A stretch of 53,590 nt of DNA from an uncultured Planctomycetia bacterium (lineage in GTDB: Bacteria > Omnitrophota > Gorgyraeia > 2-02-FULL-51-18): the NCBI GenBank assembly GCA_964374005.1, contig CAYJXB010000002.1, positions 1 through 53,590 of the forward strand. Direction: 5' to 3'. Every line of letters starts with the position of its first letter. The first letter of the stretch is position 1. Shown piece by piece: positions 1 to 53,590 of the stretch. Both the position numbers and the translations under genes were made by a program. The notes beneath the pieces were generated by a model. That model ran no database searches and had not been told where the DNA came from. It saw only the letters and a program-made list of their open reading frames with translations.

Positions 1-17
1 AGGCATTCCTTGACAAC

Positions 18-419
18 ATGTTTTCCAAGATGTCACAAGAATCTGAAACGAAGGCCGTCCTTATCACTGGCGGTTATCACGCGCCGAATCTCAAGAGTCT
101 CTTGAAGTCCAAGAAAATTTCCTACGTCTCGATCCGCCCGCAGGTATTTCATGAAACCAACCAGAAGCGATACGAAAAACTGCTTTTGAACCAACAAATT
201 GATCCGACACTCGTGAACCGCTATATCGCCAATGTTGGCAAATTGCAGTCACATAGCACAGCCAACATGCTTAGACCTTGGATGGGTAAAGATATGCCAT
301 TTTTGGCGGCAATCGCCGGGGAGTTTGGCGCGCCGTTGAGTGTGTTGGGAGTCCGGAGTTCGGAGTTCGGATTGCCAAAAATCTCCCCACTCCCAACTCC
401 AAGCTCCGAACTCACACCG
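18..419 (+). other. Module 0: C-terminal end of an unidentified domain cut by the window edge; weak resemblance to the GxxH...LLxxxGYxV C-terminus of TraB/GumN/Tiki-type putative proteases
   Basis: KAVLITGGYHAPNLKSLLKSKKISYVSIRP resembles the second GxxH motif region of that superfamily. This rests on motif memory only. Confidence 0.2.
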
Positions 420-3400
420 GGAGCGCGGCTGGCGGGGAAAGAGGACATCTGGATATCAGGGGATCAGCGATTAGGAGATCGGGGTATTGGGGTATCAGGG
501 ACATCAACTCAACAACTCACCGACTCAACAGCTCAACAATCTTTGGGTGCGCGGCTGGCAAATGACTTAAAAGCCATCAACCTATCGGGCAGACCTTTCT
601 GGTTATCGGCCGAAGAGGGATCAAAATTAGTTACAACACTTTTGGCCGAACTGCCTGCAAATCAGCGCGAGGCCGATATCCTGAGGCCTGTGCAGCAATA
701 CGCAAAAGGAGGATTTAATCCTTCCGACGTACCTCCGACCACCTTGCGGTTATCCGGCCATCTGATAGAATTTAGAAATCGTTCCGCTGGTACTTGGGAA
801 AAACTTCACGTCGATCCGGCGGATATTTTTCTTATCGATGTGGACGGCGAAATAGTGATTTTTCCTGGATTAAAGAATAAACTGTCAACCGAACTTTCGC
901 CCGAAGTTCTTCAAGGTCAGGTTGCTTATGCCGAAGTCAATCCTTTGGATAGGGATAAAGCGGCCCTGCTCCAACAGCTTGATCAGGCCGAAAGTTTTTC
1001 GAGAAAACCGGTCATCGGCGGAAATCTGAAGCTGGAATTTGAATCCCCGATTCAGCACGAACAGCTGATTCACGAAATCGCAGGGAGCCTGGAGGCGCTT
1101 AAAAACCAACGGCCAAACCTTGATCTGGGCAGTATAGACGTCTTCATCGCGCCGCAAGATGCGCATTTGGAAGCGTTGGCCAGAGCGATACAGCTTCTTG
1201 AGTTGAGGGGAGAGATCCGCAGAGGGCTTATCAAGCTTGGCGCTCAAAACGTCTCGCACGGAGAAAAAGGCGCGCATACGAGCGGCCTGCCTACGGCCCA
1301 AACGCTTAAGAATTTAGGAGTTGAATACGTCATCGTGGGTCATTCGGAGGCCCGCGAAGAGCTTCGTGAGACGGATCAAGAGATCAACCAAAAAATTAAA
1401 AATTTGATCGCTATCGGCGGATTGAAACCGGTGCTGGCGGTTGGAGAAAGCGCCGGACAAAGGCAAGCCGGTCAGACGGAGGGATTCGTCCGCATGCAAG
1501 TGTTAAGAGGTCTGGACGGATTAACGGCCGATCAAATTTTGACATCAGGTTTGGTGATTGCCTATGAGCCCATCTGGGCAATTGGTCCAAAAGCTATTGG
1601 AGCCGCCTCTCCAGAAGAGGCCAATCGTATCCAAAAGATTATCCGCCAGGCCCTTTTGGAGCAATTCGGATTAGAGGTGGCTTCCAAGACGCGAATTCAA
1701 TACGGCGGCAGTGTGAAACCTGAAAATGTGGCCTCTTTTGAACAAGAATTAAATATAGACGGCGGTTTGATTGGCGGCGCGGCCAAAAAAGGCGACACCT
1801 TTGTCCCGATCCTGTCCGCTTTTGCGGCCTCCGGCGCGCGGCTGGCGACGGCCATTTCCGCTGAGAAACGTGAAAAAATAGCCTCCATTAATCGGTTTTT
1901 GAATCAACCGCGCTTTAACAGAATCAAAGCAAATCGTCTCTGGACCGCCGATGATTTATACGAAGTCATGGTCGAAGAAGGCGTTTTTGAAGCGCCTAAA
2001 CTGCAGAATATTCTTGCGGACAAACTTTATAACGCGGCAGCGGAAGCTCAGCGCACCCGCAGTTTTGTCGCGACGGGCGGCGTAATGGACGGACCCAATG
2101 CGGCTGCCATGGCAGAAGCGGGCGCGAAAATCCTCTATTTCAGCGGCTGGCAGATGTCCCATCACTACGGTGAACCGGATCTGGCCAAATACCCTCTCGA
2201 TACCGTGCCGAAAAGAATCGCAGAAATTTATAAATTTTTACAAAATAAAGACACCAACCAAAAAGTGGTTTTCCGCCAGAGGATCAAAGCGATCGAGAAA
2301 ATATTCGATGAGCTCTTCCGAGAGATCAGAGCAAAGTCTCCGGCTGAATTAAATCAGGCCAAAGCGGCATGGGTGGCAAGATTCGTGTCCGCGGCCACTG
2401 AGAACGGAAAATCCAAATGGATTTACGTCAATGCTACGCGTGAAAATCCAAATCTTTATATTGGCGCTATTTTTGAAAAAATAGTCGAAGAGGCCATTGC
2501 GCAAAAAAGCTCCACTTCTCAGCAAAAAAGGGACGCGTTGCGCGAAGCTTCTTATTTTGCGCTCAAGGCCCAGCTTGTGGATTACCTCATCCCCATATTC
2601 GCGGATGGCGACACAGGACATCAGTCCGTCAAAGAAATGGTCAGGCTCTTTGTCGCCGCCAATTCCGCGAGCATCCATATGGAAGACCAGGTGCAGGGCG
2701 AGAAAAAATGCGGCCACATGTCCGGTAAAGTGCTTGTATCCATTTCCGAACACATGAAGCGTTTGGTTGAGGCCAGAAAAGAAGCGGACAAACTCGGTTC
2801 CAATCTCGTCATCATCGCCCGCACGGACGCGGAGGCGGCCAAGCTACTTCAAAGCAATGACGATATTCGTGACCATTATTTCATTCTTGGAACGTCCACC
2901 AAAAATCTTCCTAAATTAAAATACATCATTCAGCTGGCGAGACGCGATTTCAGCGACAGTCAGATCCGTTTGGACGAACTGGCTGGGCAGCACCCGGATC
3001 TGGTGGCCGCCATCCGCAAGGTTTGGACGCTTCGCGGCGTGATCACGGGCCGGCGCGTGGAACCGAACCAGCTTTTCTCCAATGAAGCGGGTTATACTTT
3101 GGACGCGGAAGAAATTTGGAATAGCCGCGAATCTATTGAATTTGGCGAAGACCGTTTAACCATGGACACGGTGCTCGATACCACTTATGACGATAGCACG
3201 GTCGCGTCTTTGTCCGTTCAAGAAATTTTAAATCTAAAACCCGCCGATATCGAAGACGAAATAGCCGCCATGCGCGCGCTTTCCGATCTTTGGAATTCCA
3301 AGGCCCAATTAAAGACATTTGCTCAAACCGTCGCGGACGCTATTCAGGACGAAGCTAAACGTAAGCAATGGCTGGCACTCACGAACCCTCTCAATGAAAG

Positions 3401-6400
3401 CACAGAGACCCAGAAGGTGCCGCGCTCCATCGAGGAGCTGAGGGAAGCCGCTAAGGCTGAATTCGGCGTCGAGGTCGATTGGGATTGGGAACCGGCCAGA
3501 ACTTTCGAAGGCTATTACCAGATTGATAAAAAACTGGGCGTCGTCAATTCTTCCGTTCGTATGCGCGAATTTTTAAAAATAGCCGATATCGGCTGGATGG
3601 AGCAGGACGGCCCTAATAAAAAACATTCCGCTGAATTGTCGGCGAATGTGAAAGCGGTTCCTCAGGGCAAAGACGCATTTCTATCTTTAAATCTCTCGCC
3701 TTCGTTTGACTGGAGCAATCCTGAAAAATGGAAAGATTCTTTAACGGAGGAGCAGATAGCAAACATCAAAGCCGCCAAAGCGCTTAAAGGTTTCAATTGG
3801 AATAAACAGGATACTTGGAGGAAATATTCCAAGGATATTCTTTTCTTCCTCGACATGCTGGAAAATTTTAGCCCCGAAATGGGCAAGCTCGGTTATCAGA
3901 TCCAGTTTGTCACCATTTTTCAAGACCATAATTCCACGCTCAACACTTATAGAGTCGGCATGGACCTTGTATCACGCGGCGCGGCTGGATATGTGCGCAA
4001 TGTGCAACAGGAAGAGCAGAGACTGGATTCAAGATTTGAAAGACATCAGACCGCGGCTGGCGTTCCTCGGGTTGACGGCGAAGATAGGTTGTCCAATCGC
4101 GGCGCTTCCGACTTAAGCGCTGGCGGAAAAGATTCTACGGAACATGGATTTGCGGCTTTGGGCATCCAACTGGGCGAGGAGGCTGGTTTGGGCGCATTCA
4201 CCGGCGAGGAGGTTCTTTTCTCGGCGGAGAATGGAGTTGCTTTTATTACCCTTAACAGGCCAACGTCCGGGAACGCGCTCACACTGGAGATGGTGCGTCA
4301 ATTGCGCACTTATCTAGCACAAGTTAAAACCGATCCTAACATTAAGGCGGTCGTGTTGAAAGGTGTTGGGACAAATTTCAGCACAGGGGATGATATCAAA
4401 TCGGTGGTGCGTGCGATCCACGAGGGGAAGATAGGCTTTGTTGATAGATTTTATGAGGAACAATACGCACTGTTACAGGAGATAATGGATCTATCAAGGG
4501 CGAAAGCAGTGATCTCGTTTGTGAACGGGTGGGTCATTAGCAGTGCCTTAGGTTTAGTAAGCTCGGGCAATTTTATTGTGGCGGATGAAACAACCAAGTT
4601 TGCGGCTTTGGATACCGGTTTGGGGCTGCCTCTCGGAAACGCGAACCCTTACCACATGCGCTTGAGAGTGCGCACACCAGCAGCGCGGTATTACGGCCTG
4701 ACGGGAGATAGTTTTAATGTGGCGGAGTCTAATGCTTTAGGTTTTGAAAACATTTTTTATTCACCGGCCACAAACCTCGCCGAGTTGGAGAGCGACATTA
4801 AAAAATTGGTGAGCGAGCTGAGTCGCAGGGGATTTGATGCGGATGATATTCTCCGTGAATTGGGTGTGATTTTGAAGCAGAGAACTGGTGAAGTCGATAG
4901 GACTTCACCAAAGTTGGAAGGCATCAACAAGTATTTTGGCAGTGATAAGGCGACTCTTCTGGAGATTGTTCAGTCTCTCGAGGCCCAGAGAAACACGGAT
5001 CCTTTCGCGGAGCAGACGTTAAAGATTTTGCAACTACGTTCACCTATTGCTCTTCAAGTGACGTTAAGTCTTATCGATGAGGTCACGAGTTTTAAAGACG
5101 CGTTAGACCATCAGTTGAAGGCCGTAAAATATTTGGCTACTCAAAATCCAGATTATGCTGAGGGGGTACAAGCGATTCTAGGGTTTGACGTATCGGCAGG
5201 TACAAAAACCGAGAAAAGAGAGCCTCGTTTTACAGGTGAGATGGGCAAGGTCGACGTGGCTGAATTAACCAAGGCTTTTGGAATTAGCGTCGGCGCGCGG
5301 CTGGCGGAGATTTCTTTCCGTGAGGATGACAAAGTCGGCAATGTCGAGGGCGCTTATAAAGACATTTATACGCCGGAAACCCTAAGCGTATTGAAGAAGC
5401 TCGCGCCGTTGACGGCAGAGCAAAATGATTTGATGAAAAAGCGTTACAACCGCCGCGAAGATCGTGCCGCCAATAAAAAAGATATCACGTTCCTCAATCC
5501 CAACAGTTACATTCCCGGGACCAAAATTTATGTTCGTGACGCGCGCAAAGGCAATTTTGAAGGCGCCTCCATCCCGCAGGATTTACAAAGGCAATGGATC
5601 CAGGGAACGGGACCTGCGGCAAGACCGAGGGAAACTCTCGAGAGAAGCCTCCGTAATATTGCTTACGCGCTTTTATCAGGAGCCGACGGTTGGATGTTTG
5701 ACGGAGAGGACGCATTGGGACAGGTCGACACGATGTCCCTGGACAATATCCGCAATCTCACGCTGGCCATTCATAAAGATCCCATATTTATGAAAGTCGC
5801 TGAAAATTTAGCCCAAGAACTCGTTCGCGACGGATTCCAACCTGCCGGTTTTGATTGGAAAAAGCAGCTGGATTTCACGACAAAGCTTTACCGCACGCGC
5901 GGGCTTCATTTGAACGACCGCCACACGATAGTCACCATTGACGGGAAAGAATACGCGATGTCGGCCACGATCGTAGACATGGTGCTTTACATCGTGAATA
6001 ACTATGAGCGTCTTTTGGATGAAGGATCTACGCCGACTTTTTATCTTCCCAAGCTCCAGACGGCCGAAGAGGCCGCGTTTATGGCCAAGATCATGGATGC
6101 GTTGGAGGATTCATTGATTTACAAGGACAAACCGCTCGAACGCGGTACGATCAAGGCTTTTGTGCTCGTCGAACAGCTTGAAGAATCTTTCCAGCTCATG
6201 GAGATAAGAGCCGCTTTAGGCAAACACTTTGTCGGTTTCAACACCGGCCGCTGGGATTATATCAACAGCGTCTCCGATGCCAAGGCATGGGATGAAAAAT
6301 TCATCAACCCGAACATTGAAGAAATCACGATGACTTACGGTTACATGGGTAACTATGAAGACCGTGTACGCCGCGCTTCTTATACGCCCGACCGTAATGG

Positions 6401-9400
6401 CAACACTGTTCACTGGATCGGCGGCATGGAGCCCAATATTCCTGTCGGATCGAAAGAGGGAGTAGAAGCCGCGATGAAAAAAGCGGTGGCTGGCGGACAG
6501 CGCGAATTTAACGCCGGCGCCGGCGGCAAGTGGGTGGCTTCACCCAAAATGGTGCCTATTGTCCGACCTATTTGGGAAAAAGGTTTCGCCGGACAAACCA
6601 ACGCCGACGGAACGCCCAAAGTAAATAATTTGGAAATGAAAGTCAAACCGCTTACGTACGCCGCAAAAGATGCCACGGGACTCACAAAGCTTCCCGAGGC
6701 TCCGAGAACCATCCGGGGCGCCCGCAATCTTCTCAGCGTCGGTTTGCAGTATGGCAACGCTTTTGAAAGAGGTTTTGCGGCCGCGGCATTGAAACCCGCC
6801 GACTTTTTCGGAAATGACTCCATCTTATATCTTATGGAAGACGCGGCTACCGGTGAAATCCGTCTCAGCATCCTTCACGAGTGGGTGCATAAAAAGGCCG
6901 TTATCACTGAAGATGATTCTGAACTAGGCGTCAAAGCGGGAGATGTGTTTACTGACGAACTCTTTAAGAAACTCTTGGAACAAGAGTATCAAAAATTGTT
7001 AAGCGCGGACAATAAAGACGTGCACGATGATTCCAAGACGACAACGCTTCCGATCGCCCGTCAAATCGTTGAAACTTATGTACTCGATCCGGTGAAGTTT
7101 GCGTGGTACATCGACTTGTTGAACATCGTTCTCAATGTTTCTAACCTCGATGAAGCTACCCGCAGAATCAACCTTTATACGGACACTTGGAAAACCACCG
7201 GCAAACGTATCACGCATAACCTTGATTTTGCCCTCGCCGGCGCGCGGCTGGCGGCGGAAAAAGTGGCCGCACGAGAGAAGTTTGTGATATCTGAGAAAAG
7301 GTTAACGCTAAAAGCTGTCTTAAGACAGATAACCATGCGGGAGCCGTTAACGGTTGAGGTCGAACGTGGCACAACGGTTATACTCAGTAAGGCTGTCACG
7401 GCTTTGGGTCCAAACGAAACAGCGCTTCTTTTAAATAGGGACGATGTGGTGATGGTCAATGGCGAACACCCCACCGTGTCGTTAGAAGGCCGCCAGCAGG
7501 AACTTATCGGGAAATATTCGTCAACGTTGTCAAAACCGTTGAGCCAAACCGACGCCAAATTGGTGCGGCAAATGTTGCGTGATTATGATTACCGTTCAAG
7601 GGGCGTTGGCGCACCTTCGCCGGCTGTTTGGTTCCGTTGGGGGATCGTGTGGGGTCAGATGGCTCTGGACCGCGCGGCAAAATCAGGCGTTAAAAAACGC
7701 ACTGTCGTTCTGGCAAACGACGGAAGGATCGTTGATCCGGAAATTATCGAGGCCTTGGCGGCCGGCTTGGCCTATGCGGGGCTGGATGTAATTTATACTT
7801 CGGCAAAACATATGGATACAGCCACATCCTATTCTTGGTCGGTCAAGCAATTCAATCCTTTAGCTTCGATTTTTATTACTTCCAGTCACGTTGTCGCGGA
7901 AATGGGAGAAAAAATTCAAGGCGGTAAAATCAGCATTTCTGATATCGAAGGCCGTTTGTCCAGCTTGAGTACGCGTGAAATAAAAGACGAATCTTATAAA
8001 TCCTACGGCAAAATTACTCCGGGTACGTCTTCTGCAAGCACGGTTAGTGGAGAAATTGTCGAAGCGGATATTAGAGAAAATGTGATTCGGAACAATGTTT
8101 TGATCGGCCATGCTTTTTCAAAACCAGGGGCTCTCGCTCAATTGGATGAAGCATACAGGAGGGCTCCGGACGACATTCTTACGGTTATCAAAAAATGGGA
8201 GGATGCAATTCCGGCCGGTTCCCTGCCTTTGGACGGCATGGCGATCGTTGTTGACGGCAGGCATACGGAAAGCGGGTCCCTGGGGGTCGAATCCTTAAGG
8301 CGACTTGGCGCCAACGCCATCGGTTTAAATACGGATGTTTACGCGCTTGGCGGCGAGCATGGAGCAGACCCTTCGGCGAGGGAAAATTTATCAGATCTCA
8401 TGAAAAGAATGCATGACGAACGTGTCCTTATCGGCCTATCTTTTGACCTCGACGGGGATAGGGGAGCGATCGTGGTACGTTTTGAAATTACGCAAGCGGA
8501 GTTTGATAAACTGACCGACGATGAAAAAGAAAAATGTTTATTGACGGATGGAAGGATAAGCCGTTTTTTGATTCTTCCGCCGGATAATCTCGAAGCGGCT
8601 CTGATCCGTCCTCTTCTTGAACAGGGCGGATATAGAGACCTGGCCGAGAAAACCGGTGGAAAGAAGCTCGCGTTTGTGCGGGATGTTCTCTCCTCGGATA
8701 TGGTTGACGTCATCGCCAAACAAAACGGAGCGGAATCTTTCTTGACGGACTCCGGTTATGTTTTTCTTAAAGAAAAGGCGCGTGAATTGGAGAAACAAGG
8801 TTATCTAGTCGTGATGTTAGGCGAAAGATCCGGGCATACCTGGACTCGCGTTACCGGCGATTATGAAAATCCTATTGCGGTGGCGATCCAATTCGCGGTC
8901 ATGGCCCGGCAATACCAGACGGCCCATCCGGAGTCGGTGAACCCTTTTATGGATTTTTTTAAGGCCAATACCGTCCCGTTCAAACAATCTCTCCGTTTTC
9001 AGCCTGAGATCTCGATGAGTCTCTTAAGGAAGCTGTCCGGAGTAGACGATTGGCGATTTGAGCTAAACCCGGATGGAAAGACGCTTGAGACCAAACCCAC
9101 GCAAGTGGTGATTGCCGGAGCAAGAAATAGAGTCATAAGGAGTCTGATAAGCTATTTTAGACCTGGAAAAACTTTTGGAGATTTGACGATAGACGAATTG
9201 GTTTATCAAAAACCGAGTACCAGCCCCGATAAAATGTATCGCTTTGTCGAAGTTCGCTTTAAGACGGCAGACGGACTGCCTGCCGGTAAATTCGTGATGC
9301 GCGCCTCATCCAATGACCCTACATTTGTCGCCTCTTATGAAACACCCGCGCGAAAGGGAGAAACACTTGAGTCGCCTTCCGTCCACGACCGGTATATTTC

Positions 9401-12400
9401 CATCGGTGGTATCGTCATGCAATATCTTAGGAGAAAAGGTTTTACGGATGTGCTTGACAGTAAAGACGGCAACACTCAAATTGAGGCGGCGTCCTTAAAA
9501 GCTTATCTCAATTTTTTAGATGCTTTCGGCGCGCGGGCCGTGGAACTGACACCGCTTCTTGGGCTTCCCGCTGTTTTTGACCCGTCGACTCTTGCGGTCA
9601 CCTACGGTGATGGTGTTGGTTTTCTCAAAGCGTGGCAAAAGACAATCGGCGGGAATGTGATGTCGGGGGACGCGTTGTGGAAGAGTCTGAAATTAGCAGT
9701 CGGCTATGTTGATGAAGAAGGAAATGTTGGTCGACAGCCGGACCTTTCGCAATTTTATAGCCCGGAAAAGATCCTCTATCATGGGCATCAAGGCGCTTAC
9801 TGGAATGATAAAAAACTACGGACACTGTTGCAAGAAAACAAATTACGGCCTGATGTTACGGTCCTACCCGCAGGTTTCATCGGGGAGGAATATATCCGGA
9901 CTGAGGGGCATCATCATCTTTCAGGCCTGCCCGAAGTTTACGAGACCGTGTACGGGAGGAACGGCTACCTGCTTTTCAAGACGGTCTCCGAAGATTCCGA
10001 AGATATTGCAGATGTCATGTTTATCTTTGCCGAAGAAGGGGACCACGTCCTCTTTCCACCGGGTTATCAGCATATTAGCATTAATATCGGCGCGACGCCA
10101 TTTGTGATGACGGACTGGGTGAGTACGGAAGCACGCCCTGACTTTGAATATATCAAACGCCACCACGGTGCGCCCTATTGGGTGGTGAAAGGGCCGGATG
10201 GTCAACCCCGCTTCGTGCGGAACCCGCGCTATAAAGGAAAGGTCCCCGAAATCCGGTTGCTTCGACCTGCCGAGGAGATCCCCGAGTTCGGATTGAAGAA
10301 AGGTGTTCCGATGTTCAACCTCGTCAGGGAGGGGAAGATAGGTCTTCTTCGTTTCCTTAACGACACTAATGAATCGGGACGTTACGATGCCATTTACCAA
10401 AAGGCTTTTGTGCCGACTCAAACCCGCTCCGAATCTGGCGCGCGGCTCTCCACAGAGAAGGAGAGCCTGGCGCAGCCCGCCTTAACTTTGGCGGGCGCGC
10501 GGCTGGCGAGTTTTGACGATAAGCTTGAACGAGCTTTGCAAAACTCAAATAGGGAACGCGTCGATGAGCTCGTCCAAAATGATCTACTCAAGGGCAAACA
10601 ATTCCGTCGGTCAATCGGAACAAATGACGCTCGATTTACAACCGGACAAATAGAGCTCCTCGATCTAGCCATCGAAGCGGCATCCGGCGCCCGTCTCGCC
10701 CATCAAGCCGTCATCGCAACCCCCGCAAATCCCGCCGCGTCTCTTAACCAGGACCAGCAAAAACGTCTTTCTCAGCTCGCAGGCCATGAGGTCTCAAGAG
10801 CCTTTATCGAATCCCGTGTTTTTACCTTTTCATTAAGTGACTTTGACCTTTACGCCGAGACACCCAAGAATAAAGAAGATCAGCAGAAGGACGCTATTGC
10901 TAACTTTGTGAAAGGCGCCTGGTCCGCCGGCCGTGAATCTAGGGAGCTTGAAGGCGTGACCCCAGACGAACAAAAGACGGCTGAAAACGATCTCAGGGAT
11001 TCTTTGTCTTTACTTCAAAAAGCCGCTCAACATCTCCCTACCGGCAGTCTGAACCATGTCCGATTTGCTTTTGTTCTTGAGTCCGCGACTCCTAATTCCG
11101 AGGAGGTTAAATTCCTGACCGAGGTTCTGGGGTATCCTCCCCAAACCCACTCTTACTATGGCGAGGCGTCTCCTGAGCTTTACAAAGATGACACAGGTTC
11201 TGTGGTCGCCACCGCCGGCACCTTCCCTTATACAAAGGACGGTCAAGAAGTCAAAGAGCCCCAAACAATCTATCTAAGTGTCGCCTACCTCAAACGCTTG
11301 GCCCAGCTGATTCACCAAGACCAGCCAAGTGCGCAAGAAGTAATAAATCGAGTATCCCATGAGGTAGCCACTTTAAATTGGAACTTATCCGCTGAAGGCG
11401 GTCTTGAAGCCCGAGGCAATGAAGCCATTGAATCCAAAGTAAAAGCGCTCTATCAAAAATCCAAAGACGACCAGAGAGCCAAATGGATTGATCGTGACCA
11501 TAACCGGACCACCGAGCTTTTTGTCAGTGTCGATCTGTCAAAAGTTCTTGGACCGGTCACCCAGATCCCTGAATCGCTGGTTAAGAAAGCCGAGACACTT
11601 CTGGATCAACTCAAGAAACAAGGCGTGATTAAAGACCATTTTATCACGCGCATCGGAAACTACCTTCTCTTGGATATCTCTCATAATGACGGAGCCAAGA
11701 GTCAAAGGATCTCGAGCCTATTAGACGCTGTTTTATTTGGCGCTTTAGATGAGACGGTAAACCAAAGAGGACTTGCCCCTGTTCCGTCAGAGGCTACCCA
11801 GCTTCGCGCACTCCTGAATTGGAAGGAAGGGGAGGTCCGCTATAGCAAGCGGCCCTCACAGCCGACACTTCGCCAGGTCATTGTGGGCGGCGCTGAAAAA
11901 TCCTCGGATGGGATTTTATTTGACCTTTATGCCAGTCCCAATATTACAACCCAACAAGCCATTGAAGGCACACACGGGACTTACTTTGTAGCCCAGAATA
12001 CCGAAGCCAGACAAAAGGGTTTGGGCTTCACCTTGCCCGGGGGCAACAATAACAGGGGCCTGTTCCATCTTCTGGCCGTGTTAAAAACCGCCATGCATAC
12101 GGTGAAGGCCATCTTTGTCGGCAAAACCTCAAGGTTCCCCGTCGATGAACCCGTTGCCCAGGCCATCTCTCTGGGGGATCTTCAAGTTATTTTTTACCAT
12201 TCCCAAGCAGGCGCCGAAGCCGTGGGAGGGATCTCTGGCCCCGGAACCGCTCCGCGGATTATCGAAGGGACCCATGGAAGAAGGCTCTCTCTTAAACCCG
12301 TGACCCTGAAAGAGGCGGTGAATCTTACCCCTGAGAAGCTAAGAGGCGAGTTTGCCGGTTATGCCCCTACCATTATATGGGGAACCCAAGTCTTCGATAA

Positions 12401-15400
12401 AAACCCGCGCCGGACCGGTCAGTTCGATGAAATCGTCGATGTGATCGAGGAAAGCGCCGAATTCAGCGTCAGGGGGGACCTGGATTATATCCGGGATGAG
12501 TTCGCCAAGCTCTTGAACGAACAAGGTTTTTCACAGCCGGCCTTGACGACTGAAAAAGCCAATAGCCAAGCCGGGAAAGCCTTTGATGAATTTAAGGCCC
12601 GGCCCGTCAAGAGACCTAAGCAGATCGAATCCAAAGAGGGAAGACTGACAAGTTCTATTTTTAAGGCTGACATCGGGTCCGCCCTGGGACATACCAAGCC
12701 GCTGTCGGTTTACATGGCCGTGGCAAGGGCTATTCTTGAAAAAGCCAAACGGGACGGTCTGATTAAAGATTATCTGGTGAAACGTAAATCCGTTGATCGG
12801 GAAGCGACCGATGAAAAGAATGGTGTGATCGAATTCCGTGTCGGGGATGATATCGAACTTCAGATCATTCACGACCGGCCTATTCAGGACAAAGAGATCC
12901 ATGGCCTGGCCTGGCGCGCCTTCTGGGCGGCCGGTTGGACGGTCATCGCGGATGATGTCTTGGAGCGCACCCCCTACGGGCTTCTTCAGGACCTTCCCAA
13001 TGCCAAGGATTTAGATTCTTTTGAAGAGGCTAAGATCGATCCTGCGACCTTCGAGATCATGAAGGAAAATTTAAAAGCATTATCCCTTGAGAACCCAAGA
13101 GCTATCGATGAGGATGAGCTCAAAGCCCTTGAGGAAAAATTCCACTCTGAATGGGAAGCGCAGGCTTCCGGTAAGCGCGTGTCAAAGAAAAAGGCCAGCG
13201 CCGCCTTCACCTTTACGGGCAATGTCAAAGGCTCAGGGATTGGTTCGGCGGAAGGTTATGTCGACCCAGGCAACTGGACCGTTTTTGCGTTTGATAAGGC
13301 CTCGCCGGGTGCTTTCAGCGTGCCCTTTATGAAGGCCGCCGAACAGGCCCTGAAAGACGGTGTTTACACCAATCTTCTTTTTGAAGTCGAGAAAGTCCGT
13401 CCTGAATATCAAAATGAAAAAGAGGTCCCGCAGGAACCGATCATTCTTGATTATGCCAATCTCGAGGAAAGAAAACTGATCGAGCGAATGCTTGGCGCCG
13501 TGAATGAATTCCAGATAAAGGCTATCCGTACCGTCGATGCCAACGGCCGTGTCAATCTTGTCGCCTCCAACTCAACCGACAGGCTCTATCAGGTCACTTC
13601 CGGCATATACGCCGGCAAAGATGACCCCGCCGGCATTATGGATACCAAGTTCGCCGAATATACCGTGCGGTGGATGCAGAACAATCTCTTTATCACTGAA
13701 GGCGACGAACGCGGTTCCCACTGGGCGTTTGTGTTACCGGTGGCGATGGACAAATCCTCACCCGGCACTCATTCAATCCCCACGGTGGTCGCCGTGAGCT
13801 TTACGGTGACACCCCATGGCAAGATAGAAAATGTCATTGACGTATTTGAGAACAACAAATTCGATGACATCCGCGCCAAAGCCGCTTATTTTAACTGGGC
13901 CTTTATCCGATCCGTCGGAAACATCGGCCCTAGAGGTGACGCAAGCTCCGTGGAATATACTTATCCCCTGTGGCTTAATATCAATAAGATCACCGCGGAC
14001 AATTCTCCTTACAAGGTTACGATTCCAATACGGGAAGCTGAGACACAACCTTCGGCATTACCGACCGCAACAACGGAAGCAAAGCCAATAACAGATTGGG
14101 AGAATAACATTCTGGCAATTCTTAAGGTTGAGGGCATTCATAATATTGAGGAAATACGTAAGGCAGTTCGCCAGGCTACACATCTTTATAGTAATCATAG
14201 AAACGATCTAACAAATCAGCAAAAAAAAGATTTAAAAGAGGCGATAGATAAACTGCGCAGACAAGTAGAAGGCGCGCGGCTGGCGCAGGAAGAGACAATG
14301 CAGCGTCTCGGTTTCAAACTAGCCGAGGGAGAGCAGAACAGAATCGCTTACAATCCGGATTTTACGCCGCTAGTGCTTAATGCCGATGTATGGATTCAGC
14401 CGCATGCGGTCACATCATTAAATGAGAATTCTATCATTCAAGGTAAAAGAGCGGATGAGGTCGCTAAAGCCGCTAACGACAATATCTCTACTTCGCTTAC
14501 CCAAACGGGCATTCAACAAGCAATACAGAGTTCAAACGAGCTTTGGCAGACTATCGGGAAGAAACTTATAAGCAATGAGTCCGTTATTTTCTTGCGAAGC
14601 CCTCAAAAGCGCTCGAAGGAAACGGCAGCACAATTTGTTGAGGTGGCTCGCACTCACGGAATCACCATCGATAATTCTTCCGACGAGAACGTTTCAAATA
14701 AAGCAGCGTATCAAGTCAAAATCGATGAAAATTTATTCGAGTTGGAGGTTGGCGCGCTCGAATCCAAATCCAGAGCTCAGCTCGAAGAAATCGAAGAATT
14801 GAGGACGGTTTCTAAACGTCAGAAAGAAAGAGACGCGTTTATGAAACCGCCCGCAGGTCAAAATTTACCGGAAGGCCAGAGTTTTATCGAGTTTGCCGAT
14901 CAAGTCGATCGTTTTTTGCAGCACATCAATAAAGAATATGCCGGAAAAACAGTCGTTGTCCTTGGCGCAAGCGCTGTTTGGACAGGCACAGCAAGAACAC
15001 TTCTCAGAACAAGACAGGCCAGGGAATTGTTCAATAAAAATTCATATGTGGATTGGAACGATAGAACGCTTGCACCACACAATAACCGTGAAAATCTGAT
15101 TCACCTGAATGAGGAGATTGCACCGACCGGCGCGCGGCTTGGAGAACGGCTAGAAGCTAGAGGCCGTCAGCTAGTGGCAAAAGAAATCCCTTCAGCCATT
15201 AGCCAACAGCCATTAGCCAATAGCCAACTAGGTGCGCGGCTGGCGAATTTGAGCGCGGATCTGGAGCATCTAAATAGAGGCGATGAATTCGTTCTTCAAT
15301 ATCGTGATAAGGATAAAAATTTACAAAGCATTCACGGTGTTGTTGACTTTGTTTCCATCGGCATAATAGTGACGGGTGATATTCTAGTCGTTTTAGGCAA

Positions 15401-18400
15401 GGGGGTTCTTACCGATAAAGTGGTGAACATAACCTATTTTCCCATAAAGCAGGGCAAAGTATTAAGCGAATCCACGAATATAGAGACGGATTTTAACAGC
15501 ATTGTTCGCGTCAACGCTCCGCCGGCATACGGGAAAAACACCGGCGCGCGGCTGGCGGTGACCAAGTCTTCTAAGGACCAGAGTAATATTTTGATGATTC
15601 CGGCCAAAAAAATTCTGACCGATTTGAGCGCGGATCAATTGTATGAATTAGCCGTCCAGGGCGAGAAGTTACGAGCGGCACAATTCGAAGATGAAATTAG
15701 AACCGACCCGACCGTTGCTGCGATGGCGAATACAAAGGGGAAACCTCTTGCGGATCTTAAGATCGCGCAGTTTAGAGCCGCTTTGCAGGATAATTTTAAA
15801 ACGGCCTATGGCAGCACGATTTACTATAGCAATATCACAAACCGCAGCGCTAAAAAGACATCCCATTATGAAATTGACGGGTTCACGGTAGGCACGGATC
15901 AAATCGCGGCCGATCCGAAGTTCGCACAGAAACTGCTTGCGGCCGTGGAAGATCATTTAAGGAGTCGTGATTTGATCCAAGTGGACCGGAGCGTGGGGCA
16001 GGACCCGTCCGATTCAAGGCATTTCCGGCTTATAGTGGACAGCAAGTATGGCCGTTTGGCGCATGAGCTAACGGCTCTGCATTTTCCCGCCGCGCCCGGT
16101 GCTTCTTCGGCGACGCCGGATATTTTAACGATTGATCTGCCCGATTTTGATTTATCCCAATACGGTTTAGCCGATCAAAAAGAGCCTTACATTTTAAGAA
16201 TTCCCAGCCGCGGGATAAATCTGGTGCTCGGGACGGATTATTTTGGTGAAATTAAAAAATCTGCTCTAACGTCCAACGGTTATCTGGCTAAAGAGGCAGG
16301 CAATCTGGCGCTTCACGCCGGAAGCAAGATCGTGCAAGTCTTGGATGCAAAAACGGGGAAAATCGTCACCAAGCGGGTCATCGCCTCCGGTCTTTCCGGA
16401 ACGGGCAAGACAACGACGCTTGTCGGTACGCAGGGTTTAAGCGGCGACGAATCTTCGACCATGTTTCAGGATGATTTTATCGAATTGCGTATTGAGCGCA
16501 GCGCCGCCGGGAAAATTACCGGGGTGAAAGTCAAAGGATTGGAAGCGGGCGTTTACTATAAGACCGAACGCCTTGATCCGAACAAAGAACCAGAATTATT
16601 TAAGGCCGCCAAACACCCGAGCACGATTTTGTCGAATGTATGGATGAACCAGGCCAAGGACGGTTTGGTGCCAGATTATGACAATACCGATATTACGGGC
16701 AATGGCCGCGGTGTGGTGAGCCGCGCACAAATCACGGATCATCCTTCCGTGGATATGGACGGTTTGGATATCGTCGTTTGGTTGACGCGCCGCGAGACGA
16801 TCGTGCCGGCTATGGCCAAATTAAACCCCGACCTGGCGGCGGCTTTGTTTTTGCTCGGCGAATCCGTTATCACTTCAGCGGCTGACCCGACACGGGCCGG
16901 GGAATCCGTGCGTGAGGCCGGATTTAGCCCGTTTATTGTCGGGTCCGTTTCGGCTGAAGCCAATTTATTGTTGGAAATTTTTGAAGCGCTTCCTCAGATC
17001 GAAGTGGTGTTGGCAAATACCGGCAAAGTCGGGGCGACTTACGGCGAAGGCGCCAAGCCGGGCGCGAAAATTGATGTGCCGGATTCCGCCGCGCTTTTTA
17101 AAGCGCTCTTTCGCGGGAATATTGCGACACGCCCTGATCCGGATTGGGGATATGAAGTCGCTTACGAAGTGCCGGATTATGATATTTCCAGACTTGACCC
17201 GGGCGTTCACTACACTCCGGATGGAATAGCGGCTCTGACCGCAAAACTCCGCGCAGAACGCGTTCAGTGGCTTCAAAGATTTCCCGGGCTAAACCCAAAA
17301 ATCATAGATGCTATTCAAAACCCCAACGCCGGCGCGCGGCTTGGAGAACGGCTAGAAGCTAGAGGCCGTCAGCTAGTGGCAAAAGAAATCCCTTCAGCCA
17401 TTAGCCAACAGCCATTAGCCAATAGCCAACTAGGTGCGCGGCTGGCGGATGTTAATGCCTTAAAACAGGAGATCAAAAGGGCGGCGTCCAATTTATTAGC
17501 CATGGTTAGTGACAAATCTTTTGAAGAGCGTGTTTCTCATTCCAGCATTTCTTCGGGCGATATCGCCAAATTCTTGGACATAACTAAGCAGTTGGAAACG
17601 GTTCTAAAGCAGTTCCTGGATGAGCGGGATCCGCGTTTCTATGAAAATTATGATGCTCTTGTAGACGATGTCGATCAAGTATTCCGGGATAAGACGAATA
17701 TCATTTTTGACTATGCTTTTCAGGAAGGTGCGGAAGATTTTATGGTTGCGATAGGACCTTTCTACCAAGCTTTCATCGAACTGGTTAATTCTTTGAACGC
17801 GTTGAAACTTTCAAGAGGCGCGCGGTTGGCGAGTGAGCAAGGGCAGGTGGATTTGCTTAACGAGGTCAAAGACTATCTTAATTCTCCCGAAGGTATTACT
17901 CGACGGGAGAAAGGAGATACGCGAATCATTTATCTCAAATCAGTGCTTAAGGGTACCGTCAATAAACCCCAAGGCCAGTGGCTTACGGACGAACAAATAA
18001 GGGGTATAAAGACCCATTTGCGGGATTTAAAGCAGATAGCTTATACCGATCCGCTGGTTCTTAAAAAATGGGCGAAAGGAAAAATCAATGCAAATATTCC
18101 GGCAGAGAACATCGCCGAGGCGTTGTTCGAACGAATCGCGCGCGTTCTCGAATATCAAAAGACCGGACATGATGCGACGGTGTGGATGCGCACGGCGGCA
18201 CCCGCCACGACGGAAACAATCCTCGCTATACGGGATGCAGCTAAACAAAAGGAAGCGGCTCTCCGGTTCATTCAAATGATCTTGCCCGTTGCGCCGGAAA
18301 AAGTCGATGCCTATCAAGCAAGAGCCATCACTGAACTGGCGGTTCAATTAAGACTCACGGACACAGTCGTCATTGATTCTCTCCGTATGATTATCGAAGC

Positions 18401-20930
18401 TGACAAGAAACGCGAACGTCCATTTTCAAATCCCCAGATTTTAAGAAATGCTCAGAAAGCCTTATCGCCTAGCCAAGAGGGCGCGCGGCTGGCGTTGGTT
18501 TTGACCCGCAAAGAAGGCCAATCTATTCTGATCGGTGACAACATCAGGGTAAAAGTGGAACGAATTAACCGGACCGGCCGTGATAAATTTATTGTACTTT
18601 TGGGCACCGTGGCTCCTAAAAATGTGGCGGTAAACAGGCAGGAGATCTATGATGCCAAGATCAGGGATAACACTCCGCTTGTGAAACCTGAAGACCGACA
18701 CCGTACGGAAGGTACGCATCCGGTTTATGCGCGCAAAGAGGGTGAATCCATCGTGATCGGCGGCCCCGAAAATAAAATTACGATTAAAGCGACAAATATA
18801 GTATACGATCGGCTAAGTCTTGTGATTGAAGCACCCAAGTCCGTCCGTATTTTGCGCGCGGAACTCCGCGGCGCGCGGTTGGCGGCTAACGATCGCGTTC
18901 GCCAGATACAGGAAAGATTGGTCGAGATTGAGACAAAACTTAGAGAATTAAGCAAACAGGAAAGATATTTAGAAAAGCAGCCTGTGCTTAAACCGAACAC
19001 GATCGGCGTCGAAATTGGCAAACTCAATAAAGAAAAGAGGGTATTAACAGAAGAACTCGGACGATTGCAATCTTCAACGGATGGCGCGCGGCTAGCGTTG
19101 GTGTTAGGGACAAAAGAAGGTGACACCATTGAAATTTTTGATAAAAATAAGGACAATCCGCTTTACACACTTAGAATTCAGAAATACTTGCCTGGTAAGG
19201 GAAGCGAAAGATCCCATGTCCTTCTTGAGGTCGAAGATCGAAAGTCCAAGCAATTCTCTTCGCTGGTTCTTTTTCTAAGAGGATATGAACCTGGAAGCGA
19301 GCAGTATGTCACAACGTTGGACAGCCAAAAACAAATAAGCCTTTTCTTCTCCGGATTAGCCGAAGGCAGGACTAACCAACCTATCAAACTCGCTTTCACG
19401 GCCCCGAGAGACATCTTAATTTACAGAAGCAAGCTAATCTCCGGTGCGCGGCTGGCGAATGAAGAGATCCCTACCGCAGAAAGGTTAGCTGCCGCAAAAG
19501 AGTTATACGAACGTATTCTCGAACTGATTACTTCTCCTCTACTGCAACCGCGGAAAGAACAATTGACCGACGGGATCAAAGAATTAGAAGAGACGATCCG
19601 CGCCTTAGGCGTTGCGCGCAACAAATTGACTCCACAAGATAAGGGAGTGGGCTTTGATGCCGACATTTTAAAGCAAATAGAAAGTTTAGAAGAACTATTA
19701 CAGGAAGTAAGATTAAAAGAATCCGGCCCCCGGCCCTACGGGCCGATAGGCCCGGAGGGCGCTCGACTCGTAGCAGCGCCGAAGGAAACGCGTTTCCCGC
19801 AAGAGCTATTGGACAGTGTGAAAAGGCCTCTAGTTTTTCGCGATAATTCCTTAAACGCGTTATTGAACCGCGAGCGTGATAATGCAGTCAGTAATGTCTC
19901 TGAATTTGGTCCAGAAGTCGTTGAGTCCCCTGAGCTAAAGGCCTTTGCCCTGGAGCTTTTTGTTGCAAGGACGCGGGACATTCGTTCGAGCAAGCTTTTC
20001 GCGCTCGCCTCATTCGTTTTTGAACCGGTTGTCGTCAAAGAAGGAGAGAAAGAAGTCTATTACTTGAAAGTCAGGAACCAAGAAGGACAGGGCAATAAGA
20101 TTAAGATACTGTCGTCCACTCAGCTTGCAAAAGAGGTAAGGTCGGAACTCACGAAGCTCCGCGCAACAGAAGTTCATGCTGAGAATGTTCAACAGGGCCT
20201 GGTCCAGGCGATCACCATCGCGGATCACGAGATTCGCCAGGCCGTTTTTTCAAATCTTTCGGATGTTTCAAGCCCTGTGACCTATGAACTGCCATTAAGC
20301 ATTTTCTCCGGATTTCAGTCAAAAGACGCTTCTCAGTTTGAAGTTCACGCCGAATACCTTGTTCTGCGAGCCCTGGCTTTCCTGAAACAAAGGGAAAATC
20401 GCCAAAGCCATTTGTATCTAAGCGGTTTAGAGGTCCTCACGCAAGCTCAGCAAACATTTTTCCGTGAAGCGGTTCAAAAATATCGGGCCGAGAATCTGAT
20501 CTTGTTCGGGACGGCGAAAGGCGATGTGATCGTGCAATTCGTGGACGCAGATACCCATCGTGAGGAGCTAAATCTGGATGTTTTCCGGAAAGTTTATATT
20601 CCCATTAACCGTATCCAAACAGAGGAATTGGCCGACTGGGCGGGCCGTTTCTACATCAGCGGCGGGCTCGCACATTTCTTTTCTTCGGGTGGTCAGCTGG
20701 ATTTCAAGGGCTACGATAAGACAAAGATCAGTCGGGTGCTGGATGTTTACAATTCCAGATCCTACGAGGCGATCTCAGACAGCGAGAAATTTGTCCAAGT
20801 CCTATCCGGACAAGAAAAGAAAGTAGCCGTCCTGAGGCGGTTTGTGCTGGGTAAAATTTACAAGATTCCGTTTGATAATATATTCCTGGCTTTCAGCACC
20901 ATGAAACGCATGCTAAGTCAAGCCGCTTAA
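18..20930 (+). CDS. Giant multi-enzyme fusion ORF (at least 6970 aa; central-carbon polyprotein-like), probably 5-prime incomplete in this window
   Basis: No in-frame stop for 6970 codons. The frame is also open from nt 3 to the ATG at 18, so the gene may start upstream. The translation contains, in order, TPI, isocitrate lyase, enoyl-CoA hydratase-like, malate synthase, PMM/PGM-like, cupin PGI, FBP aldolase/phosphatase x2, histidine phosphatase, ATP-PEPCK and CsrA-like modules. Twenty-one G-A-R-L-A-type pentapeptides separate the modules. Stop TAA 20928-20930 is followed by a hairpin terminator. Confidence 0.9.
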   Translation: MFSKMSQESETKAVLITGGYHAPNLKSLLKSKKISYVSIRPQVFHETNQKRYEKLLLNQQIDPTLVNRYIANVGKLQSHSTANMLRPWMGKDMPFLAAIAGEFGAPLSVLGVRSSEFGLPKISPLPTPSSELTPGARLAGKEDIWISGDQRLGDRGIGVSGTSTQQLTDSTAQQSLGARLANDLKAINLSGRPFWLSAEEGSKLVTTLLAELPANQREADILRPVQQYAKGGFNPSDVPPTTLRLSGHLIEFRNRSAGTWEKLHVDPADIFLIDVDGEIVIFPGLKNKLSTELSPEVLQGQVAYAEVNPLDRDKAALLQQLDQAESFSRKPVIGGNLKLEFESPIQHEQLIHEIAGSLEALKNQRPNLDLGSIDVFIAPQDAHLEALARAIQLLELRGEIRRGLIKLGAQNVSHGEKGAHTSGLPTAQTLKNLGVEYVIVGHSEAREELRETDQEINQKIKNLIAIGGLKPVLAVGESAGQRQAGQTEGFVRMQVLRGLDGLTADQILTSGLVIAYEPIWAIGPKAIGAASPEEANRIQKIIRQALLEQFGLEVASKTRIQYGGSVKPENVASFEQELNIDGGLIGGAAKKGDTFVPILSAFAASGARLATAISAEKREKIASINRFLNQPRFNRIKANRLWTADDLYEVMVEEGVFEAPKLQNILADKLYNAAAEAQRTRSFVATGGVMDGPNAAAMAEAGAKILYFSGWQMSHHYGEPDLAKYPLDTVPKRIAEIYKFLQNKDTNQKVVFRQRIKAIEKIFDELFREIRAKSPAELNQAKAAWVARFVSAATENGKSKWIYVNATRENPNLYIGAIFEKIVEEAIAQKSSTSQQKRDALREASYFALKAQLVDYLIPIFADGDTGHQSVKEMVRLFVAANSASIHMEDQVQGEKKCGHMSGKVLVSISEHMKRLVEARKEADKLGSNLVIIARTDAEAAKLLQSNDDIRDHYFILGTSTKNLPKLKYIIQLARRDFSDSQIRLDELAGQHPDLVAAIRKVWTLRGVITGRRVEPNQLFSNEAGYTLDAEEIWNSRESIEFGEDRLTMDTVLDTTYDDSTVASLSVQEILNLKPADIEDEIAAMRALSDLWNSKAQLKTFAQTVADAIQDEAKRKQWLALTNPLNESTETQKVPRSIEELREAAKAEFGVEVDWDWEPARTFEGYYQIDKKLGVVNSSVRMREFLKIADIGWMEQDGPNKKHSAELSANVKAVPQGKDAFLSLNLSPSFDWSNPEKWKDSLTEEQIANIKAAKALKGFNWNKQDTWRKYSKDILFFLDMLENFSPEMGKLGYQIQFVTIFQDHNSTLNTYRVGMDLVSRGAAGYVRNVQQEEQRLDSRFERHQTAAGVPRVDGEDRLSNRGASDLSAGGKDSTEHGFAALGIQLGEEAGLGAFTGEEVLFSAENGVAFITLNRPTSGNALTLEMVRQLRTYLAQVKTDPNIKAVVLKGVGTNFSTGDDIKSVVRAIHEGKIGFVDRFYEEQYALLQEIMDLSRAKAVISFVNGWVISSALGLVSSGNFIVADETTKFAALDTGLGLPLGNANPYHMRLRVRTPAARYYGLTGDSFNVAESNALGFENIFYSPATNLAELESDIKKLVSELSRRGFDADDILRELGVILKQRTGEVDRTSPKLEGINKYFGSDKATLLEIVQSLEAQRNTDPFAEQTLKILQLRSPIALQVTLSLIDEVTSFKDALDHQLKAVKYLATQNPDYAEGVQAILGFDVSAGTKTEKREPRFTGEMGKVDVAELTKAFGISVGARLAEISFREDDKVGNVEGAYKDIYTPETLSVLKKLAPLTAEQNDLMKKRYNRREDRAANKKDITFLNPNSYIPGTKIYVRDARKGNFEGASIPQDLQRQWIQGTGPAARPRETLERSLRNIAYALLSGADGWMFDGEDALGQVDTMSLDNIRNLTLAIHKDPIFMKVAENLAQELVRDGFQPAGFDWKKQLDFTTKLYRTRGLHLNDRHTIVTIDGKEYAMSATIVDMVLYIVNNYERLLDEGSTPTFYLPKLQTAEEAAFMAKIMDALEDSLIYKDKPLERGTIKAFVLVEQLEESFQLMEIRAALGKHFVGFNTGRWDYINSVSDAKAWDEKFINPNIEEITMTYGYMGNYEDRVRRASYTPDRNGNTVHWIGGMEPNIPVGSKEGVEAAMKKAVAGGQREFNAGAGGKWVASPKMVPIVRPIWEKGFAGQTNADGTPKVNNLEMKVKPLTYAAKDATGLTKLPEAPRTIRGARNLLSVGLQYGNAFERGFAAAALKPADFFGNDSILYLMEDAATGEIRLSILHEWVHKKAVITEDDSELGVKAGDVFTDELFKKLLEQEYQKLLSADNKDVHDDSKTTTLPIARQIVETYVLDPVKFAWYIDLLNIVLNVSNLDEATRRINLYTDTWKTTGKRITHNLDFALAGARLAAEKVAAREKFVISEKRLTLKAVLRQITMREPLTVEVERGTTVILSKAVTALGPNETALLLNRDDVVMVNGEHPTVSLEGRQQELIGKYSSTLSKPLSQTDAKLVRQMLRDYDYRSRGVGAPSPAVWFRWGIVWGQMALDRAAKSGVKKRTVVLANDGRIVDPEIIEALAAGLAYAGLDVIYTSAKHMDTATSYSWSVKQFNPLASIFITSSHVVAEMGEKIQGGKISISDIEGRLSSLSTREIKDESYKSYGKITPGTSSASTVSGEIVEADIRENVIRNNVLIGHAFSKPGALAQLDEAYRRAPDDILTVIKKWEDAIPAGSLPLDGMAIVVDGRHTESGSLGVESLRRLGANAIGLNTDVYALGGEHGADPSARENLSDLMKRMHDERVLIGLSFDLDGDRGAIVVRFEITQAEFDKLTDDEKEKCLLTDGRISRFLILPPDNLEAALIRPLLEQGGYRDLAEKTGGKKLAFVRDVLSSDMVDVIAKQNGAESFLTDSGYVFLKEKARELEKQGYLVVMLGERSGHTWTRVTGDYENPIAVAIQFAVMARQYQTAHPESVNPFMDFFKANTVPFKQSLRFQPEISMSLLRKLSGVDDWRFELNPDGKTLETKPTQVVIAGARNRVIRSLISYFRPGKTFGDLTIDELVYQKPSTSPDKMYRFVEVRFKTADGLPAGKFVMRASSNDPTFVASYETPARKGETLESPSVHDRYISIGGIVMQYLRRKGFTDVLDSKDGNTQIEAASLKAYLNFLDAFGARAVELTPLLGLPAVFDPSTLAVTYGDGVGFLKAWQKTIGGNVMSGDALWKSLKLAVGYVDEEGNVGRQPDLSQFYSPEKILYHGHQGAYWNDKKLRTLLQENKLRPDVTVLPAGFIGEEYIRTEGHHHLSGLPEVYETVYGRNGYLLFKTVSEDSEDIADVMFIFAEEGDHVLFPPGYQHISINIGATPFVMTDWVSTEARPDFEYIKRHHGAPYWVVKGPDGQPRFVRNPRYKGKVPEIRLLRPAEEIPEFGLKKGVPMFNLVREGKIGLLRFLNDTNESGRYDAIYQKAFVPTQTRSESGARLSTEKESLAQPALTLAGARLASFDDKLERALQNSNRERVDELVQNDLLKGKQFRRSIGTNDARFTTGQIELLDLAIEAASGARLAHQAVIATPANPAASLNQDQQKRLSQLAGHEVSRAFIESRVFTFSLSDFDLYAETPKNKEDQQKDAIANFVKGAWSAGRESRELEGVTPDEQKTAENDLRDSLSLLQKAAQHLPTGSLNHVRFAFVLESATPNSEEVKFLTEVLGYPPQTHSYYGEASPELYKDDTGSVVATAGTFPYTKDGQEVKEPQTIYLSVAYLKRLAQLIHQDQPSAQEVINRVSHEVATLNWNLSAEGGLEARGNEAIESKVKALYQKSKDDQRAKWIDRDHNRTTELFVSVDLSKVLGPVTQIPESLVKKAETLLDQLKKQGVIKDHFITRIGNYLLLDISHNDGAKSQRISSLLDAVLFGALDETVNQRGLAPVPSEATQLRALLNWKEGEVRYSKRPSQPTLRQVIVGGAEKSSDGILFDLYASPNITTQQAIEGTHGTYFVAQNTEARQKGLGFTLPGGNNNRGLFHLLAVLKTAMHTVKAIFVGKTSRFPVDEPVAQAISLGDLQVIFYHSQAGAEAVGGISGPGTAPRIIEGTHGRRLSLKPVTLKEAVNLTPEKLRGEFAGYAPTIIWGTQVFDKNPRRTGQFDEIVDVIEESAEFSVRGDLDYIRDEFAKLLNEQGFSQPALTTEKANSQAGKAFDEFKARPVKRPKQIESKEGRLTSSIFKADIGSALGHTKPLSVYMAVARAILEKAKRDGLIKDYLVKRKSVDREATDEKNGVIEFRVGDDIELQIIHDRPIQDKEIHGLAWRAFWAAGWTVIADDVLERTPYGLLQDLPNAKDLDSFEEAKIDPATFEIMKENLKALSLENPRAIDEDELKALEEKFHSEWEAQASGKRVSKKKASAAFTFTGNVKGSGIGSAEGYVDPGNWTVFAFDKASPGAFSVPFMKAAEQALKDGVYTNLLFEVEKVRPEYQNEKEVPQEPIILDYANLEERKLIERMLGAVNEFQIKAIRTVDANGRVNLVASNSTDRLYQVTSGIYAGKDDPAGIMDTKFAEYTVRWMQNNLFITEGDERGSHWAFVLPVAMDKSSPGTHSIPTVVAVSFTVTPHGKIENVIDVFENNKFDDIRAKAAYFNWAFIRSVGNIGPRGDASSVEYTYPLWLNINKITADNSPYKVTIPIREAETQPSALPTATTEAKPITDWENNILAILKVEGIHNIEEIRKAVRQATHLYSNHRNDLTNQQKKDLKEAIDKLRRQVEGARLAQEETMQRLGFKLAEGEQNRIAYNPDFTPLVLNADVWIQPHAVTSLNENSIIQGKRADEVAKAANDNISTSLTQTGIQQAIQSSNELWQTIGKKLISNESVIFLRSPQKRSKETAAQFVEVARTHGITIDNSSDENVSNKAAYQVKIDENLFELEVGALESKSRAQLEEIEELRTVSKRQKERDAFMKPPAGQNLPEGQSFIEFADQVDRFLQHINKEYAGKTVVVLGASAVWTGTARTLLRTRQARELFNKNSYVDWNDRTLAPHNNRENLIHLNEEIAPTGARLGERLEARGRQLVAKEIPSAISQQPLANSQLGARLANLSADLEHLNRGDEFVLQYRDKDKNLQSIHGVVDFVSIGIIVTGDILVVLGKGVLTDKVVNITYFPIKQGKVLSESTNIETDFNSIVRVNAPPAYGKNTGARLAVTKSSKDQSNILMIPAKKILTDLSADQLYELAVQGEKLRAAQFEDEIRTDPTVAAMANTKGKPLADLKIAQFRAALQDNFKTAYGSTIYYSNITNRSAKKTSHYEIDGFTVGTDQIAADPKFAQKLLAAVEDHLRSRDLIQVDRSVGQDPSDSRHFRLIVDSKYGRLAHELTALHFPAAPGASSATPDILTIDLPDFDLSQYGLADQKEPYILRIPSRGINLVLGTDYFGEIKKSALTSNGYLAKEAGNLALHAGSKIVQVLDAKTGKIVTKRVIASGLSGTGKTTTLVGTQGLSGDESSTMFQDDFIELRIERSAAGKITGVKVKGLEAGVYYKTERLDPNKEPELFKAAKHPSTILSNVWMNQAKDGLVPDYDNTDITGNGRGVVSRAQITDHPSVDMDGLDIVVWLTRRETIVPAMAKLNPDLAAALFLLGESVITSAADPTRAGESVREAGFSPFIVGSVSAEANLLLEIFEALPQIEVVLANTGKVGATYGEGAKPGAKIDVPDSAALFKALFRGNIATRPDPDWGYEVAYEVPDYDISRLDPGVHYTPDGIAALTAKLRAERVQWLQRFPGLNPKIIDAIQNPNAGARLGERLEARGRQLVAKEIPSAISQQPLANSQLGARLADVNALKQEIKRAASNLLAMVSDKSFEERVSHSSISSGDIAKFLDITKQLETVLKQFLDERDPRFYENYDALVDDVDQVFRDKTNIIFDYAFQEGAEDFMVAIGPFYQAFIELVNSLNALKLSRGARLASEQGQVDLLNEVKDYLNSPEGITRREKGDTRIIYLKSVLKGTVNKPQGQWLTDEQIRGIKTHLRDLKQIAYTDPLVLKKWAKGKINANIPAENIAEALFERIARVLEYQKTGHDATVWMRTAAPATTETILAIRDAAKQKEAALRFIQMILPVAPEKVDAYQARAITELAVQLRLTDTVVIDSLRMIIEADKKRERPFSNPQILRNAQKALSPSQEGARLALVLTRKEGQSILIGDNIRVKVERINRTGRDKFIVLLGTVAPKNVAVNRQEIYDAKIRDNTPLVKPEDRHRTEGTHPVYARKEGESIVIGGPENKITIKATNIVYDRLSLVIEAPKSVRILRAELRGARLAANDRVRQIQERLVEIETKLRELSKQERYLEKQPVLKPNTIGVEIGKLNKEKRVLTEELGRLQSSTDGARLALVLGTKEGDTIEIFDKNKDNPLYTLRIQKYLPGKGSERSHVLLEVEDRKSKQFSSLVLFLRGYEPGSEQYVTTLDSQKQISLFFSGLAEGRTNQPIKLAFTAPRDILIYRSKLISGARLANEEIPTAERLAAAKELYERILELITSPLLQPRKEQLTDGIKELEETIRALGVARNKLTPQDKGVGFDADILKQIESLEELLQEVRLKESGPRPYGPIGPEGARLVAAPKETRFPQELLDSVKRPLVFRDNSLNALLNRERDNAVSNVSEFGPEVVESPELKAFALELFVARTRDIRSSKLFALASFVFEPVVVKEGEKEVYYLKVRNQEGQGNKIKILSSTQLAKEVRSELTKLRATEVHAENVQQGLVQAITIADHEIRQAVFSNLSDVSSPVTYELPLSIFSGFQSKDASQFEVHAEYLVLRALAFLKQRENRQSHLYLSGLEVLTQAQQTFFREAVQKYRAENLILFGTAKGDVIVQFVDADTHREELNLDVFRKVYIPINRIQTEELADWAGRFYISGGLAHFFSSGGQLDFKGYDKTKISRVLDVYNSRSYEAISDSEKFVQVLSGQEKKVAVLRRFVLGKIYKIPFDNIFLAFSTMKRMLSQAA
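1008..1832 (+). other. Triosephosphate isomerase module (preceded by an unassigned extension of about 150 aa, 561..1007)
   Basis: GGNLKLE (cf. NWK), GAQN, VGHSEAR (cf. GHSERR), AYEPIWAIG, YGGSV, GGLIGGAA. The catalytic N/K/H/E positions are retained. Confidence 0.8.
1848..4151 (+). other. Isocitrate lyase module (long form, about 770 aa)
   Basis: YFSGWQ, FADGDTGH, HMEDQ, KKCGHMSGK (ICL signature K-[KR]-C-G-H), IIARTDA, and the C-terminal HQ..AG...STEHGF. It begins directly after a GARLA junction. Confidence 0.85.
4206..5291 (+). other. Enoyl-CoA hydratase / 3-hydroxyisobutyryl-CoA hydrolase-like (crotonase fold) module
   Basis: EEVLFSAENGVAFITLNRPTSGNAL, AVVLKGVGTNFSTGDDI, and a long ECH_2-like C-terminal extension. 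Confidence 0.7.
5307..7238 (+). other. Malate synthase (A-type) module
   Basis: WMFDGEDALGQ, RGLHLNDRH, YLPKLQTAEEA, IKAFVLVEQLE, GFNTGRWDYINS, GGMEPNIP, GKWVASPKM, MEDAATGEIRLS. Confidence 0.85.
7579..9527 (+). other. Phosphomannomutase/phosphoglucomutase-like module (preceded by an unassigned extension of about 108 aa, 7254..7578)
   Basis: YDYRSRG (cf. YDIRG), VVLANDGR, ITSSH phosphoserine loop (cf. TASHNP), SFDLDGDRGAIV metal loop, GERSGH. Confidence 0.65.
9543..10436 (+). other. Cupin-type (archaeal-type) glucose-6-phosphate isomerase module
   Basis: TEGHHHLSGLPEVYETVYGRNG and PPGYQHISINIG match the cPGI motifs T-x-G-H-x-H...E-x-Y and PP-x3-H-x3-N. Confidence 0.7.
11508..12530 (+). other. 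Degenerate FBP aldolase/phosphatase-like module (probable pseudo-enzyme copy)
   Basis: It is collinear with the next module (LFVSVDLSKVLG vs IFKADIGSALGH; ITRIGNYLLLDISH vs RVGDDIELQIIH). The K and D of the KADIGS motif are replaced. Confidence 0.45.
12645..14030 (+). other. Fructose-1,6-bisphosphate aldolase/phosphatase (class V FBPase) module with insertions
   Basis: IFKADIGSALGH, VGDDIELQIIH, TGNVKGSGIG, YAGKDDPAGI, GDERGSHWAFVLPV. Confidence 0.75.
14286..15128 (+). other. Histidine-phosphatase (phosphoglycerate-mutase superfamily) module with atypical catalytic motifs
   Basis: WIQPHAVTSLN (cf. RHGET), LTQTGIQQA, SPQKRSKETA (cf. SPLxRAxxTA). The Arg of RHG and the distal His (VLGASAVW vs SHG) are not conserved. 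Confidence 0.5.
15129..15245 (+). repeat. 117-bp perfect direct repeat, copy 1 (GARLG - 29-aa spacer - GARLA)
   Basis: Base-for-base identical to 17331..17447, read directly from the sequence. Confidence 0.95.
15558..17330 (+). other. ATP-dependent phosphoenolpyruvate carboxykinase module
   Basis: LGTDYFGEIKK, LHAGSK, SGLSGTGKTTT (kinase-1a loop), FQDDF, GVYYKT, ITGNGRGVV. Confidence 0.8.
17331..17447 (+). repeat. 117-bp perfect direct repeat, copy 2
   Basis: Identical to 15129..15245. The two copies bracket the 99-aa unknown module plus the PEPCK module. The offset of 2202 nt is a multiple of 3. Confidence 0.95.
18495..18869 (+). other. Tandem CsrA-like (carbon storage regulator) RNA-binding module
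   Basis: LVLTRKEGQSILIGDNIRVKV...APKNVAVNRQEIY (cf. CsrA MLILTRKVGESI...APKEVSVHREEIY), then a second copy ARKEGESIVIG...LVIEAPKSVRILRAEL. The first copy begins exactly at the GARLA junction. Confidence 0.75.
19098..19442 (+). other. Second, more diverged CsrA-like module (apparently also two half-copies)
   Basis: LVLGTKEGDTIEIF directly after GARLA; C-terminal IKLAFTAPRDILIYRSKL (cf. IGIEAPKEVSVHREEI). Confidence 0.5.
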
Positions 20931-20956
20931 TCTGATACTTTCTTAATCTTAACTAA

Positions 20957-20985
20957 GGGCGGGCCAAAAGCCCGCCCTTTTCCTT
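20957..20985 (+). terminator. Rho-independent terminator of the giant ORF
   Basis: GGGCGGGC-caaaa-GCCCGCCC followed by TTTTCCTTTT, 27 nt after the stop codon. Confidence 0.75.
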
Positions 20986-21001
20986 TTGTCCTCCCATTGA
21001 G

Positions 21002-21052
21002 GGGTCAGAGGGGTCAGACCCCTCAAATGCAGGGGTCTGACCCCTCTGACCC
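21002..21052. repeat. 22-bp perfect inverted repeat built from GGGGTCAGACCCC-type units
   Basis: gggtcagaggggtcagacccct - caaatgc - aggggtctgacccctctgaccc. A related unit is at 43073..43085. Confidence 0.85.
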
Positions 21053-21072
21053 TTACACCTTTTATAAGGCAC

Positions 21073-21101
21073 TTGACAAATGACCAGTGTCGTAATACAC
21101 T
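21073..21101 (+). promoter_or_regulatory. Sigma70-like promoter for the vapBC-like pair
   Basis: TTGACA (21073-78), 17-nt spacer, TACACT (21096-101), about 47 nt upstream of the ATG. Confidence 0.5.
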
Positions 21102-21147
21102 TATAGTATCAATATGTAAAAAGTAATACAATTTAGTGAGGTGAGTC

Positions 21148-21363
21148 ATGTCACAGGTGTTGGTTTCTACTAAATATCAGGTGGTGATCCCAAAAGAAGT
21201 CCGGCGAGAGCTGAACATTAAATCCGGGCAGAAGATGAGTTGTATTGCGATTAACGGCATCATTCATCTAGTGCCAGTAAGACCGATTTCTGAGATGAGA
21301 GGTTTTATTCCGAAAATCTCCCTCGAAGGGCTTCGCGAGAAAAAAGACAGGGATATTTCATGA
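21148..21363 (+). CDS. vapB: AbrB/MazE/SpoVT-family antitoxin (VapB-like)
   Basis: STKYQVVIPKEVRRELNIKSGQK swapped-hairpin motif; 71 aa; followed by a PIN gene. Confidence 0.75.
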   Translation: MSQVLVSTKYQVVIPKEVRRELNIKSGQKMSCIAINGIIHLVPVRPISEMRGFIPKISLEGLREKKDRDIS

Positions 21364-21433
21364 CCCCACCACTCTTTTGCAACGATTTTGAAAAAATCGG
21401 TCCGCATTCGCGGACCAAAGGAGTGGTGGGGTG
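21361..21433. repeat. CCCCACCAC/GTGGTGGGG junction element, copy A
   Basis: TGA-CCCCACCACTC ... internal hairpin ggtccgc-attc-gcggacc (21399-21416) ... GAGTGGTGGGG-TG. It fills the whole vapB-vapC gap. Its last G is the first base of the vapC GTG. Confidence 0.85.
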
Positions 21434-21808
21434 ATTGTGGTCGATTCCTCCGGCTGGATGCATTACTTTATGAATGGTGATCTAGCGGAAGCGTACTCCG
21501 GCTATATCAACAAGCCGGAAAACATTGCGACGCCCACGATTATTTCGTATGAAGTCTACAAGAAGATCAAGACAGAATTTAGTGAAGAAGAGGCCTATAT
21601 GGCAATGGCACAGATGCAGAAGACAAAGCTCGTTCCGTTGTCAGAATCTTTAGCCTATCATGCGGCGGATATATCTATCGAGCATAAATTGCCGATGGCT
21701 GATGCTATTATTTATTCAACAGCCGCTTATCTCAATGCCACGCTTGTGACGAGCGACGCCGATTTTAAAGGCCTTCCTAAAGTTACTTTTATTTCCGAGA
21801 AAGAATAA
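21431..21808 (+). CDS. vapC: PIN-domain ribonuclease toxin (VapC-like)
   Basis: MIVVDSSGW..., ADAIIYSTA, LVTSDADF acidic PIN motifs; GTG start. Confidence 0.8.
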   Translation: MIVVDSSGWMHYFMNGDLAEAYSGYINKPENIATPTIISYEVYKKIKTEFSEEEAYMAMAQMQKTKLVPLSESLAYHAADISIEHKLPMADAIIYSTAAYLNATLVTSDADFKGLPKVTFISEKE

Positions 21809-21902
21809 ATCTTCGCCAACGGTTAGTCTTCCCACCTTTTGCCAAAACTGGTAGAATAGGAATAGACGGCATTTGAAATCCTGATGAAAAATGGAGGCAT
21901 TC

Positions 21903-22490
21903 ATGCGCTATAAGTTTATTCTCTTTAGTCTACTGGGAATTTTAGTCTTTGGTCATACCGCGCAAGCGGCCACCTACAAGGTGGATCCGGACCATAGCAC
22001 CGTCTCGTTCAAGATCAGGCATCTTTTTTCGAACGTTCAGGGCACATTCAATAAATTTGAGGGAACGATTGATTATGAGCCTGGGAAGCCCGACACCTGG
22101 AAAACCAGCGGCACGATTGACGCGGCGAGCATCAATACCAATGTCGAGCAAAGGGACAAGCACCTCCGCTCGGCTGATTTTTTTGACGTCGAGAAATATC
22201 CGACCATTATTTTTAAAAGCGGCGCCGTGAAAGAGGCCACTGCCACGAGCGCGAAGATCGAGGGCGTTTTCACGATGCACGGCGTCGAAAAACCAGTCGT
22301 TCTTGATGTCGCGATTCACGGCGTCGGTAAAGATCCTTGGGGCAATGTGCGGGCGGGTTTCACCGCAACGACAAAGATCAACCGTAAAGAGTTTGGTCTC
22401 AATTGGAATGAAGTGCTTGAAACCGGACAACTTTTGGTGGGTGAGGAAGTGATGATCACCCTCGAGGCTGAGGGGATACTACAACCATAA
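21903..22490 (+). CDS. YceI-family periplasmic (polyisoprenoid-binding) protein
   Basis: Signal peptide, YKVDPDHSTVSFKIRHL, NVQGTFNKFEG, RDKHLRSADFFDVEKYP. The ATG at 21903 has GGAGG 5 nt upstream. The ORF track starts at 21891. Confidence 0.8.
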   Translation: MRYKFILFSLLGILVFGHTAQAATYKVDPDHSTVSFKIRHLFSNVQGTFNKFEGTIDYEPGKPDTWKTSGTIDAASINTNVEQRDKHLRSADFFDVEKYPTIIFKSGAVKEATATSAKIEGVFTMHGVEKPVVLDVAIHGVGKDPWGNVRAGFTATTKINRKEFGLNWNEVLETGQLLVGEEVMITLEAEGILQP

Positions 22491-22566
22491 CAAAGTTGAG
22501 TCGGTGAGTCGGACTCTATCAACTCAACAAACGGTTGAGGAAACGCGCCGCCTCTCTCCGAGTGGT

Positions 22567-23433
22567 TTACCCGGTGGGCCGCGGACGGGCTTTTTTCCAA
22601 AGAGGCCGGGGAATTATTGACGAGATAATCGGAAAGATAGATTTCCTGTTACGATGAGGCAGGATCCCGCGTTTTGAATTTCGAATAAATTCCACCAGAT
22701 GCGCTATTTCTTTAGAATGGCATTTTTGAATGATCGCCTCGAGTGCCTGCGCGGTGTTTAATCCGGATAGATAGAGAAGCTTATAAGCGTTTTTGATTTC
22801 CCGTTTCACGAACTCCGTGAATCCCGCCCGTCTTAACCCGACGAGGTTCATCGAGCCGATCAATTCCTCACTGTCATCCACGAGCATGTAGGGCGGCACA
22901 TCTTTTGTGATGCTTGCCATCCCTCCGATCATCGCAAAACTCCCGATACGGCAATATTGATGCACGCCGCTTCCTCCGGATAAGACACAGTCGTTTTCTA
23001 ATACCACATGCCCTCCTAACAGGACGGCATTGGTGACCGTAACGCGGTTTTGTATTTCACAATCATGCCCGACATGGGAAAACGCCATGAAATAGTTGCC
23101 ATCGCCGATCCGAGTGTAAGTGCCGGCCGTGGCGCCGCGATGAACCGTGGCGTACTCTCTAAATATGTTGTTGTCCCCGATTTTTAAAAAACTTTCCACA
23201 TTTCCGGATCCTCGATGCTGCGCTTCATGGCCTATCACCGCGCCCATGTGGATGTAATTATTTTTTCCGATCACTGTGCCTTTTCCAATATGGGCATGGT
23301 GAAGGATCGTGGTGTTGTCGCCGATGATGACGCCTTCTTCAATCGTGGCGTAGGCGCCAATCTTGACACGATCGCCAATTTGGCTTTGAGCATGGATTAA
23401 AGCCGTGGGGTGAAAATCATGGTTTTGACTCAT
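22567..23433 (-). CDS. lpxA: UDP-N-acetylglucosamine O-acyltransferase
   Basis: Hexapeptide-repeat left-handed beta-helix, HPTALIH..., GHDCEI, GGMASITKDVPPY, LVGLRRAGF. Start taken at MSQNH; the ORF track extends to 23475. Confidence 0.8.
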   Translation of the reverse strand: MSQNHDFHPTALIHAQSQIGDRVKIGAYATIEEGVIIGDNTTILHHAHIGKGTVIGKNNYIHMGAVIGHEAQHRGSGNVESFLKIGDNNIFREYATVHRGATAGTYTRIGDGNYFMAFSHVGHDCEIQNRVTVTNAVLLGGHVVLENDCVLSGGSGVHQYCRIGSFAMIGGMASITKDVPPYMLVDDSEELIGSMNLVGLRRAGFTEFVKREIKNAYKLLYLSGLNTAQALEAIIQKCHSKEIAHLVEFIRNSKRGILPHRNRKSIFPIISSIIPRPLWKKARPRPTG

Positions 23434-23464
23434 AGCGTTTATATTATAGCTCAAAGCCCTCTTC

Positions 23465-23493
23465 TTGACAACCACAGGGTGTCCGAGTATACT
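23465..23493 (+). promoter_or_regulatory. Sigma70-like promoter
   Basis: TTGACA (23465-70), 17-nt spacer, TATACT (23488-93), reading toward the 23612 gene. Confidence 0.5.
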
Positions 23494-23611
23494 TTCCCAG
23501 TATATTCGAAAAACACCGTGGGGTGTTTTTAAATTTTTGATGGTTTAAATACTAATTTACATGTAACTCAGTAGTCAAAATCGGTAAAAAATATAAAAGG
23601 AAGGAAGCACA

Positions 23612-24067
23612 ATGAAGTATTCTAAAGTCGGTTTAGTGGTATTTTTGAGTTTGGCGCTGTCGGTCGCGGGGTGCGCAAAGAAAACGACGGATGAGGTGAG
23701 TCTTTCGGAAACGGGATTTGATTCGGTCGACAAAACCGAAGAATTGGCGCAGCTTCCTCAGGCCAATACGTCGAATCAGCAACAGGCCATTGAAATACTG
23801 CCCATAGAAACTTCTCCCGTCACACGGGGAGTGCCTGCAAGCACCAGTTTATCGACTGAGGTATTATCCCATAGCCAGCAGATTCAGACCGCGCTTAAAG
23901 CGGCCGGCTTTTACAGCGGCAACATTGACGGGAAAATAGGCCCCGCTTCGCGCAAAGCCATTCAGGATTTTCAGCAGAGCAACGGGCTTAAAGTAGACGG
24001 CAAGGTAGGCCCGAAGACTTGGGCTCTTTTGGAAAAATATTTGACGACGGAATCCTCAGGAAATTAA
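23612..24067 (+). CDS. Lipoprotein with C-terminal peptidoglycan-binding (PG_binding_1) domain
   Basis: Lipobox LSVAGC; IQTALKAAGFYSGNIDGKIGPASRKAIQDFQ...VDGKVGPKTW. Confidence 0.75.
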   Translation: MKYSKVGLVVFLSLALSVAGCAKKTTDEVSLSETGFDSVDKTEELAQLPQANTSNQQQAIEILPIETSPVTRGVPASTSLSTEVLSHSQQIQTALKAAGFYSGNIDGKIGPASRKAIQDFQQSNGLKVDGKVGPKTWALLEKYLTTESSGN

Positions 24068-24131
24068 CCAGTTTACCCGGCATTTTTTAACCTCGTTTTT
24101 TGTTCTTATACTTGCCTCGTCGTGCGCCCAT

Positions 24132-24163
24132 GCCGGCCACGAGGCCGGCCGGCCTTTGGCCGG
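24132..24163. repeat. 33-nt GC-rich palindromic element, copy 1 (in frame in sodC)
   Basis: gccggccacgaggccggccggcctttggccgg; reads AGHEAGRPLAG between the lipobox and the mature SodC domain. Confidence 0.9.
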
Positions 24164-24617
24164 TAGCGGAGTGGCAGTCATCAAAGGCACCGAAGCCAAT
24201 TCCTCTATCAGCGGGAAGGTGACGTTTCAAGAGACTGCGGAAGGACTCATAATTCACGCGGAGTTTCAAAATGCTCCTCCCGGCAAACACGGGTTTCATA
24301 TTCACGAGAACGGCGATTGCGGCGACAGCGGCAAAGCGGCCGGCGGCCATTACAATCCGGAAGGGGTGCCTCATGGGCTTCTTCTGAAGGATGGCCTCTC
24401 ACACGCGCATGCCGGCGACCTTGGGAATATTGACATCGCGGCCGACGGCAGCGGAAAACTTGACGCGGTGATTCCCGGTCTTACCTTGCAAGGCGGAAAA
24501 TACAAACTCTTCGGAAGGTCCGTGATTCTTCACGAGAAAGAAGATGATTTCGGACAACCGACCGGAAACGCCGGCGGAAGAATCGGTTGCGGGATCATTA
24601 CCGATGAGATAAAATGA
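24156..24617 (+). CDS. sodC: Cu/Zn superoxide dismutase; true start probably upstream of the ORF-track start
   Basis: GFHIHENGDCG, HYNPEG, HAGDLGNI, GGRIGCGII. The frame is open back to 24009 and encodes a lipoprotein-like signal FFVLILASSC. Confidence 0.8.
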   Translation: MAGSGVAVIKGTEANSSISGKVTFQETAEGLIIHAEFQNAPPGKHGFHIHENGDCGDSGKAAGGHYNPEGVPHGLLLKDGLSHAHAGDLGNIDIAADGSGKLDAVIPGLTLQGGKYKLFGRSVILHEKEDDFGQPTGNAGGRIGCGIITDEIK

Positions 24618-24648
24618 ACCGTTTATACGTAACTCAGTAGGGGGATTC

Positions 24649-25038
24649 ATGCCGGCGCCCAAGAAGACCCGTGTGCTTTTTTTGGATGATGAGATGGAAT
24701 TTTTAGAGCTGGTGTCCGACCGCATGAGGCGGAAGGGCTATCAGGTGGCGACAAGAACCGATATTGATTCGGCGCTGGATCTGGTGCGTTCCCGCGAGGT
24801 CCATATGGTTTTTCTGGATTTTAAAATGCCGGTAGTGAATGGCTTGGAAGTTTTGACGAAAATCAGGGAGTGCGACAAGAACATCCCGGTGGTGATTGTT
24901 ACCGGCTATCCGGACGAAGCGATTGGCTCTGAATTTAAAGATTTGAATATTTCAGGTCTCTTTGCCAAGACTTCGAGCCTCGAGAATTTGGAGAGGGCGG
25001 TTGAAGTCGCCGTCAGAAATCTAAAGGGAAACAAGTAG
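24649..25038 (+). CDS. Single-domain response regulator (CheY-like receiver)
   Basis: RVLFLDDE, VFLDFKMPVVNG, PVVIVTGY; SD GGGGGA upstream. Confidence 0.8.
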   Translation: MPAPKKTRVLFLDDEMEFLELVSDRMRRKGYQVATRTDIDSALDLVRSREVHMVFLDFKMPVVNGLEVLTKIRECDKNIPVVIVTGYPDEAIGSEFKDLNISGLFAKTSSLENLERAVEVAVRNLKGNK

Positions 25039-25048
25039 AGCGTCCGGA

Positions 25049-26182
25049 ATGAGGCGTTTTCTGGCCTTCTCCTCTATGCTGTTTCTCGTCGTTTTGTTTT
25101 GCGGTGCCGTCGAGAAGGAAGATTTTGTCACGATCGGGCTTGTCGCTCCCTTGACGGGAGACCAGGCCTATGTGGGCACGGGCGTCATGTATGGGGCCCA
25201 GATGGCGGTCGAAGACGCGAATATCAAGGGCCTCGTTTTTGGAAACACGCGGCTTAAATTCACCGCCCTGGACGACCAGCACAATCCCACGCAGGCTGTG
25301 CTTGCTGCCAACAAGCTCGCCGCTGATCCGAATGTCATGGGAGTGGTCGGCCATTTCAACTCAAGCTGCACAAAAGCCGCCTCGTCCATTTATCACGAAA
25401 CACGCCTTGTGCAAATCACACCCGCCTCCACCAATCCCGATATTTCCCGCCAGGGTTTTGACACTTTTTTTCGCGTTTGCGCTACCGACGATGTCCAAGC
25501 GCCTGCCGGCGCCGATTTTGTCTGGAAAGAGTTGAAGGTGAAAAAAATCGTGATCGTGGACGATAAAACGACCTATGGCAAGGGGCTCGCGGACGAGTTT
25601 GAGAAGAGGTTTAGAAAGCTGGGAGGCGCTGTTTTGAGTCACGACGGAATCACACAAGGCGAAAAGGATTTTACGCCGCTTCTCACGAAGATTAAATCCT
25701 TGGGGCCTGAGCTTGTGTATTTCGGAGGCATCTACCCGGAGCTTTCGCTATTGATCAAGCAGTCGAGAAAAGTGGGGCTCGAGGTACCGTGGATGGGGGG
25801 CGACGGGATCTTTGATGTAACGCTCATCAAACTCGCGACACCCGAGCTCGCCGAAGGCACTTACGCGACGATGCTCGGCGTGGATCCGCATTCGCTACCG
25901 CAGGCGCAAGGATTCGTCACCAGGTTTGAGGCCAGGTATGGGGAAATAGGTTCGTTTTCCGCCTATGGCTATGACGCGGCGAATGTCCTGATCGAGGCGA
26001 TCCGCCGCGCCGGCAGAAAAGATAGGGAAGCGGTCCTGCGTGAAGTCAGGAATACCAAGGATTTTCAAGGGATGCTCGGCGTGATCAACTTTGACGAAAA
26101 GGGCGACGCGGTCGGAAGAAGCATCGGCATCTTCAAGGTGGAGAAAGGAAAATTTAAATTTTTGGAAGAATACAAACCGTGA
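25049..26182 (+). CDS. livK: Branched-chain amino acid ABC transporter substrate-binding protein
   Basis: Signal peptide; Leu/Ile/Val-binding family pattern (IGLVAPLTGDQA, VVGHFNSS, YFGGIYPE); followed by livHMGF. Confidence 0.8.
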   Translation: MRRFLAFSSMLFLVVLFCGAVEKEDFVTIGLVAPLTGDQAYVGTGVMYGAQMAVEDANIKGLVFGNTRLKFTALDDQHNPTQAVLAANKLAADPNVMGVVGHFNSSCTKAASSIYHETRLVQITPASTNPDISRQGFDTFFRVCATDDVQAPAGADFVWKELKVKKIVIVDDKTTYGKGLADEFEKRFRKLGGAVLSHDGITQGEKDFTPLLTKIKSLGPELVYFGGIYPELSLLIKQSRKVGLEVPWMGGDGIFDVTLIKLATPELAEGTYATMLGVDPHSLPQAQGFVTRFEARYGEIGSFSAYGYDAANVLIEAIRRAGRKDREAVLREVRNTKDFQGMLGVINFDEKGDAVGRSIGIFKVEKGKFKFLEEYKP

Positions 26183-26199
26183 TCAGGGATGGGAGATGA

Positions 26200-27123
26200 A
26201 TGGATCTAAGCGATCATTTTCAACTTTTCTTTCAACAACTCCTGAACGGTCTCACAATCGGCATGGTGTACGCGCTGATTGCGCTAGGGTACACGATGGT
26301 CTACGGAGTCATCCAGCTCATCAATTTCGCCCACGGGGAAGTTTTTATGGTGGGCGCGTACCTGGCGCTGACCGTGATCTGGATATTCGCGTCTTTATTT
26401 CCGGGGGCCCCGTTCTGGCTGGTTTTAATTTCGCTCATTCTTTTTTCAATGCTGGGATCCGCATTCCTGGGCGCCGCGATAGAAAAAATAGCTTATCGGC
26501 CTTTGCGTGGCTCTCCAAAACTCACGGCGCTCATCACGTCAATCGGCATGTCTTTTTTCCTTCAAAACGCGGTGATGCTGATCTACGGGATAAAAGAGCA
26601 GAGTGTGCCTGAGATCATTCCTCCCTTGCGCTGGCATGCCGGCAACCTGTCCTTTTCGCTGATTCAACTGATCATTTTCGCCACGTCGCTTGGATTCATG
26701 TTTTTTCTTTCCTGGTTTATCAAACATACCCGAACAGGCAAAGCGATGAGGGCCTGCGCTCAAGATCCGGAGGCCACGCAGCTCGTGGGCATTCCGGTCA
26801 ATCAGATTATCCGGGCCACGTTTGTCTTGGGTTCAATGCTGGCGGCTGTCGGAGGGGCCCTCTTCGGGATGTATTACGGAAGCATCAACTTTCATGACGG
26901 TTATTTGGCGGGCTTGAAGGCGTTCACGGCCGCGGTATTCGGCGGTATCGGGAGCGTTCCAGGCGCCATGATCGGCGGGATCCTATTGGGCGTCTTTGAA
27001 GGGTTGGGCGCCGGCTACATTTCTTCTGAATGGAAGGATGTTTTCGCTTTTCTTCTTTTAGGCGCGGTGCTGATATTCAAACCATCAGGGATATTAGGTG
27101 AACATCTCCCGGATAAAGTCTAA
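26200..27123 (+). CDS. livH: Branched-chain amino acid ABC permease
   Basis: QQLLNGLTIGMVYALIALGYTMVYG, INFAHGE. Confidence 0.8.
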   Translation: MDLSDHFQLFFQQLLNGLTIGMVYALIALGYTMVYGVIQLINFAHGEVFMVGAYLALTVIWIFASLFPGAPFWLVLISLILFSMLGSAFLGAAIEKIAYRPLRGSPKLTALITSIGMSFFLQNAVMLIYGIKEQSVPEIIPPLRWHAGNLSFSLIQLIIFATSLGFMFFLSWFIKHTRTGKAMRACAQDPEATQLVGIPVNQIIRATFVLGSMLAAVGGALFGMYYGSINFHDGYLAGLKAFTAAVFGGIGSVPGAMIGGILLGVFEGLGAGYISSEWKDVFAFLLLGAVLIFKPSGILGEHLPDKV

Positions 27124-28123
27124 TCATCCCTTTTCTTTCCAAGTCGCTTTATTTTTATTACCGTTCGCTTTGCTTCCTGTTTTGGATAAAAATACCTATC
27201 ACATTGATCTTCTGACGAATGTGGGCATCTACGTGCTTTTGGCCATGGGGCTGAACGTGGTGGTGGGTTTTACCGGCCTTTTGAATCTCGGATACGCGGC
27301 GTTTTTCGCGCTTGGCGCTTACGCCTACGCGCTTCTCAATCTTCATCTTGGCTGTCCTTTTTGGATCGGGCTGCCGGTCGCGGGGGTGGTGTCTATGATC
27401 TTCGGGCTTGTCATCGGACTTCCTTCGATCCGCGTGCGCGGCGATTATCTTGCGATCACGACCCTGGGTTTCGGAGAGATCGTCCGAATCTCGCTTAATA
27501 ATTTGGATGCGTGGACCGGCGGCCCCAACGGAATCTTGGGGATTGACCGACCGCGGCTTTGGCTTCCCGCCTTCGAGGGGGGATTTCATTGGAAGCTCTG
27601 GAGTTTTTCCGTGAATCCGACGCCTTATTTTTATCTGGTTCTCGCGTTGGTGGCCGTCACGGCCACTCTTTTATTTCGAATGAGCGATTCAAAAATGGGG
27701 AGGGCGCTTGTCGCGATTCGCGAAGACGAGCTCGCGGCCTCCTGCATGGGCATTCCGACGCTAAAGATCAAACTGGTTGCCTTTGGCCTCAGTTCTTTTA
27801 TCGCGGGCATGACCGGTGCGGTGTTTGCTTCGAAGCAGACCATTGTGACACCGGATAGCTTTGATTTCGTGCTTTCAGTGCTGATCCTGGCCATGGTGGT
27901 CTTAGGGGGGATGGGGAATATCTGGGGTTCGGCGCTAGGAGCGCTTGTCCTGGGGACGCTGCCGGAATTGTTGAGGGGTTTCGCCGCTTACCGGATGCTG
28001 CTTTTCGGTCTTCTCATGATTTTGATGATGATCTTTCGTCCCCAAGGGATTCTCGGAGGGCAGTTGATCCGCCGCGAGCTCGCATCCAGACAGAAAGAGG
28101 CGGACAATGACCCCACCACCTGA
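27098..28123 (+). CDS. livM: Branched-chain amino acid ABC permease (start uncertain)
   Basis: GLNVVVGFTGLLNLGYAAFFALGAY, LAITTLGFGEI. The last 4 codons lie inside junction element copy B. Confidence 0.75.
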   Translation: MNISRIKSNHPFSFQVALFLLPFALLPVLDKNTYHIDLLTNVGIYVLLAMGLNVVVGFTGLLNLGYAAFFALGAYAYALLNLHLGCPFWIGLPVAGVVSMIFGLVIGLPSIRVRGDYLAITTLGFGEIVRISLNNLDAWTGGPNGILGIDRPRLWLPAFEGGFHWKLWSFSVNPTPYFYLVLALVAVTATLLFRMSDSKMGRALVAIREDELAASCMGIPTLKIKLVAFGLSSFIAGMTGAVFASKQTIVTPDSFDFVLSVLILAMVVLGGMGNIWGSALGALVLGTLPELLRGFAAYRMLLFGLLMILMMIFRPQGILGGQLIRRELASRQKEADNDPTT

Positions 28124-28190
28124 TTTGTCCGCCACAGGCGGACGACATGAAATGTCCGATCCTTTGGATCGAAAATCAGGTGGTGGGGTG
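28108..28190. repeat. CCCCACCAC/GTGGTGGGG junction element, copy B (inverted relative to A and C)
   Basis: TGA-CCCCACCACCTGATTT ... gtccgcc-aca-ggcggac ... AAATCAGGTGGTGGGG-TG. 16-bp terminal stem. The livM stop at 28121-23 lies in the 5-prime arm, and the livG GTG at 28188 is at the tip of the 3-prime arm. Confidence 0.85.
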
Positions 28191-28949
28191 AATCTGCTTG
28201 AGGTAAAGTCCATTTCAAAAAATTTTGGCGGAGTGACCGCTCTAAAAGATATCAGCGTGGGGGTGAACGATCGGGAGATCGTGGGCTTGATCGGCCCCAA
28301 CGGCGCTGGCAAAACGTCTTTTTTTAATTGCGTCACGGGCCTGGTACCGATCGATCGAGGGGAGATTCTCTTTTGTGGGCATCTGCGGTTGAACGGTTTG
28401 CCGCCCCATCGGATCCTTGAAGCGGGCGTTGCGCGGACATTTCAAAATTTGAGGATCTTCAAACACATGACGCTGTTGGAGAATGTCGCGGTCGGGTTTC
28501 ACGCGCGCACCCGCTCTGGACTTTGGGACGCTTTTTTGAAGACACGGTGTCTGAGGATCGAGGAGAAAAAGATTTTCACCGGCAGCATGGAGTTTTTGGC
28601 GTTTGTGGGGCTTGAGAAACATGGAAACGACACCGCCGCTTTTCTACCCTATGGCCTTCAAAAGCGCCTCGAGATCGCGCGGGCGCTGGCCTCCGGTCCG
28701 AAACTGCTTTTGCTGGATGAGCCGGTCGCCGGCATGAATCCTCAAGAGAAAAATGAGATCATCGCGCTCGTGCGCAAGATCCGCGAGAAAGGCATCGCCG
28801 TTTTATTGATCGAACATGACATGAAAGTGGTCATGCCCTTGTCGGACCGCGTGATCGTGATGGACGAGGGAGCCAAGATCGGGGAGGGGCTTCCCGATGA
28901 CATTCAGAATAACCCCCGCGTCATTCAGGCATATCTGGGGGAGGGTTAA
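28188..28949 (+). CDS. livG: Branched-chain amino acid ABC transporter ATP-binding protein
   Basis: VNLLEVKSISKNFGGVTAL, GPNGAGKTS Walker A, LPYGLQKRLEIARAL, LLLDEP. The ORF-track start at 28107 adds 27 residues that are encoded by the repeat element. Confidence 0.8.
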   Translation: MNLLEVKSISKNFGGVTALKDISVGVNDREIVGLIGPNGAGKTSFFNCVTGLVPIDRGEILFCGHLRLNGLPPHRILEAGVARTFQNLRIFKHMTLLENVAVGFHARTRSGLWDAFLKTRCLRIEEKKIFTGSMEFLAFVGLEKHGNDTAAFLPYGLQKRLEIARALASGPKLLLLDEPVAGMNPQEKNEIIALVRKIREKGIAVLLIEHDMKVVMPLSDRVIVMDEGAKIGEGLPDDIQNNPRVIQAYLGEG

Positions 28950-28951
28950 GG

Positions 28952-29671
28952 GTGATGCTCGAGCTAAAACATATTTATACCCGTTACGGCAAGGTGGAGT
29001 GTCTCAAAGGGATCACTTTTTCGGTGAACGAAGGAGAAATCGTGGCGCTTCTTGGGGCGAATGGAGCCGGAAAGACCACGGTGCTCAAAACCATTTCGGG
29101 ATTGATCCATCCTGTCGCCGGCGAGATTTTATTTCAGGGAAAACTCATCTCTTCCTTTTCGCCGGAAGAAATCGTGCGCCTGGGGATTTGTCATGTGCCT
29201 GAAGGCAGAAAGATATTTCAGCAGCTCAATGTGCTTGAAAATCTGGAGCTCGGGGCTTTTATCCAGGAAGACAAGAAATCAATCGAAGAGGATTTGGAGA
29301 GCGTTTTTCGGGTGTTTCCGATGTTAAAGAGGCGGCAGCGCCAAAAGGCGGGCACGCTGTCGGGAGGCGAACAGCAGATGCTGGCGATCGGCCGTGGCCT
29401 GATGTCGCGGCCATCCGTGCTGCTCCTCGATGAACCGTCGCTGGGGCTTGCGCCGATGTTGGTATCCACGATTTTTAAGATCATCGAGAAGATCCATGAA
29501 CAAGGCAAGACCATTCTTTTGGTGGAACAGAACGCCCGCATGGCGCTTAAAATAGCCAAAAGGGCCTATGTTCTGGAAACCGGCCAGCTGGTATTAGAAG
29601 GAAGCGCTGAAGAGATCCGCTCGAGTAAGGCGATTCAAAGCGCCTATCTCGGAGGGGGCTACCAAAGCTAG
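28952..29671 (+). CDS. livF: Branched-chain amino acid ABC transporter ATP-binding protein
   Basis: GANGAGKTT, LSGGEQQMLAIGR, LLLDEPS. Confidence 0.85.
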   Translation: MMLELKHIYTRYGKVECLKGITFSVNEGEIVALLGANGAGKTTVLKTISGLIHPVAGEILFQGKLISSFSPEEIVRLGICHVPEGRKIFQQLNVLENLELGAFIQEDKKSIEEDLESVFRVFPMLKRRQRQKAGTLSGGEQQMLAIGRGLMSRPSVLLLDEPSLGLAPMLVSTIFKIIEKIHEQGKTILLVEQNARMALKIAKRAYVLETGQLVLEGSAEEIRSSKAIQSAYLGGGYQS

Positions 29672-29672
29672 T

Positions 29673-29909
29673 TCAGGTGGCGCTTTTTTTAAGGACGAAA
29701 CAGAGCTTCCCGGTTTTGTCGATCGTGATATCCAAAAGCTTTTCCTGAAGCGCCTTTTTGTGCTTGGCGCACAGGAGCACCGGAAACATCTCGTCAGGCA
29801 TCGGGACGACATTCGTCACCGTTTCGACCTCGACCGATTCGCTTGCGCCGCAAACCGAACACACCCTTTCAAGCATAACCCCTCCCGGCCTTTCTGCGAC
29901 TTTGCTCAT
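29673..29909 (-). CDS. Hypothetical small protein with CxxC
   Basis: 78-aa ORF with no recognisable RBS, convergent with livF. Confidence 0.35.
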   Translation of the reverse strand: MSKVAERPGGVMLERVCSVCGASESVEVETVTNVVPMPDEMFPVLLCAKHKKALQEKLLDITIDKTGKLCFVLKKSAT

Positions 29910-29973
29910 TTATTTTAACACAAACGAATTTTATCTCATCGCTTAAAGTTTTTTATGATAAAATATCAAAGTC

Positions 29974-30237
29974 ATGCATAAGAAACTGCGATGGGCTGTC
30001 CTGTTTTCGGCGCTCGCGTGGATCGGGTTTGTGTTCACCCTTTGCGCGTATGGTTCGGAATCCGCTGCCTCTGGCCACCGAGGCACGAATATCACGATTG
30101 ATACCAACGATCTGGATCCGATTTCGTTGAATGAGAAAACCGAAGCGAAGGAGAAAAAGCCGGTTATTTATCAAGACGGTCGCATGTCTTTCGATTTTAA
30201 CGAAAACTCCGAACCCAATATCAATACGCGTTTTTGA
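29974..30237 (+). CDS. Hypothetical secreted small protein
   Basis: N-terminal signal-like segment; its stop overlaps the next start (TGATG). Confidence 0.45.
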   Translation: MHKKLRWAVLFSALAWIGFVFTLCAYGSESAASGHRGTNITIDTNDLDPISLNEKTEAKEKKPVIYQDGRMSFDFNENSEPNINTRF

Positions 30238-31055
30238 TGATTTGGATTAGTTTATTTTTAGCCGTTGTTTTACTCGTCGATGCACCGGCATCCGTTTTTG
30301 CACAAGACCCAAGGGCGCCGATTTTGAGCGCCAAGTCCGCGATCGTGGTCAATCCCGATAACGGGCGAATTCTTTACAGTAAAAACCCGCACATGAGGCT
30401 TCCTCCCGCCTCTACGGCGAAAGTCATGACGGCTGTTCTTGCTTTGGAAAATCTGCCTTTAAATAAAAAGATCATCATCAGCTCTCGCGCCACGCGCGTT
30501 GCGCCGAGCAAAGTGAACCTGACCGAGAAGGCGCGCTACAAAGTCAGCGATTTACTAGTCGCGATGCTTGTCGCATCATCCAATGACGCGGCGGTTTCCC
30601 TTGCGGAAGCGGTCGCGGGGAGTGAGGGTGCGTTTGTGGATCTCATGAACGCGAAAGCCAAGTCTCTTGGCATGAACGATACGTATTTTGTCAATGCGAC
30701 CGGGCTCACGGAAAAACGTCACCGTCAATATTCGACGGTAACTGACCTGACTCGGCTCATGCGTCATGCGGTCAAAGACAAAAGCATTGACCGGATTCTT
30801 GGAATTCAGACGGCGACCATCCGCGGAAGCGACGGAAAACCAATTTTTATCAAAAGCCATAACAAAATGTTGTGGCGCGCGCCTCGATTCGTGAAGGGCA
30901 AAACCGGTTGGACCTTCGCCTCCCGCCATACCTTTGTCGGCACGGATTACGCCGCCGATAAACAAATCGTGTTCGCTCTCCTTAGCTCGAAAGAGCCGTG
31001 GCTGGATATCAAACGGCTCGCCGCCTTTGGGCTTCTGATGAAGCATCGCCGCTAG
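30237..31055 (+). CDS. D-alanyl-D-alanine carboxypeptidase (peptidase S11, PBP5-like)
   Basis: ASTAK (SxxK), SSND (SxN), KTGWT (KTG), signal peptide. Confidence 0.8.
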   Translation: MIWISLFLAVVLLVDAPASVFAQDPRAPILSAKSAIVVNPDNGRILYSKNPHMRLPPASTAKVMTAVLALENLPLNKKIIISSRATRVAPSKVNLTEKARYKVSDLLVAMLVASSNDAAVSLAEAVAGSEGAFVDLMNAKAKSLGMNDTYFVNATGLTEKRHRQYSTVTDLTRLMRHAVKDKSIDRILGIQTATIRGSDGKPIFIKSHNKMLWRAPRFVKGKTGWTFASRHTFVGTDYAADKQIVFALLSSKEPWLDIKRLAAFGLLMKHRR

Positions 31056-31649
31056 GTGATTTACCTCGCCTCGACCTCCCCGCGGCGCAAGGCGATTTTA
31101 AAAGGGTCCGGTATTCGGTTTCGTGCGGTGAAGCCGGATTACAACGAGGAGAAACCGGCAGGAAACCTTTCACCGTCCATGGTCGTCAAAAAACATGCGC
31201 TCGCGAAGGCGATATCCGTTGCGAAAAAAGTTAGCAGGGGGATCGTGATCGGCGCCGATACGGTCGTCTATTTTCGCGGAAAAATCATCGGCAAGCCCAA
31301 AAACCTTAAAGAGGCCGTCGGGATTCTAGGGGCGCTCGCAGGGCGCTGGCATCTTGTTTATACCGGCGTGGCTCTGCTCAAAATAAGCGGTGACGCGGTA
31401 AGAAAAAGAATCGTTTTTCACGAAAAAACCAGGGTCCATCTGAAACGCATGAACCGGAAGGCCCTCCGCGGGTATTTCAAGAAGATCCATCCCTTGGACA
31501 AGGCGGGCGCCTACGCCATTCAATCGAAGCGGGCCGGCCACGAGGCCGGCCGGCCTTTGGCCGGCATCGTGCAGGAGATCCGGGGCTCTTATTCGAACGC
31601 CATGGGGTTGCCGGTCGAAAAATTATGTGATAGACTTAAAAAATTATGA
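31056..31649 (+). CDS. maf: Maf-family nucleoside-triphosphate pyrophosphatase
   Basis: IYLASTSPRR, GADTVV, DKAGAYAIQ ... GSYSNAMGLP. It carries palindromic element copy 2. Confidence 0.85.
   Translation: MIYLASTSPRRKAILKGSGIRFRAVKPDYNEEKPAGNLSPSMVVKKHALAKAISVAKKVSRGIVIGADTVVYFRGKIIGKPKNLKEAVGILGALAGRWHLVYTGVALLKISGDAVRKRIVFHEKTRVHLKRMNRKALRGYFKKIHPLDKAGAYAIQSKRAGHEAGRPLAGIVQEIRGSYSNAMGLPVEKLCDRLKKL
31533..31565. repeat. 33-nt GC-rich palindromic element, copy 2 (in frame in maf)
   Basis: gccggccacgaggccggccggcctttggccggc = AGHEAGRPLAG. Confidence 0.9.
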
Positions 31650-31918
31650 ATCTCTTTAGAGGGGAGGGCATTGACCTTGGCTTTGTTGACATAAAAAGCC
31701 AAATAATAATATTGGCACTGTCCATTTTCTTGTTTATATTCACCGGCATTTCATCAATAAAATCAAAAAGATTGTATAACCCAAGTGGAAATGTGCCACA
31801 GGGTGATGAAGTCGTGCAAGGGAAATGGGCTCTCATTTGGGGTTGGATTTTCATTATTTTAGGGATTCTTTTAGGAATCGGATTAATTGACACCCTTTGG
31901 CAAAGGATCAACCGGTGA
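31646..31918 (+). CDS. Hypothetical small membrane protein (2 TM)
   Basis: ATGA overlap with the maf stop; two hydrophobic segments. Confidence 0.45.
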   Translation: MNLFRGEGIDLGFVDIKSQIIILALSIFLFIFTGISSIKSKRLYNPSGNVPQGDEVVQGKWALIWGWIFIILGILLGIGLIDTLWQRINR

Positions 31919-31990
31919 ATCCTTTGGCCTGGGTCGTCATTCGTTATTCTTAACGGTTTTTCTTCAAGCGTAAATTCAAGCGTACCGGTA

Positions 31991-32027
31991 TTGACAGATT
32001 ATGTACAATCATGTACACTTATGTACA
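31991..32027 (+). promoter_or_regulatory. Promoter with three phased ATGTACA operator-like repeats
   Basis: TTGACA (31991-96), 17-nt spacer, TACACT (32014-19). ATGTACA at 32001, 32011 and 32021 (10-bp phasing). AAGGAGG RBS, then ATG at 32043. Confidence 0.55.
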
Positions 32028-32042
32028 TAAGGAGGATAACCC

Positions 32043-32276
32043 ATGACAAAGACAACATTCACTGAGCTTAGAAAGCACGCCAAGACCTATTTTGATTCGG
32101 TTGAACGGGGGGCGACCATCCAAGTTTTAAGGCATGGTAAGGTGATAGCTGAGATTACCCCTCCGCATGAAAGCGCGGAAAATAAAACATGGAAAAAACC
32201 AGGACTTAAACTTAAAATTTTAGGTGTCTCGGGGAGCAAGGTTATTATCAAGGAACGCGGAGAATCTCGCTTTTGA
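32043..32276 (+). CDS. Phd/YefM-family antitoxin
   Basis: TFTELRKHAKTYFDSVERGATIQVLRHGKVIAEI; 4-nt overlap with the PIN gene. Confidence 0.7.
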   Translation: MTKTTFTELRKHAKTYFDSVERGATIQVLRHGKVIAEITPPHESAENKTWKKPGLKLKILGVSGSKVIIKERGESRF

Positions 32277-32686
32277 AATTCTACTTTGATTCCTCCGCGC
32301 TCCTAAAAAGGTACATCGCCGAAAAAGGAAGCGATCTCATTGACGGTCTTTTTCTTGAAGCGGATTCCGTGGTGGTAAGCAGCATTTGTTTACTGGAGAT
32401 CATATCTGCCCTCTCGCGGCTTCGTAGAGAAAAAAAACTGAACGCCCACCAATACAACCAATGCAAGAGGGCCGCACTAGAGGACTTCGCGGCATTTGAA
32501 GTGTGTCAATTGTCGTCCGAAGTGTTGAGAACAACCATTCATATTTTGGAACACAGCGAATTGCGAGCGGCAGATGCCCTGCACGTGGCATCTGCGATCA
32601 ATGCCAAAGTATCCCGATTTGTTTCAAGCGATGCCAAGCAGATCATCACGGCCAAAGAATTCAATTTGACGGTGGATTCGGTCTGA
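32273..32686 (+). CDS. vapC: PIN-domain toxin (VapC-like)
   Basis: MKFYFDSSALLKRY, LRAADALHVASA, FVSSD. Confidence 0.75.
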   Translation: MKFYFDSSALLKRYIAEKGSDLIDGLFLEADSVVVSSICLLEIISALSRLRREKKLNAHQYNQCKRAALEDFAAFEVCQLSSEVLRTTIHILEHSELRAADALHVASAINAKVSRFVSSDAKQIITAKEFNLTVDSV

Positions 32687-32711
32687 CACCAATATTTGGA
32701 GGTCTAACGAG

Positions 32712-33188
32712 GTGAGCGACAAAATTCCAATGACTCGTGAGGGTTATGACAAGCTGGTAAAGGAGCTTGAGTATTTGAAAACCAGCAAGCGCCGGGCGAT
32801 CGCGGAGGACATCGCAAAGGCCAGGGCATTCGGAGACTTGAAAGAAAACGCGGAATATGACGCGGCTAAAAATAACCAGGCGCATAATGAGAGGAAGATT
32901 GCCGACATCGAGCAGCGGCTTGAGCGGGTGCAGATCATTGACGAGACGAAAATCCCGAAAGACCAGGTGTTTATCGGCGCAACCGTGAAGCTTAAAGATC
33001 TTGGCACGAATGAAGAACTCAACTATTCGATCGTCCCTCAGGATGAGGCCGATTTTGACCAGGGGAAAATCTCAGTGACCTCTCCGATCGCGAAAGGGCT
33101 TCTTGGTTTAAAGGTGGGTGATACCGCTCAGATCAAAATTCCCGCCGGCACCCTTAAGTACAAAGTGCTGAAGATATCCCGCCAATAA
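32712..33188 (+). CDS. greA: Transcription elongation factor GreA
   Basis: MTREGYDKLVKELEYLK, GDLKENAEYDAAK, SVTSPIAKGLLG. Confidence 0.9.
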   Translation: MSDKIPMTREGYDKLVKELEYLKTSKRRAIAEDIAKARAFGDLKENAEYDAAKNNQAHNERKIADIEQRLERVQIIDETKIPKDQVFIGATVKLKDLGTNEELNYSIVPQDEADFDQGKISVTSPIAKGLLGLKVGDTAQIKIPAGTLKYKVLKISRQ

Positions 33189-33320
33189 ATAACCAATAAC
33201 CAAGCACCAATTTCCAAATAATAACCAATCCCCAATTACCAATAGCCAAACACGTGTTTGGAGCTTGAAATTTGAGTGTTGGAATTTATTTGGATCTTGT
33301 GATTTGGTTATTGGTTATTT
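33187..33320. repeat. 134-nt imperfect hairpin made of two inverted CCAA-rich units
   Basis: aaataaccaataaccaa (33187-203) pairs perfectly with ttggttattggttattt (33304-320). The centre is aaacacgtgttt. The right arm is the reverse complement of the unit seen at 46874 and 53451. Confidence 0.85.
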
Positions 33321-33418
33321 ATTAGAGGGATATTTTGAAATCTAAGATCAGTCTTCAAATTCCGCGGCCCCGCGCGCAAGGGACGGGAGTGATTTTTGCG
33401 GCTTTGTACAAATTAGAT

Positions 33419-33447
33419 TTGACATACATACCAAAATAAGATATATA
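33419..33447 (+). promoter_or_regulatory. Sigma70-like promoter for the Rrf2 operon
   Basis: TTGACA (33419-24), 17-nt spacer, TATATA (33442-47). Confidence 0.5.
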
Positions 33448-33482
33448 TATCCGAAATAGCATTCTTGAGCTTGGGGGTGGGT

Positions 33483-33962
33483 ATGATTTACTCGAAAACG
33501 TGCGAATATGCGATAAGGGCGCTTAGCTGTTTTGCCGGTCATAGTGAAAAAAAATGGGTGTCGGTCGAGGAGGTAAGTAGGGAAGCGGGAGTTCCTTGCC
33601 CGTATGTGGCGAAGATCTTTCAGTGCCTTGTCCAAGAAAAAATATTGAATTCGCACCGCGGGCCCGGCGGCGGGTACTCGCTTATGATAGACCCTTCCAA
33701 AATCACGCTTATAAAGGTGATTCAGGCTCTGGATGATCTGGAAAAATCCCCTTTTTCAAACTGTATTATGGGACTGCATCAGTGCGGCGATGGGAATCCT
33801 TGTCCTTTGCACCACACATGGATGAAAGCCAAGGATAAGATGCTAAAAAAGTTATCCAGCTGTTCTATTTCAGATGTGGCAGGGTTGGTGGATAAATTTG
33901 AAAGTAGTAAATGCGACCGAATCACGCTTTCCGAAAGCATGAGGGCAATATTCACGACCTAG
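33483..33962 (+). CDS. Rrf2-family (IscR/NsrR-like) transcriptional regulator
   Basis: MIYSKTCEYAIRAL, GPGGGYSL, Cys cluster C-x6-C-x5-C. Start taken at the ATG at 33483. Confidence 0.8.
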   Translation: MIYSKTCEYAIRALSCFAGHSEKKWVSVEEVSREAGVPCPYVAKIFQCLVQEKILNSHRGPGGGYSLMIDPSKITLIKVIQALDDLEKSPFSNCIMGLHQCGDGNPCPLHHTWMKAKDKMLKKLSSCSISDVAGLVDKFESSKCDRITLSESMRAIFTT

Positions 33963-35041
33963 ATTTTGAGCAAACCCCATTTATTGTTATTTGGGAGATG
34001 ACCCGCTCTTGCGCGTTAAAATGCGTTCACTGCCGCGCCGAAGCCGTCGGACAAAGAAGTCCGGATGAATTGAACGAAAAAGAAGCCTTTGAGCTTTTGT
34101 GTGAGGTACGGCGCTTCGGAAACCCTCTCATGGTTTTGACCGGAGGGGATCCGATGCGCAGGCCCGAGGTATTCAATATCGTGAGATACGGAACCGGTCT
34201 CGGGCTGCGGATGGCCGTGACTCCCAGCGCGACGGACGAGATGACCCGCGAAAAAGTGGGGAAGTTAAAGGAAGCGGGTGTCGCGCGGCTGGCAGTGAGT
34301 CTTGATGGGTCAATGCCCGAAATTCATGATGCCCTCAGGAAAGTGGAGGGTTCTTATCAGTGGACGCTTGATATTATCCGGTGGGCCAATGAGATAGAGC
34401 TTCCGGTACAGATCAACACAACTATCACAAGGCTTAATATCGAGGACGTTGACGCCCTTTGCTCGCTGATGGAATCTTTGAAGATCGTTCTTTGGTCCGT
34501 TTTCTTTTTGGTTCCTGTAGGGCGAGGAAAACTTGAAGACGAAATCCGCGGCTCGGAGTACGAACTCGTATTCAACAAAATGGTTGATCTTTCCAGAAGG
34601 TGTTCTTTTGATATCAAATCCACCGAAGCGCCCCATTACCGGCGGGTTGTTATCCAAAGAAACAAAAAAGCCCACGAGCTCCATCAAAACCTCTTTGGCG
34701 ATGGCATAGGCAGATCGACTCAAGGAGTAAACGACGGAAAAGGTTTTTTATTCATTTCTCACACGGGCGAGATTTATCCTAGCGGATTTCTTCCTGTGTC
34801 CGCAGGGAACGTCCGGAAGGATTCTTTGACGGATGTTTATCGGGAATCGTCCCTTTTCAAAAGGTTGCGAGATTATTCCCAATTGAAAGGAAAGTGCGGC
34901 GTTTGCGAATATCGGACGGTCTGCGGCGGCTCGCGTGCCCGCGCATGGAGCGTTTCGGGGGATTACATGCAGTCCGACCCTTTTTGTGTTTATGTTCCAA
35001 AGGGCTATGAGATAGACGAAAAAGAGAGAAGATTCTGGTGA
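33911..35041 (+). CDS. Radical SAM / SPASM-domain protein (AhbD/NirJ-like)
   Basis: CALKCVHC (CxxxCxxC), LTGGDP, SLDG, C-terminal Cys cluster CGVCEYRTVCGG. Confidence 0.7.
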   Translation: MRPNHAFRKHEGNIHDLDFEQTPFIVIWEMTRSCALKCVHCRAEAVGQRSPDELNEKEAFELLCEVRRFGNPLMVLTGGDPMRRPEVFNIVRYGTGLGLRMAVTPSATDEMTREKVGKLKEAGVARLAVSLDGSMPEIHDALRKVEGSYQWTLDIIRWANEIELPVQINTTITRLNIEDVDALCSLMESLKIVLWSVFFLVPVGRGKLEDEIRGSEYELVFNKMVDLSRRCSFDIKSTEAPHYRRVVIQRNKKAHELHQNLFGDGIGRSTQGVNDGKGFLFISHTGEIYPSGFLPVSAGNVRKDSLTDVYRESSLFKRLRDYSQLKGKCGVCEYRTVCGGSRARAWSVSGDYMQSDPFCVYVPKGYEIDEKERRFW

Positions 35042-36480
35042 AGCGCGTAGCGATCATAGGGGGAGGTGTTTCGGGTCTCGCCTGCGCTTTTCGACTGACA
35101 GAGTTAAAACGGAAAAATAAAAATGATTTTGAAATTTTTGTTTTTGAAGCGAAATCGCAAGCGGGAGGAACAATTGCGACTGAAAAAAGAGACGGTTTTA
35201 TTTTTGAAAAGGGACCCGATTCCTTTATTTCCGAAGATCCAGACGCTTTGAATTTCTGCAGGCGGCTGGGGATCGGTCCCAAGGTGATAAATACACAGGA
35301 GCAAAGCAGAAAAATATCGGTTGTAAGGCGTGGCAGCCTTATTGTCCTTCCTGAAGGATTTTATTTAGTAGCTCCCGGGAATCTGCGCTCATTCATTAAG
35401 ACGCCTCTTTTCTCTTTGCCTGGCAAAGTGAGGATGATTTCGGAAATTTTCATGCCGGGAAAACAGTCGCCTCAAGATGAGAGCGTGGGCGTGTTTATAA
35501 GAAGGCGGTTTGGCAGAGAGGCTTTGGAGAGAGTGGGGCAACCCATGATCGGTGGCATTTACTCGGGAGATCCCGAGAGATTAAGCGCCTGCGAAACAAT
35601 GCCGATCTTCAAGAGCTTTGAGCGTCAATACGGGAGCGTGATCCGAGGGCTGATGGCAAAGAGAAGGCGGCGGGAAGGCGCTTTTGAAGAAGCCAACGGC
35701 CCACGGCTTAGTTTGTTTTTGTCTTTTGAAGAGGGGATGGAAACATTGATTCGCGCCATGGTTTCCGGTCTGGAGCCCGGGACCTTAATGCTGGGGCAGG
35801 AGGCGACGGAACTGGCTTATGATCGGGAGAGGCCGGGCTGGCGGGTTATCACCAAAAACGGGAAGGAATGCACCGCGGATGTGGTGTGTTCGTCGATTTC
35901 CGCCAGCAACATGTGCTTGCTTTTAAAAGAAACGGCTTCGGATCTTGCCAGGAAATTGAACGAAGTGTCTTATCACTCAGTTGCGACTATTAACTTCGCC
36001 TACCGGGAGGAAGATATTGCCGACCCGCTTGCCGGTTCCGGGTTTGTCGTGCCTTCCACGGAACGAAAATCGCTCACCGCCTGCACGTTTAGCAACAGAA
36101 AGTTTAAAAACAGGGCGCCGCAGGGGCATGTGGTTTTGCGCGCGTTCGTGGGCGGGGCGTTTGGAAAGAAATATTATGAGATGGAGGATAAGGAACTTAC
36201 AGAAAAAGTTCAGAGCGACTTGGCGTCTTTATTGGGAATTAAAAAAAACCCTCTTTTTTGGTCGCTTGCCCGTTTTCCACGTCGCATGGCCCAGTATCGG
36301 GTAGGGCATAAGCTCCTCATTTCGGAAATTGAATGCGAGCTAAGCCGTTACAAAGGCCTCTTTTTGACAGGGTGCGCCTACCGTGGGTCGGGTGTTCCGA
36401 ATGCCATAAAAGACGGACAGGCGCAGGCAGAACGGATCTACGAGGAACTTAACGAGGAGTTCTCCGATGGCAGGGGTTGA
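35038..36480 (+). CDS. hemY: Protoporphyrinogen/coproporphyrinogen III oxidase (HemY/CgoX family, FAD)
   Basis: VAIIGGGVSGLA dinucleotide fold, family-like length and C-terminal GCAYRGSGVP. Confidence 0.75.
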   Translation: MKRVAIIGGGVSGLACAFRLTELKRKNKNDFEIFVFEAKSQAGGTIATEKRDGFIFEKGPDSFISEDPDALNFCRRLGIGPKVINTQEQSRKISVVRRGSLIVLPEGFYLVAPGNLRSFIKTPLFSLPGKVRMISEIFMPGKQSPQDESVGVFIRRRFGREALERVGQPMIGGIYSGDPERLSACETMPIFKSFERQYGSVIRGLMAKRRRREGAFEEANGPRLSLFLSFEEGMETLIRAMVSGLEPGTLMLGQEATELAYDRERPGWRVITKNGKECTADVVCSSISASNMCLLLKETASDLARKLNEVSYHSVATINFAYREEDIADPLAGSGFVVPSTERKSLTACTFSNRKFKNRAPQGHVVLRAFVGGAFGKKYYEMEDKELTEKVQSDLASLLGIKKNPLFWSLARFPRRMAQYRVGHKLLISEIECELSRYKGLFLTGCAYRGSGVPNAIKDGQAQAERIYEELNEEFSDGRG

Positions 36481-36516
36481 ATCGTGAACGAGGATACCTC
36501 AAGGAGGAATATTTAG

Positions 36517-37596
36517 ATGCAGATCGGTACGAAAATGATAAAAGAAAATAACTGGCCTATCATTGCTTTCTTTGCGGTCACGGCGGCGGGGGCGCTTGTG
36601 GGGGCGCCCTTGGTTGTTCACCGCTTTGGGATTTCTCTCTCGGAAATCTTGCTTTTTTTGTTTTTCGTCGCGGCCACGGGCATGAGCATCACGGTGGGTT
36701 ATCACCGGTTTTATTCTCACCGGACGTTTCAAGCCAACCCTCTCGTCGAGTTCCTTATCTTATTTTTCGGAGCGGCGGCCTTTGAGCAATCCGTCCTGGA
36801 CTGGTCATCGCAGCATCGGGATCATCATCGGTATGTTGATACCGAAAGGGACCCCTACAGCATCAAAAAAGGTTTTTGGTACGCCCATATCGGGTGGATG
36901 ACTTTGTGGAAACAACAGCCTGACTACAATAATGTTAAGGATCTTTTGAAAAACAAGCTCGTGATGCACCAGCACAATTATTACGTGGCGTGGGCCGTGA
37001 CCGCGGGGATTCTTTTTCCTCTCTTTTTGGGGTTTTTAAGCGGCCATGCGCTTGGCGCGCTTGTTTTTTCGGTTTGCGTTCGTCTGACCCTTGTTTATCA
37101 CGCCACTTTCTGCATCAACTCCGTCTGTCATGTATTTGGGAAGGCCACCTATGATATCGATGCGACGGCCAAAGACAATTGGTTGACTGCTTTTTTGACC
37201 AACGGGGAAGGGTATCATAATTTTCACCATCGATTTCCGTCGGACTACCGGAATGGCGTCCGCTGGTGTCAATGGGATCCGAGCAAGTGGATGGTTGCCT
37301 TGCTTGAAAAGACGGGGTTTGCGACGGGTTTGAAGCGGACGCCGGTCTTTCAGATATTGCGCGCCCGCCTCGCGGCGCAAAACGCTCTTGCCTCGCGGTC
37401 TCTCGGCTGGGGCAGGGCATGTTGTCCGCGTGCCACAAGAATACTCGAATGGAATTACCGTCTCCTCGAGAAGAAACTGCAGGAGTGGGAGGCGACGTCA
37501 CTTGAGTTGGAACGAAAAGCGCGCCTGGCGTTTGAAACCCGCTATCGCCGTTGGGATAGGTGGACAAGCCGGCTTTTAGCGTCCGCCGCCATTTGA
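36517..37596 (+). CDS. Acyl-CoA (delta-9-type) fatty acid desaturase
   Basis: Three His boxes HRFYSH, HRDHHRY, HNFHHRF. Confidence 0.85.
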   Translation: MQIGTKMIKENNWPIIAFFAVTAAGALVGAPLVVHRFGISLSEILLFLFFVAATGMSITVGYHRFYSHRTFQANPLVEFLILFFGAAAFEQSVLDWSSQHRDHHRYVDTERDPYSIKKGFWYAHIGWMTLWKQQPDYNNVKDLLKNKLVMHQHNYYVAWAVTAGILFPLFLGFLSGHALGALVFSVCVRLTLVYHATFCINSVCHVFGKATYDIDATAKDNWLTAFLTNGEGYHNFHHRFPSDYRNGVRWCQWDPSKWMVALLEKTGFATGLKRTPVFQILRARLAAQNALASRSLGWGRACCPRATRILEWNYRLLEKKLQEWEATSLELERKARLAFETRYRRWDRWTSRLLASAAI

Positions 37597-37621
37597 CGCG
37601 CCCGACTGGAAGGAAAATTCA

Positions 37622-38329
37622 ATGAACTGGTCCGTTTTTCCGGAAGACGTGTCGGTGTTTGGTCATAAAGTTGACGATCTTTTTTATCTGGCGTTTTGGT
37701 TGACGGCGGTCACTTTTGTTTTGGTGGTGGGGATTTTGGGTTATTTTATCTGGCGCTATCGCTCGAAAAACGCCCCTAAGCCGTATTATACGCATGGAAA
37801 AAGCTTTGGTGCGACGATGCTGACCGTGGGTCTAGCGATCGTGGTTTTTATCGTGATTGATATCAATTTGGCTGTCCATGACCATTTTGCCTGGGAAGAT
37901 TTCTTGGGAAAGCCGGCTTCGCCGGATGCCTTGCGTGTCGAGATTATGCCGGAACAATTCGTGTGGAATATTCGCTACGCGGGTGCCGACGGGAAATTTG
38001 GCACGGCCGATGATGTTGCCAATATAAATGAGTTGCATGTGCCGGTTGGCCGTGACGTCGTCGTGGCGCTCAAGTCCAAGGACGTAATTCATAGTTTTTC
38101 CCTGCCGAATTTTCGAGTTAAGCAAGACGCCGTTCCGGGAATGGTGACCTATCTAAAATTCAAAGCGGCAAAAAAAGGCTCATTTGATATTGCCTGCGCC
38201 GAACATTGCGGGTTGGCTCATTATCGTATGAGAGGAATGTTGACCGTCGAGTCGCCGGAAGTGTTCCAGTCGTGGCTTTCCGGCCAGCCGCTTCAAGGCC
38301 CAGACAACAATTGGGGATGGGTATGGTAG
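37622..38329 (+). CDS. coxB: Cytochrome c oxidase subunit II
   Basis: Two N-terminal TM segments; CuA site HSFSLP...CAEHCGLAHYRM. Confidence 0.85.
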   Translation: MNWSVFPEDVSVFGHKVDDLFYLAFWLTAVTFVLVVGILGYFIWRYRSKNAPKPYYTHGKSFGATMLTVGLAIVVFIVIDINLAVHDHFAWEDFLGKPASPDALRVEIMPEQFVWNIRYAGADGKFGTADDVANINELHVPVGRDVVVALKSKDVIHSFSLPNFRVKQDAVPGMVTYLKFKAAKKGSFDIACAEHCGLAHYRMRGMLTVESPEVFQSWLSGQPLQGPDNNWGWVW

Positions 38330-40590
38330 CATCATTTATCCGCAAGTACGTTTTCTCAACAAATCACAAAGTCATTGCTATTCAATACCTGATCACAGGC
38401 CTTCTTTTTATGGTAGTCGGCGGCGCCATGGCCTACATGATCCGCATGCAACTGGCGTATCCTTGGCAGCCGATTCCGATCCTTGGGCAAATTTTTTTGA
38501 GGGAAACAGGCGGGGTGCTGGCGCCGGAGACCTATGCACAGCTTTTTACGATGCATGGCGGCATCATGGTATTTTTCGCGGTGACCCCGATTTTGTTAGG
38601 GGCATTGGGCAATTATACAATTCCGCTTGAAATCGGCGCATCCGATATGGCGTTTACACGAATGAATATGTTGTCCTACTGGTTTTTGATCGCAGGCTCA
38701 GTCTTGGTTCTCCTTTCTTATTTGGTGCCCGGCGGAGCGGCCGGCACCGGCTGGACGCTTTACCCGCCGCTTTCATCGAGCTTAAAGATAAGTCCCGGTT
38801 GGGGAATAGATCTTTTTATCCTTGGCCTGGCGATGGATGCTGTCTCGATTTTGATGGGTGGAATCAATTACATCACGACCGTCATGCGTTGCCGAGCCCA
38901 GGGCATGAAGTGGGACCGTCTTCCCCTGACGACTTGGGGGCTCGTGTTTACATCGATTTTGAATACGCTTTGGCTGCCGCTAGTGGTTGCGGCGCTTGTC
39001 ATGGTGTTAGGGGACCGGCGGTTGGGTACGGCGTTTTTTGTGGCCGGGCCGTTGGCGCCTCACGAAGGGGGCCAAGTCCTGCTTTTTCAACATCTTTTTT
39101 GGGGGTTCGGTCATCCGGAAGTCTATATTCTCATTATGCCGGTATGGGGCATCGTGGCGGACTTACTTTCGGTGTTCTCGCGCAAGCCCGTGTTTGGTTA
39201 CCGCGCGACCGTCATTGCGATGAGTACGATTGCGATCTTAAGCGGCGTTGTTTGGGGCCATCATCTGTTTACCAGCGGGATGAACCCGCTTATCGGAAAA
39301 GTCTTTATGTTTCTAACGATTGCGGTGAGCGTGCCGACAGCGGTGCTTTTTCTGAATTGGCTGGGCACGCTGTGGAGGGGCTCGATCCGCTTTGAGGTGC
39401 CAATGCTCTTTACGCTCGGGATTGTGTTTGTCTTTGCGATCGGGGGGTTGACGGGACTTTTCCATGCGGTGCAGACCCTCGACATCTACATTCATGACAC
39501 TTACTTTGTTGTCGGCCATTTTCATTACACGCTAGCAGCCAGTGTTCTTTTCGGAGTTTTTGCGTTCGTTTATTTCTGGTTTCCGAAAATATTCGGCCGG
39601 TGGATGAATAATTCCTTGGGCAAAATTCATTTTTGGCTGACTTTTCTTATCGTGGACGTGCTTTTTTTTACGATGATGTATGTCGGTATCAACGGCCATC
39701 TGCGCCGCCTCGCTGATGCGACCACTTACGACTATCTGAAACCCATGCAGCCGCTGAATGTTTTCATGGGATATCTGACAATCGGTTTAGTATTGGCGCA
39801 GTTTCTCTTCGTCATTAATTTTTTTATTTCGCTTCTGGCAGGCCGTAAAACAGGGAATAATCCTTGGGATGCGGCGGGTCTTGCCTGGACTATCTCGTCA
39901 CCGCCACCCGAACACAATTTTCTAAAAGCGCCGGTGGTTTACACCGGCCCCCACGAATATGGAATCGTCGGCATCGCCGGACGGGACTATCGTGCGCAAG
40001 ATGAGCCGGGACAAAACTCATCGATCGCTCCTCTCAACAATGATTGGGTCACGACCCCGAAGCTAGGTATGTGGGTTTTTCTTATTTCCGAAATCATGCT
40101 TTTTACGGGCCTCATCGGAAGCTATCTCGTGCTTCGGCTTGGCAGCGCGGCTTGGCCCAACCCATCGGAGATTTTGACTATTCCGCTTTTAGGTTTAAAT
40201 ACCTTCGTTCTAATTTGCTCCAGCTTGACGCTGGCGCTTGGCGTGGACGCGGCTAAAAGCGGCAAGTCGTCTCTTGTCAGAAAATATGTGCTGTTCACGG
40301 CACTCTTAGGCCTTGCGTTTCTGTGTATCAAGGGTTTTGACTATGTTCATCTTTGGCACAAGGGTTTCACGATTTCGGCGAATCTTTTTGGCTCATGCTA
40401 TTATTTACTGACCGGATTTCACGCATTGCATGTGCTTTCGGGCGTTGTACTTTTGTTTACTCTCTGGATAGGCGCTAGAAATGACGATTATGTCTTCGCG
40501 CATGCGGAGCGTTTCGAATCCAGCGGGCTTTATTGGCATTTTATTGACATCGTGTGGGTGATTTTATTCGCGATCCTTTGTCTCTTATGA
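38323..40590 (+). CDS. coxA: Cytochrome c oxidase subunit I fused to a subunit III-like domain
   Basis: FWGFGHPEVYILI and WGHHLFTSG (subunit I); C-terminal WVFLISEIMLFTGL...GFHALHVLSGV (subunit III). The ORF-track start at 38206 overlaps coxB, so the start is taken at MVASF. Confidence 0.85.
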   Translation: MVASFIRKYVFSTNHKVIAIQYLITGLLFMVVGGAMAYMIRMQLAYPWQPIPILGQIFLRETGGVLAPETYAQLFTMHGGIMVFFAVTPILLGALGNYTIPLEIGASDMAFTRMNMLSYWFLIAGSVLVLLSYLVPGGAAGTGWTLYPPLSSSLKISPGWGIDLFILGLAMDAVSILMGGINYITTVMRCRAQGMKWDRLPLTTWGLVFTSILNTLWLPLVVAALVMVLGDRRLGTAFFVAGPLAPHEGGQVLLFQHLFWGFGHPEVYILIMPVWGIVADLLSVFSRKPVFGYRATVIAMSTIAILSGVVWGHHLFTSGMNPLIGKVFMFLTIAVSVPTAVLFLNWLGTLWRGSIRFEVPMLFTLGIVFVFAIGGLTGLFHAVQTLDIYIHDTYFVVGHFHYTLAASVLFGVFAFVYFWFPKIFGRWMNNSLGKIHFWLTFLIVDVLFFTMMYVGINGHLRRLADATTYDYLKPMQPLNVFMGYLTIGLVLAQFLFVINFFISLLAGRKTGNNPWDAAGLAWTISSPPPEHNFLKAPVVYTGPHEYGIVGIAGRDYRAQDEPGQNSSIAPLNNDWVTTPKLGMWVFLISEIMLFTGLIGSYLVLRLGSAAWPNPSEILTIPLLGLNTFVLICSSLTLALGVDAAKSGKSSLVRKYVLFTALLGLAFLCIKGFDYVHLWHKGFTISANLFGSCYYLLTGFHALHVLSGVVLLFTLWIGARNDDYVFAHAERFESSGLYWHFIDIVWVILFAILCLL

Positions 40591-40886
40591 AAAATCTTTC
40601 TTCGACTTCGCATACGAAACAATATCTGGTTGCTTTTGGATGGCTCGTGGCGCTGACCGTCTTTGAAATCGCCGTCGCGTCGATGCATTTTCCCCGGGCA
40701 GTGTTGGCGATTCTTTTGGTTGGTTCGTCGCTTGGGAAAGCAATGCTGATCGGCCTTTATTTCATGCATCTTAAATTTGAAAGCCGACTTATGTGGGTTC
40801 TTCCGGGCGTACCCGTTGTTTTTGCGATCTTGTTCGTATTCGGAATTTTCCCGGATATTGTTTATCATGCGATTCATCGGTTCTAG
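40587..40886 (+). CDS. Cytochrome c oxidase subunit IV family small membrane protein
   Basis: ATGA overlap with the preceding stop; LIGLYFMHLKFE motif; 3 TM segments. Confidence 0.65.
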   Translation: MKNLSSTSHTKQYLVAFGWLVALTVFEIAVASMHFPRAVLAILLVGSSLGKAMLIGLYFMHLKFESRLMWVLPGVPVVFAILFVFGIFPDIVYHAIHRF

Positions 40887-41139
40887 CCGCGCGGCGAAGA
40901 TAATCGTCGTCGTATTTTTACTTATCACACATAGGACCTCAAGCGCTTGGGCAGGCTTGTGTCCGATGTGTCGTCAAGCGCTCGAGCAAAGCAATCAAAA
41001 CGGTCTTCTCAGGGGTTTTTATCTCAGTATTCTTCTTATCGCCGGAATGCCACTCCTGATTTTTTTGCTTCTAGGGCTTTATTTTCTTTTTACTTCAACT
41101 AGAAAAACAGCGCATGGAAATTCACAAGACTCCGTTTGA
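40867..41139 (+). CDS. Hypothetical membrane protein with CPMC motif
   Basis: Signal-like N-terminus, CPMC, C-terminal TM segment. Start at MRFIGSS. Confidence 0.4.
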   Translation: MRFIGSSRAAKIIVVVFLLITHRTSSAWAGLCPMCRQALEQSNQNGLLRGFYLSILLIAGMPLLIFLLLGLYFLFTSTRKTAHGNSQDSV

Positions 41140-41208
41140 GACAACGCAGGAATTTCTGTACTGCCTGTTCAAGCGGAATTGAAGTATGCCGTGGTTCGTC
41201 GAGAGAGG

Positions 41209-41664
41209 TCAGTCCAAAAATGGCTCTACCCATTTCCTAAAAAGTTTAAGTCCATCCGCAGGCACAACAATTGGAAAATCGACCAATGACTCCACGCCAG
41301 GAAGCATGAAGTCCCGCGTGTTCCATGTGACAAACGCCGAAACCTTAGCCAAATGAGCGGCACACAGTATCGTGGCATCGCCTTTGCGAAGCTTTTGTAA
41401 GAACGGTTTTGTCTGCTCGGCTGTCGGATTGGGGGCGATTTCGGGGCCGAGGTCCTTCCAAAGCTTTCGACTCACGTGAATCAGATCAGGAAATTTTGTG
41501 GCAAGAACTCTATCAGATTCGGTTATCACTTCTTCTGACGCTACCATCGTAACGGCTTCTGCTTCCACCAAACGCGCAAGTTCTCCTGCGGCGCCTTCCG
41601 GAGAAAGAAGCGCCGCAATATAAACGCTAGTATCAAAAAAGAGCCGGTATCTCGGAACAGGCAT
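41209..41664 (-). CDS. PIN-domain toxin
   Basis: YRLFFDTSVYIAAL, paired with an upstream AbrB-type antitoxin gene. Confidence 0.7.
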   Translation of the reverse strand: MPVPRYRLFFDTSVYIAALLSPEGAAGELARLVEAEAVTMVASEEVITESDRVLATKFPDLIHVSRKLWKDLGPEIAPNPTAEQTKPFLQKLRKGDATILCAAHLAKVSAFVTWNTRDFMLPGVESLVDFPIVVPADGLKLFRKWVEPFLD

Positions 41665-41687
41665 TTATGGTTCGGCTTTGCTCACCA

Positions 41688-41930
41688 CTAGAAATCTTTG
41701 TGTCGGATTTTTTTTAAATCCTTCAAAAGGTCATCCAGGGTTATTCCCTTTTCCTTGGCCGCTTCCGAAAACTTCGCCGAGATGGATTCAAAAGTAGATA
41801 CCTTCGGGGTCAGAAGAATCCCATTGCCCACTTTAGTGACAGATAACACGGCATTTTTAGATAAATGCAACGACTCTCGAATATCCGATGGGATAGTGAC
41901 CTGTCCTTTTTCTCTCATTCTTGTAACCAT
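41688..41930 (-). CDS. AbrB/MazE/SpoVT-family antitoxin
   Basis: EKGQVTIPSDIRESLHLSKN. Confidence 0.7.
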   Translation of the reverse strand: MVTRMREKGQVTIPSDIRESLHLSKNAVLSVTKVGNGILLTPKVSTFESISAKFSEAAKEKGITLDDLLKDLKKIRHKDF

Positions 41931-42075
41931 AAATTCCCTCCTATTTTCCTACTAGTTCCAACTTTCCTACTAAAGGATACCATATAGAGCGAGGTTTTTC
42001 AAGTACCAAGAAAAATGCCCAGGCAGGCGTGCCTCCGCAGGAATAATCCTTGTTGACTTGGATGTGATCGGGCAA

Positions 42076-43050
42076 TCAGACCGGAACTACGGCAAAATCC
42101 TCGATGAGCTTTCTCATCTCCGCGGCCGAATCGCAGCGATTGACAGCGCCCCTGAGTTCGGCGACACCGGGCAGGTTTTTGAAGTACCAGCAGGCGATGC
42201 GGCGCATATGAAGAACAGCCATCCGCCCGTCGCGGTATTTTAGCTCCAGTTCAAAATGTCTCAACACGGCTTTTTTCTTTTCCTCGATTGAGGGTTCGGG
42301 AAGGGCCGCCCCGTTTTCCAACGCGTTTTGTATATTTTTAAAAATCCAGGGATTTCCCAAGCCCCCACGGCCGATCATGATCCCATCACAACCGGTGATT
42401 TGGCGCATCCGCAGCGCGTCTTCGGCGCTCATGACGTCACCATTTCCCAAGACAGGTATTTTGACCGCTTGTTTCACCTTTCGGATGGCCTGATAATCTG
42501 CGCTTCCCGAATAACCCTGGACTCTGGTGCGCCCGTGAACCGTAACGGCGTCCACGCCGCACTCTTCGGCGATTTTGGCGATCATGACCGCTTCGTCGCC
42601 GGACGGGTCTTCCACCCCTAGGCGCATTTTGACCGTGACCGGGATTTTTTTGACGGCATGGATGACCGCTTTAAAGATTTTGCGCGCGTCGTCAGGGCGG
42701 GCCAAGAGAGCTGAACCCGCGCCTTGACCGGCGACTTTCGGCACCGGGCATCCTAGATTCAAATCAAGCAGGTCGTAACCCAGATTTTCCACGATCGCGG
42801 CCGCTTCTCCCATCGCCTCGGGCCGGCAGCCCACGAGCTGTGCTCCGAGCGGTTTGTCTTCCGGAACGGTTTTCATCAGCTCTTCAGCGCCATGGTTTCC
42901 GCGGATCAGGGATTCGGCCGCGACCATTTCCAGAAAGCAAAACTCCATTCCATAGGCGCGCGAAATAAGGCGATACGCCAGATCGGTACAGCCCGCCATC
43001 GGGGACTGGACGATGTTGGATTTCAATTCTAAGTTTTTCAGTTTCAACAT
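42076..43050 (-). CDS. dusB: tRNA-dihydrouridine synthase
   Basis: SPMAGCTDLAYR, DLNLGCPVPKV, HGRTR. Confidence 0.85.
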   Translation of the reverse strand: MLKLKNLELKSNIVQSPMAGCTDLAYRLISRAYGMEFCFLEMVAAESLIRGNHGAEELMKTVPEDKPLGAQLVGCRPEAMGEAAAIVENLGYDLLDLNLGCPVPKVAGQGAGSALLARPDDARKIFKAVIHAVKKIPVTVKMRLGVEDPSGDEAVMIAKIAEECGVDAVTVHGRTRVQGYSGSADYQAIRKVKQAVKIPVLGNGDVMSAEDALRMRQITGCDGIMIGRGGLGNPWIFKNIQNALENGAALPEPSIEEKKKAVLRHFELELKYRDGRMAVLHMRRIACWYFKNLPGVAELRGAVNRCDSAAEMRKLIEDFAVVPV

Positions 43051-43072
43051 GCCGTCTATTTTAGCATGAGTC

Positions 43073-43085
43073 GGGGTCAGACCCC
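43073..43085. repeat. GGGGTCAGACCCC palindrome unit
   Basis: Shares ggggtcagacccctc with 21010-21024. Confidence 0.7.
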
Positions 43086-43124
43086 TCTAATTTTTTATTC
43101 TATTAACTAAACAGGTAAAACGGC

Positions 43125-43152
43125 TTGACTTGGGCCGCTGATATGATATACT
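43125..43152 (+). promoter_or_regulatory. Sigma70-like promoter for typA
   Basis: TTGACT (43125-30), 16-nt spacer, TATACT (43147-52). Confidence 0.5.
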
Positions 43153-43217
43153 CCCTCAAACCCTCGTTTGTGCGAGAATCCGCCGGACGGGGGTTTTCGA
43201 TTTTTTAAACAAAATTT

Positions 43218-45038
43218 ATGAGCCTACAAAAAAACATCAGAAACATCGCGATCATCGCGCACGTGGACCACGGCAAAACGACCTTGGTCGATGCGATCCT
43301 TCGTCAGACGCACGCGCATCGAAATATCACCGAGATGGGCCAGTGTATCATGGACTCGATGGACCTTGAGCGCGAGCGCGGCATCACGATCCGCGCCAAG
43401 AACGCGAGCGTGGTTTACAAGGACGTGAAAATCAATATCGTGGATACGCCCGGGCACGCGGATTTCGGCGGGGAGGTCGAAAGAACCTTACGCATGGTGG
43501 ACGGCGTGCTTTTGGTCGTGGACGCCAAAGATGGCCCGATGCCCCAGACGCGATTTGTGTTGCGCAAGGCGCTCGAGCTCGGGCACCGCGCAGTCGTCGT
43601 AATCAACAAAGTGGACCGGCCGGACTCTCAGATCGAGGAGGTCGTGAACCGGACCTTCGATCTTTTTTGCGAATTGAACGCCAAAAACCGCCAGCTTGAT
43701 TTTCCGATCGTTTACACTTCGGCGGTGCAGGGTACCGCGACATTAGACATGAAGCATCCCTCCGACAATATTTATCCGCTTTTAGACACGATACTTGAAA
43801 AGGTCTCTCCGCCCGATGTGAATCCGGAAGCCCCGCTTCAGATTCTGGTGTTGGCGCTTCTGCAAGATTCTTACAAGGGAACAATGGGGATCGGGAAGAT
43901 CATCGCCGGCTCGATCGAGAAAGGACAAATGGCGGCGCTGATCCGCAGAGACGGCCAACAGATCAATTCCAAGGTGACGAGTATTTTAACGTATGAGGGT
44001 CTTGAACGCGTCGAAGCAGAGAGCGCCGTCGCGGGAGAGATCGTGGCCGTGGCGGGATTTGAAAACATAGGCATCGGAGAAACGATCACCGATCCGAATA
44101 CACCAAAACCGCTTCCGACTTTAACGATCGATGAGCCGACGGTGCAGATGACGTTTGGCGTGAATACCAGCTCTTTCGCGGGACGCGAAGGGAAATACGT
44201 CACGTCGCGCGTGATCCGCGACCGGTTATTTAAGGAGCTTGAAACCAACGTTTCAATGCGCGTGACCGAGACGGATAGCCCAGACACATTCCTTGTCGCC
44301 GGCCGGGGGGAGCTGCACCTGGCGATTCTGATCGAAACGATGCGGCGCGAGGCCTTTGAGCTGCAGGTATCGCAGCCGGAAGTGATCCTTCACGAAAAAA
44401 ACGGCGTGAAGCAGGAACCTTTCGAATTTTTGATCGTGGACGTGCCGGCAGACTATCAGGGCGCCGTGATCGAGGAGATCGGAAAGCGTAAAGGGATTTT
44501 GAAAAACATGTTGCAGAACCCGACCGGAGAACTTCACTTGGAGTATCAAATCCCGACGCGCGGCGTGATTGGCTTAAAAGGCGCGCTGATGACCAAGACG
44601 CGCGGCACGGCGATTGTCCACCACGTGTTTGACGAATACAAACCGATGCTCGAGGAAATGCTCGGCATGGCTCCGCACGGCTCTTTGATCGCGAGCGAGT
44701 CCGGCAAATCAAACGGCTACGGGCTTTCGAACGCTCAGGAACGAGGGGATCTTTTTATCGGCCCGGGCGTGGACGTTTATCAAGGAATGATCATCGGGGA
44801 AAATTCGAAAGGCGAGGATTTGGACTTAAGCCCCTGCAAAACGAAAAAATTGACGAACATGCGGTCCAGCGGCTCCGACGATGCGATTGTGCTGACGCCT
44901 CCGCGCGAGATGAATTTGGAGCTCGCGATCGAATACATCGGGCCGGATGAGCTTGTGGAAGTGACACCGAGGAATGTCCGGCTCCGGAAAAGAGTGCTTG
45001 ATCCTCTGGCCAGGAAACGTTTGAAAAGGCAAACGTAG
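43218..45038 (+). CDS. typA: Translational GTPase TypA/BipA
   Basis: [28 protein letters not shown]-like domain order. Confidence 0.9.
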
Positions 45039-45109
45039 AAATGGTTAAGTCGTCACCGGCTTCCTCACCCTTGCCAAATTACTTAACCCAAATGTGTTAG
45101 AGGTTATCT

Positions 45110-45913
45110 ATGTCTAAAAAAGAACGTCTCCAAGTCATTTTGGCGCGTTTTGGCCTCGCGAGCCGCCGCGGCGTGGTTTCCTTGATCGAGGGAGGCAAAG
45201 TGGCCGTGAATGGCGAAGTCGTGCTCGAGAAAGGTTTCCGGGCCGACGCGGTATCCGATAAGATCACGGTAAACGGCGAGCCACTCCCTTCGGGTGCTTC
45301 TCCCGAAAAAAGATATTTCATATTCAATAAACCCAAAGGCGTCATGACGACGATGCAGGACCCTCACGCGGAGCGGATCGTCGCGGATTTTTTTAAAGAT
45401 GTCTCCGTTCGGCTTTTTCCCGTTGGGAGACTGGATCGGGACACGACAGGGCTTCTTCTCATGACCAATGATGGTGAACTGGCCTTCCGGCTCACTCATC
45501 CTAAATTCGAAATCGCAAGAAAGTACAAGGCGAGGATAGAAGGGATCATTGCTGATGAGAAAATAAAGCGCCTCGAAAAAGGAATTGTGCTGGAAGAAGG
45601 AAGGACGGCTCCCTGCAAAATAGAAATTGAGGCAACCCTGCCTGCCGGACAGGCAGGGTTGGCTGCCAGTAAAAAGGAACTCCCGCAGACCATCCTTTAC
45701 GTGACGCTTCATGAGGGAAAGAAAAGACAGATCCGCCGGATTTTTGAAAAGATCGGCCATCGCGTGCTGGAACTGGAGCGCTTAAACTACGGGCCGCTTG
45801 CTTTAGGGGACCTTAAGCGCGGCGATAAAAGAGAACTGAGCGCCAACGAAGTGCGGCAGCTTGAAAAAGCGACAAGATCCCACGGCGTTTCTGGGGAAAC
45901 GCCTTTGGGATAA
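45110..45913 (+). CDS. rluB: Pseudouridine synthase, RsuA/RluB family
   Basis: S4 domain N-terminus, PVGRLDRDTTGLLL, EGKKRQIRR. Confidence 0.85.
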   Translation: MSKKERLQVILARFGLASRRGVVSLIEGGKVAVNGEVVLEKGFRADAVSDKITVNGEPLPSGASPEKRYFIFNKPKGVMTTMQDPHAERIVADFFKDVSVRLFPVGRLDRDTTGLLLMTNDGELAFRLTHPKFEIARKYKARIEGIIADEKIKRLEKGIVLEEGRTAPCKIEIEATLPAGQAGLAASKKELPQTILYVTLHEGKKRQIRRIFEKIGHRVLELERLNYGPLALGDLKRGDKRELSANEVRQLEKATRSHGVSGETPLG

Positions 45914-46272
45914 ATTCGCGCGGCTGACTTGACGTCGCTTTCAGCTCCGTAAGTCAGGCGCTCATTTAATCCATTCCCAATCGGCCTAATCTTCCTGAGA
46001 TTCTCGCCTGTTTGTACATCCAGTTGAAAAATAACCCGCCTTGTTTTTTCACCGGCCGAGAGAGCGCCGGTCAGCCCGAAGACCATCACCTCTCCGGAGC
46101 TGGGGGCCAGAAGCCCGAGCAGGATGTGGATCGCGGTTGTTTTCCCGGCGCCGTTCGGGCCCAGGAGCCCAAGAATTTCGCCGCTGTTTAAACTGAGAGA
46201 AAGGTTATCCAGCGCTTTTGTCTCCGGATAAACTTTGCATAAATTTTTTGTTTCAATGAGAGGCGCGGGCAT
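45914..46272 (-). pseudogene. Truncated ABC-transporter ATP-binding gene remnant
   Basis: Only the N-terminal ~110 aa look ABC-like (KNLCKVY, GPNGAGKTT Walker A). There is no LSGGQ or Walker B. The open frame (45787..46272) runs into the rluB 3-prime end. Confidence 0.55.
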
Positions 46273-46394
46273 GTTCCAAAAGATTTTCCCATAAAAATCA
46301 TAAAGCGTCTATCGGAAAGAAAATCCTGAATTTTTGTTTGCACTATCTCGATGAGCTAGTATAATCATTTGAATAATTAAGGAGGCGGTAAAAA

Positions 46395-46868
46395 GTGACA
46401 CATCGAAGTCATTACTATGTCTCATTGTTTCTTACGGGTGTTTTGTTTCTTTCCGGCTGCGCCACCACGCGGGCAAAACGTGACGCCACAACGGATCTTC
46501 AGAGTCAGGTCACAGAGCTTCAAAGCCAACTGCAGGGCAAAGATCAGGAAATTCAAGAGCTACAAGCGCGGCTTGAGAGCTATGAGCGCGCGATTCAAAG
46601 CACCCCCACCTACGCCGGCCACAAGGCCGGCCGGCCTTTGGCCGGCAGCAATATTTCAACGTCTTCACTGATCCGAGTTTCCGGCGTCTCCGTGAAAGAT
46701 CTTCAACAGGCGCTTGTGCGCGCGGGGCTTGACCCGGGACCGGTGGACGGGCGAATGGGCAAGAGGACAAAAGCGGCTATCAAGGAATTTCAGCGAAGCC
46801 ACCATTTACGCGTTGACGGGATTGTTGGAGAAAAAACCTGGAGTTTATTAAGTCACAAATCCCAATGA
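46395..46868 (+). CDS. Lipoprotein with coiled-coil and peptidoglycan-binding domain
   Basis: AAGGAGG RBS, GTG start, lipobox FLSGC, LQQALVRAGLDPGPVDGRMG...VDGIVGEKTW. Confidence 0.75.
   Translation: MTHRSHYYVSLFLTGVLFLSGCATTRAKRDATTDLQSQVTELQSQLQGKDQEIQELQARLESYERAIQSTPTYAGHKAGRPLAGSNISTSSLIRVSGVSVKDLQQALVRAGLDPGPVDGRMGKRTKAAIKEFQRSHHLRVDGIVGEKTWSLLSHKSQ
46614..46646. repeat. 33-nt GC-rich palindromic element, copy 3 (in frame)
   Basis: gccggccacaaggccggccggcctttggccggc = AGHKAGRPLAG. Confidence 0.9.
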
Positions 46869-46873
46869 TAAAG

Positions 46874-47007
46874 GAATAACCAATGACCAAATTACAAGGT
46901 CCAAATAAGTTCCAATACCCAAATTACAAGCTCCAAACTAGTGTTTGGTTCTTGGGTTTTGGTTTTTGGTGCTTATTTGGAAATTGGTGCTCGGGATTTG
47001 TGATTTA
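46874..47007. repeat. CCAA-rich unit plus inverted TTGG-rich partner (imperfect hairpin)
   Basis: The left arm gaataaccaatgaccaaattacaaggtccaaataag... closely matches 53451..53514. The centre is ccaaac-tag-tgtttgg. It fills the gap between the stop at 46868 and the mgtE ATG at 47014. Confidence 0.8.
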
Positions 47008-47013
47008 ACTTCA

Positions 47014-48393
47014 ATGGAACAACAGTTACACCCTATCGCGCTCTTAGTCCCTGAGATTCGGGAATTGCTTCGTGAGAAGAATTATACTCTCCTGAAGCAG
47101 GTCTTGAGAGAGTGCAGTCCCTTAGAGTTCACCGATTTCTGGAGAAAATTCGACGAGGAGGAGCGCCTTCAAATCTTCAAGTTATTGCCGGCGGTGGCCG
47201 CGCTGAGATTGTTCGAGATCCTCGACATCGAGGACCAGCGTTTCCTTTTGGCGAAACTGAACGAGGAAAATGTCACGCCTCTCCTTGACAACATGCATTC
47301 GCCGGATCTGGCCAAGCTTTTTCACAAAATGTCGCCGCGCATGGTGAAGAAAATGACGAGTCTGATCAAGCGGCAAGAGGCCCTTTCTCACATTGATCTT
47401 TTGATGCAGTATCCTGAACACACCGCGGGCAGTTTGATGCATCTGGAATTCATCAAGCTCACGCCGAAGCTCACGGCCAAGCAGGCGCTCGCGCTTGCGC
47501 AGGCCATCACGAGGCCCACCCAAAAAGCGCATCTTCTTTATTCTTTTTTCATTGTCGATGACAATGGCAAAGTATTGGGTAGTTTGAACCTCCAAGATCT
47601 GGTCAGCGCGCCGGAAGATGAGAAACTCTCCGAAATGATGACCTCGGTGGAAGGCATCAAAATCAAGCCAGAGACGGACCAGGAAGAGGTGGCCAAACTG
47701 TTCTCGAAATATCATCTGAACGCGGCGCCGGTCGTGGATGACGAAGGCCGCTTGATCGGCATTTTAACTTTGGATGATATTCTGTCGGTTGTCCGTCAGG
47801 AAGCGACTGAGGATATCGCGAAGATGGTGGGAACCAAAGCGGTGGACTTGAGGGAACGCTCTGTTTTCAGGATCATGCAATTTCGAATGCCTTGGCTTGT
47901 GGTAACGCTGTTTGCGGGAATTGTCATTTCCTTTATCATTCGTCATTACGAACCTATCTTGAACAAAGTCATCGCTCTTGTATCTTTTACGCCCATCATC
48001 GCGGGGATGGGCGGGAATGTGGGATCTCAATCCGCGACGATCGTTGTGCGAAGCATCGCGCTGGGCCAAATCAATGGCCACCAGAAAATGAAGACGATCT
48101 TTCGCGAAATGCGCGTGGGGTTATTTATGGGTTTGATTTATGGAGTGATCTTGGGAGCCATCGGTTACCTCATTTATGGCGCTCAACATCACGCACAGTT
48201 TTCTTTGGTCGTCGCAGTCGGCATGTGTACTTCGATGACTGTCGCTGCGACCATGGGGGCCATTGGGCCGATTCTTTTCGATCGGGTCGGGATTGATCCC
48301 GCGACAGCTACCGGGCCGCTGATCACGACCCTTACCGATGTTATCACCGTTCTAACCTACCTCAGTTTCGCGACCTTTCTGTTAGGCCCGTAG
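47014..48393 (+). CDS. mgtE: Magnesium transporter MgtE
   Basis: MgtE N domain, two CBS-like segments, GMGGNVGSQS TM domain. The ORF-track start at 46945 lies inside the repeat. Confidence 0.85.
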   Translation: MEQQLHPIALLVPEIRELLREKNYTLLKQVLRECSPLEFTDFWRKFDEEERLQIFKLLPAVAALRLFEILDIEDQRFLLAKLNEENVTPLLDNMHSPDLAKLFHKMSPRMVKKMTSLIKRQEALSHIDLLMQYPEHTAGSLMHLEFIKLTPKLTAKQALALAQAITRPTQKAHLLYSFFIVDDNGKVLGSLNLQDLVSAPEDEKLSEMMTSVEGIKIKPETDQEEVAKLFSKYHLNAAPVVDDEGRLIGILTLDDILSVVRQEATEDIAKMVGTKAVDLRERSVFRIMQFRMPWLVVTLFAGIVISFIIRHYEPILNKVIALVSFTPIIAGMGGNVGSQSATIVVRSIALGQINGHQKMKTIFREMRVGLFMGLIYGVILGAIGYLIYGAQHHAQFSLVVAVGMCTSMTVAATMGAIGPILFDRVGIDPATATGPLITTLTDVITVLTYLSFATFLLGP

Positions 48394-48397
48394 GAAA

Positions 48398-49081
48398 TTG
48401 GAAGCATTGAAGCGCGTGATCTTGTGCTCGTTGATTTTTTTTACGGCGGCCAATGCCTTCGCCGGCCATAAGGCCGGCCGGCCTTTGGCCGGCGGCATCG
48501 AATACGCGAAAGTCTTGGACGCGACCGGCACCGCGGAGATTTATTCCGCTCCCGGTTCTGAATGGCGCCCAATCCTTAAGGACTCTTTCTTGGAGAATGG
48601 AAACGTGGTACGGACGGGCCTGGGAAGCGAGATACACTTGGTGTTGGACTCCAATCTTGGAAGTGCGGCGAGGATCGGAGGAAACTCCCGCGCGCGGTTT
48701 TTGACCGTTCGGCCTTTCGAGATCGTCTTGGAGCAAGGCGTTTTTTTTATTTTCAATGACAGAACGACCGCGGATTCCGAGCCGCCGCTGATCATCCAGA
48801 CAAAAGATGTTTCGATAGCTCTGAAGTTCGGTGGATGTCAGGTCATTTCCTCGAATGGGGGATTGTTGATAAAAGTTTTCGCCGATCATGCAGAAGTTTC
48901 AATCAGGGCGTCCGACAATCAAAAAACCGTCTCCCAAACGGTCCGCGAGGGATTCAAGTGTTTCGTCAGCCGTTCCACAAGCCGCCTGTCATTAAAACGG
49001 ATGACCTATCGTGATTACGACGATTGGCAGGTTTGGATCCAGAAAATGGCCGGGGTTAAAGATGTCCTCATGGACGAATAA
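48398..49081 (+). CDS. Secreted FecR-domain-like protein
   Basis: Signal peptide ending ANAFA. GNVVRTGLGSEIHLVLDSNLGSAARIGGNS resembles the FecR fold pattern. Confidence 0.5.
   Translation: MEALKRVILCSLIFFTAANAFAGHKAGRPLAGGIEYAKVLDATGTAEIYSAPGSEWRPILKDSFLENGNVVRTGLGSEIHLVLDSNLGSAARIGGNSRARFLTVRPFEIVLEQGVFFIFNDRTTADSEPPLIIQTKDVSIALKFGGCQVISSNGGLLIKVFADHAEVSIRASDNQKTVSQTVREGFKCFVSRSTSRLSLKRMTYRDYDDWQVWIQKMAGVKDVLMDE
48461..48493. repeat. 33-nt GC-rich palindromic element, copy 4 (in frame)
   Basis: gccggccataaggccggccggcctttggccggc = AGHKAGRPLAG, directly after the signal peptide. Confidence 0.9.
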
Positions 49082-50558
49082 AAACTCCGCCGTTTTATTC
49101 TTGGCGACGGTGTTGCTTTCCTCATTTTTGTTCTTTTTTAAACTGGGGGACAGAAGCTTCCGAAATCCGGACGAGGGGCGGTATGCCGCGATTGCCAAGG
49201 AAATGGTCCTTCGAAATGACTGGGTCGAACCGCGGCTCTACGGGATAGATTATCTCAAGAAACCTATTCTTTTTTACTGGCTCCTGGCGATCTCGTTCAA
49301 GATTTTTGGATTCAGCGAGTTTGCCGCCCGTTTGGTACCAGCCTTGTTTGGCATCTTGGGTGTCTGCATGACTTTTTTTTTCGCAAAAAGAGTCTTTGAC
49401 GCCAACGTCGCTTTTTACGCGGCGCTTATTTTAACCACCAATTTTTGGTATCTTCAAGTAGGACGCTATTTGTTGATCGATATGCTTTTTTCATTTTTGG
49501 CGGTCGCGGCGCTCTATTCGTTCTATCTTGCGAGAATCGAAGGCCGCCATCGCAAGACGTATAATCTTTTATTTTATGCCTCTGTTTCTCTCGCTTTTCT
49601 TACCAAAGGGGTGATCGGCATCGCCATTCCGGGAGTGGCCGTTGTTTTGTACATGATCACTCACCGGCAATTTGTAAAGCTTCTGTCTGAAATGGACCTG
49701 GCGGCGGGCGCCTTGATTTTTGCATTGATCGTTCTCCCATGGTTCGTTCTGATTTCTTTAAAAGAGCCTGAATTTATCCGTATATTCTTTTTTCACGAAC
49801 ACTGGACGCGCTTTGTCTCCAGTCAATTTGAGCATCAGGAGGGATGGTATTATTATTTTCTTGCCGTCCCTGTTTTGCTGCTGCCGTGGACGCTATTCGT
49901 GGTGCCGCTCACCCGTTCTTTTTCCGTCGTTAAGGACAAAGCCGCCCGTGTGCCGCACGTATTTTTACTCGGGTCTGCGTTAGGTCTCGTTATTTTTTTC
50001 TCGCTCTCCAGATCAAAATTGCCGACTTACATTCTTCCGTGCATTCCGCTCTTTTCGGTTTTTTTGGGGTATGCCTTGGCCCAGTCAAGCGCAAAGAAAT
50101 TGTTTTATGCCCTGATTACGGCCATGGTTCTCATTTCGATTCCGATCGCTTATCTCATGGAAAAATTCAATCGAAATTACACGACGAAACCTTTTGCGCA
50201 AACGCTGCGCCCTTTGTTGAAAGCCGATGATCCCGTGTTTATTTACGATCATCCGGGACCTTTTTATGATTTTCGCTTCTACTTGGATCATCCGGTCAAA
50301 TTGATAGGCCTCGAAGGGGAATTCAGATATCTGGATGAGAACCTCAATGCCCGGCTGGCGAAGGATGAAAAAGAGTCCTGGATCACGCGCGAAGAGTTTT
50401 ATGAAATGCTGAAGCAGGGAAAGAAATTATATTGTCTGATCCGACGCTCTGATTTTTCGGAGATGGATCCGGAGATCCTTAAACAAACGCTTATCTTGAG
50501 CCAGGATGAGCGTAAGATACTCTTTTCCAGCGGTGGAAAAAAGGAGGTGGTGGGGTGA
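49062..50558 (+). CDS. ArnT/PMT-like membrane glycosyltransferase (GT39/GT83 type)
   Basis: RNPDEGRYAAIAKEM, KPILFYWL, about 11 TM segments. Start taken at MSSWTNK. Confidence 0.7.
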   Translation: MSSWTNKNSAVLFLATVLLSSFLFFFKLGDRSFRNPDEGRYAAIAKEMVLRNDWVEPRLYGIDYLKKPILFYWLLAISFKIFGFSEFAARLVPALFGILGVCMTFFFAKRVFDANVAFYAALILTTNFWYLQVGRYLLIDMLFSFLAVAALYSFYLARIEGRHRKTYNLLFYASVSLAFLTKGVIGIAIPGVAVVLYMITHRQFVKLLSEMDLAAGALIFALIVLPWFVLISLKEPEFIRIFFFHEHWTRFVSSQFEHQEGWYYYFLAVPVLLLPWTLFVVPLTRSFSVVKDKAARVPHVFLLGSALGLVIFFSLSRSKLPTYILPCIPLFSVFLGYALAQSSAKKLFYALITAMVLISIPIAYLMEKFNRNYTTKPFAQTLRPLLKADDPVFIYDHPGPFYDFRFYLDHPVKLIGLEGEFRYLDENLNARLAKDEKESWITREEFYEMLKQGKKLYCLIRRSDFSEMDPEILKQTLILSQDERKILFSSGGKKEVVG

Positions 50559-50630
50559 CCCCACCACCTGTTTTCTACGATTGCTCCAAGCAATCGGTCC
50601 GCTTTGCGGACAAAACAAGTGGTGGGGTGA
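50547..50630. repeat. CCCCACCAC/GTGGTGGGG junction element, copy C, flanked by 12-nt direct repeats
   Basis: GTGGTGGGGTGA (50547-558) - CCCCACCACCTGTTTT ... ggtccgc-ttt-gcggac ... AAAACAA - GTGGTGGGGTGA (50619-630). Confidence 0.85.
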
Positions 50631-51556
50631 TCGCGACCATCACGCTCAACCCGTCGATTGACCAGCACATCGTCGTCGAGGGTCTCCGCAAGGATGACGC
50701 CAACCGCGCCCGGTCTATTTTCCGCTATCCGGGCGGCAAGGGGATCAATGTCTCCAAGGTGGTCAGAGAATTGGAAGGCAAGACGCATGCCTACGCGCTG
50801 GTCGGAGGTTTCCCGGGCGAACTCTTGGAGCAGCTTGTCCGGCGTCTGGATATCCCGTTTTCTCCGACGCCTGTCCATCAAGACACGCGAATTAATATGA
50901 TCATTACGGATCTGAAAGATCATACCCAGACCCGGATCAGCGCCCCCGGGCCTCGGGTACCGGAGCGCGATGTCCACCATTTTTTGAAACAGTTGCTTGG
51001 CGTGCGTCCCAAACCGTTTCTATGGGCGCTCGGAGGCAGCCTCTCGGCGAGAATGAAACCATCCACGTATCGGCTCTTTATCGCCGAGCTTCAGAAAAAC
51101 GGCGTGCCTTGTATTCTGGATACCGACAATGAGGCATTGACATCGGGGATCAAGGCCAGGCCTTTTATGATCAAGCCCAATGAGTATGAGATAGAACGTT
51201 TGATCGGGCATTCTTTAAAAACGACGCAGGGTTATTTTAAGGCCGCGCGATCGCTGGTAGGGCGGGGGGTGCGAATCGTGGTCGTCTCGCTTGGGAAAAA
51301 AGGCGCTTTGTTCGTCACGGAGAACGACAGTTTCCATGTCTTGACTCCCGATGTTCCCGTGACAAGCAAGGTGGGGGCCGGGGATTCTCTGATCGGCGGT
51401 TTCGCGCTGGGGCTTTATCGAAAGATGGGTTTAAGGGAAGCCGCCCGTTTTGGCGTCGCCGCCAGCACATCCGCCGTGATGAGAGAGGCCCCGCGGCTTT
51501 GTTCGCGCAAAGACATCCCTCATTTGCTGCCCCGGGTTCGCCTTCGCTCTTTGTAG
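50627..51556 (+). CDS. PfkB-family 1-phosphofructokinase/hexose kinase
   Basis: VIATITLNPSID, GGKGINVS, GAGDSLIGGF. The ORF-track start at 50555 adds 24 repeat-encoded residues. Confidence 0.8.
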   Translation: MIATITLNPSIDQHIVVEGLRKDDANRARSIFRYPGGKGINVSKVVRELEGKTHAYALVGGFPGELLEQLVRRLDIPFSPTPVHQDTRINMIITDLKDHTQTRISAPGPRVPERDVHHFLKQLLGVRPKPFLWALGGSLSARMKPSTYRLFIAELQKNGVPCILDTDNEALTSGIKARPFMIKPNEYEIERLIGHSLKTTQGYFKAARSLVGRGVRIVVVSLGKKGALFVTENDSFHVLTPDVPVTSKVGAGDSLIGGFALGLYRKMGLREAARFGVAASTSAVMREAPRLCSRKDIPHLLPRVRLRSL

Positions 51557-51605
51557 AAAAGAAAAAAAGTCTGTGCTAGAATAGTAACAAGAGGAGGGTT
51601 TTATC

Positions 51606-52148
51606 ATGCAGGTTGAAAATAGCGTTTCGAGTTTACAAGTAGGTCAGAAAGCCCCCGATTTTACGGGTCAGGCACTCTTGGCCGACGGCAGTTTCAAGGA
51701 CGTCAAGCTTTCCGATTATAAAGGAAGGTGGGTCGTATTGTTTTTCTATCCTCTGGATTTCACGTTTGTTTGCCCCACGGAAATCAAGAGCTTTGACAAG
51801 CACTACGCGGCGTTCAAAAAATTGGGCGCGGAAGTCATTGCCGTCAGCACGGACAGTGTTTATTCGCACAAGGCGTGGGTCGACAGCCAACTGGGAAAAA
51901 TACAGTTCCCCATGCTGGCGGATACCAACCACACGGTTTCCCGAAGCTTTAACGTACTGTTGGCCGATAAAGGTATCGCGCTTCGAGGCACGTTCATCAT
52001 TGATCCCAATGGCCTATTGAAATCGGCAGTCGTCAACGACCTTCCGGTGGGAAGAAGCGTCGAGGAAACTTTGCGTACTCTTCAAGCCCTCCAGACAGGC
52101 AAATTGACAGGCTGCGAGTGGAAGCCCGGCGAGAAGACACTGAACTAA
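51606..52148 (+). CDS. Typical 2-Cys peroxiredoxin (AhpC/Prx1 family)
   Basis: FYPLDFTFVCPTEI; resolving Cys in TGCEWKPGE. Confidence 0.9.
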   Translation: MQVENSVSSLQVGQKAPDFTGQALLADGSFKDVKLSDYKGRWVVLFFYPLDFTFVCPTEIKSFDKHYAAFKKLGAEVIAVSTDSVYSHKAWVDSQLGKIQFPMLADTNHTVSRSFNVLLADKGIALRGTFIIDPNGLLKSAVVNDLPVGRSVEETLRTLQALQTGKLTGCEWKPGEKTLN

Positions 52149-52151
52149 GCC

Positions 52152-53462
52152 TTGTCCAAAAAAGAATACTCCCTTCAGATCATCCGTACCCTTCGGAAAG
52201 AAGGGCACCAGGCCTATTTTGTGGGCGGATGCGTCAGAGATCTTCTGCTTAAAAAAAATCCCAAAGATTTTGATATTGCGACCGACGCTATCCCAAAACA
52301 GGTCGCGTCGATATTCCCAAAAACGATTCCGGTGGGGGCTCAATTCGGCGTCATGCTGGTCGTCGAAGGAGGCCAGACCTTCGAGGTGGCGACTTTCCGT
52401 GCCGATAAAGGATACCGGGACGGGCGCCATCCGGTCGGGGTACGGTTTACTGACGCGAAAGAAGACGCGCTGCGCCGCGATTTCACCGTCAATGGGCTTT
52501 TTTTTGATCCTATCACGCGGCAGGTCATGGACTGGGTGGAAGGCAAAAAGGACCTGAAGAAAAGAATCATCCGCGCGATCGGCGATCCCAAGAAGCGCTT
52601 TATGGAAGATAAGCTGCGCATGCTGCGCGCGGTCCGGTTTGCGAGCGTGTTGGGATTCAGGATCGAGCCGAAAACATTTTTAGCGATCAAGAAACTTTCC
52701 AAAAATATCCGCCAGGTCAGTCAAGAGCGCGTGAGGGATGAGCTCGTCAAGATGTTCACGGGTCCACACCCGGCCACGGCGCTTGAGCTTTTGGATAAAT
52801 CCGGGCTTTTGCCGGAAGTTTTGCCTGAGGTGGAAAAGATGAAGGGCGTTCAGCAGCCGAAGGCCTTTCATCCGGAAGGGGATGTGTTCATTCATACGAA
52901 GCTTTTGATGAAACAGCTTGAAAACGCGTCACCGGTACTGGCGTTTGGTTGCCTGTTGCATGATGTCGGGAAGCCCGCGACGTACCGGCGGTCGGACCGC
53001 ATCCGGTTTAACGGCCATGACCACGTCGGCGCCAAGATCACCGAAAAGGTTCTGGAGCGCCTCCGTTTTTCGAATGAGCTTAAAAATCAGATCGTGGCCT
53101 GCGTGGAAGGCCATATGCGCTTTAAGGACGTTCGATCCATGCGAGAAAGCACGCTCAAGAAATTCATGCAGCGCCAGACTTTCGAGACCGAGCTTGAGCA
53201 GCATCGAATTGATTGTTTGGCGAGCCACGGGGACCTCACGAACTGGCGATTTCTCAAAAAAAAGGCCCGCCAGTTCACCAAGGAAGACATTAGACCTACG
53301 CCATTGATCAATGGAAAGGATTTATTGGGGCTCGGGTTTGCGGAAGGCCCGTTGATCGGGAAGATTTTGAGAGCGGCGGAAGAAGCTCAATTGGAAAGAA
53401 AGGTCGCCACAAAAGAAGAAGCGTTAGAGTGGGTGAAGAGGGAATTTAAAAATAACCAATGA
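52152..53462 (+). CDS. cca: CCA-adding tRNA nucleotidyltransferase with HD domain
   Basis: GGCVRDLLL, DFDIAT, RDFTVNG, HD motif LLHDVGK. TTG start. Confidence 0.8.
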   Translation: MSKKEYSLQIIRTLRKEGHQAYFVGGCVRDLLLKKNPKDFDIATDAIPKQVASIFPKTIPVGAQFGVMLVVEGGQTFEVATFRADKGYRDGRHPVGVRFTDAKEDALRRDFTVNGLFFDPITRQVMDWVEGKKDLKKRIIRAIGDPKKRFMEDKLRMLRAVRFASVLGFRIEPKTFLAIKKLSKNIRQVSQERVRDELVKMFTGPHPATALELLDKSGLLPEVLPEVEKMKGVQQPKAFHPEGDVFIHTKLLMKQLENASPVLAFGCLLHDVGKPATYRRSDRIRFNGHDHVGAKITEKVLERLRFSNELKNQIVACVEGHMRFKDVRSMRESTLKKFMQRQTFETELEQHRIDCLASHGDLTNWRFLKKKARQFTKEDIRPTPLINGKDLLGLGFAEGPLIGKILRAAEEAQLERKVATKEEALEWVKREFKNNQ

Positions 53463-53514
53463 CCAAATCACAAGATCCAAATAAATTCCAATATCCAAAT
53501 TCGAAATTCCAAAG
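53451..53514. repeat. CCAA-rich unit, single copy (contains the cca stop codon)
   Basis: aataaccaatgaccaaatcacaagatccaaataaattccaatatccaaatt..., close to 46875.. and to the reverse complement of 33255-33303. Confidence 0.8.
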
Positions 53515-53590
53515 CCTAAAATAGTGATAGTTATTTTTGATAAAAATTAGTTGAAATTTTATAAAAGAATATGGTAGAGTGATGGGCATA

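Follow-up and report, generated by a model that had tools for sequence, protein, structure and literature searches.

A GC-rich palindrome inserted in frame in unrelated genes of Candidatus Omnitrophota

Introduction

How does one and the same GC-rich palindrome come to lie, always in a single reading phase, inside four unrelated genes of one bacterial contig? The window analysed here, by which the whole stretch of DNA is meant, comes from Candidatus Omnitrophota as an NCBI MAG contig of 53,590 bp, has a G+C content of about 50% and bears most of its genes on the + strand. According to the original prediction, a 33-nt palindrome had been inserted in frame into four genes of the window, in the manner of the Rickettsia palindromic elements (RPEs). 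About a dozen copies, from the window and from fetched loci of relatives (numbered L001 onwards), form the basis of the present analysis.

Copies of the repeat and their host genes

A pattern search with GCCGGCCAYRAGGCCGGCCGGCCTTTGGCCGGY, in which up to three mismatches were allowed, recovered exactly four copies in the window, all on the + strand and with at most one mismatch. They start at 24132, 31533, 46614 and 48461, as predicted; the first ends at 24164 and not at 24163. No copy of the 33-mer appeared in 100 dinucleotide-preserving shuffles of the window (0.00 expected), and the core GGCCGGCCGGCC did not occur in the window beyond the four copies. The ORF lists and their translation showed that all four belong to ORFs of the + strand and share the phase giving AGH(E/K)AGRPLAG. 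The copies, their host genes and two free target sites are the following.

24063..24617, + strand, host gene SodC (Sod_Cu), start codon uncertain
24132..24164, + strand, copy 1, variant CACGAG, in SodC directly after the lipobox Cys (C-AH-AGHEAGRPLAG-SG)
25106..25111, + strand, free degenerate target GCCGTC after the LivK lipobox Cys, filled in L002
26009..26014, + strand, free GCCGGC target in the LivK-like gene, filled forward in L001/L015 and backward (decayed) in L011
31056..31649, + strand, host gene Maf (ORF list, structure alignment)
31533..31565, + strand, copy 2, variant CACGAG, in Maf between the conserved AYAIQ and GSYSNAMGLP motifs
46395..46868, + strand, host gene of a PG_binding_1 lipoprotein (ORF list, Pfam, recorded gene call)
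46614..46646, + strand, copy 3, variant CACAAG, in the lipoprotein linker between coiled-coil region and PG_binding_1 domain
48416..49081, + strand, host gene of a secreted protein with a weak DUF7354/MtxA_N match, coordinates as in the recorded gene call P0242
48461..48493, + strand, copy 4, variant CATAAG, directly after the signal peptide of the secreted protein

The element is about 80% G+C and measures 27 bp, or 33 bp with its target. Its terminal inverted repeats are the arms CAYRAGGCCGG and CCGGCCTTTG, and the 33-mer forms a hairpin of 14 bp and one bulge, with energies of about -15 kcal/mol for DNA and -27 for RNA. It is thus a near-perfect palindrome, as had been proposed, but with a 2-nt bulge (YR) opposite a 1-nt bulge (T) instead of two 2-nt bulges. 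Intact copies vary only at the bulge (nt 9-10) and at the last base, barring one left-flank substitution at the LivK N-terminus of L002. Inserted forward, the element encodes HEAGRPLAG or QKAGRPLAG, and backward QRPAGL(V/M)AG. The commonest bulge variants contain no stop codon in any reading frame; the other two frames of the element read PATRPAGLWPA or RPRGRPAFGR, the second with a stop in the CATAAG and CATGAG variants.

For the host of copy 4, Pfam yielded only a sub-threshold match to DUF7354/MtxA_N, so the earlier label "FecR-like" is unsupported. In SodC, the recorded gene call begins at GTG 24171, just past the element, and the signal peptide is therefore lost from the annotation; the element's internal TTG and the GTG just downstream offer alternative start codons for gene calling. 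Comparison between species nevertheless supports the in-frame reading of this copy, as the open signal-peptide frame is conserved in three species and a remnant of the element in L003 is in frame.

SodC carries a good lipoprotein signal peptide (FFVLILASSC), yet no upstream ATG, GTG or TTG is present in the window. The leader is conserved and common to L002 and L003, and a conserved GGAAATTAACC hints at translation from an ATT at 24063, a start codon overlapping with the stop of the gene before it. The SodC genes of L011, L013 and L014 have ordinary GTG starts.

Comparison of filled and empty sites

Relatives were fetched through homologues of MgtE and LivK; they are congeneric Omnitrophota with about 87-91% nucleotide identity. 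At four loci, filled sites could be compared with empty orthologous sites, and the difference was always exactly 27 nt (9 aa). The mid-gene LivK site is empty in the window (...CGCCGC GCCGGC AGAAAA), while L001 has 27 additional nt after GCCGGC. At the LivK N-terminus, the site is filled in L002 and empty in the window, with the same difference. The PG-binding gene is empty in L004 and L005 (TAT GCCGGC AGC) and 27 nt shorter than in the window. Finally, the SodC site bears a full copy in L002 and is empty, 27 nt shorter, in L011 (CAT GCCGGC AGA) and in L013/L014 (CAT GCCGGT AGC). Every empty site holds one pre-existing GCCGG(C/T), encoding Ala-Gly, and a filled site has the structure GCCGGC-CAYRAGGCCGGCCGGCCTTTG-GCCGGY. 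The 33-mer is therefore an insert together with its target.

Protein structures gave the same picture. When Maf was aligned with the solved structures 2p5x and 1ex2, a 9-residue gap fell exactly at the element; the Maf insertion is read from such alignments only, the window Maf product being without an exact database record. The LivK of L001 showed a 9-residue gap against the solved structure 3td9, and in the AlphaFold model of the filled LivK the insert lies at a helix-loop-helix junction (pLDDT about 88). The motif was present in only one of 120 LivK homologues, namely the L001 protein, so the AGH(E/K)AGRPLAG peptide is not a conserved protein feature. No Pfam family matched in the window covers the element peptide, and orthologues from unrelated taxa with the same residues were not seen.

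Judged from these alignments, the repeat is a genuine insertion of 27 nt, not of 33. The orthologue comparison thus bore out the predicted insertion at tolerant positions of unrelated ORFs, with empty sites in SodC, the PG-binding gene and both LivK positions, and reduced its size from 11 residues to nine, the flanking Ala-Gly being the target. In total, eight insertion events may be deduced, at seven sites in six unrelated genes (NCBI, JGI, ENA and Logan assemblies).

As to target duplication, a filled GCCGGC...GCCGGY against a single empty copy is compatible with 0, 2, 4 or 5 bp, lengths between which a nested palindrome allows no distinction. On the right-hand side, GCCGGT or GCCGGA is found in some cases, and the empty GCCGGT site in SodC (L013/L014) argues against a full 6-bp duplication.

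Orientation

The same-orientation claim held inside the window, where four of four copies are on the + strand, and failed in the relatives. At the copy-4 site, L012 contains GCCGGCCAAAGGCCGGCCGGCCTTATGGCCGGC, which matches window copy 4 exactly when reverse-complemented, down to the CATAAG bulge variant, and reads AGQRPAGLMAG. The MgtE of L012 is 96% identical in protein sequence to the window MgtE. A second reverse copy, decayed, occupies the mid-gene LivK site of L011, where L001 has a forward copy; both are of the CAGAAG variant. The reverse copies in relatives read AGQRPAGL(M/L)AG. Two sites with opposite orientations and the same bulge variant point to flipping in place, although repeated insertion would also fit.

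Remnants and sequence conservation

Partly deleted copies were found as well. SodC of L003 bears the 18-nt remnant GCCGGCCACGAGACCGGT, with a 15-nt loss and one substitution, and the copy-4 site of L004/L005 a 21-nt remnant in reverse orientation (12-nt loss). At the LivK N-terminus of L003, L010 and P0246, a remnant reading (A/V)(R/G/D)QSLAG adds 15 nt (5 aa) to the empty site. Within the 33-mer, GCCGGC repeats lie at nt 1, 13, 17 and 28. The spacings between them are 4, 11, 12, 15, 16 and 27 nt, of which only the in-frame 12, 15 and 27 were observed. This series fits slippage between direct repeats across the hairpin, filtered by selection for an open frame, as the probable origin of the losses.

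Intact copies seem to diverge little. In two orthologous intact pairs, 2 of 66 positions differ, with flanks about 12% different; about 8 differences would be expected over the 66 positions (Poisson P about 0.014, by our own arithmetic). Such low divergence may reflect self-correction of the stem, gene conversion or a recent re-insertion. The decayed L011 copy has five substitutions, and each of them leaves the RNA hairpin intact (a compensatory pair, two G-U pairs and a change in the loop), with a folding energy of -21.6 kcal/mol. As a single case, it is a weak sign of possible selection on an RNA hairpin.

Target sites and reading phase

That all copies of the window are coding and in one phase, with none intergenic, was confirmed, and the distribution of the target mostly accounts for it. 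Outside the element, the window contains 35 free GCCGGC sites, of which 34 are coding and 24 (69%) are in the GCC-GGC phase 0; four of the 39 GCCGGC sites are occupied. Since such a target is mostly coding and in one phase, no intergenic copy is expected, and the uniform phase follows for the most part from where GCCGGC is placed. With GCCGGC as target, eight of eight events in phase 0 have a P of about 0.05. For the 5-mer GCCGG, phase 0 accounts for about 48% of sites, and the same outcome has a P of about 0.003; if GCCGG is the true target, selection against the other frames is therefore also needed. An insertion aware of strand or frame was ruled out as a necessary assumption by the GCCGGC phase counts together with the reverse copies.

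Distribution in public data

A pattern scan gave one match in GTDB species representatives and two in JGI metagenomes; no copy was found in the viral contigs scanned. The scans contributed three extra loci, in a LivK-like binding protein (L001), a SodC orthologue (L002) and an HI0933-like flavoprotein (L003), all intragenic and in the same phase as the window copies. The element family is thus rare in public data, and of all sources seen, the window is the richest (four copies in 53.6 kb).

At protein level, a motif profile made from the window copies and searched against 1.84 billion representatives (E <= 0.001) had a sole match, P0248, which was rejected as an unrelated repeat protein containing DPAGRPLAGS. 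An X-padded 11-mer profile, with a predicted E of about 0.05, gave one candidate and no match in an index of 5.8 billion proteins.

Mechanism of insertion and spread

The element is probably a miniature non-autonomous palindromic insertion element of 27 bp that integrates at GCCGG(C/T), with a trans-acting enzyme as the preferred means of its spread. Insertion at this target, in both orientations and with an in-frame series of deletions, is demonstrated by the comparisons of loci given above. In the proposed course of events, the 27-bp unit would integrate into the short palindromic GCCGG(C/T) and thereby produce the 33-bp nested palindrome. Because GCCGGC is here mostly the codon pair GCC-GGC (Ala-Gly), most insertions are intragenic, in one phase, and add nine residues. 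They would survive where nine flexible residues are tolerated, i.e. in lipoprotein tethers, regions following signal peptides, linkers and loops between helices. After insertion, the hairpin and the internal GCCGGC repeats would drive further change, by flipping in place, by loss of 12 or 15 nt, or by precise loss of 27 nt, the last of which would restore the host gene. Neither flipping nor partial deletion nor precise loss would need an enzyme, as replication slippage or template switching across the hairpin could bring about all three. For the spread to new sites, we infer an enzyme encoded elsewhere in the genome that recognises the hairpin in single-stranded DNA and acts in trans, in the manner of RAYT or IS200/IS605.

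Such an enzyme is favoured because only one GCCGGC-bounded sequence has multiplied, while an unspecific process should move any such segment. It is a hypothetical one, since neither the window nor the gene tables of related loci (about 120 kb) showed a transposase, RAYT or restriction-modification gene. Neither solo ends nor a parent IS were detected in the window beyond the four copies, no IS was present in the related loci (about 170 kb in total), and Rfam gave no match anywhere in the window at gathering thresholds. To our knowledge, no element as short as 21-27 bp is moved by a transposase.

It is possible, but we consider it less likely, that the spread is free of any enzyme, the 27-mer being copied into GCCGGC sites by microhomology-mediated template switching or short-tract gene conversion. 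The terminal 6-bp palindromic repeats would then serve as switch points and the hairpin would stall replication, and flips and deletions would arise likewise. The target sequence at both ends of the element, the two orientations expected of palindromic microhomology, the fall of every deletion between GCCGGC repeats and the lack of a mobilising gene in the window all agree with this. However, any short GCCGGC-bounded segment should multiply in the same way, and the repeat listing of the window shows no other; moreover, this route requires two ectopic switches with 6 nt of homology, which should happen very seldom, while 4 of the 39 sites in the window are filled. A bolder reading, which we regard as rather unlikely, joins this route with a nuclease: the 27-bp palindrome would be a self-sufficient "site parasite" that spreads, flips and excises by its hairpin and GCCGGC microhomology with no dedicated transposase, through replication template switching or through a hijacked host nuclease of GCCGGC specificity.

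Could the peptide or the RNA be the selected feature instead? The AG(H/Q)(E/K)AGRPLAG peptide, or the mRNA hairpin of -27 kcal/mol, would then be functional and repeatedly recruited, for example for translation pausing after the signal peptide. Three of the seven sites do follow a signal peptide or lipobox immediately, intact copies are better conserved than their flanks, and the substitutions of the L011 copy all keep the hairpin. Such a function is improbable, as the orthologues work with empty sites, the two orientations encode different peptides, and remnants with 12- or 15-nt deletions persist. The Ala-Gly-rich tethers are simply where GCCGGC occurs and insertion is tolerated, and conservation limited to the stem is also explicable by self-correction of the palindrome.

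Slightly less probable again is cut-and-ligate transfer by a restriction-type nuclease of NaeI/NgoMIV specificity, with the 27-bp fragment religated either way round at GCCGGC. It would explain why target and all rearrangement breakpoints coincide with GCCGGC, why both orientations occur and why GCCGGC reappears at the left end of a filled site and GCCGGY at its right end; cleavage at internal sites would yield the 12- and 15-nt losses. However, GCCGGC is neither avoided nor depleted in the window (39 observed against 35 expected), where no restriction or methylase gene was found, and a strict 6-bp cutter would not cleave the GCCGGT or GCCGGA right ends or the empty GCCGGT site. Here too, any GCCGGC-bounded fragment should multiply. 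Adapter or linker contamination or an assembly error, which the restriction-site-like motifs (GCCGGC, GGCCGGCC) might bring to mind, can be dismissed, given copies at orthologous positions in independent assemblies from four sources, a reading frame that is always preserved, and the presence of substitutional decay and in-frame deletions.

Comparison with known elements

The ten RPE families of Rickettsia, RPE-1 to RPE-10, have units of about 100-150 bp (Ogata et al. 2000, 2002, reviewed in PMC10969869). Like them, the Omnitrophota element is a dispersed palindromic repeat that lies in frame in unrelated housekeeping genes and adds a peptide at tolerated surface positions without inactivating the host protein, and no cognate transposase is known for either. 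RPEs, however, are AT-biased, restricted to Rickettsia and without a defined short target (PMC10969869), whereas the present element has 27 bp, about 80% G+C, the target GCCGG(C/T), apparent in-place flipping and a repeat-mediated deletion series. The predicted likeness to RPEs therefore applies to behaviour, as an in-frame palindromic repeat, and not to family membership, the unit being 27 bp long and from Omnitrophota.

REPs are also imperfect GC-rich hairpins of 20-40 nt with a bulge, a size and shape that the 33-nt hairpin with 14 bp and one bulge shares, and a mechanism based on hairpin recognition in single-stranded DNA is plausible for both. REPs carry a GTAG or CGTC tetranucleotide at one end, and some are intragenic and encode neutral residues (PMC3733652), a behaviour that the element resembles. 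Neither tetranucleotide was found at a conserved position in the flanks of 11 copies of the element, the ends of which are GCCGGC and GCCGGY. All copies of the element are intragenic singletons, while REPs are mostly extragenic and often in inverted pairs (REPIN/BIME) and have no known GCCGGC-type target on both sides. No gene for a RAYT (Y1 HUH transposase) was found in the window or in the fetched relative loci.

With MITEs such as Correia/NEMIS, ERIC and Chunjie, the element shares terminal inverted repeats, an apparent target duplication and occasional in-frame fusion to an ORF (PMC10969869). As a rule, MITEs measure 50-500 bp, are rich in AT, lie mostly between genes and can be traced to a parent IS whose ends they share (PMC10969869). 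The Omnitrophota unit, in contrast, is 21-27 bp, well below any MITE in size, and has no parent IS in the roughly 170 kb surveyed.

Two further systems are similar in part. The G+C-rich palindromic clusters of yeast mitochondria are mobile, about 30-50 bp long and optional between strains, and some lie inside var1. They resemble the element in being short, GC-rich, optional, in frame in a protein gene and spread with no known dedicated transposase, but they belong to an organelle genome with an AT-rich background, have other target or flank motifs and show no sequence relationship. Precise excision of Tn10/Tn5 proceeds by slippage between target duplications, is stimulated by inverted repeats and is independent of transposase. 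It offers a route for the 27-nt loss and for the 12- and 15-nt deletions between direct repeats flanking the hairpin; it accounts for loss only and not for spread to new sites.

In the literature, no description was found of such an element in Omnitrophota or at GCCGGC sites. As a small selfish palindromic insert that protein loops tolerate, the element is of an ordinary kind, but it is undescribed and unusually minimal.

Other features of the window and its relatives

The window also contains a second family of small palindromic repeats, of about 75-85 nt, at 21361-21435, 28108-28191 and 50556-50630. They end in 12-nt inverted repeats, TGACCCCACCAC ... GTGGTGGGGTGA, with more hairpins inside, and all three lie at gene junctions, where a TGA is provided by the left end and the right end has the look of a ribosome-binding site with a GTG start after it. 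Window 28111-28188 is missing from L009 and L010, which shows that the repeat between LivM and LivG was inserted. In addition, AT-rich tracts with an 8-nt period (NNACCAAA-like) are present at 33188-33250, 46843-46937 and 53451-53513, with a mutual identity of 63-87%. The genes concerned are GreA, the PG-binding gene and the contig's last gene, and each tract overlaps the respective stop codon or begins there.

The first 21 kb are filled by a single uninterrupted ORF of 6970 codons (18-20930), and L009 carries, at the same position, the C-terminal 1565 residues of a similar gene. Three PIN-domain genes, probable toxin components, lie within 20 kb (21431-21808, 32273-32686 and 41209-41664).

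Between SodC and LivK, the window and L002 have a response-regulator gene (24649-25038 in the window), and L015 has one ahead of LivK; L003, L011 and L013/L014 lack the gene, and L009 lacks SodC itself. This pattern of presence and absence indicates that the region is often rearranged among congeners. The contig of L001/L015 (CAYJVC010000012.1) has about 70% nucleotide identity to the window and shares with it the gene order PG-binding, response regulator, LivKHMGF, HI0933-like, GreA, Dus. It is titled "uncultured Planctomycetia bacterium", a label that may be wrong. The HI0933-like orthologue of L015 was considered as an empty site and dropped as too diverged.

Significance

In-frame palindromic elements are among the few documented sources of new peptide segments inside existing bacterial proteins. 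The present one is easy to analyse, with a 27-bp unit, a defined palindromic target of 5-6 bp, and filled, empty, flipped and partly deleted states among congeners, and its reading-frame bias follows from codon usage and need not be assumed. If the element should prove self-sufficient, it would be smaller than any mobile DNA known so far and would create 9-residue (or 4-5-residue) protein indels directly and reversibly. It may thus serve as a compact system for studying the need for a transposase, reversible coding indels driven by a hairpin, and the variation of loops and linkers in uncultured phyla.

Follow-up and report, generated by a model that had tools for sequence, protein, structure and literature searches.

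Three short repeats in the window, by which we mean the whole 53,590-nt stretch of DNA that was analysed, very probably represent a MITE, a non-autonomous DNA transposon that prefers RTGA sites as targets and leaves operon junctions close to neutral for translation. The preliminary description had offered two readings of these repeats: a device that enforces translational coupling between neighbouring genes, and a MITE that strongly prefers overlapping GTGA junctions. The second was borne out by 3-nt duplications, by insertion in both orientations, by empty orthologous sites and by a 7-fold enrichment at gene boundaries. The first is not supported as the origin of the repeats, since the element is an insertion and is also found inside ORFs and in intergenic hairpins.

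Copy A (21364..21431, + strand, 68 nt) lies between vapB, which encodes a MazE-type antitoxin, and vapC (PIN). Copy B (28111..28188, − strand, 78 nt) lies inside the ATGA of the livG start, and copy C (50559..50627, + strand, 69 nt) lies between a PMT/GT39 glycosyltransferase gene and pfkB. The three positions, the size range of 68-78 nt and the presence of TGA on both sides were all as first described, and comparison of the copies confirmed that A and C are collinear and that B is the same unit inverted. Each copy has CCCCACCAC at its 5' end and GTGGTGGGG at its 3' end, both perfect over 9 nt; this terminal 9-mer has eight exact matches in the window, counting both strands, and six of them are the pairs belonging to A, B and C. 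The flanking TGA triplets are at 21361-63 and 21432-34 (A), 28108-10 and 28189-91 (B), and 50556-58 and 50628-30 (C). Two internal hairpins are present in A and C and three in B, and a GTCCGC/GCGGAC hairpin is common to all three, as had been noted earlier. The terminal stem measured about 16-18 bp, longer than the 11-16 bp originally given. RNA folding of the junctions, which had been proposed as a check, gave very stable structures for A, B and C (−46, −57 and −58 kcal/mol; z-scores of −6.5, −8.3 and −7.4; 0 of 200 shuffles equally stable). In the minimum-energy structures of all three copies, every base of the 3' arm, GGUGGUGGGG among them, is paired, as is the G that begins the following GTG.

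That G was correctly identified at the outset as the first base of a GTG at the N-terminus expected from homologues of VapC, LivG and PfkB (all junction features described here are on the + strand). At copy A, the left TGA (21361..21363) is the stop codon of vapB, whose ORF ends at 21363, and it overlaps the original vapC ATG (21360-21362), which is now out of frame with vapC. From this ATG, a mini-ORF of 24 codons (MTPPLFCNDFEKIGPHSRTKGVVG*; 21360..21434) spans the element: it starts in the ATGA overlap with vapB, and its terminal TGA (21432-21434) overlaps the new vapC GTG. The new GTG (21431..21433) consists of the last G of the element and the TG of the right TGA and opens the ORF 21431-21808; when VapC is counted from it, position 1 of the PIN profile aligns to residue 2.

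At copy B, the original livG ATG (28107..28109) is in frame through the element over 81 nt or 27 codons (MTPPPDLSATGGRHEMSDPLDRKSGGG-VNLLEV), and the new GTG (28188..28190) is at the position where the LivG orthologues of 253-254 aa, with the N-terminus M-x-LLEV, begin. Here the left TGA belongs to the ATGA of livG and is not the livM stop; the livM stop now falls within the left arm, at 28121-28123. At copy C, the original pfkB GTG (50555..50557) overlaps the PMT stop TGA (50556-50558) and is in frame through 72 nt or 24 codons (VTPPPVFYDCSKQSVRFADKTSGG-VIATITLNPSID). The new pfkB GTG (50627..50629) overlaps the right TGA (50628-50630), and PfkB orthologues are 309 aa long with the N-terminus MIATITLNPSID. 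Judged by homologue lengths, the N-terminal extensions of 27 aa (LivG) and 24 aa (PfkB) are lineage-specific. The original starts at 28107 and 50555 both stay in frame through the inserted DNA.

Beyond the window, the repeats belong to a family of elements 57-86 nt long whose ends form a perfect inverted repeat of 9-12 nt, CCCCACCAC(CTG)...(CAG)GTGGTGGGG, extending to a stem of about 12-17 bp around one to three short GC-rich hairpins. Scans of genome contigs and metagenomes returned at least 118 and at least 120 loci, respectively. Most of the genome-contig matches were chance hits in high-GC Actinomycetota and similar genomes, with neither the extended stem nor a duplication, and only about 20 among the matches listed were accepted as family members. 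MAGs labelled Omnitrophota and Elusimicrobiota contain relatives, as do many metagenomes; copies number in the hundreds, in at least two phyla. The terminal inverted repeats are perfect in the window copies and in more than 130 related ones, and 0.73 Mb of family-positive loci held 168 short paired elements. Abutting pairs occur only occasionally (L143 and L152), and the window copies are single.

The elements duplicate their target. Identical 3-nt flanks were present in 82 of 117 non-redundant metagenome copies among the matches listed, against a chance expectation of 1/64. In these 82 copies, again among the matches listed, the duplicated triplet was TGA/TCA in 53, TGG/CCA in 14 and CGA in 6. 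The base 5' of a TGA duplication was A in 31 cases, G in 17, T in 5 and C in none, whereas the control was roughly uniform. The resulting target logo is R-T-G-R with weak G-rich and C-rich flanks, and both orientations occur.

The elements are also mobile, as seen from orthologous sites that are filled in one genome and empty in another. At the livM-livG junction, the element is present in the window and, as the same insertion, in the roughly 90% identical relative L195; the junction is empty in L239, L240 and L241, which have the start codon exactly where the insertion lies. The PMT-pfkB junction is filled in the window and empty in L243, the closest relative (PfkB 88% identical), whose ATGA again places the start codon right at the insertion point. 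An independent insertion occupies this junction in L244, and L245, a relative of L244, is empty. Independent insertions at one junction in different lineages suggest that RTGA with weak GC-symmetric flanks is a usable target-site rule. Protein-coding genes can be entered in frame as well: a nuoJ-like gene carries the element in L133 but is empty in L231, one further gene carries it in L069 and L007 but is empty in L234, and L154 has in-frame copies within both MobA and MoeA. The domain score of this MobA rises from 106 to 121 bits once the 27 inserted residues are removed. A possible further filled/empty pair, L131 and L089, was left unused; 15 unrelated nucleotides replace the element there.

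Insertions are enriched at gene boundaries. Among the matches listed, 54% of the 82 copies whose flanking triplets are identical were at start and/or stop codons, compared with 8% of controls sharing the same trinucleotide; site classes were taken from the reconstructed empty site, and the ORF context came from stop-to-stop heuristics on short metagenome contigs rather than from a gene caller, with 30 of the 82 copies unclassifiable. Stop/start overlaps made up 12% of these copies, again among the matches listed, and 0.2% of controls. Copies also lie in frame inside genes, at solitary stop codons and within intergenic hairpins. Two earlier versions of the start-site classifier were replaced: one that allowed an open frame of at most 60 nt upstream under-called in GC-rich contigs (18 of 117), and a lenient one had a control rate of 16%.

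Length and reading frame are biased too. Among the matches listed, 74 of the 117 copies had a length of 0 mod 3, 13 of 1 and 30 of 2, and away from start sites the ratio was 56:11:20, so that the bias is family-wide. It could partly reflect the lengths of master copies rather than site-by-site selection. The frame entered from the original start was free of stops in 89% of copy orientations versus 62% of shuffled interiors. The copies are phylogenetically non-independent, so these figures on frame and length look more significant than they are. Of the in-frame copies at start-type sites, 24 of 25 were open from the original start, and all 14 start-site copies with a length of 2 mod 3 gave a mini-ORF ending exactly on GTGA. 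Given a stop-free entry frame in 89% versus 62% and an open frame in 24 of 25, ribosomes likely translate through the element from the original start.

Insertion thus duplicates 3 bp with a preference for TGA after A or G, a motif found in overlapping stop/start junctions and also in start codons whose next base is A or G. The left TGA copy retains the upstream stop, and the terminal G of the element together with the duplicated TG rebuilds a GTG start in whichever orientation the element lands. An AGGUGGU located 3 nt 5' of this GTG could base-pair with the canonical anti-SD. Stops are kept out of the frame read from the original start, and lengths are biased to 0 or 2 mod 3, so that the original start is either fused in frame or opens a coupled mini-ORF. 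In the first case it would read into the gene and add 20-29 N-terminal residues, as predicted for B and C; in the second, the mini-ORF would end on the TGA that overlaps the new GTG, giving −4 coupling, as predicted for A. With stop and start signals rebuilt in this way, operons would keep working. Ribosomes from the original start would presumably melt the hairpin and hand translation to the downstream gene, and purifying selection acting together with the target preference would produce the gene-boundary distribution. From the predicted fold it is plausible that the hairpin buries the SD and the GTG, so that the downstream gene needs ribosomes arriving from upstream. We more tentatively suggest that the terminal repeat itself has been shaped into a ribosome-binding site that travels with the element and brings along the opening base of a start codon; combined with the RTGA preference, this would make a translation-transparent transposon, possibly one that adds coupling to an operon.

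There are at least two ways in which the downstream genes could be started after insertion. Besides translation through the element, the same MITE could supply the GTG and the SD from its arm in all three cases, the original starts being dead and the extensions annotation artefacts. This agrees with copy A, which must use the GTG as its original ATG is out of frame, with the coincidence of the GTG with homologue N-termini, and with the suitable spacing of the SD-like AGGUGGU in the arm. The GTG and SD, however, are buried in a stem of 16-18 bp, and the entry frame is preferentially stop-free. Decayed copies at the pfkB start of other lineages (P0132 and P0123) also keep an open frame from an upstream ATG, although gene callers favour long ORFs. 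We regard exclusive use of the arm GTG as rather unlikely. The earlier statement that the 24-27 extra residues of livG and pfkB are spurious was likewise not established, in view of the same excess of stop-free frames.

A further reading is that the element acquired a host function after insertion. Covariation was seen for hairpin 3 and for the extended part of the stem, with double compensatory changes in 10 of 23 consensus pairs; hairpin pairing is kept despite widely differing sequences, and the 3-nt loops GAA, TTC, TTT and AAA recur. Such conservation might mark an RNase III site, an mRNA stabiliser, a boundary for segmental decay or a protein-binding cruciform, and the internal hairpins favour, though weakly, one orientation with respect to the gene (12 versus 4). 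But this bias is not significant, the needs of transposition or templated quasi-palindrome repair can maintain palindromy without any RNA function, and copies occur in many unrelated contexts. No Rfam 15 family matched at its gathering threshold; permissive matches were generic ones to animal miRNA precursor hairpins far below gathering scores and were discarded. Exaptation of this kind is improbable.

A host-evolved regulatory RNA hairpin, in which the stem hides the SD and the GTG to enforce translational coupling, would account for the pairing of the 3' arm and for the location of three of three window copies at stop/start junctions. It would also fit the predicted pairing of the arm with the anti-SD (−11.4 kcal/mol), which is at least as strong as that of the native SDs (−7.5 and −5.4 kcal/mol). 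Yet the element is absent from the close orthologues examined, and these empty sites argue against an origin of the hairpin in situ. Target duplications, both orientations and related copies inside ORFs, at lone stops and in intergenic hairpins stand against it as well, and a 4-nt overlap already coupled the junctions prior to insertion, leaving nothing new to be gained. We consider this origin quite improbable; dependence on upstream ribosomes may instead be a side effect of insertion.

Mobilisation as single-stranded hairpin DNA, in the manner of REP/RAYT elements, IS200/IS605-derived PATEs or integron attC sites, would suit a short and strongly hairpin-forming sequence that adjoins gene ends, but it is very improbable given 3-nt duplications in 70% of the copies among the matches listed and ends that are perfect, symmetric inverted repeats. 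REP/RAYT, IS200/IS605 and attC elements make no target duplication, and their ends are asymmetric or different (GTAG in REP; RYYYAAC/GTTRRRY in attC). IS families with 3-bp duplications include IS3, IS30, IS5/IS1031 and IS982. Within the 0.73 Mb of family-positive loci, we found no transposase beside matching ends and no inverted pair 150-4000 bp apart that encloses one. Candidates for an autonomous parent, namely arm pairs with matching 3-nt flanks and unpaired arms, proved to be individual MITEs, copies that were nested or abutted each other, or non-coding variants of 137-325 bp.

Translation-neutral insertion has precedents, the closest analogues of the MITE proposed here being mycobacterial interspersed repetitive units (MIRUs) and Rickettsia palindromic elements (RPEs). 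MIRUs are reported to insert at start codons, and an ORF carried by the repeat couples to the downstream gene through a −4 overlap, an arrangement believed to limit the impact on expression (Supply et al. 1997, cited in PMC12548453 and PMC3184786). Like the family described here, they are short (40-100 bp) GC-rich repeats in operons, with filled and empty sites and short direct repeats (PMC12548453, PMC3184786). In our family, this −4 coupling is seen in copy A and in all 14 copies at start sites that have a length of 2 mod 3. The family thus behaves like MIRUs but is not one of them: sequence and taxon are unrelated (the hosts here are Omnitrophota and Elusimicrobiota), the ends are long perfect terminal inverted repeats with a 3-nt rather than a 4-nt duplication, insertion is in both orientations and usually single per site whereas MIRUs form tandem VNTRs, and most copies are of the in-frame fusion type.

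RPE, BRE, the 107-bp Correia/NEMIS and ERIC are likewise palindromic mobile repeats with open frames that give in-frame inserts or 5'/3' extensions (PMC10969869, PMC3184786, PMC2229807); the inserts in MobA, MoeA and the nuoJ-like gene are of this kind, as are the extended N-termini of LivG and PfkB. RPEs are about 100-150 bp and Rickettsia-specific, so our family differs in size and hosts and apparently also in sequence, and the cited texts do not describe RPEs as targeting start or stop codons or as regenerating a start (PMC10969869, PMC3184786, PMC2229807). Neisseria REP2 and the upstream inverted-repeat sequences of Borrelia carry a ribosome-binding site and a start codon fused to host ORFs; REP2, however, is a module of promoter, 5'UTR and ATG without TIR or TSD, and its start is internal to the repeat (PMC3184786). 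Here, the start codon is assembled from the terminal base and the duplicated target. With classical MITEs (Correia/NEMIS, RUP, MITEAba12), the family shares TIRs and target-site duplication, a small size, dispersal in many copies and a long RNA stem between the 5' and 3' termini, but those elements lie mostly between genes, their duplications are TA or longer, and a parent IS is known or suspected for them.

For annotation, the element adds MTPPP...GGGV extensions or inserts of 20-29 residues to conserved proteins of Omnitrophota and Elusimicrobiota MAGs, including LivG, PfkB, MobA, MoeA and NuoJ, and also shifts called starts; recognising the family would clean up such gene models. If the more tentative reading above is true, this transposon is specialised for the start codons, stop codons and ORFs that make up streamlined genomes of two or more phyla, and the PMT-pfkB junction was struck repeatedly and independently. 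The family is a clear case, outside mycobacteria and Rickettsia, of selfish DNA whose ends are built so that insertion is survivable at the most constrained positions of a compact genome, namely start and stop codons, operon junctions and ORFs. An obligatory dependence on upstream translation, if true, would give the host a new layer of operon coupling. The copies also offer natural constructs for comparing termination-reinitiation with read-through over a very stable hairpin.

The terminal motif also occurs outside the three copies. A GTGGTGGGG at 37724 lies within a CDS without a partner and was treated as chance. A solo arm GTGGTGGGG at 50547..50555 (+ strand), with AAAGGAG just 5' of it, resembles the right end of copy A and now codes for the C-terminus of PMT (..KKEVVG*). 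The stretch is absent from the empty site of L243, the closest relative, and we infer that it is the leftover of an older copy at the pfkB site.

The three repeats lie exactly where the preliminary description placed them: copy A at 21364-21431, copy B at 28111-28188 and copy C at 50559-50627. Each runs from CCCCACCAC to GTGGTGGGG and, as also described, has a TGA on either side; alignment bears out that A and C are collinear, with B aligning best as the reverse complement. By Pfam, copy A lies between genes for a MazE-type antitoxin and a PIN toxin, copy B between those for a LivM-type permease and a LivG-type ATPase, and copy C between those for a PMT/GT39 glycosyltransferase and a PfkB kinase. 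Eight exact 9-mer matches were found in the window on both strands. Six are the three inverted pairs of A, B and C, a seventh is the solo arm at 50547-50555 directly upstream of copy C, and the eighth, at 37724, is unpaired within a CDS. RNA folding, carried out as had been proposed, found all three junctions highly stable (-46, -57 and -58 kcal/mol for A, B and C; z -6.5, -8.3 and -7.4; 0 of 200 shuffles equally stable for each). The predicted fold is a terminal stem of 16-18 bp around short hairpins (two in A and C, three in B), in which both the G of the GTG and the G-rich 3' arm are paired. A search of Rfam with the element returned no matching family.

Two readings had been offered for these repeats: a MITE (a non-autonomous transposon with terminal inverted repeats and a short target duplication) favouring overlapping GTGA junctions, or a hairpin device that enforces translational coupling. 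The former is supported by empty sites, 3-nt duplications and enrichment at gene boundaries. The 27-residue extension of the window's LivG is absent from Omnitrophota livG orthologues, with the sole exception of P0001, a homologue 93% identical to it. Three orthologous junctions (L239, L240 and L241) read ...GGAGGCGGAAG-ATG-GCC-CTG-CTT-GAG... and carry no element, whereas the window's livM-livG junction reads ...AGAGGCGGACA-ATGA-[element]-TGA-ATCTGCTTGAG...; thus, copy B sits within the ATGA of the livG start, with the TGA duplicated. A metagenome contig ~90% identical to the window (L195, Ga0080064_1000077) has copy B at the same site. Elsewhere, with both flanks collinear, this contig has ~2.2 kb (6588-8836) where the window has ~12 kb (29960-42094), so a large indel or replacement separates these close relatives.

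In the closest relative (L243, whose PfkB is 88% identical), PMT and pfkB simply overlap by an ATGA, and no element is present. A locus from another Omnitrophota lineage (L244) carries a different copy, with CCCCACCCCCTG ends, in the same ATGA, and in its relative L245 the site is empty. At least two independent insertions have therefore struck this junction. The AAAGGAGGTGGTGGGG stretch preceding copy C is also missing in L243, and the solo arm may be the leftover of an older copy at this site.

Insertions also occur within genes. In L133, 84 nt are inserted in frame into a nuoJ-like gene (homologue L231 empty), one gene of L069 and L007 likewise holds an in-frame insertion (homologue L234 empty), and L154 has in-frame copies within MobA and MoeA; its MobA domain scores 121 bits once the 27 inserted residues are taken out, against 106 bits with them. 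Some lineages carry a very heavy element load. The GC-rich organism of L154 has several in-frame copies over ~2.3 kb (7406-9729; also L235), at the MobA start, in the MobA nucleotide-binding loop (GGMSSRM-[27 aa]-GRDKALL) and in the MoeA interior.

Scanning one genome per species for CCCCACCAC-N38-68-GTGGTGGGG gave mostly chance matches in high-GC genomes, and at least about 20 clear relatives with extended stems among the matches listed. These were in MAGs labelled Omnitrophota and Elusimicrobiota, plus two Planctomycetia and two Deltaproteobacteria, with identities to the window copies of 91% (L019 to B), 88% (L017 to C) and 80% (L073 to A). A metagenome scan with the commonest arm variant, CCCCACCACCTG...CAGGTGGTGGGG, found at least 120 loci, with 117 non-redundant copies among the matches listed. 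Members of the family are built of a terminal stem of 12-17 bp and one to three GC hairpins of 5-8 bp with 3-nt loops, commonly GAA, TTC, TTT or AAA. When 24 three-hairpin copies were aligned, double compensatory changes appeared at 10 of the 23 consensus pairs (for example UA to CG in the stem extension, or UA, CG and GC at the basal end of the CCGCC/GGCGG hairpin), indicating that pairing is maintained. This would fit a constraint on the DNA (transposition, cruciform) or on the RNA alike and cannot say which. Copies that abut or are nested, and longer variants of 137-325 bp bounded by TCCCACCACCTG...CAGGTGGTGGGA, were seen at L143 (823-980), L152 (1008-1366), L171 (5057-5190), L215 (about 1528-1610), L172 (704-1028), L199 (1997-2322) and L238; some abutting pairs have one TGA...TGA around both units and no TGA between them.

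Identical 3-nt flanks surround 82 of the 117 metagenome copies among the matches listed, the duplicated trinucleotide being TGA/TCA in 53, TGG/CCA in 14, CGA/TCG in 6, TAA/TTA in 3 and others in a few. The base preceding the TGA duplication is A in 31, G in 17, T in 5 and C in none of these listed copies, against a near-uniform background, giving an R-T-G-R target logo with weak enrichment of an upstream G and of C at +2 to +4. In the same set, R at -1 (61/77) far exceeds its mirror image, Y at +1 (44/77), an asymmetry that points to gene context (start codons) on top of any symmetric enzyme preference. Internal insertions inspected in sequence (L133, the MobA copy of L154, and L069) also have ATGG or GTGG targets, so at least part of the RTGR signal is an intrinsic preference.

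For the proposed tabulation of contexts, the empty sites of the 82 perfect-duplication copies among the matches listed were rebuilt. Of these, 10 fell on stop/start overlaps, 17 on a lone start codon, 17 on a lone stop codon and 8 within a long ORF; 30 were unclassified because of short contigs or an intergenic site. Compared with control sites of the same trinucleotide in the same loci, gene-boundary classes (54% versus 8%) and overlap junctions (12% versus 0.2%) are enriched and ORF interiors depleted (10% versus 29%). Some copies are nevertheless intergenic or within ORFs, and those of L017, L038 and L092 lie in the loops of intergenic hairpins, away from junctions.

The element's ends would help to keep the junction translatable. 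The left TGA is still the upstream gene's stop in A and C, and in B the stop has shifted a few codons into the arm. Since one end is the perfect inverse of the other, the terminal G and the duplicated TG form a GTG in both orientations. The ORFs that it opens have the N-termini previously expected from homologues: the PIN profile begins at residue 2 at copy A, LivG orthologues are 253-254 aa, and PfkB orthologues are 309 aa with the N-terminus MIATITLNPSID. An AGGUGGU in the arm, 3 nt upstream of the GTG, is predicted to pair with the canonical anti-SD (computed duplex -11.4 kcal/mol versus -7.5 for native livG and -5.4 for native vapC). The original start codon and native SD are kept directly 5' of the element.

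Lengths mod 3 (0:1:2) are 74:13:30 in the 117 metagenome copies among the matches listed. A long ORF follows 41 start-type sites (39 metagenome copies among the matches listed, plus A and C). Here the frame runs open from the original start straight into the gene in 24 of the 25 copies whose length is 0 mod 3; all 14 of length 2 mod 3 form a mini-ORF across the whole element whose stop is exactly the right TGA, which overlaps the new GTG; and length 1 mod 3 accounts for only two. No stop occurs in the original-start frame, xTG-ACC-CCA-CCA-CCT..., in 89% of copy orientations, versus 62% with a shuffled interior; for the remaining two frames the stop-free share is 65-70%. Copy A is of the mini-ORF type (MTPPLFCNDFEKIGPHSRTKGVVG, then a stop), and B (MTPPPDLSATGGRHEMSDPLDRKSGGG-VNLLEV) and C (VTPPPVFYDCSKQSVRFADKTSGG-VIATIT) are of the in-frame type. 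Ribosomes begun at, or coupled into, the original start would pass through the hairpin and either run on into the gene or stop on the GTGA and reinitiate. The claim that the element supplies the downstream GTG is thus structurally true and, as the reading frames stand, necessary for A, where it is the only in-frame start; at B and C it is probably not the sole route of expression. Enforced coupling is plausibly a side effect of the element, not a demonstrated function. Among PfkB homologues, P0122, P0123, P0132 and P0135 (63-67% identical to the window's) have element-derived N-terminal extensions in various states of decay (MTPPPVVNDSKQ...GGGV, MTPSPNFYDYEA...RDGV, MANPCVARCMGQRKKRGGGV), with the upstream ATG frame open in all.

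The family resembles MITEs in its terminal inverted repeats, its duplicated target, its small size, its presence in multiple copies and the existence of both filled and empty sites; a parent IS with matching ends was not found within 0.73 Mb of family-positive loci. Its nearest functional precedent is the mycobacterial MIRU. According to passages in two sources, MIRUs are mobile repeats that insert at start codons, with a repeat-borne ORF coupled at -4 to the gene (PMC12548453, citing Supply et al. 1997; PMC3184786), an arrangement said in a passage of the former, a 2025 review, to minimise the impact on expression. ORFs are colonised in frame by Rickettsia RPEs, BRE, ERIC and the 107-bp Correia form (PMC10969869, PMC3184786, PMC2229807), and Neisseria REP2 is a repeat that donates an RBS and ATG (PMC3184786). 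A 2024 review of prokaryotic MITEs makes no mention whatever of start or stop codons, and a full-text literature search for Omnitrophota and MITE returned nothing relevant, which argues for an undescribed family joining known behaviours and not for a new kind of element.

Other features of the window were noted. On the plus strand, 18-20930 is one 6970-codon ORF resembling a chain of whole metabolic enzymes, which appears much stranger than the MITE. Its Pfam domains are TIM, isocitrate lyase, enoyl-CoA hydratase, malate synthase, PGM/PMM, cupin-type GPI, class V FBPase, histidine phosphatase, PEPCK-ATP and two CsrA domains. Between segments lie 21 'GAR(L/A)' linkers; most of them read GARLA, and a near-invariant 15-nt motif, GGCGCGCGGCTGGCG, encodes most of them. 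A literature search for a counterpart found nothing comparable. A second, AT-rich palindromic element has two copies (33171-33336 and 46895-46986), with one arm of ~8-nt CCAA-containing units (e.g. aataaccaataaccaagcaccaatttccaaataataaccaat) and an imperfect complement as the opposite arm. Shortly past the stop of the giant ORF, 20958-21052 holds a terminator-like hairpin, GGGCGGGCC-AAAA-GCCCGCCC, then the T-rich CTTTTCCTTTT, and 3' of the hairpin a perfect 22-nt inverted repeat, GGGTCAGAGGGGTCAGACCCCT / AGGGGTCTGACCCCTCTGACCC. Similar GGGGTCA/TGACCCC palindromes are MITE insertion targets at the metagenome loci L170, L171, L185 and L188.
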